DNA of 64,000 bases from Oopsacas minuta. Its lineage: Eukaryota > Animalia > Porifera. Made by a program: the position numbers and the translations under genes. The notes below the pieces were generated by a model. The model saw only the letters and a list, made by a program, of their open reading frames with translations. It did not search any database and was not told the DNA's origin. Positions 1-64,000 of this stretch are shown here, one piece after another; positions within the stretch are counted from its first letter, which is position 1, and each line of letters opens with the position of its first letter. Location: contig JAKMXF010000299.1 of the NCBI GenBank assembly GCA_024704765.1, positions 558,001 through 622,000 on the forward strand. The letters are read 5' to 3'.

Positions 1-766
1 TTAGATAACTATATTTGAAATTATTTCAGAATCAAATGATTAAACCCCATTTCTGTAACTTTTTTGTAATACAATTATACTCGTTTTTACTGATTGGAGT
101 TCCCAATTGTCTGTGATATCGGTGTACATGTGGTCGCTCTGCCACAGCTGTTATAAACTAATGATGTGGGATATACTTATTTGACCATTAAGCTGAAAGG
201 AGAAGGTCAGGAACTCCCGAACGTTAAGGTGATGTAATTACGTGTAACCATACGTAAGGCATTAATTGATAGGTCAGATACGTTGGAACAGTTTTAGGAA
301 CTATGTATTATAAATTCGTATATAGATATCGATTTAGCACTAATTAGTTTTCTAAGGATTTTGTTGTTAATGCACTTTCACGTGTTTGTCATTTGATGTA
401 CGTTTCATTTGAGGTGAATGCTAATCCTGAATTTATTAAGAATTAGAAACATTAATATGAGAACCCAGTACATATTTGAGTGTTCAGCAAGTTTTCTCTA
501 ATTGAGGACCCTATTTCGGTTACCATGGATAAAGGTGTAATCACTGTTAAGAAACAGAAAGTAGAAATCATAATGCTACTCTCGAAGAGATAATATATAT
601 ATATATGATATGAATGTTGTATGAAATTTTTCCATTCTGTAATATTAATTCTATTTGTTCTATAATTCATGTCTGAATTCACGTATTTCATTAAAATGTA
701 TTTATATTAATCTAGCAATTATTATATTACTCAAAGTATTCCTGTGGATGGATTAAATTTTCTTTA

Positions 767-2620
767 ATGTCGAAATATTGTCCAGATGATAAGTGCGGGT
801 TCTATGATAAATACCGTCGTGGATATCCTAATGTCAGAGCAAGAAATTGTCCTTACTGCGGTAAAGAATTAATACTGAAGAAACAAATAGAAGCTGCCCT
901 GGGTGCTAAAGATATTTATACTGTTGAAAATCTACTTGTTGATTTAACGGAAATTCCAGATAGTGACACATCTATATCCATTAATAAGGATGTTACTCCG
1001 ATTCCTTCAACTTCTACTAATGAACATCCAAACATCAAGACTGAGCCTCAAACACAGATAATAGATAAAGTTGTACATGACAAAGATAAACATACTGATA
1101 ATGAGAAAGACACGACTGATAAAGAAAAGATATCTGATAATATTCATTTACCTATGAAAGTAAAAGTGCTTTCAGATGAAAATCCGGCTGAAGAAGAGAA
1201 GAGAGATGAGGCAGTTGTTAGAAAAAGTGATAATAAAAGAAAGTGTCCAGATTCCAATTCACCTGAACTAAACCAGTCACAGAAGAAACAACGGACAAAA
1301 CAGAAGTTATCAGATTCTGAAAGTACTACTTCAGACACTACAAGAGGACATAAACCTATCGTACCATATTCTCCTATTACTGACTCATCAACAGATTCTG
1401 ATACAAATGAAATACCAAAGAATACAACTCAACCAAAGTCTGAACAAACCACAGATAAACTAACAGCTAGTAGCGTAGCTGAAGATAATAAAGATGAGAA
1501 GAAAAGGAAACGCGAGAAAGAGGAGGAAATAAGGGAGGCAGGATTAGACGTTGCTCCTCGTAAAAGTTTAAGGCTAGCGGACAAAGGTAGGTTAGAGATC
1601 TCAGAAAATCCTACTTCAGCAATCCCAGAAAGTGAAACTCCTTCTGTTAATATCCAATTTAAAACTTTAATTCTTAAAGAATTCTATTCTAAAATAGAGT
1701 CTATTCATCTTAAGATATTGTCCGAGAATATTGGTAATATGAAGAATAGTATAGAATTAACCAAGTTTACAGATGTTAAGTTATTGAGTGGTGAGTTTGT
1801 TACTCTCTGCGGTACTTTGAAATATCCGATATCCTCTATTAATTGTGGGTATATTTGGTTCCCCTACAGATATTGTTTAATTCATTCTGATGCAAATGAG
1901 AGTTTTGAAGATTTACACAATGAGTTAATCCATAATTACATGCGTTGTTTTAACTGGAAAGTTAACAAAACGTTAATTGATTCACTGAATAACAATACTT
2001 ACCTGCAATATGACATGATGATACTACCAGAGATTTCTAAAGATTCCACATTATTTGGATTATTCAAGAAAGCTTTTAACTTTTTCACAGGTTCTGATCG
2101 TGAATTTCCATTTAAAAATCTCAGCGAGAGAAGGTCAACTTCGTTACAAGTTTTACTACTCTCTAATTTCGATACAGAAAGCTCTCTATCTTATTACAAC
2201 CCTGGTCAATTTATTGATCAATTTATATTTCTAGTAGATGAATTGATAAGGTGTTATTTTACATATCCAGATAATGCTGTAGCTTTCTGGGAGTCTTATT
2301 CAAATAGATTCCATTTATCTCCAGAACATTTAATTAAGAAATTGGTTATTGATTGGATACAGGCTAGATGCGAGTACAATACTACAATAGATCTCAAATC
2401 CAAAGTTTATCATTTCTACCTCTCTTGTTATCTTATACAGCATTACAAACTCAATAATGAAGGTTTAAACTTGAAATTGATCGAAATGATCAAAGAATCA
2501 ATTGAACCGATTTTATCAGGGAATTATTGTATATTTGATAACATTATTCCTCTATCTACTGGTGAGGATCTACGAACTACTATATATATCTCAATTATAG
2601 AGTTCATCTTTAAAAGGTAA
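767..2620 (+). CDS. RNF213: RNF213-like protein, N-terminal part (Zn-ribbon, disordered linker, CBM20-like N-arm); 5' part of the giant first exon
   Basis: 617-aa ORF with an N-terminal CPDDKC...CPYCG motif and a charged low-complexity linker. The beta-rich segment VNIQFKTLI...IWFPYRY resembles the RNF213 CBM20-like region. The stop overlaps the ATG of the next ORF (TAATG); one extra A in the A4 run at 2612-2615 would fuse the two ORFs. Confidence 0.75.
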   Translation: MSKYCPDDKCGFYDKYRRGYPNVRARNCPYCGKELILKKQIEAALGAKDIYTVENLLVDLTEIPDSDTSISINKDVTPIPSTSTNEHPNIKTEPQTQIIDKVVHDKDKHTDNEKDTTDKEKISDNIHLPMKVKVLSDENPAEEEKRDEAVVRKSDNKRKCPDSNSPELNQSQKKQRTKQKLSDSESTTSDTTRGHKPIVPYSPITDSSTDSDTNEIPKNTTQPKSEQTTDKLTASSVAEDNKDEKKRKREKEEEIREAGLDVAPRKSLRLADKGRLEISENPTSAIPESETPSVNIQFKTLILKEFYSKIESIHLKILSENIGNMKNSIELTKFTDVKLLSGEFVTLCGTLKYPISSINCGYIWFPYRYCLIHSDANESFEDLHNELIHNYMRCFNWKVNKTLIDSLNNNTYLQYDMMILPEISKDSTLFGLFKKAFNFFTGSDREFPFKNLSERRSTSLQVLLLSNFDTESSLSYYNPGQFIDQFIFLVDELIRCYFTYPDNAVAFWESYSNRFHLSPEHLIKKLVIDWIQARCEYNTTIDLKSKVYHFYLSCYLIQHYKLNNEGLNLKLIEMIKESIEPILSGNYCIFDNIIPLSTGEDLRTTIYISIIEFIFKR

Positions 2621-5600
2621 TGAAAGGTATACATTATAAGCTACTATTAACTTTACTCCCAATATACCATTGTATTAACAATTTGACTGTAAATTCTATC
2701 AAATGGCATGAGTTGATATATGAAGATTTGGAATATTGGGGGTTTCCGGCTGATATTGAATCACCTTTCTCGCAAAAAACTATTGCTTTTGATGAAATCA
2801 AATCTGCTCTTTCATTAGTCAAATACGATTCGGTTCTTCCTTACAGTATTGTAATCTACGGACTACATGAATCAAATGCAAGGAAAATGTGTCAACACTT
2901 CCTCGAAGATCCACAACATCTTCCCTTATCTGCTCTTATGAGCGTTTTATTGTTCCGTTTCAATCGAAGTAGCCCTAAAAAAGACTTTAAGTTGATGACA
3001 GAAATTTTCAAATTTCTGAGTGCTGCATTCACAAACAAATCTCCAGTATTTGACTTCGATGAAATTAATCGTCTCAATTTCTTAACTCTCACTTACATAT
3101 CAAACACAATACAATATTTCAATCTTGAAAGCTTCAAACTATCTATAAAACTACTTTCTCAAGGTCTTTTATATTTTGATTCCAACTCAACTGATCCACT
3201 CCTAATTTCCACTGAAGATTTAAGTAAATTTTTCAATTCTGTTAAATTGTGGAATTCTCGGAATATTATCAAGGACAAAATGACATATAAAGATTACCTC
3301 AGTGAAGTGAACTTTTGGGAAGATTTTTTAAAAAAATATACTTTTCCAAAGTTAATTTCCTTACTTCATTTGATTGAAGAGTTTTTGGTTGATAGATTTA
3401 AGAGTAGTGAAATAAGGGACCAGTATATTATTGATATATTTCTGCAACTCCATAAGGAAAACAATTATTCTAATGTCCTTGAAGAAGTTTTTCTCAAAGA
3501 GCTCACTTCAAGGTTACATGCTATTGCACCTGGAGAAAAATCTACCTTTATTAATCAATTGTATGATCAATTATCAGATCCAGGACAACTGGAAAGAGTT
3601 ATCAATATTTTTAGTAAAATATTGCTTGATGAAAGGAGAGTATTTGAAGAGAATCAAATTCTTCATTTATTCACTTGGACCACTTGGGAAACATATTTTG
3701 GCTTACTAAATTTCAACATTAGTGAGGAGGTCATTTCAAAAGACGCTAAAAATATGCTAGACTCAGCTTTAGAACAATTCAAATTACTATGTTCGGACAT
3801 TAATACTTTAACCATAACATTTAATATTATGAAATTGATTAGTCAAAAGAAAAAATATTTCTTAAATCTCACAAAGATCAATTCTAAAATCGTAAACAAC
3901 AAACATATTGAACAAAACCTTGATGCCTGTTTGAACAGGTATAATTGGATATTAGACCAAAGAAACTTGTTGAAGCTCTTACACGACTTTTTAGAAAATT
4001 TCCCGAACATTAACAATGCCACTGTATCAGATTTTCTAGCAATCGACTTCGAAGTCAAGAGTCTCAGTGATATTTGTATCCCCAAAGGAACGTCATTTTC
4101 GTTTAGTCCCAATTCTATCCAAATAAATGAAATAGTTGGCTTCCCGAACTTAAAATCTCTTTGTCAAGTTTGTGATTCCTTACGCAACTCTAAAATTATC
4201 CTCAAAATTTTTAATAGGTTTATCGATGAAAAAGTAATTACATTACACACGCCTTTGGAAATTCAAGTATTCTTTGAAGAAATTTGGGAACCTGCTTGGG
4301 ATTCATGCATACAGATACTTCAACAGTTATCCGATGAATCCATTATAATATCAGACATGTGTGAGTACTTTGATAGCAGTCAAGATATTTTCATGATCAA
4401 AGCCGAGTTAAATCAACTTGAAGCTGGTTGTAAAAATTATCGGAGCGACTCACGCAAAGTAAAACACCTAAATAGTTGTGCTGATAAAATACTATTATAT
4501 TTCAATCTACAGCAATGCTCTGAGGCTGCGATTCTTATTAATAAGCTGAAAGATGCTCTCTCAATTAAAATGGAATATGACACGATCAAAAATCTAGAGA
4601 ATAGTAAGGATACCTTCTATAATGAAGAATTATCTAAAGTAAATGATAAGGTTGGCGGAATTAAAGCTGATCTCAGCAATCTAACAAAATCCAATCTCGA
4701 CGTTTTAGAGGCATTTATTGATAGAATTTCTTTTGTCAAGTGGATAAGAGATAACTTGAATGACTTAAACGAATTGAAAACCTTTGTTGACATATCTCTC
4801 ACTACATGTGGAGGTAATCCAGTGGATATTGACAGAATCACTTGTCTCAGTTCTGTATGTACCAATTTCGCTCCTCTCATATTTCGAATTAAAGAGAAGA
4901 CAAAATACAAAACGCTCATTGCTAGATGCAAAGAAGTCATTAGAAATGTTGAAAATAATAATGACTTAACGAAACTTCTCAGACAAGTAGGTAAGAGTGT
5001 GACGTTTTGGGAAGAAATGAAAAGATCCCATGGTTCGGTTGAGGAAACTACTTTAATGCAACTAAACAGTATTTTCAATTCTGGTAAGTTTTGTTTGAAG
5101 GTTGGAGAATCTCTTAATTTATGTGACATAGTAAGTCTGAGTGTTGAGAGAGAAGAGTACGATAATAGGATTTATAAATTGGAACAGTTGAACGATTTTC
5201 GTAGCAAAGTAATGCTTGTAGTCAGCAAATTTGAACAAAACACCCAGACGGACAGTTATGACAACTCTCAGCTATTTACTCATAAATTTGATTTGATATC
5301 TGAGATAGCAACTATTGTGATACAACTGATAGAAACTGGTTGCCAGAGTTTACATAATTATGAATTGACATCCAATGTTGCTGAAGATGTTCGTACATTA
5401 CTAGAAGAACGGTCAATATTGAGCAATAAACTCAAGAATTGGAGACAGAACCTCGAAGAAGCTCGCGATAAACATTATTTCCTGAACTATTACACTATCT
5501 CTCAGCTAGTATCTCTCCAGAAAGGAATTGTATCATTCACATCTGACAGAGAGGATTCTGACCTAGAACAGCTCTATCATTTACTTGGACTGATAAACCA

Positions 5601-8600
5601 AGAAGTCACGATGGAGGAAATACAGCAAGCATTAAAAGTAATTGGTATTAATTGTAACGATCGCAGCAAACGTATACATCTTGAATCAAGTTCAAAATCA
5701 AAACAGCATTTCTCCAGTCAGTCTTTACATTCAGTTATCAGAAATAAGCATCCTCACAAATACCCGGCCCATTCGATGGATACCACTGTATCAAGATCAT
5801 TTATTCAAACTATCCAAGATGAAATTGAATTCCCAAATACATTTTCTCTGACTGAGAAGGAGATAGCTGAATCTGTGAGTAAAGGTGGTGATATATCTTT
5901 AAACCTGACCATAAAAGGTATTATTGAATTGAAGAAAGATCAAAATCCAATTATTTCTGGTGAATCATTGTTAGACTGGTGTATATTAAATGAAACATTT
6001 GGTGACGTCAATCCAAATTTTGAAGTTTTAAATTCAGATACAGATGTTGTAAAAATCTCAACTTGTACAGAGATTCCATCTAATGAATCTAATACTGACT
6101 TCCATCAATTGGGCCTTTTTCTTGATAACATTTATCTTTCTTGTAAAACTAAAATTCGAGCAAAGAGAGAACTTCCTTTTTGCAATATGAAATCAGGCAC
6201 CCCGAATTTAGTGGTAGTACCTCCTCTTGACCTCTTCGAATTTGTGCTCTCTCTCTACGTTAGTGAAAATGATAAATTGCCATTGCCTTTTTATCATGAA
6301 GTTTTGATTTGTACAACCCATACCAAACTTGAAGAAATAGAGATATTTTGGAGACGATCAATGAAGATTCCTGATAACAAGAACATGTATCTCTTTTGCA
6401 TGATTGGAATTGAGAATTTGGATTACGATGTTGCAGTTCAAGCAGTGACTAAATTCAAATTTATTCAGCAAAAATTAAAATCAACAGAAGGGTACAAACT
6501 AGTATTAGTCTGCTCTGAAGAAAAAGAAGAATATTCTTACATGGCTGCTGCTTTTGAACAGTATAAGATACCTATTCTGACCACAATCTGCTCTGATGAT
6601 GTTAAACGTTTCATGACTCAGAGACTTTCTTTCCTCCCCCGATACAATACTTTGAATGGCAGAGCTGCATGGGAAGTTGATAAAGGGAGATACCGAGTTA
6701 GATTGGTAGTGTCAGATAGTGTAGGAGCAGGTAAGTCACTCTATATTTATAATCTAAAATCAGATATGCTAAATATGCGTGTGGTGAGTAATGAAGAGAT
6801 TGAACATGCAGCTGTGACTGTTGCTATACATGGAAAGGAAGCCTCTGAGGACAATCTAGCAGAACAGCTGCTGAAAAGTAGAATCTGTAAGCTGGAGCAC
6901 GGTGTAATGTTCCATATTGATGTCGCTTCCACCGTTCAGTTGAACTTAGAACCAATCTTCTTCAAATTGCTGTTATTGGGCAGCATCTGCAAGAGATCAG
7001 GTGAGTTGTGGCATTGTAGGAGTACTGATTATTACGTCATTGAGATGACACTAGCTTCTGGCCTGGGTGAAACGTTACAATTTACTAATCTTTACCCAAA
7101 AGTGCACTGTTTACAACCATATGAGGCACTGTATACTCAAGTAGATTCCAAGAAACAAACTATCGATTTAGAAGAATTAACTTGTGAAAAATATCAAAGA
7201 GTCAATGCTTACTTGCAACAGTTAGAAATTAGTCAGGAGTTTGGGAATTTCACATTTAACCCTTCTGAAACATTTCACCGAGTTGATCTACTTAACGCTT
7301 TGAGAATATTTCTAAAGTTCTGTGGAGTTTCTCGTCCATCATGGGCTGAAGTACGTAACTTCATAACTTTCCTTGATAAGCAACTTTCAGATTGTGACAA
7401 TTCAGATTATTGTAATGGTGTCATGGCTCAGGAGTGGAGAGGTTTCAAGAATTTTGTAGTTAAATTTATGATTAACATGTCGAGAGACTTTGCTACACCA
7501 TCTCTTAAGTCTGACTCAGAACAAAACTCTCATAACCCTTTGACCAAATTTGAAATAGCTGAGAGGCGAAGATGGGAAAATAACTCTCATCCATATATTT
7601 TCTTTCATCCTGACAGACATACAATGACATTCCTTGGATTTCACATATCAAATCAAGGAGATCTGATCGATTTTGATGATCCAACCGTTGTAATAGAGAG
7701 AAACATAATGCAACCTGGACTGGTTCAAATTCTTACTGCAAACAGGGTCGACCTGAAGGAAAATTATCATAGACTCGATAAAATAGAAAAAATAATGAAG
7801 ATTGCTGGCGTTATGGATATTGATTTGATAGCGGACCCCGATCCAGGATATGTTTTGACTCTAGACAATATGAGAAAGATTTTAGCTATTCTAATGCGAT
7901 TTCGATGCAATATACCTGTTGTGGTGATGGGGGAAACTGGTTGTGGGAAGACCCGTCTCATTCAGTTTATGTGCTCACTCCAAGCTTTGCAATATGGAAC
8001 CAAAAACATGTTGATACTCAAGGTACATGGTGGTACAACAGAGCTAGATGTAATCCAAATGGTAGAGGAAGCGGAGAATCTAGCAAAGAAGAATTTCAGC
8101 GAGCATAAAATCGACACGGTTTTGTTTTTTGATGAAGCCAATACTAGCCCTGCGATCGGGCTAATTAAAGAGATCATGTGTGACAGAAGGATGTATGGCA
8201 GGCACATCAGTAGCAACATTGGACTTCAATTCATTGCAGCGTGTAATCCTTACAGAAAACACACAAAAGAGATGCTAAACAAATTGAGTTGTGCTGGTCT
8301 TGGATTCTTCACTAAAGCAAGCCAGACCATGGACAGACTCGTAAATATCCCTCTTCGTGAGTTAGTTTATCGTGTAATGGATCTTCCTGCTAGTTTGGGT
8401 CCATTAGTGTGGGATTTCGGTCAGTTGAGCAGAAAGATAGAGAAGACGTATACAATGGAAATTATCATGAAACATCTAAAATCTAGTTCCATTGAATTTC
8501 CTTATGATGTGGTGAAGATGATATGCGAAGTTTTAGCTGGCGCACAGAACTACATGAGGAAGAGGAAGGATGAGTGTAGCTTTGTTAGTTTACGAGATGT

Positions 8601-11600
8601 GGAGAGGGCGATGCGAGTTATGATCTGGTTTTATTCTAATCTTCACCATTTCCAAAGTTCCTCAGATATGGACAATTCCCAACTTGATGAATATCAACAA
8701 AGTATTAAATATGTAAATGTAATTGATCCAAAGATAAATGGGATTGATCATGTAACATACAGTTTGATTCTTTCGTTGGCAGTTTGCTACAGAGCCAGGC
8801 TTCAAGAGAGAAAACAATTTGATAAAACTATTATCAAATTGTTTACAAGTCCTCTCACTGAATTTAATAATTACACAATAATTCATCAAGAAGTTGATAG
8901 GTGTCAACGATTGATATTAGAGGAAATGAGTGTAGGAGCCAATATCGCTCACAACAAGGCTCTCAAGGAAAATGTGTTTATGATGTTTGTATGTATTGAA
9001 CTGAAGATTCCTCTTTTCGTTATCGGTAAACCAGGTAGTTCAAAATCTCTTGCTAAATCAATAATATCCAACTCTATGCAAGGTAGTCGTAGTCCGGATG
9101 GAAGCATTCTTCAGAACTTCAAACAAATACAAATTATGTCATATCAATGTAGTCAGTTATCTACTGCAGATGGAATAATCGGAGTTTTCAAGAGTTGCAG
9201 AAGCTTACAAAGAAAGACGGGTAGCAACAAGTTTGCAGCGTGTGTAGTATTGGATGAAGTAGGTTTGGCGGAAGACTCACCACTGCTTCCTCTGAAGGTT
9301 CTTCATCCACTTCTTGAGGATAACAGTTATGGTTCTGAGGAGATTGAAAATGAACTCAATGAAAGCGACTTATTGAGCATGGAGATGAATGTGATGCGTG
9401 AAGAAACTCGTTCTGCTAAAGATGATGTTGATGATACGAAAGATCGCGTTGCATTTATTGGAATTTCTAACTGGTCTCTTGATCCCGCTAAAATGAACAG
9501 AGGCATAATGGTATCTAGAGGCGATCCAGACCTGGATGAATTGGTTGATAGTGCCAGAGGGATATGCCAATCCAAACGTGATACTGGACCAATAAATAAA
9601 AGTATAGAGAAGAGAATAAAGCATCTAGCTAATGCCTACCACAAACTGACTTCCAAAATGGTGAGTGAAAAATCGCGTGAGTACTTTGGATTGAGAGATT
9701 TCTACAGTCTCATCAAAATGCTTGTGTTCATCTGTCATGATGCTAACACGACTCTAAATCGAACTATATTACAACATGCTGTTAAACGAAATTTCGGTGG
9801 AGTGTCAGATGTGGATCCAGTGAAAGTATTTGAAGAGACCGTAAAATTGCCGAAAGGTGATAATGAAAAAGGTCCAAATTCCTCCCTACTTGGCTTGATA
9901 AGTGCAAATCTGACCAATCTCTCCCGCTCTTTCCACGGAGAAACTCGTTACCTTCTGTTGCTTACTGAAAATTATGCAGCTCTAAATATTTTATTGCATT
10001 CACCAGACATGTGGCCGAAGAAGGAATACGCGGAGGATATACGAGTGATTTTTGGGTCAAGCTTCCCCTGCGATCAGGAGTACTCTGTAGTATGTCGCAA
10101 TATCAATAGGATCAAGGTATGCATGGAAACTGGAAAAACCATCATTTTACTTAATCTTGAGAACCTTTACGAATCTCTTTACGACGCTCTCAATCAATAT
10201 TACATGGAGATGAATAATCAGCGGTATGTAGATCTTGGACTTGGAACTCATCGAATGAAGTGTCGAGTTCACAACGATTTCAAACTAATTGTTGTGGCAG
10301 ATAAAGAAACTGTGCAGGAGAGATTTCCCACTCCTCTCATTAATCGTCTCGAGAAGCATTTCCTTACCATGGCTACTGTTCTATCTAAAGAAGGCGTTTG
10401 TATATCAGAACTTTTATCAAACTGGGCTAAAGATTTTGCTACTCTTGATGATAGTCACTTTTTAGCTTTCCAAAGGAGATGCGACTTTAGCGAAGGAGAT
10501 TGTTTTATAGGTTTTCATAATGACACACCGTCTTCCATCGTTTTCCACGTGATGAAAGAAATGTATCCAGATGTTGAGGATAATGATAGGAGTGTAGATA
10601 GAGTAGCAGTGTTGGAGAGAAGTCAAACTATGCTATTGAAGATGGCAACTACAGATGCTGTTTTACGTGTGGAGAACAGTCATCTCTCATTCATTTCTGA
10701 ACGAATAACAACCGAATATTTCAAGCTACAACAAAGTAGTCTTGAAGAATATCTAAGACACATTTTGGATGATATATATGGAAATGAAACAGGAGCACAT
10801 CTTACACTGGCAACTACTCACTCACGACTTCTGACTGACAGAGATATAGGTCAATTGCGAGATCGCTTGTCTTCAGGAAGAGAATGTATTGACATTTCAA
10901 GTCTATCTCTTCAACAATTCCAGTCAGAACAGCAGTACACTCGAGAGATTCATGAGTTCTTGAGTAGGAGCCCAGAACTTAATAATAGAAAGATTTTGTT
11001 AATTCAGTGTGAGAAAGGAGCAGATAATGCTAAACTGATAGCTTGTGCTCGTCACAAAACAGTAGACGAATTGAAAGACTGGAAAGAAGAGAAATCTCAG
11101 TTTAGATTTGAGGTTTGTTTAATATTTTTGATTCAACTCTGTAGGGAAGCACATGGAAGTAAGTTTGTGAGTTTCTGTGGAGGGCCCTGGAACACTGTAC
11201 ATATTGATGATATCCGTTCTCTTGACTATACCGAACTACCGCCTATCTCTGATCTGAATGGTAAACAAATTTATGAATTATTTGGAGGAGACCAAATGGT
11301 GAGTTGTTTCTATATTCTTCAAGCTATAGTTGAGATGGAAGATTTTGCCAATAGCCAAAATCTTCCACACTTCTTCATGCAATATTTCTGTGTTTATATT
11401 TATTCGAAATCATAGAGGAGTAATGGACAGGTTGACCATCACTAAACAATTACCAATATTGAGATTTTTACTTATATATCTGCCAATTGTTCATGCATCT
11501 TGTTTATTTATCATTTACACCTGGCCAAGGGGATGTAGAAGTATTTTTTGGGTCTATAGATTAGCCCTCAAGACCCACTGTAGAGCCACCCCTGATTAAA

Positions 11601-14600
11601 GTAAGAAAATTCCATAGGTATGGCTATGTTTCTGAGTCTGGGTGGACAATTAATTTCTAGGGTGGACATTTGCCCAACCTATAGTGGCCCGGTGAGTCTA
11701 TAGTATATCGATCAATAGTATAATCCGACAGACTAAGAGCTTAAACTTGTAATGGAGTCAAGATTCTTTGTCAGTATTAAATTTCCAGTAATTTGTTTGG
11801 TCACATGAATATATTCGTGCCAATTGAGAAAGGATGTTGCCACACTCCTGAGACATTCTAGGATAACGCCTTTTGGGCTCAAATGTGCCCATATTTGAAA
11901 AGAATTCAATATTTAAAGTCAAATTGGAGAGGCTTGTATTTGTAGGGTTGAGGGTTCACTCTGTTATTTTGACATCTTTTACTTTTATGCGGTTAGATTC
12001 AATGAGTTTGCCATGTACATAGTGGAAGATGAGTACTAAGTTTTTCATCTGAGGCAGTGGAGTAGGACCCCGTAAATAGTTGGGGACTTCACAACTATAG
12101 CCTGAACAGAATTTTCCTCCGACTTAACTAATGACCCACTAATAATAAAAGCAAATTTGACAATTCAGGTAGTACTTACTCTAAAGTAGTTAAGGTATAT
12201 AATAATGATATTCCTTAATTTAGGCTTCTATGGCAAGTTTCATGCTTTTTATGAAAAATCGCACAATTCGATGATTTTTCAAGAGACCGATTTTTATCGA
12301 ATTAGTTCTGATATGGTGTTCACTGTTGTCTAAGTGCTTGTATATTCACGATTACGATAGTTGGGAAGAATTTTACCGAGACTGATCTCCGTACCTCTTG
12401 ATCACTCCGTTGTTGTTGGGTGGTTATTTCCTAGCGATAATGTCAGTGGGCGAAGCGTTTTTCTCGAATCAGTTAATCTATGAGCGTTCATTGCTGTCTC
12501 TATTTGTATCAGATCTCTGTTAGCAAATTCACTAATGAATTTTTTATATCTCGCTTAATCATTATCACCAACGAATGAACTCATTTCGCATGCGAATAGT
12601 CTTTACAATAACTTGACAAATCGGCTAAACCAAATTTGGCTCAAAGCTGCACTAGGGTGTGCATAAACTTTTTAAACAAGTGAATTGTGAAAACGCTTTC
12701 GACATAGCTATCTCAAAACTATTTGATAGCTCAAAAAGAAATGAATAAATAAACCCTAAAACTGTGGGGGAGCTAGAGCCTCCGCAGGACCCCTGTTCCG
12801 ACGCCCCTGATTGTGACAGAGACGCACAAACAGGCCCAACGGAAGCAAATAATAAGTGGTAAGGCAAAAATGCTAAGTATTCATGGCTGCCCTATACAAT
12901 TGTACAGGGCAAGCCAAAGAGTGGTCATGACCGGTTCCGCTGGCCTTGACTGGTAACAATTTGACATAATGCAGAGTTCCCAATAGACATTGTCACATTG
13001 GATAATCCATTATCCGAACGAAGTATATTTCTGTAATTAACCATGAAAATTATGAAATTATTATGACGTAACATTTGAATGTAAATTTTCATCTGAGTTA
13101 TAAACTCTGTATTTTGCAATTATAGTAAAAGTTCTCACAAAAACAAATGTTGCAATTTGTTTAAGGTTGGCCCTAAATTTTTCATAATTTTCCTAACTAT
13201 ATGGTGGTTTCCAATAAGAGGTGATTTTGGCGAATAGTAATTGTATATATTCCATAAAGTATACGTGTTGATAACTCATCTCATTAGTTTGAAATTTAGG
13301 GTTGAATTTAAATGTTTTGTCATAGCATTCTAATACTACACTAAGGTAATGGCACTGGGTATCTCTGAAGATTATTGCGAAATATTGAAAATGACCATAT
13401 ATGGGCATATTCACAATTACTTCACATTGGTAAGAGTTATCATATCAACATGTATTATCAGGGTATGGGAAGTTGGATGTAGACTATATAATGACTATCC
13501 TGATTTTACAATATTTCCATGATTATCGAGTTTAAAGTGGATATTGGCAAAACATGTGCTATCCATGGTTTGTGCTATAACTCAGAAACTTTATCATGAC
13601 AAATTTTTATATTTTGTGTAGAAACGATTTTTGGAACATGGATTCCGTTTTATTCATTTGTGTCCTCTAATAGGAAACAGAATCTCCTCTATATGCTTTG
13701 TGTCCAAAGGCAAAACTAAAGAATTGCATCCAGCCTGCAGCATCAAGATTAGATGACAGTAATGGGAGTGAAGAGCGTATTGTTGGTCGTATCAGAGATA
13801 TTCTCCTATTAACTGACAACAATAATGGTATGTAGTATTGATATTGACAATTGGTGTCCATAAATGACTATATACAACTACTTTAGACTTTGTGACGATT
13901 CTATGTCAGAGACTAACTAATTTATTGAAAGAAAGACATGATTCTACTTATGAAACTAACATTGACTGGTTACGACAGACAGCTAATTGTGGAGAGGACA
14001 TACAATCTTCTGGGACATTCCGTAAAGCTGTTAATCTCCGAATTAATAATGCCATTATACCACTCCTTGCTGAACTAATTGCTGTCATGGATAGAAATGG
14101 AAATCTAGAATTAGCTCTCAACAATCAGGATGTACCTGTGAGTCTTGTAAACTTATGGTATGATATATTCAGGGACGATCTTCTGTTAGTATTGAAATAC
14201 AAAGATATAATGTCTCTTAACACATTACAGCCAAGGATTAGAGTACCTGTGTTGAATGATGGAGCTAGTGGCAATTACTTCACAGCTCACTTTCCTTTCT
14301 CTTGGCTGGTTAATCAGTGTGCATCAGATGTATTGTCACAAACGAAGAATCTAGCAGGTTACTCATTAGACTTCTAGCTAATAGATTATAGTTCAAACCA
14401 ACAATTTCAATCAACGAAATAACAAAATAAAATTGACTGTTGGTTGTGTAAAAGCAAGGTTTCTGTGGAGCATAATTTCAATTCCCATACCTATTTCTGT
14501 GGGAAATCCCTTATGTATTCCCATATCCACGGCAACCACCATGTTTTGTAGAAATCGTTCCCTAAAATTTTCTTTTAAGCAGCCACTTCGAGATCCACCA

Positions 14601-17600
14601 ATCGAGACACATTTACAGTTAAGGTTTATACGACTTTTATTCATATTCATGTCAATGCAAAAAATCTGAACTTTTTCTAATACTGGGTCTCAATATAGCT
14701 ATTTAATAATAAGATCTAGCGTATTTTGATGTGTCATTTTCGTTGACACGTCAAAATACACTTTGTGCCTTTTTGGTTCCGTTGTTAGTTCCAAAATTTT
14801 CTACTTTATATAATTAGTTTTTCTTAAAATCTGAGATTTCCTATGATGGCTGTTTTTAAGGATAAAATCGGAATTGGCCAGATTTCATTTGAAAATGCTT
14901 CCCAATAAGCAGAGACCTTATCCTGCTTCTACTGTTAACAGCTATATAACAGCACAGAATATTTAATATCTTTTTTTACTATTTAGGCACATGTCCAGAT
15001 GGCTTTTGGATGCGTTTTGAGTCTCTTTTCTCTAATACACCCTTAGGACAGATGATAATTAATAATTTATTGATAAATGATGACAACTCTCAACTCTTTC
15101 AACATTATCTGAGAGATTTCATTTTCATGAGTATATATCCACGTGACCTAAATCAGTTCGAGGTTTGTTGTTGTATATTCTTTGTACATTTGTTAATTAC
15201 ATTTGTAGAGCTGGTTAGGCAATGAGTTACCCAAAATTATTACAAAGTGGTTACAACATATATTTTCATTATTCGTTCCTGAATTCAAATTCATTTTAAT
15301 GTATACGGTTACATAATACTCCCAAAAGCTGCTGCTATTCAAATTGGATGTAAGAATCTAACTTCAAATGTTATGAAATACATTATTTACAAAATAGGAG
15401 CAATGAAGCATAAATCGTCCCAAAATCAATATACATATTCTTTTGAGATAATAAATTTAGTTAGTATTTATATATTTGTATCACTTTTAGGTTTATGAAT
15501 TCGTCATATTGAATTGTATCCGGAATTATATTCCAATTGATGGAATGGAAGAGGATCCGAGTAATTATTACGATGACAAGCTCTCAATTCCTAAAATTCA
15601 TTGTGCTTATGAAGACTCAAAACAGTTGTTAGATCTGTTGAAACAAGCATTTTCATATGATGAGAGACTAGCTGCTAAATTAAATGCAGTAATAGCTGTA
15701 TTGAAGGAAAAACGAGACAAGAAATTACAATGTTTAGAACTAGTTTTGTTAGAAGAAATCATAACTGTTTGCTCTCATAAGGCAGAATGTACTGCTAGTA
15801 ATAAATTAGCAGAGAAGTATGTGAGTGATATCATACAGTGGCAATCTGTTATAGAGAGAGGATTGAGTTTTAACCAATTGGATAATTCTAGCGAAGAGCT
15901 CAGGTTAAGCATAAGGTATGAGTGAACTCCTTCATGTACTATTCCATACGGAACAAACCTTACTTTTGCTTTATATTTTCGATCTGATATTTCTGATTTA
16001 ACTCACTTAATACTCTTCTATAATGTTAGAATGCATTCCATTCTTTGCTGTAATATCTATTCATTCTACTGAAATGTTTAATATGTATTTGTCTATACTC
16101 TATAGGTATAAATGGAACCGTATTGTGGCCGTTCAGTTATTTATCAGTCATTGCTCACTTGGAGATGAATTTCATGTAACAGAAACAAGTATTAGCAGAT
16201 TATATATGGTGAATGATTTTTGAATGTTTGTGATATTTATTATATTTTAGTTATCGTATTTGTATATTTTTTAGGAATTTAATCCTTCCAGCAACTTAGG
16301 TTGCTATACGGGGTTTCATTACTAATCCCCACCAAACAGCAACAATAGTCTTTTTTCAAAGTTCCCTAATTTCTATGTTGCTGATTAGAATAACCTTTCG
16401 TTTTGTACTTTAATTCATTTCAGTCATTTAGTCCATCTGTTTCGTGTTTATCTATTTATGTTTATAGGTCCTTGGAGAATGCCCAGACTTTGCTTCCGCC
16501 GAAGTGATTACACGTGTGCTATCCATATTATCAAATTGTTTAAAGAGAATGAGTCAAAAGTAGGAATATATTAGAAATTTATTTGTTTATGATTAACATT
16601 TACTCAACGTTACATCTTTTCTCAATTTTTAGGAGCTCTGAAATACAGAGTATATTCAAAAATCATGCTACAAGATTTTTCATCAGAATTCTAACAGACT
16701 TAACTTTTAAATATTTAAGAAAAGGAGATAAAAATTCCGATCTCATCAAGTTATTGATGGGATTTGTTTCATTAGACGAGAAGAACAGTAGAATTCTAAA
16801 TAGTGACACAGGAAATATTAATATATTTACAAAAGAAGGTCTCGATCCTTCTCCAGCTTTCAGGACATTTTTGTTACAGCTACTAATCAAGCACAGGTAA
16901 TTCAGCAGACAATTGTGTTCTTCCGGTGCGCCATGGCACACGCGAGTGTCTAATAACGTCGTTATTGTGCCGCCAAAATGTTACAGGTCCATTACATATG
17001 ACGTAACAAACTATTGCGTAGTTTCTGGACTTCTGGATAAGAAAGTCCTAAAGGTCACGAAGAACTGCTCTTTAACACCAATAGTTTCATATTTTGTTCT
17101 AATTTTAAGCAATTTTAATTTCGCGGTTTCGCTGTGTGCTGTGGTGCATTCAGTGATTCTCCATCCAAGTACGTACTGTTGATTTACATATCAGTGTTTG
17201 AATTTGTAATTTTGTATGCTAATTATACATGGATAAGATTATTTAGAAAATATGGCAGTACAAATTTCGACAATGCTGATTTTACTATACAAAGCTAAGC
17301 CTGAATTGGACCAAATTTTGTGTATTTGTATTTGATGTTTGTGTATAAGTTATCAATATTTGAATAGCACTTGTGAATCTATTTTTTCTTTGCTTTCCAA
17401 ATGAGAGATGATAAATTCAAAACACAACTTAGTGGATCATTTGTTAGTTACGTAGTCTAATACATTATGTAAATCCGTACTATATGAAATGAATAGATAT
17501 ATCAAAAATCTATTCCTTGATGTTGCGGCCCGTTATCAATTGCAGGCGCCATCTGGACAAAATTGCCAGCGGCACTCTGGTTAGGCAGAGGCACAACTAC

Positions 17601-20600
17601 GTTCCCTTCCTTGGGTGGGCAAAGATGACGTCTCTATACTTTTGGATTATGTTTCATATCCTGTATAATATAGACAAGATGTATTTAAAGAACATATTAC
17701 TGATTATTTAAGAGATACGGTATCTACCTACACAGACAACTTATTGAAGAGAGACCTCTTCCTCTTGATTATTCAATCAATCGAGGTAACATTGACTGAA
17801 ATGACATATCTTGTATTTCTCTATTGTATAATGACTCAATATTAGGATTCACTTTATCAACAATATAAACAAGAATCGAATCTCCTCGAATTTATGCATT
17901 ACCAAATTCGAAATGTGACAATTCGGTACCTTGCTAACGATACCATCTCTTATGAATGGTTGGAGAAAATTGCTACTTTGAGGTTTATGTGTATGCACAC
18001 ATCTCATTGGATTATTGAATGCTACGACCTTCTCAGCACACATGATAATATACAGCTACAAAACTATGTGTTGGTTGAGAGACTGAGACTGATTAATATG
18101 TTTAAAGATATCTGTTTGTTGGAGGGCTACGAAGATTTACATATATTTCTCTTAAAGAACATATATCATCAGCTGGGGAGTGATACACTGCATGTGATCA
18201 CTCGTTGTAGTGAGTGTGTTTGGATAATACCTGAACATGTAATGCACAAGATGTCTCAGGTTTGTTTGAGACGTTTCTGCTATATAGAGAATAGAATGAT
18301 GGTAGATACTGGGGTTGTCAATAGTTTTGTAATGTTGTTAAGTGCCTACTAATTGTCTTATTGGGTCTTAGGCGTTTTCGAATTTCTGTTGGTTGGTGTA
18401 GTGAAACAAGTTATTATTTATTTTGTATTATCATTACTAGTTACCGGCTATTATACCTGACTACTTTATTATCTACGGAGAAGATTACCTAAGAATTACC
18501 AGCGCAGTTGAACAAGTTAATTTATTGCAGAGCAAACACGCATTTTCTCAGTTCTTCAATTCGGAAACTGTAAGTTTGACAATTTTTTATTTAATATGCT
18601 TCAATTAGAAGACAAATTCGTTTAACGGTGTGCGTTAACTGTTAAGTACAGTAGGCTCCGCTTTTAATACAGCCAGAGTTAAAATCGTCTGGTCCCAATG
18701 TGACCCTATTAAGCGTAATCTACTGTATATGTGATTTTATTTTGCACGTTTGTATACCATATAGAAACCTGATCCAAGTCTTACAGAATGTTTAATATAC
18801 TCAATCTTCCAAGAAGTTACTAAATACTTCAAGAACCAAGATCCTAAAGATTCACAAAGTCTTGATCAGGTAATATCATTACCAACTATTCAGAGACTTA
18901 AATAATTTATTCTTATTCTATTTGCTAGGTTTTATTGACTGTTAAAAAATTTATAAACACAGGTCCATTACATATGACCTCAGAACTTAAAGATCTAGCA
19001 ATCCAGATTACAACAAATAACTTTGGAGATGGACACTTACGCAATCTAGAACTTAAACATAATTCTAATAATCATGAACTATTCTTGATTAGATTAATCT
19101 TCCACGGAGCTGTAATGCTGTCATGCGGGAAATATCACAAGTTATTCCAACCTATCGCTCTGTTATATTCTAACCCTCAATCTCTACGAGGGAGACTGTT
19201 TCCTACTATGATGGACGATCAATTCATCTATACAAAATCATCAATGACAGAAACTGGACAATGGTACCAGTGTCCTAAAGGTCATCCTTACTTTATCGGA
19301 GATGTACGTTAATGTAATTTTATTTATTTGGTAACAAATACTTAAGTATATATTTGATTATTGAAATTCTTAAGTAATATTCAAATTTCTTACCTTTTTG
19401 AATATTTTACTGTTCAGGAAATTCCCATTTACCATCTCCAGGAATATATTGTTTTGAAAATATTTTTCAACTCAATACTTTTCTAGTACTGTTGCCAATA
19501 ATGTCATTAATAGGGATGGAAACAGCAAGATTAATGAAAAATGAATATTACCACAATACAAGTATAATAATCCGTATTTCGAGATTCAAATTCATAAGGT
19601 CTTCTATCAATTGGCATTGGGTCGACCGGTCGATCAACCCTGACCAGTTCCATCTCTGGACTATGTTTGTATTTTGATTGGATATTCAAGCAATATTTGC
19701 AATTCATCATACGTGTATATTATTAGTGTGGAAGACCATCTGTTACAGATATATGTCCAGATTGTCGCAGTGCAATTGGGGGAGCTGGTTATATGTTAGA
19801 AGCTAGAAACACCACTGTGGATATTGCTAGAGACGAAACGAAATCTGGATATCTACTCAGGAGAGTTAATAATGATAAAAAAGATGTTACGTCAGGAGAA
19901 AGGTATATTATATACGATTGGTATAAATTTGTAGTATTTTTAATTGTGTTTACAGATCACTAGATCCTGCAGCTGTTAAGATAATACGCATATTAATGGA
20001 CATCTCCTTTATTTGGTCATCTTGTTCCAAACATTCCAGAATTCAAGTTCTACTATCACTTGTTAACAGAATAGATGAATCAACTCTTCTTCCTACCTTC
20101 TTCTACCAGCATCTAGAGAAGGACATCAAGGATTTAGCTGTACTTATAGGACAAAACTTTGAAGAAGCTACATTCCTTATCCATCTTATTGTGAAGTTAC
20201 TCATGCAGACAGCGAGAGAGACATGTGAGTATTTTCAATATGTTTATATATTATAATCCATTGAAACCGGCTCTAAACGGATATTAATACTGAGCTAAAT
20301 ATTATAGAATATAACTTATATCTTTTCTAAAGTTTGTTTGTATTTACTGTGCCTAGTATTGTTATACCAATAAATGGTGGACACTTCTCAACATAAGTAT
20401 TTCCAATACATTTTAATAGATTACACATAATTACAGTCCAAAATGAGCTGTAACCTTTAGCAGGAAGCAGGATATTATTTTGAATTAGGAAGAACTGAAT
20501 ACAAACTTGAATGGCAAGAGGCCGTTATTATTGTAGAATTCTTCTACCACACAGCTTTAAGCCATAGAAACCTATAAGGTGTAATTGAAAATTATACATG

Positions 20601-23149
20601 TGTACATATGATTGGACATAGCCTATGGATTGGGGTTTTCATAGTTGTCATCTATTTACCTCTTACTCACGCTAAATTAATATTTCTATATTCTCTCAGG
20701 TAAAATTCCTACTAAACTAACAGGACGTGAGTTAAGAGATCAATGGGAGAAAGAATTTGACAAGAAATTCATCCGACCTGTACTCAGCTCTCTTCATACA
20801 GATGTGCACAGACAGATGGAGCAGGTACTCAGTGAGAAAAGGATTGCTAACAATCCATTACTGAGGTTACTTTATTGATAATACGTACTACGTATCTCTT
20901 AATTATATATATTGAGTTTATTTACCTTATAGAATTGTATACGAGAGAGAAGAACCAGAACCAAACAATATATTACCTCATCTTTGGAGGTACAGAACTA
21001 TTGTAAGTCTAGAGCATTTCTCTCAGAGTTTCAGCACAGCTGATATCAACACCAAGCACAATTGTCCGTTAGTAGACAAGTTTCTGAGAGAAGAGAGGAA
21101 ATTATTCGTGACCCGTTATCTACCAGATATTGTACATCTACAGAGGAAAGTGAGGGACAGACTGCTACACAGATTAGACAGGAGAGAAGCTACTGCCACT
21201 ACTATCAAGGATTTCTTAACTAAAATTAGTATCTCTGGTCAGTATAATGTTATATGTCTGGTAGTATTTGATGGAAATATGTTGTTAGCTATTTTATCTA
21301 TTTGTAGATAAAAAAGAATCTGAAGAGCTAGGTAAACTGATTGAGAGTATGGCTACAGCATGGAGTATGATTGGAGAAGACGTGAGGAATAATGGACGTC
21401 TCAGAATGGATGAAGCTCTCAAACAGGAAGAAATAACTCCTGCTACTTCTTTAGCTTATTTACTACCTTCGTCAACTGCAGAAGGAGTTCTTATAACCTC
21501 ACTCACTGACTATCTAGTACTGATACATAACTCTTTTGTACACACATACATAGACAGAGTTAATGGGTACATTTCTTATTTTATTTAGGGATTTATTATT
21601 CGCTTTAGCTTATAAACCTGTATTAGATCCCGTAGTGGTAAGATAGCACTCCATCAATTAGATGCTAGCCATGTGATTGAGTATGATGATTATTTACAGC
21701 CTATGCTACTAGCGCATTCTCACTACTCACTAGCTTTAGGACAAGGAAGTCACGTCAAATACGACTTTGAGGGAGTGGAGAAGCAATTCATGGACCAGTT
21801 TATTCAAAGTAAGCCCCTTATCATGGCAGAACATCTCCGATTCGAGTATACCCGTGAAGCCTATTGTCTTGACGTGTTTGAACAGGTGCGCCATAAAGTT
21901 AAACAGGTGAGTCGCTTGTGTGTACTACATCATCAATTATCTCAAACTACACACACATAACTCTTCTTAGACTGAAGTTAAGGAGATGTTATGGAGAGCT
22001 ATACTGGAAGATTTAGACTCACTTGAAGTGGTGAGTGATGTACTCCGGGTATTGGATGTAGTTATTGGAATCTTATCTTCTGCTGGTGGTGACTCTGAAC
22101 AGAAGTTATCTTCTTATCTTTACGACGTTTTGAAGTACTCTCCTGTCTCTCATGGAGCTGGCCCTCTACAGAGCAGAAGAGTGAGTTCTAATCTGTCTGA
22201 TTTGTTCATTTAATATTTGCAACATTATGTGTACTCTTCAGGCGGAGGCAGTTTTGTATCTGAAACACATTATCAGTTTCTGGAATCTCCTCTCAATAGA
22301 GAAAGCTAGAAAGCTATCAATCCTCGGTCAGGTGTGTTAAGTAATGTTTTAGACCTTAGATTTCAATACAATAATTACAATTCTATGTAGATTCCCTTCT
22401 CATCTCTGAGTGATGAGTTCCAAGAAGATTTAAGTATGGAAGATAAGATGCAAATAGAACTTTGTTGTGAAAAATTCTCGGTAGAAAAAGTACTGACTTA
22501 TCTTCACGAGTTTATTCTATTCTTTGTAAGGGAGAAAGGGCCTGATCAGAGAAATTATGGGTGAGCTGGCCATTCTAATACAGCAATAATTACAGGAAAC
22601 AGTGGCCGATCTATTCGAGCAGCGGTTCCCAATATTATTTCTCCTGGACCCCCTATCTATCTTTACACTTTCTGGAGACCCCCTTCCATTAACTACAATC
22701 CCAATTTTGAGATCCTGTGCATCCCTGCTGTTGTTCGTAGACCACCAGGGGTGTCCATTGTCCCCAGATTGGGAATTCGCTGTTTTAGAGGCAGTGGCAT
22801 ATTGTATCATATTGTAATGAGTAGAAATATATATAACTCAGATATCTGAGCATTAAATCATTTTACTCGTTATAATTTTTACCTATCCAATGATAATTAT
22901 GCTACTCGTATAGAAATAATATTTGGATACGTACTTCTGTTAGTACTTACTACTTTTTGGTTCCCGACGCGGTACCTATTATCCGAGTACTTTATTTCTC
23001 ATAGTCTGAAGGAAAGCATTATAATAGAGGCTGAAGAGAAAGGTTCAAAACTCCCTGAAGGATTCTCTCACTTCCCTGACAGAATAAAGTTATCACAATG
23101 CGCTGCTTTTTGGGCTGTATTAGCTAGAAAAGAATTTTTATTATTGTAA
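2620..23149 (+). CDS. RNF213: RNF213/mysterin-like AAA+ ATPase and RZ-type E3 ubiquitin ligase (main body, multi-exon)
   Basis: Walker A motifs GETGCGKT (7930-7953) and GKPGSSKS (9025-9048); Walker B motifs FFDEAN and VLDEVG; RZ finger CPKGH-x6-C-x8-CPDC. The first exon ends at 11298 (GTGAGT donor). I traced 22 further phase-consistent GT-AG exons: 13674-13827, 13887-14357, 14987-15162, 15491-15915, 16106-16175, 16468-16559, 16633-16896, 17713-17785, 17846-18259, 18441-18569, 18765-18869, 18929-19303, 19727-19902, 19956-20224, 20700-20865, 20933-21237, 21308-21566, 21627-21906, 21971-22180, 22242-22331, 22391-22560, 23005-23149 (TAA). Total is about 5,116 aa if fused with 767-2620. Confidence 0.93.
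13390..13610 (+). repeat. Dispersed repeat, second copy at ~50720-50960
   Basis: Shared blocks such as catatgg(g/t)cat(a/t)ttca, agggtatgggaagt(t/c)gg and ataactc(a/t)gaaact..ttatcatga occur in RNF213 intron 1 and in the intron of the 50.3-52.3 kb pseudogene. Confidence 0.55.
18649..18725. mobile_element. Tc1/mariner-pogo-type MITE (77 bp)
   Basis: TA|CAGTAGGCTCCGCTTTTAAT ... ATTAAGCGTAATCTACTG|TA: imperfect terminal inverted repeats with a TA duplication. Confidence 0.65.
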
Positions 23150-23775
23150 TTGTACAAATTGCATTTAATATATTTATTGATTAATTTTGTTTTATTTCTA
23201 TTTCTTTTGTTCAGAAATGAATACGTAAATACGTATCCTTCTGTTTTTATTCTTCTCTGTAAAATTAAAATTATTTTTGTAATTTAAAAAATCCTAACTC
23301 TTAACACTGCAACTAAGTATGACTGCTATACCAAGCTAAATTCCCTCACTCACATTCGGGCGGGTGTAAGCAAGGTGAAGCCTGCTACACCGACCACTAG
23401 TGGGTCCGCCTTAATTAGTTCATCACAACTTACCAAGGAGACCACCAGCAAGAACACGAGACCAGCTAACGCCTCCACACCCAACAAGAAGTTACCTAAC
23501 TCCTCAACTTGGACACCAATTGCCTGCCCGCCACGAAACTCTAAATACTTTGACGAGTTATCAGACAAGTTACAGCTAAACATCTCAATCTCAGCCGAGC
23601 CTACACCAAGGAACCAAATAACAATAACTACCCCAAAATACCTGCAACCGGAAGATAACATTTTCACACTTTTGAATTAATCATATGTAAATTTCTAGTT
23701 GTTTTTATGATTATAAGTGAACAAATAGTTCAAATATATATTTATTAATTCATTTTTCAGTTTTATACATTGTCA

Positions 23776-23860
23776 AATTTGAGGCACGAAGTGCTGAGTT
23801 ACATGCGAACACAGATTGTTCGCAAGCCGCGCAGCGCGAGCAAGCAAAGCAGCTCATTTC
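23776..23860 (+). repeat. Dispersed repeat family B (gaggcacgaagtgc...cgagcaagcgaagc); other copies ~26092-26165 (+), 39430-39515 (-), 41905-41945 (-, decayed), 52820-52900 (+)
   Basis: Recurring GC-rich motif aaatt(c/t)gaggcacgaagtg..gagt..catgcgaacac...cgcaagccgc.c..cgcgagcaagc.aagc. It often sits next to the tttgtttactttata motif of the Helitron-like family. Confidence 0.7.
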
Positions 23861-25819
23861 ATTGTAAAGTTCATTTAATTCTGAAAAGAAGTGATATAGT
23901 GTTTAGGGTAGTGTGGAGGCGCGCAGATGTTCATTTAGCACCTGGAAGTGTGTGCAGTACCCAGTTTGACCATAGTTTTTGAAAAAAACTACTTTCGGAA
24001 AATTTATCCTTGAATATGAAATGGGTCAACTACTTGTGAATATGGCACAACAACATCGATATCTGATCCACAAATCCTCAAATGTTTGTAACATGTACTT
24101 ATAGTATGCTGTACACCAAATTCCAGGCTAAGGAAGATTTTTCAACAGCAAGCATTGTTGATGACGTCATATTTACAAAATTAGACGCCATACAGTAATT
24201 CTGACCAATTAAAACGCGGTATTTAGAGGATGATGGATATTCCTGCTCCTTTTTGCGATTATATACAGAATAAGATGAATAGCTGCTAATTGTTATATCC
24301 GTACCACCCTCTTATGGTGATATCCAGGAATTTCTAAAATTCCAAGTTAAATAGCAATTTCAGACTTCTCTTAAGAAGATGGTAAAAAGGGTACAGAATT
24401 GAAATATTTTACTGGATTACTTGTCAAATCCTAGGATAGTTGGTGTATGAATATGTTTATGTATATATGTTAGCATTTGACCTCTTAAAATGTGTAATGT
24501 TTCTATGAAATGGAGTTTTATTTCCAGGAATTTTTTATCCAAAGGGTTTATATCAGCGAATTCCAAACTCTTGGCTGCCTTGGTGTTCCACGGACGACAG
24601 CATGGGTAATGCACTCTATGTGAAGAGGTCCTAATAGATTGTGTTAAATTTGGTAGAGGGGGTTCACGGGTAAATAAGGTTAGGAATTGCCTGTCGAGAT
24701 GGAGGCCATGGAGCGTGCGACTATAAGAGATTGGGCGAGGGCTTTGTCTCCAGGAAAATAATCAAAAAGGGCTCAATGCCAAATTGAGCGCTTTACCAAA
24801 ATCCTGTGAGAAAATCTGCCTGTGCAACTGGTACTTTCTTAGAGCTGCTATAATTTAACCGGAAAACATCAAAATCTGTGGTGCTGGGCTAAGGATTTTT
24901 GGGTCCAAATTTTGTCAAAATTTTGTTTGTCATATCCGGAAATTCGTATTAGCCATGTTCGTATTTCCAAGATTCCCCCCTGTAGGTGTAAATCCAGAAT
25001 TTTCAATTTCAGATTAAAATTTAGGTAAAAGGAACTGAAAGTTGCTAATATTTCAATTGATTCTCAAGTACATCCCTGGGTTTCTTGTAAATATCCGTGA
25101 TGAATTATTAGTTGCTAAAAGAATTATCAGTTCAAATGCTACCAGTTAGCTTTATTAACAATGTTTGTCAGAAAAGACCACCCCTGGAAAAAGCCACTTA
25201 TGACCATAATCACCATATGTGACTTTACTCCTGGCCCATTTTGTAACAAGTTAGAGACTGATTTTCTAAAGATATGATACTCTTTTATTACCTGTCATTG
25301 TTGAAATTTCGGGCTATAGCCCTTTTACACAGGATTCCTAATGTTAGACAGAGGTTTGTGGAATATCAACTTAATGAACTGACATGTTTGTTTATATTAT
25401 GAAAGAGAATATCACTAATAACTAATCGATCGTATCAAGCATTTCATGAATTGATTTTACACAGTTAAGAAATAACATCTTATATTTACTGAAACGAATA
25501 ATTATACGTAACCTAATTTTACCTAATCAGTAGAAAAGGCAGAAAAGACCGGTTTTTTCCACCTGCCCAGCTCTTGTCTAGAAATGGCGGGTTTTTCCGA
25601 ACACTGTCTATTAAGGTTTCATTGTATACATAATTGACAGCTTTTTGTATTTTAGCAATAAACCATTTATCTTCACTTAATTGTAACTATCTAGTACAGT
25701 ATACAATCCGAAAGTATGGATATGATGGAGGCCATTGAGGTAGGTTGTTACTGTTAAACGAATAATGTAAATGTTGCAACAAATCTATATTATTAAAAAC
25801 TCATTTATTGTTTGTGTGT

Positions 25820-25876
25820 TTTGTTTGTTTGTTTGTTTGTTTGTTTGTTTGTTTGTTTGTTTGTTTGTTTGTTTGT
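25820..25876. repeat. (TTTG)n microsatellite
   Basis: About 13-14 perfect tandem TTTG units, seen directly. Confidence 0.95.
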
Positions 25877-26903
25877 ATGTTTGTCTACTTGTATTATAAT
25901 AATAGGGGAAGATTATTTGCATACATAACATAGAGAATAACATATCTTTCTGTTGACGTGACATTTAAGAGTAATCAAGTACGCATTTTCAAGTTCTCAT
26001 ATGTAAACTTATTGTTGTTTTTGAATATAGAGTAAACAAATTATTGAAATATTCATTTATTAATTCTATTTTGCAATAGTATACTTTGCTAAATTCGAGG
26101 CACGAAGTGTCGAGTCCCATACGATTCGTAGTCGCACGCATCCGGGAGCAAGCGAAGCGACTCGTATACTGATATAATCCCTGTTATTTAATTATTCCCC
26201 TGCCCCTAGGTATGGAATAATTTTGGGATTCAAGTCGCCTCTGTAACCCGAATAGGTTATAAGGGACAAGCATTAGAACATGTTCCAAGTTTTCCCAGCT
26301 GTGTCAAATTCTACTACGGATATAGATATATATTATACTATATTTCACTGGTTAGCAGTCTTTTCATTGTTTGTAAAACTTTCAATCTCTAAAAATGTGG
26401 TTCTAGATCCTATACTACCTATAGTATTGGTTCAATGCATTTCACTAATCCGAAAGAAATATTTAACAATTGGAACATTGTTGTTCTAATTAGCGACGGT
26501 GTACAGACCGTATCCTCTACGAGTATACTTAGAATCAGTCAGAAATTGAACAAATCTACGTAGAGTAATCGCTTTCTCACAGACAATTAAGTAGGGCTGT
26601 GGCTCGGGATTCAGCTAATTAGTAAATGATTTTCAAGATAATAAGGGTTATTCATAGGGAAATTCCAATTGATATTCAGTACTGTCGTACGAACAGATAT
26701 TTGCAATATAAGAACAAAATATTATCCTGTTACGTAACTTGAAGGCTGAAATAGAGAAAATATGGAAATGCAGCCTAAGTTTGTATTAAAGTCACTCATA
26801 GGTAAAGTATATGCTAATTTCATGAAACCAAGTAAAATCCTGTTTCGTGTTGAGTACATATTCATCCAACCTACAATATTCTATATTTCGTTATTCACTC
26901 TAG

Positions 26904-27233
26904 ATCTGTGATATTTTGAGGATTATCCTTATAGTCTCTGGAACAGTTCTTGGACTACTCCTGATAAATTGTTTTTGCTGTGTTTGTTCATTATGTTGCT
27001 GTTTGGAAATGCTTGGATTTAGATCTGAAGGCGTTGAAGCGAATAGTTTTGCAGCTGCTATTCAAACTCCTTACACCTCACCAGACTCTGCTTTTGCAAT
27101 GGCACAGAGTACAGGAGCAACAGGGAGAAGTAAAAATATTGGGTGTGTAGTTGCCATAATTTTTGCTATGCTAATTGTTCCTGTTACGATAGTGATAGGA
27201 GTATGCGTAGCAGGATATCATTTTATTTGTTAA
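26904..27233 (+). CDS. IFI6/IFI27 (ISG12, Ifi-6-16 family)-like small membrane protein; last exon, 5' exon unresolved
   Basis: LGFRSEGVEANSFAAAIQTPYTSPDSAFAMAQSTGATG matches the ISG12 pattern GF-x3-G[IV]-x3-S-x-AA...S-x2-A-x2-QS-x-GA-x-G. It is flanked by two hydrophobic segments and a CFCCVCSLCCC cluster. Acceptor TCTAG at 26903. Candidate first exons are 26626-26733 or 26762-26782. Confidence 0.65.
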   Translation: MCDILRIILIVSGTVLGLLLINCFCCVCSLCCCLEMLGFRSEGVEANSFAAAIQTPYTSPDSAFAMAQSTGATGRSKNIGCVVAIIFAMLIVPVTIVIGVCVAGYHFIC

Positions 27234-27660
27234 CTATTTGGTTATTGACATTTCAGAATTGAATCATTTTGCACTTTCATTCCGCTTATTTTATACATTT
27301 CATAAATTTTTAAAATTATATATACTTAGCATATTCTATATTGGAGAAGGAGATCTAGCAATGGAATTCTAATCTTTGTATTCAAGTGATGAGTAATACA
27401 TAAGGTGGTGCGCTGTACCACCCCGCACTACCCTGGATCTGGATACGTCACTGGTCATTCACAATATTATACTTACCAAATACCAACCCATTGTAACTGT
27501 TTCCTGGAAATTTTCCTCGAAATAGTGTAGAAATAATTAAATTTCAAGGCCGTTCTATAGAGGAGGTGACAGTGTTTGCTCATTAGATATTCGTTTATTA
27601 ACTGTGTTAGATTCTATTTTGATGTCAAACTTCAATCTGTTGAATCTTTACATTTGAACT

Positions 27661-27832
27661 ACGGTCAACTTCCGTTATACCGAAGCTCAAGGGACTGCGA
27701 TAATACTTCGATAAAAGCGGAGTACGGTGTGACCGATGAAATTTATTTTACTTAGAAGGTTTGGAGCCATATTGGTGGTATTACAGGAATTCAGTAAAAG
27801 TATTTCCATATATTCGAGTCGGAGTTGACTGT
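27661..27832. mobile_element. Tc1/mariner-pogo-type MITE (decayed)
   Basis: Ends ACGGTCAACTTCCG and CGGAGTTGACTGT are inverted repeats. Confidence 0.55.
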
Positions 27833-28164
27833 TCTTGTATATGATAATCCACAGCGGTTCTAAACCTGAGGTACACAGGATCTCAATTTGTATCCCTTAG
27901 AATGTGCAAAATTAGTGTTCCTTCTTATGAGTAGAGACCTGATTAATATTGAGTTATAGTGGTTATCACTTATAAGAACACCTGTCAGTCAGTTTGTAGT
28001 TTGGGGGAATTATTATTTAGGCGCAGATTTGTGGTACTGTAATAATTATTAAGATAAAAGAGTGAAATATGATAATTTAATTACAAGACGAGAAGAATAA
28101 AAGAATGTAGAAAGAGTATATAGGAAAGTCTTGAAGAGTATAATATATAAGTAAACACACAAAT

Positions 28165-29380
28165 TCACATAGCTACTATCATCTGTATTGGTATATAGAT
28201 TAGATGATAAAATATCTGAAGACAATTCTCAGCATTATGACACACTACTATAACTCTATTCTGATTGTCTACTGTAACTGCTAATGGGCTGCTAGACACA
28301 GGAATCTTGTGAACAAACTTGAATTCAGGATTGAATATAGAAATAGCGTCAGAAGAATAATGTGCAATTAGGATGAAGTCAGAATTGTTAATAAAGAAAG
28401 ACAATGGTTTTATGACTTGATTTCCTTTTCCTCGAGAAATAATACTCTTCTGGAGTATGAAGTTACGATTGGAGAGATGGATACAAGGATTTGATCCATC
28501 TAACACATAAATGTATTCTTCAGAGACATTTACATTCAGAGGCTCTTTGAGTGCATTGATACCGAATTTAGTTTTGTAACACAAGTATTTGGTAAGTATT
28601 TGTACACGATTGTTATAACGGTCACAGATATAAATATCTTCATTTGAATGATCAATTCTTAGACCCCAAGGATAGTAAAATTCAAGTTGTCCATCTCCCT
28701 GTTCACCAACTTTGAAAATGAACTTTCCATAAATAGACAAACATTTCGGGTAATTCATCGCTCCTTCACCTGTACTATCTCCGAATTTGAATAAATACTC
28801 AGCAGTACTGTCAAATACTTTAATACAGTTATTACCATGATCTGCTATATAAATATTTCCCGTCTGGTTAACTACAGTAACACCCCATGGATTGTAAAGT
28901 TGTTCATTTCCGGTTCCTAGCTCATAAACACTCACTAGAGGTTGACTCTTGTTTGTATAATCAATTCCACTTCTCACAAACTTCCCTAACTTCTTTACTC
29001 CATCTAACAATTTGTTGTTTTCACAAGTGAAACTAACCATTCTAGGTTGTTTAGGGAACTCAATTGATTCAAGTTCAGTGTCTAATCGAGTAATGATATC
29101 TTCATGTACACATTTTATAGGAGAAGTGAGTATCTCACTTTGATTGAAACTTTTGTATTTTTCTAGGGCAATCTTCTTTTCACTCAGTTTTATCAATTCA
29201 CTTTTATAAGAGCGATAACAATCCACAATTGTACCTAACTCTCTCAATAATTTACTCTCTTTCCTTTAGACTGTTGATTAACTCGAAGAATGTACTTTTA
29301 ATCTTCTCTCTCACTCGATTTACTTCTAACTCGCAGTTATCTTCTCCAGGTTGTGGTAATATAGGATTAGCTGTAGCCAT
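28165..29380 (-). pseudogene. Coiled-coil + NHL-repeat (TRIM-like beta-propeller) gene, probably pseudogene
   Basis: NHL repeats such as LYNPWGVTV...IYIADHGNNCIKVFD and FYYPWGL..IYICDRYNNRVQIL. The ATG at 29380 (MATANPIL...LKERE*) is out of frame with the 360-aa ORF; adding 2 nt to the (AG)n run near 29255 gives ERESKLLREL. One repeat is internally shortened, and the ORF reads past the expected LQIF end. Confidence 0.75.
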
Positions 29381-29665
29381 TATTATTGCTATATAATTCA
29401 TATCATTCAAATATATATAAGATCATACAGGGAATCAAATTACACAAACTAGACACGTACTAACCAAATACATCCGGGAAAATGTGTGATTTTATGACAA
29501 CAAAAAGGAGCTAATATCTACTTTTTGGTGCGGGTATTGGTTAAAAGGAGCAGTAATTTCAGTGTTCCTTTTCTTATGAATGTAACACTTCGGGCGTGAT
29601 CGGTTAAGGATTCTAATTGTAAAATTTTATGTACGTATTTGCTAGGGAAAATCCATATACAAGTA

Positions 29666-29852
29666 CAGTGGACCCTCTCTAATCCGAACATTGTTAATTC
29701 GAACGCTGTAAATTCTTTGGGGTGGGATAATAATTCTTACATCTCATTAATTATAGAAGTAACACTGATTAAGACCATATTTGTACAATTTTAGACTTCG
29801 ACATAAGTCAGTACTTAGATATATCCGTGTTGTGTATAACGGGGGTTGACTG
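29666..29852. mobile_element. Tc1/mariner-pogo (Tigger-like) MITE
   Basis: TA|CAGTGGACCCTCTCTAATCCGAAC ... ATAACGGGGGTTGACTG|TA: inverted termini with a TA duplication. Confidence 0.65.
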
Positions 29853-30036
29853 TATTAGCAAGCGAAATTCGTGTAAAATATGATTTGCTACTTCAGCAAA
29901 CTTCCACAAACGTGGTGTCATGGATGCCGAAAATATTACTACGTTTCCACTTTGTGGAGGATCATTTGTATGGTGTTATGAATTCGTTCTACTACTTTTA
30001 CTCCGTTAACAAAATATAAACACAACAATTTAATTA

Positions 30037-30234
30037 CTATATATTTATTATATTATCATCACAACAAACACAAATAATATCAAAATTACAATTAACAACT
30101 ATTCCTGTAGGATTATTGCATTTAATTTTGTGTATCAGCTGTCCATCTTTAGTAAATATCTGAATTGATTTCCCCCAATTATCGCTAATTATAATATCAT
30201 ACAAATCAAACAAACACATAAAAAACTTCTCCAT
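30037..30234 (-). pseudogene. Isolated C-terminal NHL-repeat fragment
   Basis: DIIISDNWGKSIQIFTKDGQLIHKIKCNNPTGIVVN is one NHL blade plus a terminus. I found no upstream NHL coding sequence. Confidence 0.55.
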
Positions 30235-31101
30235 TTTCTAATTTTATGAACTTTTCAACAAATCACCTGATTTAGAGAATGTATGAATATTATTGATCTC
30301 ATTTTTAAACTATGTTAGCTTTCCTCAAGAGTATAAAAACCTCTCGTGAAAGCAAGAGAGTAAACACTAATTTTGACGGCACTCATGAACAACAATGCTC
30401 GAGATACACCCATTCAAATTTGTGACCAATTTCCCAAAACCACTGGCGAATCAGTTGGAAGTGTTCTGAGCCAAATGGTCCCCCTAGATATTTGGCCCGT
30501 GGGGACCATTTGGCTTCATCTCTAATAACTATATTACTTCTAACTTTTTGCATCCGAGGTACCATTTTATAGATTTTATAGATTTTTGGATCAAATGGTC
30601 CCCACTAACATTTTTGCAATGTTTACAGTTTCAATATTGTAAGGTTATATTTCGGATAATGTAAATCTAGTGATGCAGCGGTCCGGTAATTTCATGGACC
30701 AGACAGAACCGTCCTTAATTTTTCTCCACGTTTGTTAGATTTCAAGATAGAGAAATCTGGAAGTTTTGATTAAAATTTGTAATAAAGTTTGTAAGCCAAT
30801 TAACTGAAGTGATCAATAATTATGAGACAAACTATAATGTCATTTAATACAATTGATGAAATGTATAATACTTTAATTAATTATCATTTCCATTGACTAA
30901 TTTTAGGGAGCAATCATCCGATGGGCAAACAATTATTGCAATAAATGAAATAATCAGTAATTAGTAACATAATTATTGTACACAGATTGCGCTATTTATG
31001 TTCATCTTTAGGCTTATACTATATCCAAACTTTTCTATAACCATCCATAAGCATCAATAAACTCCCTCTTTCCAAATCGATTAACATTCCAATATCCCAG
31101 A

Positions 31102-32712
31102 ATGGCTTTTAAGATATCACACCCCTCCCAAATGGATACAACAGTGATTGACCAAGAGATACTTGACCTTGCTGATTTGCCCCCTGGCGATATCAAACAA
31201 GTCGAGCTGCAGGACGGATATAAAGTTCTGCTCATTAACAATGAAGGGATAATCTCTGCTCTTGCTAATACGTGTACCCATTACGGAGCCCCGCTTATAA
31301 ACGGTGATAAGATTGGTAATACTATTCGGTGTCCTTGGCATGGAGCATGCTTCAACACAATAACAGGAGATATTGAAGAATTCCCCGGCCTGGATAGTTT
31401 AAAGAAATACGATACTACTCTCGCTAACGGTAAGATAAGGGTACGAGCTAATGTATCAGACCTCACGCAAAAGAAACGTACTAAAGGAATGGTAAAATTT
31501 TCAGAGAAAAATACTAATGTCGTGCTTCTGATTGGCGGCGGACCTGCTTCTACTGTATGTGCTGAGACTCTACGTCAAGAGGGATATGACGGGAAGATCC
31601 TCATGGCCTGTAAGGAAAGGTTTCTCCCCTACGATCGTCCCAAAGGTTCGAAAGCTATGGACACACCTCCTGAAATAATATCTCTACGAAAGAATGAGTT
31701 TTATGAAGATAACGGAATACAAGTATTGCTTGGTAAAGAAGTTATAAGCATTGATATTGAGAAGAAACAAGCCGAGTTCCAAGATGGGTCCAGACAGACA
31801 TACGATCAGCTGCTTCTAGCAACTGGCGCTGAATGTCGGACACTTCCAATCCCTGGAAATGATCTCACAGGTTTGTACACCCTGCGAACCATGGATGAGG
31901 CCAATGCTATATTCGCAGCAGCTAAAGATAAGACCGTAGCGATCATTGGTGCTTCTTTCATTGGGATGGAAGTAAGCTCTTGTCTTGTTAAAATAGCAAA
32001 ATCAGTGACTTGCATTGGAAACGCATCTCATCCATTCCCTGTCCTAGGGAAGGAGGTAGGAATGGGGCTAAAGGAATTCTCTTTGCAGCATGGTGTTAAG
32101 TTTGAGTTGGGTGTGAGGGTAGAAGCATTCATTGGGGAGGAGGGAGAGCTGAAAGGTGTGAAACTTTCTGAAGGTAAAGTGATCCCTTGTGACATTGCAG
32201 TGGTTGCAGTAGGTGTCAGACCGAGTACTGACTTCCTGATTGGTTCTGGTATAAATCTTAACAAAGATGGATCAATATCCACAAATGAATTCCTCGCAGT
32301 TAAACCAGACATATTTGCTGCTGGAGATATTGCAATGTTTCCTAGCCCGTTTGGTCACGGAGAATCTGTGCGTATTGAGCATTGGCAGATTGCACTTAAT
32401 CACGGACGTGTGGTCGCTATGAATATCCTCAAAAGGCAAACACCAGTTGATACAGTCCCCTATTTCTGGACAGTCTTGTTTGGTAAAAGTGTGCGTTACT
32501 GCGGTTACTCGAGAGGTTATGATAAATTCGTTTTCGAAGGTTCTATCTCTGAGCTAAAGTTTGTGGGATATTACTTGAGAGAAGGAAAGCTTGTTGCTGT
32601 TGTTGGACTAAATTCTGATCCAAAAGTATCCCATTATGCTAACACAATGAAAATAGGACAATTCCCTACACTAGAGGAGCTAAGACAGACAACTACACTT
32701 AACGAGTCCTAA
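31102..32712 (+). CDS. AIFM3: Apoptosis-inducing factor 3-like Rieske [2Fe-2S] / FAD-NAD oxidoreductase (single exon, 536 aa)
   Basis: Rieske ligands CTH and CPWH; FAD motif LLIGGGPA; NAD motif IIGASFIGME; IFAAGDIA and VRIEHW; reductase C-terminus VPYFWT..FGKSVRYCG. Confidence 0.9.
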   Translation: MAFKISHPSQMDTTVIDQEILDLADLPPGDIKQVELQDGYKVLLINNEGIISALANTCTHYGAPLINGDKIGNTIRCPWHGACFNTITGDIEEFPGLDSLKKYDTTLANGKIRVRANVSDLTQKKRTKGMVKFSEKNTNVVLLIGGGPASTVCAETLRQEGYDGKILMACKERFLPYDRPKGSKAMDTPPEIISLRKNEFYEDNGIQVLLGKEVISIDIEKKQAEFQDGSRQTYDQLLLATGAECRTLPIPGNDLTGLYTLRTMDEANAIFAAAKDKTVAIIGASFIGMEVSSCLVKIAKSVTCIGNASHPFPVLGKEVGMGLKEFSLQHGVKFELGVRVEAFIGEEGELKGVKLSEGKVIPCDIAVVAVGVRPSTDFLIGSGINLNKDGSISTNEFLAVKPDIFAAGDIAMFPSPFGHGESVRIEHWQIALNHGRVVAMNILKRQTPVDTVPYFWTVLFGKSVRYCGYSRGYDKFVFEGSISELKFVGYYLREGKLVAVVGLNSDPKVSHYANTMKIGQFPTLEELRQTTTLNES

Positions 32713-33126
32713 TACTCAAAAGTTTACTAATTTATATTCTTCACAATTGTTGAGTGATTTCCTATTATTTTACTATCCATATTATGAGAAATTTTCAGCA
32801 GGTGTTTTCTTTCTTCGAAATCTCACTTTTTGAATATTTTGCTTTCTCATCACCATCACCATGATGACGTCATATTTTTGGTGGCCGATGTGTTACACCT
32901 AACTTCATCAATTGTAACTTTGTAAGTACGAGCCAAAGGCTCGTCGCGAAGCGACGAACTAGGCACATTGCGTCTCGAAGTATCCATAATTCTCCAAATT
33001 GATGGCCCTATATTTAGGACAATGGAATTCACAAAACCCCCTTTGTAGCCGTTGAGGGCCAATATCTACTTAGATTTTCAGGTTTGGCTAATTTGTTTAC
33101 TTTATATTCATAAAAACAACAATAAA

Positions 33127-33369
33127 TTATTATACATTTTGGGGCCAATTGCGTGTAATCCAGATAATCTTTGAGGTTCCAGTGAATCCCGATTACCCGC
33201 ACTTGACTGTATATATCTAAGTCAATCATTTTACTGAGCCATTATAGTATAGCCGACACCTCTATGTAATGGAGCTGATATGCTTTATTGTATAGAAGCG
33301 ATCATTATGCGATGTCTAGTTGTAGAATGAACAAAGAAGCGAAAGAACTAAGTATTTTGCATGAGTAAA
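33127..33369 (+). repeat. Left arm of ~245-bp inverted repeat flanking the aspartic protease gene
   Basis: Reverse complement of 36126-36370, with only scattered mismatches. Confidence 0.9.
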
Positions 33370-33644
33370 GACAGATAAATGGTTAAATGCGATCAAAAGC
33401 TGCGAGAATTTTCATCCAAAAAAGATATTTCACTAAGAAGTGTGATAAATGGTTGACTCCAGATTTGAACATTTCTAAATGTCTTTACATTATATCGTTG
33501 GAATCATGGTCCGATTAAAACACCTTCACAACATAAAATATTCCAGTGAGAGTATAAATACAAGAGAAATAGATTGTAGAACTATATTTATACAAAAAAG
33601 ATAGGCAATACAGAAATTCATAAATATTAACTTGATATATCAGG

Positions 33645-35636
33645 ATGTATTCTCGTGTGTGCTTATTCTGTATCATTATAACGTTATCTCTTGGATACGG
33701 GGCCTCAAAAGCAGGAGTGGAAGAGAGTATCAAAAAATTTTCTGTTAGTTTAGATGTAATAAATCCCCGAGATAGAAACTGTAAATTGCTGTCTAATCAT
33801 AGTAAATGTGATGTTGACCTATCTGGGGTTGTAGACAGTGCTAGGGTGTCAAGCCTAGATGATGGACTGTGGCTGATAATGACTATAAAAATCGGTGCAG
33901 CTAAACAACCATTCAAAGTGAGTTATATATTTATCGTAGTAAATGCAGTATGTCAATAGCTTGCTCTTTCCAGATATAGCTAATATGATTCAAAATATCT
34001 ATAATATGCCATCTTAGGTGGAGCTAGACACAGGATCAAACCTCCTGTGGGTATTTGGAGATAATTGCTTGGATGATAAAAACGAAGAGTGTAAGGGACA
34101 TACTAAGTTCGTTCTTGAAAAAGCTACGAAATACAAGGATTTCGAACTTGAATATGAAAGTGGGTATGTAAAAGGTAAAGAAGTCAAAGGTGTTGATGTG
34201 CATGTAACAGGCAAAATCACAATAAAGAATCAACTGTTTGGTGCTGCTGGGGATGTTGATGAAGAATATGAAGGTCTTGATGGAGTAATGGGTTAGTTAT
34301 CGATTTTAAATCATCTGCTTCTTTCAAATGTATTTTCACCTAACAATTTAAATTTTGACATTTCAATTTGTTATCTTTACAAGTATAAACACAACAATAG
34401 AAACAGGGATTTTGGGTACTTTCTTGCACTAATTTAACCCTTGAAAGTTATCCTTACAAACTTAAATTGGAAATTTACCAAAGGTGTCAAAAATATGATT
34501 AATCGAGGGTGAAAGTGTAAATGAATAATGATTAGGCACAAATGCACGGCATGACCAATTAAATGGATCCCTCATATTAAAATACATTCAAAATGTACTC
34601 GATGAATTCATTGAATATTTACGTAGTTGGAAAAGTTACGAGACATCTGTTATTCCAATACAATCTTCAGGTTTGGATATGGATATTACAGATGGATACC
34701 CTTCTGTAATATATAACATGATAGCACAGAAACTAATTACGGAGCCAGCCTACTCACTGTATCTAAAAGGGGCAACGACTGCTGTAGATGGAGGAGAGAT
34801 AACCTTTGGAGGTCGCAATGAGGATCTTGTGGTGGAAGATAGCGGAGTTATGGTTAAAATGATAAAAAGTGATTTCATCTTGGCAAAAATGACAAGTCTT
34901 AAGGTAGGAGAAGTGTTTTACTGTAGCAAAGATATAGACAAATGTAGAATAATAGTAGATTCAGGATGTACCTATATCTATGGAACTAAAGCATTTGTAG
35001 ATGATTTACACAAAGAAATAGGTAAGCAAATTTTGTAATGTCTTTATAAAAACAAGTACGCTTCGCTTGCTTGGACTATCGAATTTTGATATACAGTAGA
35101 CACCGCTTAGAATCGGCTCACTTGACCAGAAACAGAACCATCCAAATAGTATTAATATACTACTGTTAATCGGGCCAACACCTTTATTCCCCTTAATCTG
35201 GTCAAAATGGCGTGGTCCCACATGCAATGTGACGCAATTACGCGGAGTCTATACTTGTAAGATATGTAATTTTGATATTTGTGCGTTTAAATTCGATTCT
35301 GCTTTAGTATTAATCATTTAGAATTGGTTAAACCTAACCCTGATGTATGTTTTATTTGTTTGTCTTCTAACTATAGGGGCTGATGAAGAGGATATTGTTG
35401 ATTGCAAGAAGATAGATTCTTTCCCAACTCTTGAAATAATGTTTGGTCAATCAAAGATCACTTTAGAATCCAAATATTATATCGATGTAGACGAGGATAC
35501 GTGCACCAGTCTGTTTGAGATAAATGAAGACGATGACTATGAATGGTCATTAGGAGTTCCATTCTTTGTCAAGTATTACATAGAATTCGACTTTACAGAT
35601 AAGGATGAACATATTTGTTTCTGGAAAAAGAAATAA
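33645..35636 (+). CDS. Secreted pepsin-family (A1; cathepsin D/E-like) aspartic protease, 4 exons, ~385 aa
   Basis: Exons 33645-33917, 34018-34291, 34671-35021 and 35377-35636 are phase-consistent GT-AG. Signal peptide; catalytic motifs ELDTGSNLLWV and IIVDSGCT; GGEITFGG; WSLG..F..YY.EFD. Confidence 0.9.
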
Positions 35637-36125
35637 TCTAACTACTATCTGCTCGCTCTATCTTCTAATAACTAATTACTTGTGTAGTATTGTAGGTTCT
35701 AGCTATAGTGTAACAATGCTAATGGATACTATAATATTTAGGCAGTAATATATTTATTTAGTGTATTTGCTTTGCTGAATTAGTATATGAATTAAATATC
35801 CTAACAAATTCACGAGTCTATCATTTTGAAGCAGAATAGTCTGTAGCTTAATTACGTTAGCCGGTCCTATTTGGATAAATTACCACAAAATCCTGGAGTG
35901 GTAAGAAATGTTCAAACTTGTCAATTTAACCTTCCCTTCTAACAGGAATCTTCTAATACGTATAAAATATTTCACAGTCGTTTTCACACAAATTTTGATC
36001 TCATGAATAGTATAAACCAATAAACGTTGATTTAACGTCTCTTTATACAATCTATAATTCACATCCACAGAAATATACAATAGAACTAGCGATCGACTGG
36101 GGTCGGGGCCCCGGTCGATCCGTAG

Positions 36126-36370
36126 TTTTACTCATGCAAAATACTTAGTTCTTTCGCTTCTTTGTTCATTCTACAACTAGACATCGCATAATGATTGCTT
36201 CTATACAATAAAGCATATCAGCTCCATTACATAGAGGTGTCGGCTATACTATAGTGGCTCAGTAAAATGGTTGACTTAGTATATATACAGTCAAGTGCGG
36301 GTAATCCAGATTCACTGGGACCTCAAAGATTATCTGGATTACACGCAATTGGCCCCAACATGTATAATAA
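36126..36370 (-). repeat. Right arm of ~245-bp inverted repeat flanking the aspartic protease gene
   Basis: Reverse complement of 33127-33369. Confidence 0.9.
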
Positions 36371-36737
36371 TGTTATAGAATGATTACTAAGAATTAAAGG
36401 GATGCAATTTATGTGCTAAATATTATTTGTCCCGATTAACCGGTGGCTCTGATATGCAGAGTCTATTGTAACACATAGTTTAATCAATTATACAGTGGAT
36501 CTCACTAAATATATCATAGCTCTCGTGCACGAGAGTTTATGACATTATCCGGGAAAAGCAATTTATCTGCTTAATGTCATACTTCTAGGCGAATGTGACA
36601 AATATTCGAGATTTAATAATATTGTTACCCGGAATATGACACAAACCTTTGTGTGACTCCTTCTGGTCCTATACGGTTATTTTGTACAGTGTAAAGAAAT
36701 TCCTCTGTTCCGACACTAGAGACAAATATACTCCAGC

Positions 36738-37232
36738 CGTGAACTACGCAATAGAAGGGCTGGAAACTACAATTATGTTCTGGACCAGGGAGAAATATGA
36801 AGTGCATTGTAGTTGATTCGAAGTCAATAACTCATGATATTAGCAAATATTTTGAAGCTATCTTCAAGTTTCACAAACAGGAAGTGATAAGTCACACATT
36901 TCACAATTAGAAAATACGTCATGTTATCACCTAATAGGCTGATATGTTAGAAAAATGCTATAAAACGAAAAATGTTGATCTTTGATTTCTAAGTTCAATT
37001 ATGTATTATTTGAAGTATATTTTTGTACAAATATCAAAAATTGTCATTGATGAAGTTGGCTAATTCTTGAGTTACAGGTAAATCATGGGTTGCACTTCTA
37101 TGTCAATATTTACGTGTAATTCTTCAGTATATTTTTCATTTCATGACTTCGAATCAACAACAATGTACTTCTTATTTATCCATGGTACAGAAAATATTTG
37201 TAGTTTCCAGTCCTAATATGACATAGTTCACG
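36738..37232. mobile_element. MITE with ~90-bp imperfect TIRs
   Basis: cgtgaactac..agggctggaaactacaa...gtagttgattcgaagtca (36738-36835) is inverted relative to tgacttcgaatcaacaac...ttgtagtttccagtcct..tagttcacg (37144-37232). TSD not identified. Confidence 0.65.
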
Positions 37233-39923
37233 ATCTAGCATTAATGTAAAATCTCTATGCTTTGTTTAATACTTCTTTAATGAAGAATTACGTATAAAAC
37301 GTATTGAATAATAACATATTATACGTTCAGTCTACAATTTTTGGTGACGTAATTTCTATTAGGCTAATTTCTGCAATTAATATTTTGCATCAAAACAGTA
37401 GTTCTCGAATGGTTTAAGGAGAAATCTCAGATAGTTGACCAAACTATATAATACTTAATAATAACATATTTTAAACAAATCTAACACAATGTTATATCTC
37501 CTATTTCGAAGTTAACCTAGACTTGACGTATAACGCGATAATTATACGCGTATTATATAACTTAAATGAAAGAACGAAATCGTTGATATTTTGTACAAGT
37601 TCGAATTATTGAATGGAATATATATTATAATACCATTCAGGGGAAATTCGAGTTTTGTTCGAATTTGTGAAAGTTCGAATTAACGGTGATCGACTATATT
37701 AATATCTGACAACACAGCCTATATCTACAAATTATTCCAGGCCGAAATGACATCATCTGATTGCATACTTATCAGTCATAGTCAACATACGATAACTCGA
37801 ACCTCAGGGGAAATTAAACAAACAAGAGGTAGCTAAGCATCCGGGCAACACTCAAGAGCGCCGGGCTTGCTCAAATTCAAAGTGAATCTCTTTACTACAA
37901 TCCAAAGAGTGGACTATAATGCTGCACGAAATTAAAGGGGTTGGAGAAACATAGCGACCCTCTTGTTATCAAAATCCAGTCCATATGAATTATACAAGAT
38001 AGGGGCTAAAGTAATTCTTAGGCCACGCAAGTAATATGGGACCAAGACATACATCTAATACATTGAATCAAATCAATTCATCTTCATGTATGCATAATCT
38101 AACGCATAATCCCACAATACCTTTTTGTTCAGTTCCACCACATATAGAACAATAGCCACAATAACTGTGACAGGATTGTGGTTGTGTGGTTTAATGGTGT
38201 TAGTGGGCTGTAAAGATACGACTTGTCACTTATTCTTCAAACTCTTCATAATCGGGTAAGCTAGGTGCAGTGGAATAGCGTTCGAACTCCGAAGGAATAG
38301 TCAATCCGTGTTTCGTAATTAGATTAGATGTTCTCTTGCTACGCAGTAGAAACCCTTCATTTGTTTGGAAATAATTCTCCCACTTTCGATGGTATGCCTC
38401 TAGTCCATTTGTTAAATTTGTCTCATATATCAGGGTTTTGAGAACTCTAAGTGCATAGAAAACTTTTGTATATCATTGAAACTATAATTGTATTTAATCA
38501 CTGCAAGTGGACCTTTGGGTTCCATCACGATGCATATGTATTGTTGGAATGTGAATTGATTCGTGTCATGATTGGATATTTACTCTTCCTTTACATTTAA
38601 AACCCAAAGTCTTTGGAAACTTCGTTGATGACACGCCATTGTCTTGTGTAATTATGAAATTGGATGGGTTGGTACACTCTCCATCTTATGCATGTATTTT
38701 TGGAATCGACACCATGTTTGGACATCCTTAGGGCATTGCTATATGTATTTCATCAGTATTATCATCGTTGGTAACTATCTACATGGGGAGGCACGTTATC
38801 ACATGAATGTTTCCAATATTGTGTTTGATTACTAGCGTAGTGCTCCTATTAATAAATACATTTAGCATGTTGTGGGTACATTTTGTAATTTTAATATATT
38901 ACTTATACTGAGGCTTAAACGCTCCGTAATCAAGGGGAACATTTGCACCAAAATCATTTTACTTTGGCATAAATGGTCCACATACGATTTTAAGCGAAGT
39001 CATCAATATTTTAGTACCTTCGACAGCTCATCAATTCTGATGATTATTCTTTATACCAAAATCGTCCAAAATGTTGGTAGCCAAATATTAGATTATCCGC
39101 TTGTATCTGTTGATAATTATACTTATTCTTATCAAAACAAGCCAAAACCGTGCAGATTTCTTCTGTGACCATAGATGGTAATTTGTATACTTTGGTATAA
39201 TTAAAAACAAATAGAAAGCGGTAAATCGCATATACAAATTTTGAGGATCAAATAAAGTCAAAAATTTGATGAATTCCTTGAAGGTAATCAATATTAACAA
39301 CATCTACAGTAGTCAACTAGTTATGTAGTCTCTCGTATCTATGTAAACTTAAATCAGATACCATAGTAAATATCAGTAAGAATGAAGAATATTGCCAAAA
39401 CGACACAAGGGTAATTGTCTCATATTAGAAACGAGTTGCTTCGCTTGCTCGCGTTGCGCGGCTTGCGAACACTTTGTGTTCGCATGAGACTCCGCACTTC
39501 GTGCCTCAAATTTTACCAAAGTATAAAATTGCAATATTGAATTAATAAATATATACTTCAACAATTTGTTTACTTTATATTCATAAAAACAACAATAAGT
39601 TTCCATATGACAAACTTGAAAATGGGAAATTCGGAATCAGCATACCCGATTACCTCAATGTAATTGTGTACTTTACCTATATCGTCAACAGAAAGATGTG
39701 TTATTCCCTATACTATATCTGAAAATCAACTTCCCCTATCACTATAATACAAAGTGAACAAACAAACAAACACACCCACCCAATAATTGAGATATAATAC
39801 TATAGATTTAAACATCAAATGTTCATTTCTTCAAAGGTAAACATTGATATTCGATGTAAAACAAAATAAAAAATAAAAAATAAAAATTGTGTTCAAAACA
39901 ACAATTAGATAATATATAAATAT

Positions 39924-42796
39924 CTACGTCAGTTTCTGAATGTATTTGAGAGTTGGATCCCAATTATCAGATTTCCCTCTTGAATTGTATTCCTTTTCAT
40001 AATCTAGTGCTGCTCTACCATTTTCAGACAAGAAATTTTCAACAGCCCTTCCTGTAAAATACTGCTCCAATTCTCTCTTCTCATCCATTGTTATATACCT
40101 TGGTTGAATGTCTACTCTTTCTTTGGTCCAAGAAAATGCCCATAAGATTGTGGTTGTGTGTTTCAAAACTTCTCTTACAGGTGCAATTTGAAAATTCACA
40201 CGATTTCCAGCAAAAGCAAAATTTATTTTTCCATTTTTGTGTTCCAAATGGACTCGGAAATACTCAGCATCTCCAGAAGAACGGTCCAAGTTGAAATAGT
40301 TGGTGGGAGCAAGATTACTATGATCTTGAAACTTTGCGAGTTTTAGCAACGCTATCACATCAGGGGTGAGTTTGTATATTATTCGCAGCTGCTCAACATA
40401 ACTATCCCATTCATTTACCTCCACGCCGTATCCAACTGCAGAATATCTGTTCTCTTGGATCCGAGTCAGCTCAAGGTTGGGTCGCTTTGTAATTGGTCCT
40501 AAAATAATCAATACTAATAAAACGCAATAAATCTGTAAGTATATATCTATAATAATAAATCTCAATTGTTGTTTGTTTGTCCGTAGTCAAGGAAAGGATT
40601 TACGCTATGCAATTTTGAAATTGTCGCATAATTATGTATTTATTCTGTTTATCAAGGAAGTAAATAGAATTCAATAAAACTTCACTAAATATATCGAACA
40701 TGTGAATCCGATTTTCACACTTTTGGATTAATCATATATAAATGTATTGTTGTTTTTATGAATATAAAGTAAACAAATTTCAAAAACCGAGGTAGAATCA
40801 TACTTTTCGTGACTATGCTGGTATACTTGAGTATGCTGAGTCTGAATATTGTAAATAACATCAATATTATTAAATCTCAATTGTTGTTTGCCTGTTGTTT
40901 GTCCGTTGAATACCTCGAGCCGCAATGCGACGAACCAAAGGCTCATATATATATGTTTGTATGTCCAGGATTGATTGAAGAAACTGGAAGACCCCAGGCT
41001 GATTTTGTATACAAAGGTATTTTGGGCCTGGCTCGGACAAGCTCGAGCCTTGGGCAAAAATTCATTCCGATGACAAAATTATGACGTCCTTGTCACCTTA
41101 TTGGATTTTCGAAAAATCACATTATTAACCACTGCTCAGCCAATAATATGAATTCCGGGTATTATAAGACGTACAAATATAATCGAGCCCTGCCCTGATG
41201 TACGTAATACGAAAGTCTACTGCATGTACTCATGTGTGATAAAATGATAACAGGCTGTGGTACATTAATAAATTTCTGGGTTACCCTGTTCCCATGTCAA
41301 TAATTATGCAACAGTGTAGCATATTTTATAGACAGATCTTAGCAACGGATGAAGTATATGCGTACTTAAAGCTAAATTAAATTTTAAAAAGGATTTGACT
41401 CAAACATTAAATCAAATCAAATCAAATCAAATCAAATCAAATCAAATCAAATCAAATTCCATTTAAAATGCATCAAATCCATCCAAATTAAATCCAACTC
41501 AAAACAAATCCACAACTCTGACACAAAGTGCCGAGATTACTAACCAAAAGCGACATAGCATCTTAGGTATCACCACAGAAGGCCATTGAATTGAATTTGG
41601 ATGGACCATGGATAATAAAATCTTAAAATTTTAACTATTCTGTGAATTCAAGGCGCATAGTGCCGAGTATATTCTGTCGCGTAACGACCAATAAAACTAT
41701 ATAGTTTAGTTGTTTAGTAATTTAGCTAACCAGGAGACTTAAGCTGTAGTGCAGCGACCTAGCAAGCGAAGTGGGCCAGTATACATATTTATAGACAATG
41801 TGTGATAAAGCCTGGGAGACCAGGCTCTCACAAATCAGTGTTTAATCCAATTTCTTAGGGCCAAAATATATATACGAGCCCACCGCTTGTATATCCCTTG
41901 CGCACACTTTGTGTTTGCATGGGACTCATTCGTGCTTCAAATTTAGCAGAGTAAAAAATTGGAATATTGAATTAATAAATTAATATTTCAACTATTTGTT
42001 TACATTATATACATAAACAACAATAAATTACAAAAGAGGAACTTGAAAATGCGAACTTCGGGATTCAGCGTACTTGATTCTCCATATATTTCAGTGGGGC
42101 CGGCCGACTGAGCTGTAGCAACTCATTTTGAGATGGAAAAATCAACTAGTTGTATTGAATCAGTTGGTTGTAGTTAAATGAATCAATTAGTCATTGACTG
42201 AATGGGTTCGAATGAGTTAATAACACAAATCAGGCCTGGAGCATGGCTTTTAAATGGCAAGTAGGTAGTTATTTACCACAAGAATGGGAAGCATCCAGGG
42301 AAATGATGTACCAGTTTATTTTGCTTTAGCAGTACTTGCAAAAACTCAGTGAAAATGTGTTAAATCTCATTATGTCCAGTTTGAATCTTGAATTTACATT
42401 GGGTTGATAACAGGAATGCTCCACGGACCTCTGTATGCCTAGAACTATACATATTCGACCCAGGAGCATAGTCACTCGACTTTATAATACCTCATTAATT
42501 AGCCAAATTCATAAGCTTCGGCAATCGAGAAGGCTCAATTGAATTAGATAGAATATATGCTAATATACAGTAACACTTATACCTTCATAATGAGCTAAGT
42601 CTGTACTTTCAGAAGAATCCGATTGTCCAACAAACCTCCTCACTAGATTTGTCTTTTCATAAGGTGTGGGTGTGGATAACCAAAAATAAAAAGATAATCC
42701 ATAATACAGCAAGATCAAAAGTAAAACACACTCAAATATGAATTTTATCAGCTGTATCAGAGCTAATATGTATTTCCGTAAATGAGAGAATAGCAT
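39924..42796 (-). CDS. Uncharacterised two-exon type II membrane protein (262 aa), intact copy L
   Basis: Exon 1 (42796-42583) encodes a short N-terminus, the TM segment FIFECVLLLILLYYGLSFYFWL and a stalk, and ends at GAAG|GTATAA (phase 1). Exon 2 (40498-39924) starts after TTATTTTAG|GA (phase 1) and encodes a ~190-aa globular domain. The same exon pair and phases recur in the inverted copy. Confidence 0.75.
41409..41453. repeat. (AAATC)9 microsatellite
   Basis: Nine perfect tandem units, seen directly. Confidence 0.95.
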
Positions 42797-42894
42797 TGTT
42801 TCTTCTAAAGAGATATATGCTAATTATAAAATAATAACTATAGGTCAGTCATCTTCATCTATGTTCCATAACCCAAAAAAGATTCATTAAACAA

Positions 42895-43353
42895 TACGAG
42901 CCTTTGGCTCGTCGCTCCGCGATGAATTCGGTGCATTGCGCCTCGAGGTATACATTATTCTCCAAAGTGACAGCCCCTTTAAGTATTATAATATATATAT
43001 ATTTAGAACAATGTAATTCACAAATATACGTGTGACATATATATTATTGACTAATTTTGTGAGATCAACCCCCTTTGAAGCGGTGAGAGCAAATAGCTAC
43101 ATAAATTTGAAGATTTTGCTAATTTGTTTCCTTTATAGTCATAAAAACAACAATAAATTTACATATGATTAATCCAAAAGTGTGAAATCGGATTCAACAT
43201 GTTCGATATATTTTGTAAAGTTTATTGAATTCAATTTACTTCCTTGATAAACACGATAATTAGATAGTTATGAGACAATTTCAAAATTGCATACCGTAAA
43301 TCATTTCCTTGACAACGAACAAACAAACAACAATGTGATTTAATAATATAGAT
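42895..43353 (+). mobile_element. Non-autonomous Helitron/Helentron-like element (family A). Partial or rearranged copies at ~32927-33126, 40550-40945 (-), 43580-43790 (-), 45955-46475, 51320 (-), 52580-52790 (-), 54790-55265, 57025-57205
   Basis: 5' hairpin acgagcc-ttt-ggctcgt; conserved core tttgtttactttat..ataaaaacaacaataaatttacatatgattaatccaaaa...taccgtaaatc.tttccttgac; 3' (CAAA/CAGA)n microsatellite then ttgagattt..ataatatagat. This architecture resembles Lep1/HINE-type elements; the class assignment is an inference. Confidence 0.55.
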
Positions 43354-44221
43354 TTTTGACCCAGTACCCCTGAGGGTCCGCAAACAACATATTGCCGCCA
43401 ATTGTTTAAATATTTGTATAGAATCTATAGAGTGGAACTCGGTTAAATCTGCTAACTTTATATTGCCGCAAAGTGAACAAAGATTTATTAAATGTTGTCT
43501 ACAATGCCATAATTAGGCTCAGCATATTCGATTACCGCAGTATAGTTGCTGAAAGTATGAATCTACTACGAATTTGAAATTTGCTCACTTTATGTCTCCT
43601 AAAAGTAAACAAATATTCACAATATGTTGTTTATCATATACGGAATCAACATACTCGATTACCACAGTACAATGTTGTTTTGTTGTTGTTATGTTATCTA
43701 ATATTTGGTTCTGGACTTTATGAACTGAACATATTATATGTTTTCTATTTGGAACCGTGACAGATACACACAAATTGAGATTTAACAATATAGATGCGTC
43801 TTAAAGATTATGGCAGTATCATGCTGCTATGGTTAAGATTATGAGGTTATGTACTCGAGGGGCCGTAGGCCCGAGTGCGGACACAGAGTGTTTGCAACCC
43901 AGAGATTGTGTTTCTTGTATCATAATTATCCTTAAAGATTAATCTAGAATAAAGTTGACAGATAATTAATTGACTTAAATATGTGAATAGAATACTATAT
44001 ATATATATATACATACATATATACACTGTTATGGTTAATATTTTGATGCTGTGGCGTAGTGAAGTTGTGATTTTGACCCGCTTCCCTCCTCTGTAACGTT
44101 TTTTCGCAGTTTTGTAATACAAAAAAGGGGCTGCCACGTTTGAACGACCCCCTTTGTAAGTCAAAAATTTGACCGCATTCCTTAACCTTTTTGCAATACT
44201 AGTAATAGTGCTTTAACAATG

Positions 44222-44392
44222 CTATCCCTGCTATCCCTGCTATCCCTGCTATCCCTGCTATCCCTGCTATCCCTGTTATCCCTGCTATCCCTGTTATCCC
44301 TGCTATCCCTGCTATCCCTGTTATCCCTGCTATCCCTGCTATCCCTGCTATCCCTGCTATCCCTGCTATCCCTGCTATCCCTGCTATCCCTG
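44222..44392. repeat. 9-bp minisatellite (CTATCCCTG)19, G-quadruplex-compatible on the minus strand
   Basis: 19 units, three of them the TTATCCCTG variant. The minus strand reads GGG-N6 repeated. Confidence 0.95.
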
Positions 44393-44627
44393 GCCATCTA
44401 GGTAAGTTTACATAATCTTACGAAGACTATATATTTAGTAGACTATCATATTGTTTATTAATTTCTATATTCCTACGAACACTAGGTCGTGGTTCCTCAC
44501 CTTTTTTACACCCGCTGACACCTGTCATTATCCATAATGACTCTTTTTTGGTGTCACGGAGCATAGATGAAGATGACTGACCTATACTTTTTATTTATAA
44601 TTAGCATATATCTCTTTTGAAGAAACA

Positions 44628-44832
44628 ATGCTACTTTCTGATTTACAGAAATACATATTGGCTCTGATAAAATTCCTTTTTGCGTGTGTTTTACTTTTGA
44701 TCTTGCTGTATTATGGATTATCTTATTTATTTTGTTTATCCACAACCACAGCTTACGAAAAGATAAATCTATTGAGGAGGTTAATTGGACAATCAGATTT
44801 TTCTGAAAGTACAGACTTAGCTCATCGTGAAG
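44628..44832 (+). pseudogene. Orphan exon 1 (TM anchor) of the type II membrane protein family, copy M
   Basis: 68-codon paralog of 42796-42583 with an intact ATG and a GAAG|GTATGT donor. Homology covers 44562-45130 (upstream 65 bp, exon and start of intron), then stops. No exon 2 copy occurs before 51722. Confidence 0.7.
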
Positions 44833-46650
44833 GTATGTGTGTATAAGCCAAATTTCCTATCTAATTCAATTGAGCCTTTTCGATTTCCGAAGGCTTATGA
44901 ATTAGCTAATTAATGGGGTGTGATGAGTTTTAATACAGTTTCACTGAGTTTTTGCAAGTACTGCTGAAGCAAAATATACTGGTACATCATTTCTCTAGAT
45001 TCTTCTCATTCTTATTTCAAATATCTACCTACTTGCCATTAAAAAGCCATGCGTCCGGCCTTGATTTGTGTTGTTAACTCATTCAACTCATTCAATAACC
45101 TTAGGTAATTTTGCCAACTCAAAACGAGTTGATACAGCCCGGGGGAGCCAGGGAGGTCTGACCCCAGTAGGCCTCCAAAAATTATTGAATAGATTGACTC
45201 TACCAAGGGATAGTGGAAAACTGGATAGATTTCAGAGACTTTGCCCTCCTAAAATTCCACCAGGCCCCCTCAAAAATCCTGTTGCTGCTAAGCCCATGGG
45301 CCTCACCCTCAAATTCCTGTCGCATAACAGGCCCCGCGGCATTGCCACAGGTAAACATTTTTGGCAATACCTTATGCTCATACTATTACAATACAGCATT
45401 ACATTGTACAGTGTACTATAATATGTTTATCGTTAAAATCGTCAAAATGAATCGAGTGATTGAATTAACTAAAACAAAATAGTAAGAACTATTATGGACA
45501 AATATATTTTAGTATTTCATTAAGAAGTAAGTGATTATATACAATCTCGTATTTACCTCATTTGCTTTTGCCAATAAACTTTGAAGCTATTTTTGCTATC
45601 ATGCAGAGTAACCTTTAATAGCTGCACCAGACACATCGCTTCATTCAAATCAATGTCTTGAGCCTGTAATAGTTTTGTTCAAGATATAAGTATACCCTGG
45701 GATGCTATTTAAAGATTCATTAATGAATTTGAATTCTAAGTTCCATCACGATATGAGCGTTCTAGCCCTTGCGATACGTTGTCTAATACCATCAGCAGTT
45801 AGGTTGATCAATGTTTCCCATAGCTTAGTCAATATAAGGCCTAACAGTAATAGTACCAGGGATGCAGTATTAGCTAAGAGCATCTATATACATGGTTCTT
45901 TAGTGTAGAAAAGGTGCATTTTTGCCTAAATAAATGTATTGCATATTTGTAGAACACGAGCCTTTGGCTCGTTGCTTCGCATTGCGCCTCGAGGTATTCG
46001 ACGGCCAAACAAACAGACAAACAACAACTGAGATTCAATAATATTGATGTTGTTTACGATATTCAGACTCAGCATAGTCGTTGAAACTATGATACTACCT
46101 CGGTTTTGAAATTTGTTTACTTTATGTACCTAAAAGTAAACAAATATTCACAATATGTTGTTTACAATATCATATTCAGACTCATCATACTCGATTACCC
46201 CAGGATAGTCGTTGAAAGTATGATTCTACCTCAACTTCGAAATTTGTTTACTTTATATTTATGAAAACAACAATAAATTTACATATGATTAATCCAAAAT
46301 TGTCAAAATCGGATTCAGCATGTTCGATATATTTAGTGAAGTTTTATTGAATTCTATTTACTTCCTTGATAAACACAATAAATACATAGTTATGAGACAA
46401 TTTCAAAATTGGATACCGTAAATCCTTTCCTTGACAACGGACAAACAAACAATAATTGAGATTTAATATTATACATTTTACATTTTACACCAATAAATGC
46501 TAAAACTTTTCAGGATGCGTCAAAATATTTGTCTCGTAAGCATCTATTTAGCAAAATATGTCATTCTTCGATGCCTCGTAGAACCTTCAATATTGCATTT
46601 ATCAACTCAAAGTGAATAAATGAAATGATCTATAGATGGTTTTATACAAA

Positions 46651-47082
46651 ATGTCAAAGATTTGTCATTCAAAAGTTGGCTCGTTGTTGATTTACGGTAG
46701 AAACCATGGATGACGAAGTTTTATGAATATTCAATTATAACTCGAGAATCATTAAAATTATGGTAAAATCAGACTAGTCAATTTATACTATTTACCCTGT
46801 GTAATACATTTTGATACGATATATCGCACCAATGTGACGATGCCCATATACGCTCATTTTCAAGATTCCGCAATACTCTTCAATTATTTCATACCAAATG
46901 TATCACAAGGGTAAGGGAATTCGGTAGGGGAAAATCGGTTTATTAGTATAAATTGGCTATTCTGATTTTAACATAATTTTACGATTCTTCAGTTATAATT
47001 GAATATTCATAAAAATTCTTCATCCATGGCCTCTACCGTAACTCAACAACGAGCCAACCTTTGAATGACTAATTCTTGACAT
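46651..47082. mobile_element. MITE with ~95-bp TIRs
   Basis: atgtcaaagatttgtcattcaaaagttggctcgttgttga...gaatattcaattataact (46651-46742) is inverted at 46984-47082. Confidence 0.75.
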
Positions 47083-47799
47083 AAATATAAAACACAAACT
47101 GTTTATGAATGTATGTCCTCACATCTCCGAGATTACTGAACCGATTTTGACAGAATTTTGCATGCCGCCTGGGAGTCACCCTGGCACCCTGACTAAAAAA
47201 TAATTAAGAAATGGATTATTTTATCAAACCATATGTTATTCTTCAACATCTCTACCCTGCAATTCACAGTGGGTATTCGCTTCCAGTAGGGGAAATTTCA
47301 TATTTAAATCTTGTCAATATATATATATTGAGAACGATTAGAGATATGTAGGTGTATCTAAATCTTCAATTGCATTTTATCTGAATCCACTTTCATGAGT
47401 GTTGTAGTATCTCAAAGTCTCACCAACTGGATTTATTTCTAATCTTTCTTTTACAACTCAAAACAAATTTCGGCGAAATTTAATTAATTTTCTATTATTT
47501 AAACTTTGTGATGATACAGCATAATTATGGGTTATATAAAATGAATAATGCGAACATATTTTGTTGTGAACAAGACTTTCTCGCAATTTCTCGCACTTTT
47601 CAGGATATTATCCGCATGACACAAAACTATTGTATAAATATTTGTTCAGCGAAGTTCAGCGAAATATTAATAATACCAACATTCCATTCTATACTTTTCG
47701 TTACTATGGTATGTCAGGCTAGATGTTACTATGTTGATGTAATGTCTAACTCAACTATTATTCACAAGTCCACTTTCATTCTCGAAGTCAGTTGACCCG

Positions 47800-48400
47800 A
47801 GTTCGTCAATTTGTGGATTCAAGAAATTCATTAGGGTAGTGAAACTTTAAAGGTTATCATTTTGAGATAGCAATGTGATTGGCTGGTTGGAGAATCTAAA
47901 ATTTGAGTATTGATTAGATCAGATAAATTTCCTTGACAATCTTTCAATTCAAGAGGAGAAACTATAAACAAGAGAAAATGTGAACGATCACCAGTTGTTT
48001 GAGATCTAAGATTAGTTCACTGTGACTTCCCGACCCATCTACACCATGTTTAACCATAAAGTTGAGCGGCTACATCAGGGGTTCTTCAATATATTGTATA
48101 GAGTGCGATGATACGTCTCAAGAGATTTACAAGGTGGTCAATGTAGTTAAATGTTACTCCAATTGGATTTGATACTGATTGGTAATATTGGAATGGAGGA
48201 ATTAGAGTTGTACGAAAATCACGAATTTTAGGCCAACTGGCTAACTTTTGACTGAAGTTTCAGTCTTGTAATATAGTCCTGACGTTTAAGAACTATTTGT
48301 TCAAGATTATTTCGGATAGATCGTGGTGCATCGTTTATCTAAGCCGAGTACACCTCAAATGGTGGTTCTTCACATCTTTTGAGAACGTTGGTAATTGTGA
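47800..48400 (-). mobile_element. Decayed Transib/RAG1-like DDE transposase fragment
   Basis: Frameshifted minus-strand peptides in the expected order: LKRQDYITRLKL / LASWPKIRDFRTTLIPP..NPIGVTFNYIDHLVNLLRRII / FMVKHGVDGSGSHSE / FLLFIVSPLELKD..SPTSQSHC. Compare, from memory, the Transib motifs KWGCDGSSGHSEY and SLVPL...PSSTRYCRP. Confidence 0.6.
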
Positions 48401-50266
48401 GTCTATTCAAGTTTTTCTCCAATTATTCTACTTGCCAAATTGACATCTACTATAGCATTTCGATGGCCCTGTTTAGTATCCAGAAATATTTAATTTATTT
48501 CATTTTACAGCTTTATATGACTATAAATTATGTGTAATAATTTGATATATACTGATTTAGGGTTTAATATATATTTATTTTTGTAGTTGACATAATATAT
48601 CACATTCCTATACAACATACCCGAATCATAATATTATGCTTCAAACAAGATTTGGATACAATTCTTCAATAACTAATCCGTTGCTTAGTTACAGTATTCG
48701 TTATCGAAACAAGATACTATTATGAATATCCTATATAGTCCTGAATTATAAGAAACAAAATAAAATTGAATATTTTTGGAAATTAAATATGACGTCATAA
48801 TTTTTAAATACTAACTCATTCTCAAAATCTGACATTCCAAAAAATTGCCTTTAGTTAAAACCTCAGGCGAAAATGATGAGAATTGTTGAAGTTATAGCCT
48901 ACTGGAAATTTTTACCCAAAATAACCCACTGTGCAAATTGATGTATTTTATTCCATTTTATAATTGACCAATCAAGTTATACTTATTATTACCAAAATAT
49001 GACAACATACTTGCTATGGAATGTGATTGAAAGTGTAATACTACAGTTGATTCATAATTTATTGTAATTAATACACAATAACTAAATTTGAACTGATCCA
49101 TTGGAATCCTTAACTCGCTCTCCTAGAAACACCTGATATAAACACAACGGGGGAAATGTTTGGAGGAAGAAGCTTCACCCATTATTGGGGTGGAATAGTC
49201 CAGTTCCCGAATTTGAGATAATCCATACATGGTACATTGATTGTAGTTTGCAGTACTATAGATTAAGTCCTATGGTTGGGTATGAAGGACAATTGTGTAT
49301 TCGAGTCGATCAAAATATTATCACATATCAGGCCCGACGGCAAGGATTTTGAAGTGTTCCGGTTAAACTTAGTACCATTACAAAGTGGTCCAGTTGAATC
49401 TCACTTCTCATAGAAACAGTATTAGCAGCCCCATCAAGTGGCCGGTTAAAAAGCGCCAGCCCTGCATATGTTATATAATTAAGGCGCAGGGAAATTTCCG
49501 CAACTGAAGGCATAAGACGGCACGTGCCCGAGCCATACAGGCCGGAGTCTAAAATATTGTGCCGCACCCTAAAAAGATACTAACTACCCCTCTGCCCAGT
49601 CGTCCTGGCCCCACTAACTATTTATACTCTTATAACCGGAATAAAGTAATCAGAAAAGTATTAGAACAGTTTTCCATAGCATAGAGGTTATACCCTACAT
49701 GTTCTTATAACAGGCATCCACATACTAGTTGCAACTTTTGTAAAAATCAATTCTTCAGATTTCTATAAGATCAGTTGAATTTAGCTAGTTTTTGGAATGA
49801 AATGATGGAATATAGTTTATCTACCCAGCATAATGGCGTAATAATAATTTCGTTATGAATCATTGTAATTAATAATAACTTCCTCGGAAAAAATTTTGAA
49901 GGTAAAATTAGAAAACGACCGAGAGGTTTTAGTCCCAGTCCCGGTCTTGGTGAATATTGATGTTTCCCTGGGAATCCTAACCGGGAATGGACAACTAAAA
50001 GTTGTTAATTGAATTATTGAAGATTTGTAAAAATTCTAAAAATAGACTTTCATTTAAGTATTGTAGGTACTCCGCACAGTATTTATGAAATGGAAGGTGA
50101 TATTAATATCAAATTTTTCTTTCAAGTAGAAGTAAATCCTATATAACTAACACCTATTTTACACTCGCTGACCCCTGCCATTTTTTTGGGGTCAAGGAAA
50201 CTAGGTGAAGATGACTGACCTATAGTTATTATTTTATAATTTGCATATATCTTTTTAGAAGAAACA

Positions 50267-52271
50267 TTTCTATTTTCTCATTTACAGAAATACAACTTAC
50301 CTCTGATACAGCTGATAAAATTCATGTTTGAGTGTGTTATACTTTTAATCTTGCTGTATTATGGATTATCTTTTTATTTTTGGTTATTCACACCCAAACC
50401 AACACCTACACCCAAACCAACACCTACACCAATACCCACACCTAAAGAAAAGACAAATCTAGTGAGTAGGTTTGTTAGAATATCGGATTCTTCTGAAAGT
50501 ACAGACTTATCTCATTATAAAGGTATGAGTGTATATTAGCCATTTATCCTATCTAATTCAATTGAGCCTTCTCGAAGGCTTATGAATTTAGCTAATTAAT
50601 GAAGTATAATGAGTTTTAACACATTTTTACTGAGTTTTTGCAAGTATTGCCGTTGCATAATATATATATTTTGGATCCTGGATTGATTGAATACCTCAAT
50701 ATTCGCAAAGAATATTGCGCAGTCATCAATAATACCACATATGGTCATTTTCAAGATTACGTCATAATTGTCAGAAATATAATATCAAAATATATTATTA
50801 GGGTATGGGAAGTCGGGTATATATTATATGTGTGTAAGTTGGTTTGGCTGTAACATTGAAGGATGTCAAGTTATGGATGAATATTGGCCCAAATATACCA
50901 CCCAATGGTCACTACTATAACTCTGAAACTCGCTAACTTTATCATGAAAATTTTTGATATTTTGTGTCGCAGCAATCGTTAGATCCCATGGTATCATTTT
51001 TGAAACAATAAATTTACTAATTAACTCATTATAGCATTTTTTGACATAATTTCCAACTAAGCAAGCAGATGAAGTCATTTCGGTCAGGAAATACTTTGTA
51101 TATATAGAATTTGTTTATTGTCAAATATCAATAATACATTTATTCGGGTCACAATGTACCATTTTAATTTATGTATTCAATCAATCAAGGGTCCAAATTT
51201 TTCTGTGACCACCATTGCCTTGGTGTATACCTAGAGGCTTGCTCTCATAGATATATAGGGGTAATCAACTACACTGGATCCCATTTTCGCATTATCAAGA
51301 TACTCATACGTTGTAAATTTATTGTTGTTTTTACGGATATAAAGTAAATAAATAGTTGAAATCTTAAAATATTCGCACATAGAGACTTGCTCTTAACGGT
51401 TATAGATGGGTATCATGAGAAAGTGGATTAAACACTGATTTATGAGAGCCTGGTGTCCCAGGCTCTATCACACATTGCCTATTAATATGTATATTAGTTA
51501 TCTGTATAGAATATAAGTCATTAGACTAGTATAGTCTGCCACCGGATATTGTATTAGCCCTCTTTTACTTAACTCACTACGATCTTGCATTCCCCTCTGC
51601 CACTGTAAGGCGCTTCAATTTTGAATTTGAGCCGGATGCGGCAGGCCATGTTGTCATTATACTTATTCAAATATGCGTATTCGTTGTTATTATTTCACAG
51701 GGAATATTCGTTTTATTTTAGGATCAAAGCGACCCAACCTTGAGCTGACTCAGATCCATGAGAACAGATATTCTGCAGTTGGATACGGCGGGAGGTAAAT
51801 GAATGGGATAGTTATCTTGAGCAGCTGCGAATAATATACAAACTAACCCCAGATGTGATAGCGTTGCTAAAACTCGCAAGGTTTCGAGATCATATTAATC
51901 CTGCTGCTACCAACTCTTTCAACTTGGATGAATCTTCCGGAGATACTGAGTATTTCCGAGTTTATTTGGAACACAAAAATGGAAAAATAAATTTTGCTTT
52001 CGCTGGAAATCGTGTGAATTTTCAAATTGCACCTGTAAGAGAAGTTTTGAAACACACAACCACAATCTTGTGGGTATTTTCTTGGACCAACGAAAGAGTA
52101 GACATTCAACCAAAGTATATAACAATGGATGAGAAGGAAGAATTGGAGCAGTATTTTACAGGAAGGGCTGTTGAATATTTCGTGTCTGAAAATGGTAAAG
52201 CAGCACTAGATTATGAAAAAGAATACAATTCAAGAGGGAAATCTGATAATTGGTATCCAACTCTCAAATAA
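50267..52271 (+). pseudogene. Pseudogene copy R of the type II membrane protein
   Basis: Exon 1 (50267-50522) has ATG changed to TTT and an expanded TPKPTPTP stalk. Exon 2 (51722-52271) has a 1-nt deletion (GGC GTG GAG to GGC GGG AG), giving TAA at 51796-51798, and TAC changed to TAA six codons before the normal stop. Confidence 0.8.
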
Positions 52272-54216
52272 ATTCAGGAACTGACGTAGATATTTTATAT
52301 ATTATCGAATTGTATATTTGTTTGACATCGAATGTCAATTCGATGTCAATCTTTGAAGAAATGAACAATTGATGTATAAATCTATGGTACAAATATTTAA
52401 ACTCAATTATTGGGTAGGTGGGCGTTTTTGTTTGTTCACTTTGTATTATAATGATAGTGGAAGATGATTTGCGTATATAATATAGGGAATAACATATCCT
52501 TCTATTGAGGATATAGGAAAAGTACACAATTACATTGGGGGGTAATCGAGTATGCTGATTCTAATTTTCATACTTTCTAATCATATATGTAAATATATTT
52601 GCTGTTTTTATGAATAGTAAGTAAACAAATAGTTGAAATCTCGAAATATGCTTAGAGACTTGCTATTTAGGCTAGAGATGGATAAAGGACGATGAATCCG
52701 AGTTTCGCATATGCAAGTTTCTCTTATGTAAATTCTTTACTGTTTTTACGAATATAAAGTAAACAAATTGTTGAAGTATATATATTTATTAATTCAATTT
52801 TGCAATTTTATACTTTGGTAAATTCGAGGCACGAAGTGCGGAGTCTCATGCGAACACAAAGTGTTCGCAAGCCGCACAACGCGAGCAAGCGAAGCAACTC
52901 GTTTCTAATATGAGACAATTACCATTGTGTCGTTTGGACAATATTCTTCATTCTTACTGATATTTACTATGGTATCCGATTTAAGTTTGCATAGATACGA
53001 GAGACTATATAACTAGTTGACTACTGTAGATGTTGTTGAATGTTGATTGCCATCAAGGTGTTCATCAAATTTTAGATTTAATTTGATCCTCAAAATTTGT
53101 ATATGCGATTCGCCGCTTTCTATTTGCTTTTTATTATACCAATGTATACAAATTTATCATCTATAGTCACCAAAGAAATCTGCACGATTTTAGTTTGTTC
53201 TAACAAAAATAAGAAGTATAAATATTAAATATATTAGAAAGGGAACGATTCATTTTAATAAAATGATCAACAGATACAAGCGGATAATCTAACATTTGGC
53301 TGCCAACACTTTGGACGATTTGGGTATAAAGAATAATCATCAGAATTGATGAGGTGTCTAAGGTAATCAAATATTGATTACTTCGCTTAAAATCGTATGT
53401 GGACCATTTATCCCAAAGTAAAATGATTTTGGTACAAATGTTCCCCTTGATTACGGAGCGTTTAAGCCTCAGTATAAGTAATATATTAAAATTACAAAAT
53501 GTGCCCACAACATGGTAAATGTATTTATTAATGGGGCACTAGGCTAGTAATCAAACACAATCTTGGAAACATCCATGTGATAACGTGCCTCCTCATGTAG
53601 TTAGTTACCAACGATGATAATACTGATGAAATGCATATAGCAATGCCCTAAGGATGGCCAACATGGTGTCGATTCCAAAATACATGCATAAGATGGAGAA
53701 TATACCAACCCACCATCCAAATTCATAATTACACAAGCCAATGCCGTGTCATCAACGAAGTTTCCAAAGACTTTGGGTTTTAAATGTAAAGGAAGAGTAA
53801 ATATCTAATCATGACATGAAGTAATTCACATTCCAACAATACATATGCATCGTGATGGAATCCGAAGGTCCACTTGCAGTGATTAAATACAATTATAGTT
53901 TCAATGATATACAAAAGTTTTCTATGCACTTAGAGTTCTCAAAACCCCTAATATATGAGACAAATTTAACAAATGGACTAGAGGCATACCATCGAAAGTG
54001 GTGAATTATTTCCAAACAAATGAAAGGTTTCTACTGCGTAGCAAGAGAACATCTAATCTAATTACGAAACACGGATTGACTATTCCTTCGGAGTTCGGAT
54101 GCTATTCCACTGCACCTAGCTTACCCGATTATGAATAGTCTGAAGAATAAGTAACAAGTCGTATCTTTACAACCCGCTAACACCATAAAACCACACAACC
54201 ACAATCCTGTCACAGT

Positions 54217-54363
54217 TATTGTGGCTATTGTTCTATATGTGGTGGAAGTGAACAAAAGGGTATTGTGGGATTATGGGTTAGATTATGCATACATGAAGAT
54301 GAAATTGATTTGATTCAGTGTATTAGATGTATGTCTTGGTCCCATATTACTTGCGTGGCCTAA
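54217..54363 (+). pseudogene. Cys/His-rich PHD-like coding relic (mirror copy ~38020-38165, minus), possibly a transposase C-terminus
   Basis: YCGYCSICGG...DLIQCIRCMSWSHITCVA*. A TNLTNGLEAYHRKW peptide near 53960-54002 resembles the MULE TNN.LE.H motif. Many stops surround both. Confidence 0.35.
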
Positions 54364-54967
54364 GAATTACTTTAGCACCTATCTTGTATAATTTCTATGG
54401 ACTGGATTTTTATAACAAGAGGGTCGCTATATTTCTCCAACCCTTTAATTTCGTGCATTACAGTTCACTCTTTAGCTTGTAGTGAAGAGATTCACTTTGA
54501 ATTTGAGCAAGCCCGGCGCTCTTGAGTGTTGCCCGGATGCTTAGCTACTTCTTTTGTTTGTTTAATTTCCCTGAGGTTCGAGTTATCGTATGTTGACGGT
54601 AACTGATAAGTATGCAATCAGATGACATCATTCGGCCTAGAATAATTTGTAGATATAGACTGTGTTGTCAAATATCAATATAGTCGACCACCGTTAATTC
54701 GAACTTTCCGCACTTTGCCAACATTTGTACTAGACTATATCTGCATTTATCTCCAATGAATTACAGATACTACTTAATTATATATTAATTTACTTTCGTT
54801 ACATTTATATTCCTAAAAACAACAATAAATTTACATATGATTAATCCAAAAGTGTGAAAATCGGATTCAGCATGTTCGATATATTTAGTGAAGTTTTATT
54901 GAATTCAATTTACTTCCTTGATAAACACAATAAATACATAGTTATGAGACAATTTCAAAATTGGATA

Positions 54968-55203
54968 CCGTAAACTGGGGCTACTTTGGCCCACTGGGTT
55001 TGCTTTAGCCCAAATATCAAAGTTTCAAAGAAACTAGATTAGATTCAGTATTATACTTGAAAATGACTTGCCAAAATTTTAACGAATTTTCAAATATCGG
55101 TAGACAATTTCGAAAACAAATACAATATTTATTCGACACGTACGCAAATTTCAATATTTGGGCTAAAGGAAAGCCAGTGGGTCAAAATAGCCCCAGTTTA
55201 CGG
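54968..55203. mobile_element. pogo/Tc1-type MITE (236 bp) nested in a family A element
   Basis: TA|CCGTAAACTGGGGCTACTTTGGCCCACTGG ... CCAGTGGGTCAAAATAGCCCCAGTTTACGG|TA. Removing it restores ggata-cc(g/t)taaatcctttcc, as in the uninterrupted copies. Confidence 0.85.
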
Positions 55204-55401
55204 TACCTTAAATCCTTTCCTTGGCAACGGACAGACAAAGAGACAGACAACAATTTCAATTTATTGCCTGAATACTAAAGTTGTAAAAATAAATGATGTA
55301 TTTTTACTTTTAGAAAGCGGCGTTGTGTGGGCAATTACTTCTTATTATCTTATACAAAAAGGAAGTTATAAATTCTAGGTGACTTTATAACAACAACTAA
55401 C

Positions 55402-55488
55402 CTGGGGTCCTACCTATCTCCTGTGGACCCCCTACAATTATTATACTGCTTAGTGTAAGGGGTCCACAGGAGATAGGTAGGATCCCAG
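55402..55488. repeat. 30-bp-stem hairpin / minimal foldback element
   Basis: ctggggtcctacctatctcctgtggacccc ... ggggtccacaggagataggtaggatcccag, one mismatch, loop of about 27 nt. Confidence 0.85.
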
Positions 55489-56302
55489 CTTTGTTTTTGT
55501 TTCGAAAAACTGCTCATAGTATACAGTTTCACACAGGTTCAATGCTGCCCAGGGTTCGAATTTCATGTGTCGAGGAATGTTACCATTTTTCTAGAATGAA
55601 TTACAGCACGGCTGTAATTATCTCGCATTGAAACACGGGCATGATTATTTTGGTAGGTAATGTCAGGTAATCAGTAGATATAGATTTTCACACTTATTTC
55701 ACTTATCCATAGTGTTCTAAAGTATGTTAGTGTTCCTGGTCAGAGAGTTATTGTCCTGGCATTATGTGGATTCCCTTTTCTTGTCTATTCAAATAACTAT
55801 TTTGAATAAATACTGATTCCTTCAGTCTGATTGTCCTACTCAGTGCATTCATTGCTTCAAATTTAGCATTTTCGTGGCTTTTCAGATTAATGTATGATTT
55901 CTGAATCCGTTTCTAATTAGCTGCATAAAAATTAATATTTATACATTTCACCATTGTGAGAAAATCTCCTTTTCCCTTTCCTAGTTGGTTGCTTCGTGAA
56001 TTCAATACTTACATTTCCGTTTATTTCTACTGGTTTTTCTATTCATTGCAGTAACGTTTTAGCATTTCAAAATTTAATTTCCACTACAACTGTTCTATCA
56101 ACCTATGCATACTAATGTTCTATCATTTCGTTTAGATAAACAATTTGTAATATCAAGTTACGGACTCGATACTACGATCTGTTCAATAGTTAGTAATTGT
56201 TAGAATTGAGAGCTGTGAATATATTATATGCTAACAATATCTTGCTCATCATCTCAGTCTAGCTGTAATTAATTTATTACAATAATTACATCAATTGGTC
56301 AA

Positions 56303-64000
<7,698 letters not shown>

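What the first reader, a model, noticed from the sequence alone, without database searches (positions are those of the whole stretch)
37670..54707. 17-kb palindrome carrying a head-to-head, birth-and-death family of an unrecognised surface-protein gene
Arms of ~5.2 and ~4.5 kb face outward around a 7.3-kb repeat-rich spacer. The left arm has an intact gene, the right arm a copy with three lesions, and the spacer a third exon-1 module. All three modules begin at nearly the same point, ~60-65 bp upstream of the start codon (gaagatgactgacctata). The ORF track shows only disconnected pieces; the two-exon gene appears only when the phases are matched. Palindromic arrangement allows arm-to-arm gene conversion and hairpin dsRNA if read through (inference).
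Basis: partly seen in the sequence, partly recalled or inferred. Interest (0 to 1): 0.75.

Follow-up and report, generated by a model that had tools for sequence, protein, structure and literature searches.

The report
Inverted gene duplicate decaying in sponge
A glass-sponge gene for a small membrane-anchored protein of an undescribed family was copied in mirror orientation; one copy still works and the copies are rotting, which is an ordinary way for genes to be born and die.

Summary
Window 37669-54708 of Oopsacas minuta (glass sponge, not human) is an inverted duplication. The left gene is intact and already in GenBank as the 262-aa hypothetical protein LOD99_7371. The right copy has lost its ATG, has a 1-bp deletion that gives a stop after 24 codons of exon 2, and has a late TAA. 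A third exon-1 module lies in the spacer.

The "arms" are mosaics. Only exon 2 plus 3' flank (2.8 kb, 93.3% identical) and the exon-1 module (0.4 kb, 85-91%) are homologous. The introns are unrelated and hold different dispersed repeats, and at least 3.1 kb of the spacer is dispersed repeat.

I found no sign of arm-to-arm gene conversion: the longest identical run is 80 bp, against a chance median of 72 bp. Most amino-acid changes are derived in the right copy (13 of 17).

"Surface protein" is not supported. Profile searches link the domain to about 25 unnamed eukaryotic proteins with signal peptides, several ending in -DEL, which points to the secretory pathway or ER. There is no Pfam family and no convincing PDB fold.

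A second locus of this superfamily (contig C310) also carries an inverted duplicate of a last exon. The scan has noted other inverted duplications elsewhere in this genome.

Verdict: an ordinary birth-and-death inverted duplication involving an undescribed domain family.

The parts
37669..40498 (-). Left homologous block: exon 2 plus 2.25 kb of 3' flank
   Evidence: It is 93.3% identical to 54708-51722. Positions 37669-39430 occur only twice in the genome; 39430-39810 is a dispersed repeat of about 380 bp.
39924..40498 (-). Exon 2 of LOD99_7371 (190 codons plus stop): the conserved alpha/beta domain
   Evidence: AG acceptor before 40498 and TAG at 39926-39924. It is 100% identical to P0001. 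The AF2 model has pLDDT 82.3.
40499..42582 (-). Left intron (2084 nt), not homologous to the right intron
   Evidence: About 50% identity to the right intron. It contains a dispersed repeat at 40545-40933 with at least 40 copies in the genome and an AAATC microsatellite at 41409-41457.
42583..42796 (-). Exon 1 of LOD99_7371: start codon, N-terminal hydrophobic helix, linker
   Evidence: ATG at 42796 and a GT donor after 42583. Residues 2-41 are helical in the AF2 model, with block pLDDT of 72-89.
42797..42880 (-). About 84 bp of upstream block shared by all three exon-1 modules
   Evidence: Three-way alignment A1. The exact 18-mer lies at 42839-42856.
42890..50180 (.). Spacer of 7.3 kb, largely dispersed repeats
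   Evidence: Positions 45818-48938 match at least three dispersed repeat families with many genomic copies. No ORF has a Pfam hit. There is a 9-bp tandem repeat at 44220-44392.
44535..45094 (+). Middle exon-1 module: upstream block, open exon 1 (44628-44832) with intact donor, and about 260 bp of intron; no exon 2 of its own
   Evidence: It is 86-88% identical to 42199-42889. It has a 9-bp in-frame deletion. Its branch length is 0.096 and its dN/dS against the left copy is 1.0.
50182..50607 (+). Right exon-1 module: ATG changed to TTT, a new in-frame ATG at 50324, a 42-bp in-frame insertion (18-bp unit, 50390-50444), and a donor after 50522
   Evidence: Its branch length is 0.071.
50523..51721 (+). 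Right intron (1199 nt), with its own foldback-type dispersed repeat at 50706-51172
51722..52289 (+). Right exon 2, a pseudogene: 1-bp deletion near 51791 with a stop two codons later, and a TAA at 52269-52271
   Evidence: Thirteen of 17 polarisable replacements are derived here.
51722..54708 (+). Right homologous block: exon 2 plus 3' flank
   Evidence: The edge at 54708 is sharp.

Best explanation
This is a locus-specific inverted segmental duplication of one Oopsacas minuta gene, LOD99_7371, followed by decay of the copies.

Shown:
- The left copy is intact and conservative.
- The right copy is a pseudogene that stops after 24 codons of exon 2 and has collected most of the amino-acid replacements.
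- A third, solitary exon-1 module is also drifting.
- The spacer and both introns were later filled independently by dispersed repeats.
- The arms have diverged by about 7% with no trace of homogenisation.

Inferred:
- One inverted duplication plus one further partial duplication of the exon-1 segment produced the three modules, and they inherited a shared breakpoint about 84 bp upstream of the ATG.
- The palindrome has no function of its own.
- The encoded protein enters the secretory pathway through its N-terminal hydrophobic helix and places a roughly 160-190 aa alpha/beta domain in the lumen or outside the cell. This domain belongs to an undescribed eukaryotic family whose other members look like soluble ER or secretory proteins.
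For: Inverted repeat and its limits.

Not a transposon: the 3' flank has 2 copies and the exon-1 module has 3 copies in the 61-Mb genome, all at this locus.

Left gene: it equals GenBank LOD99_7371. The genome paper PMC10280926 predicted genes with BRAKER/Augustus using RNA-seq hints.

Right copy:
- Lesions are documented.
- No second Oopsacas protein from this locus is in the database.
- Exon-2 dN/dS between left and right is 0.70.
- Thirteen of 17 polarisable replacements are derived in the right copy, including at sites invariant in 8-10 homologues.

Exon-1 modules: star-tree branches are left 0.025, right 0.071, middle 0.096, and dN/dS is 1.0-2.2.

No conversion tracts were found.

The introns and spacer carry different dispersed repeats. 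The paper reports 34% interspersed repeats.

Protein family:
- No Pfam match.
- 26 profile hits at E up to 1e-3, from Oopsacas (LOD99_7553 and LOD99_7555), Nematostella and two foraminiferan transcriptomes.
- Signal peptides and -DEL tails among relatives.
Against: - I had no reads, so the assembly of the palindrome is not verified, and no RNA data were inspected directly.
- The two introns are unalignable even outside the repeats I could detect. That is more change than the 7% divergence of the flanks predicts, so the right copy could be a chimera of separately duplicated pieces.
- All three exon-1 modules keep an open frame, in-frame indels and intact donors. This could hint at past or present use, although I estimate roughly a 10% probability of this by chance.
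- The three modules share a breakpoint, which needs either serial copying or a recurrent break site. I could not tell which.
Confidence: 0.8

Rival explanations
1. Assembly artefact: two haplotypes, or a chimeric join, were placed in inverted orientation by the hybrid SPAdes/SSPACE assembly.
For: The assembly is a PacBio plus Illumina hybrid, scaffolded and polished. Other inverted duplications are noted elsewhere in this assembly.
Against: - The arms differ by 6.7% plus 25 indels, and have unrelated introns and different repeat insertions.
- The authors expect low heterozygosity in this isolated cave population.
- The outer flanks are different genes: a pepsin-like gene on one side and a myosin gene on the other.
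- The window has no N runs.
- A missed-adapter palindrome would be near-identical and would have no 7-kb spacer.
Confidence: 0.05
2. Functional palindrome: the arms are kept for arm-to-arm gene conversion, or to make a hairpin RNA or pseudogene-derived small RNAs that regulate LOD99_7371.
For: The geometry allows it if a transcript entering from the pepsin-like gene at 33645-35636 (+) reads through both arms. About 2.8 kb at 93% identity could pair.
Against: - No conversion tracts were found.
- The arms are only 93% identical, against more than 99.9% in conversion-maintained palindromes (my own knowledge of Y-chromosome palindromes).
- The two copies are transcribed divergently, so their own transcripts are both sense and not complementary.
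- The spacer is 7-11 kb and full of repeats.
Confidence: 0.07
3. The right half is, or recently was, a live gene with two alternative first exons (44628-44832 and 50324-50522) spliced to exon 2 at 51722, and the frameshift is an assembly error.
For: Both exon-1 modules are on the + strand upstream of right exon 2. Each keeps the roughly 84-bp upstream block, an open frame and a GT donor, and the acceptor is in frame. The deletion lies in a G-rich run.
Against: - Right exon 2 carries 13 derived replacements, including at invariant sites, and a premature TAA.
- Exon-1 dN/dS is 1 or more.
- The assembly has 186x coverage and Pilon polishing.
- No protein is annotated here.
- The intron from the middle exon 1 would be 6.9 kb in a genome whose mean intron is 341 bp.
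Confidence: 0.05
4. The arms are the ends of a large transposon or another mobile element that carries the gene.
For: The spacer and flanks are rich in dispersed repeats.
Against: The arm sequence outside the small embedded repeats occurs nowhere else in the genome. No transposase or other Pfam domain is found in the spacer ORFs.
Confidence: 0.02

Closest known systems
Birth-and-death evolution by local (inverted) segmental duplication with pseudogenisation
   Same: There is one conserved functional copy, a neighbouring copy with disabling lesions, an orphan exon fragment, an asymmetric substitution load, and later repeat insertions.
   Different: The scale is tiny: one live gene, one pseudogene and one exon fragment here, plus two distant paralogues on contig C310. 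The introns have been replaced far beyond the divergence of the flanks.
Sex-chromosome type palindromes maintained by arm-to-arm gene conversion (human Y P1-P8)
   Same: Kilobase-scale inverted arms around a unique spacer, carrying a gene in each arm.
   Different: The arms here are 93.3% identical with randomly spread differences, and one copy is dead, so there is no homogenisation. The figure of more than 99.9% arm identity in Y palindromes comes from my own knowledge.
Hairpin-RNA and pseudogene-derived endo-siRNA loci (Drosophila hpRNA, mouse oocyte pseudogene siRNAs)
   Same: An inverted duplicate of a gene lies next to its parent.
   Different: No transcript through both arms is known. 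The copies are transcribed divergently. This cannot be tested with sequence alone.
Variable first-exon gene clusters (protocadherin, UGT1A)
   Same: Two exon-1 modules, each with its own upstream block and donor, lie upstream of one exon 2 on the + strand.
   Different: The shared exon 2 is frameshifted, and the exon-1 copies evolve neutrally.
Soluble ER-resident proteins with KDEL-type retrieval signals
   Same: Remote relatives have a signal peptide, one domain, and a C-terminal -DEL or -EL (P0017, P0026, P0028, P0032; more loosely P0029, P0035, P0039).
   Different: LOD99_7371 and its close homologues end in -QKLT, -QKLF or -QKLM, with no retrieval signal. LOD99_7371 has a long N-terminal hydrophobic helix instead of an obvious cleaved signal peptide.
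Cyt/volvatoxin A2 fold, SecB-like fold and GAF-like fold
   Same: An antiparallel sheet packed with helices. These are the top Foldseek hits (Cyt1Aa, E 0.016, probability 0.69) and the top VIA hits (2o2a Z 6.2; SecB Z 5.4; volvatoxin A2 and Cyt2Ba Z 4.5 each).
   Different: All scores lie below the tool's stated noise level (typical best Z of 7-8). TM scores are 0.2-0.3, and the Cyt matches cover only half of the model. This is not evidence of kinship.

Membership tests
Inverted segmental duplication with a pseudogenised copy (birth-and-death) | Two homologous copies in opposite orientation at one locus, beyond chance | tested here: met
   2.8 kb at 93.3% identity and 0.4 kb at 85-91%.
Inverted segmental duplication with a pseudogenised copy (birth-and-death) | One copy is intact and the other has disabling lesions | tested here: met
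   The left copy equals LOD99_7371. The right copy has lost its ATG and has a frameshift followed by a stop, plus a TAA.
Inverted segmental duplication with a pseudogenised copy (birth-and-death) | Relaxed constraint on the dead copy | tested here: met
   Thirteen of 17 polarised replacements are derived in the right copy. dN/dS is 0.70. Exon-1 branches are 0.025 against 0.071 and 0.096.
Inverted segmental duplication with a pseudogenised copy (birth-and-death) | Locus-specific DNA rather than a dispersed mobile element | tested here: met
   Two and three copies genome-wide, all at this locus.
Conversion-maintained palindrome (Y-chromosome type) | Near-identical arms | tested here: not met
   93.3% identity with 25 indel events.
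Conversion-maintained palindrome (Y-chromosome type) | Tracts of identity longer than chance | tested here: not met
   The longest run is 80 bp. Simulation gives a median of 72 and a 95% limit of 106.
Hairpin-RNA / endo-siRNA locus | A transcript through both arms and small RNAs derived from them | not testable with these tools
   No RNA data are available. Divergent gene orientation argues against a hairpin from the genes' own promoters.
Variable first-exon gene | Several first exons with donors lying upstream of one functional common exon | tested here: not met
   The layout is present, but the common exon 2 is frameshifted.
Any Pfam family | A match at or above the gathering score | tested here: not met
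   The best hit is DUF4026_N at 16.7 bits against a cut-off of 27. Ten relatives have no match either.
Undescribed signal-peptide plus alpha/beta domain family (LOD99_7553, LOD99_7555, Nematostella XP_048590654.1 and others) | Significant profile similarity over the whole domain | tested here: met
   hmmsearch E-values run from 1e-13 to 8e-4 over profile positions of roughly 10-165. The paralogue on C310 is found at E 4e-11 to 6e-14.
Cell-surface (plasma-membrane) protein | Evidence for a plasma-membrane location | not testable with these tools
   There is only an N-terminal hydrophobic helix. The -DEL tails of relatives suggest the ER.
Hexactinellid spicule proteins (hexaxilin, perisilin, glassin) | MBL fold, CAP domain or His-rich sequence respectively | tested here: not met
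   PMC10772126 describes these proteins. There is no MBL or CAP Pfam hit.
Cyt/volvatoxin pore-forming toxin fold | A structural match clearly above noise over the whole domain | tested here: inconclusive
   Foldseek E 0.016 with TM 0.24. VIA Z 4.5 over model residues 1-106 only.

The most novel reading that the evidence does not exclude
The dead right arm is not inert. Read-through from the upstream pepsin-like gene would transcribe the left arm antisense and the right arm sense. That would give a hairpin with a stem of about 2.8 kb whose small RNAs tune LOD99_7371. It would be a pseudogene-derived endo-siRNA locus in a sponge, and the second inverted duplicate at the family's other locus on C310 would then be a recurring design rather than an accident. 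Separately, and more probably (about 0.5), the protein defines an undescribed secretory-pathway domain family with no recognisable fold, shared by sponges, cnidarians and possibly foraminifera.
Probability: 0.07. Interest if true: 0.55.

Novelty: new member of a known kind. Interest (0 to 1): 0.25.

Why it matters
For genome structure it matters little. This is a textbook case of a gene copied in inverted orientation, with the copy decaying. It also shows that a palindromic layout does not by itself imply homogenisation.

Two by-products have modest value. First, the protein belongs to a domain family absent from Pfam and with no clear PDB fold. The family is found in glass sponges, Nematostella and foraminiferan transcriptomes, and its members look like ER or secretory proteins, so it is a candidate for a new family entry. 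Second, both Oopsacas loci of this family carry inverted duplicates of a terminal exon plus 3' flank, and other inverted duplications are noted in this assembly. Checking these against long reads would show either a real mutational tendency of this compact genome or a systematic assembly problem.

Tried and rejected
- Pfam on both exons, on the right ORF, on ten relatives and on seven spacer or intron ORFs: nothing at or near the cut-offs.
- Rfam and tRNA scans of the window: nothing.
- PDB sequence search with two profiles: only spurious designed-repeat hits and one hit at E 0.016.
- ESM Atlas with P0001 and P0032: no usable hit (one search failed because the machine was busy).
- The first AF2 model with 11 sequences was poor, with pLDDT 47. 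A 33-sequence alignment raised this to 82.
- Foldseek against PDB and the VIA wide search: no match above noise.
- Word search with the 30-sequence alignment added almost nothing.
- JGI metagenome scan for related loci: none.
I therefore could not see the source organisms or gene layout of the ENA homologues, including P0006 and P0007, which share one 421-kb contig.
- Spicule proteins (hexaxilin, perisilin, glassin): considered and rejected from the literature.
- Transposon origin of the arms: rejected by copy number.
- Gene conversion: rejected by the run-length test.
- Promoter-motif reading of the shared 18-mer: not pursued, because invariant runs of this length are expected in a three-way alignment with about 81% invariant columns, and a longer invariant run lies inside exon 1.


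Full report
**Source.** The window is G000:C299:558001-622000 of a 61-Mb, 365-contig assembly. The left-arm gene product is identical to NCBI "hypothetical protein LOD99_7371 [Oopsacas minuta]", so this is the published glass-sponge genome (PMC10280926). It is not human DNA. Composition is 31-39% G+C with low coding density.

**Observation.**
- A self-comparison gives an inverted repeat from 37669 to 54708 with sharp outer edges. It is the only long repeat pair in the 64-kb window, apart from one 250-bp pair and small dispersed elements.
- Homology is not continuous.
  - Block B (exon 2 plus 2.25 kb of 3' flank; 37669-40498 against 54708-51722) has 2595 matches, 185 mismatches and 25 indel events, which is 93.3% identity.
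  - Block A (the exon-1 module; 42487-42889 against 50607-50182) is 85-91% identical.
  - The introns between the blocks align at about 50%, meaning not at all.
- A third copy of block A lies at 44535-45094 on the + strand.
Three-way similarity begins about 84 bp upstream.

**Gene model.**
- The left copy has ATG at 42796, a GT donor after 42583, an AG acceptor before 40498, phase 1, and TAG at 39926-39924.
- The published annotation came from BRAKER/Augustus with RNA-seq hints. I did not see the RNA data.

**Right copy.**
- The start codon is TTT, and a new in-frame ATG lies at 50324.
- A 42-bp in-frame insertion of an 18-bp unit adds a Pro/Thr/Lys stretch.
- The donor after 50522 and the acceptor before 51722 are usable and in frame, with two codons fewer than on the left.
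- A 1-bp deletion near 51791 gives a stop two codons later, so the reading ends after 24 codons of exon 2.
- A TAC-to-TAA change lies six codons before the normal end.
- No protein from this copy is in the database.

**Selection.**
- Exon-2 dN/dS between left and right is 0.70.
- Using ten homologues to polarise the replacements, 13 are derived in the right copy, 4 in the left and 4 are unresolved. The right copy has changed residues that are invariant in all 8-10 homologues with a residue at that position: V106, K127, R205, D252 and K260.
- For the exon-1 modules, a three-taxon decomposition gives branches of 0.025 (left), 0.071 (right) and 0.096 (middle). Within exon 1 itself they are 0.010, 0.089 and 0.111. 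Pairwise dN/dS is 1.0-2.2.
- So the left gene is conservative and the two other modules drift.

**Gene conversion.** Differences in block B are spread as chance predicts. The longest identical run is 80 bp, and 2000 simulations give a median of 72 and a 95% limit of 106. The arms are not being homogenised.

**Not a mobile element, and later repeat invasion.**
- The 3' flank 37669-39430 has two copies and the exon-1 module has three copies in the whole genome, all at this locus.
- The embedded stretches 39430-39810, 40545-40933, 50706-51172 and 45818-48938 belong to dispersed families with tens of copies. This fits the 34% interspersed repeats reported for the genome.
- The two introns carry different families, so they were invaded independently after duplication.
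- At least 3.1 kb of the 7.3-kb spacer is dispersed repeat, so the original spacer was shorter.

**Protein.**
- Neither exon nor any relative matches a Pfam family.
- Close homologues (54-66% identity, unnamed ENA or Logan records on contigs of up to 1.6 Mb) cover exon 2 only.
- An exhaustive profile search found 26 proteins at E up to 1e-3. Named sources are two more Oopsacas genes on contig C310 (LOD99_7553 and LOD99_7555), Nematostella XP_048590654.1, and EukProt entries of the foraminifera Bolivina argentea and Nonionella stella. Those foraminiferan transcriptomes also yield hits to other sponge proteins in PMC10772126, so contamination should be kept in mind.
- Most relatives start with a signal peptide or hydrophobic helix. 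Four of 23 end in -DEL and three more end in -EL. This suggests the ER or secretory pathway rather than the cell surface.
- With 33 sequences, AF2 gives a confident model of the domain (pLDDT 82.3, pTM 0.71). It has a long beta-hairpin, two helices, a four- to five-stranded antiparallel sheet, and a 36-residue C-terminal helix.
- Foldseek against PDB finds nothing at E 1e-3 or better. Its best hit is Cyt1Aa (E 0.016, TM 0.24).
- The VIA wide search gives Z 6.2 to a protein of unknown function, Z 5.4 and 5.2 to SecB-like chaperones, about Z 5 to GAF domains, and Z 4.5 to volvatoxin A2 and Cyt2Ba. All are below the tool's stated noise level of Z 7-8.
- The fold is therefore unassigned.
- The protein is not hexaxilin (MBL fold), perisilin (CAP) or glassin.

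**Mechanism.**
- The best reading is an inverted segmental duplication of the gene unit with an inner breakpoint about 84 bp upstream of the ATG, plus one further partial duplication of the exon-1 segment. Loss of function of the copies and repeat accumulation followed.
- The order of events cannot be rooted without outgroup DNA. The shared breakpoint can be explained by serial copying or by a recurrent break site.
- The hairpin-RNA idea needs a transcript that enters from outside, because the two copies are transcribed away from each other.

**Assembly.**
- Without reads I cannot verify the structure.
- Several points argue against a haplotype or chimeric artefact:
  - 6.7% divergence and 25 indels between the arms;
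  - unrelated introns and different repeat insertions;
  - different genes flanking the two arms, pepsin-like on the left and myosin on the right;
  - no Ns in the window;
  - the authors' expectation of low heterozygosity.

Noticed in passing
G000:C310:85298-94049 (L009/L010): The second locus of the same superfamily also has an inverted repeat: 85298-86264 against 94049-93078, 972 bp at 99.3% identity. It carries the last exon of LOD99_7553 plus about 800 bp of 3' flank. The 6.8-kb spacer encloses the rest of LOD99_7553 and all of LOD99_7555.
   Followed up: partly
G000:C310:91772-92520 (L010): The LOD99_7555 protein (P0018) stops early. Orthologue-like proteins P0019, P0035 and P0029 continue in another frame at 91966-91772, including a -KEL-type end. 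The annotated C-terminus therefore looks truncated by a frameshift or an unrecognised short intron, and the annotated upstream exon at 94439-94197 looks doubtful.
   Followed up: partly
window 39430-39810, 40545-40933, 43114-43353, 45930-46479, 46482-47082, 47261-48938, 50706-51172, 54799-54974, 57025-57172: There are several families of short non-autonomous dispersed repeats, each with tens of copies in the genome. Two are foldback-type, with hits on both strands at the same place. None has a coding match.
   Followed up: partly
window 44220-44392: A 9-bp tandem repeat (TGCTATCCC, 19 copies, 96% matches) that reads as an (SRD)n ORF on the minus strand.
   Followed up: no
window 31102-32712 (+), 33645-35636 (+), 58074-62599 (+): The flanking genes are a single-exon AIF-like Rieske/FAD oxidoreductase, a multi-exon pepsin-like aspartic protease, and a myosin heavy chain. 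These are my readings of the ORF translations and were not searched.
   Followed up: no
window 33122-33369 and 36127-36376: A 250-bp inverted repeat pair at 96% identity flanks the pepsin-like gene.
   Followed up: no
P0006 and P0007 (ENA, same 421,663-bp contig): Another organism carries two linked members of the close family on one contig, and one of them (P0007) looks N-terminally truncated. Local duplication and decay of this gene may therefore recur in relatives.
   Followed up: no
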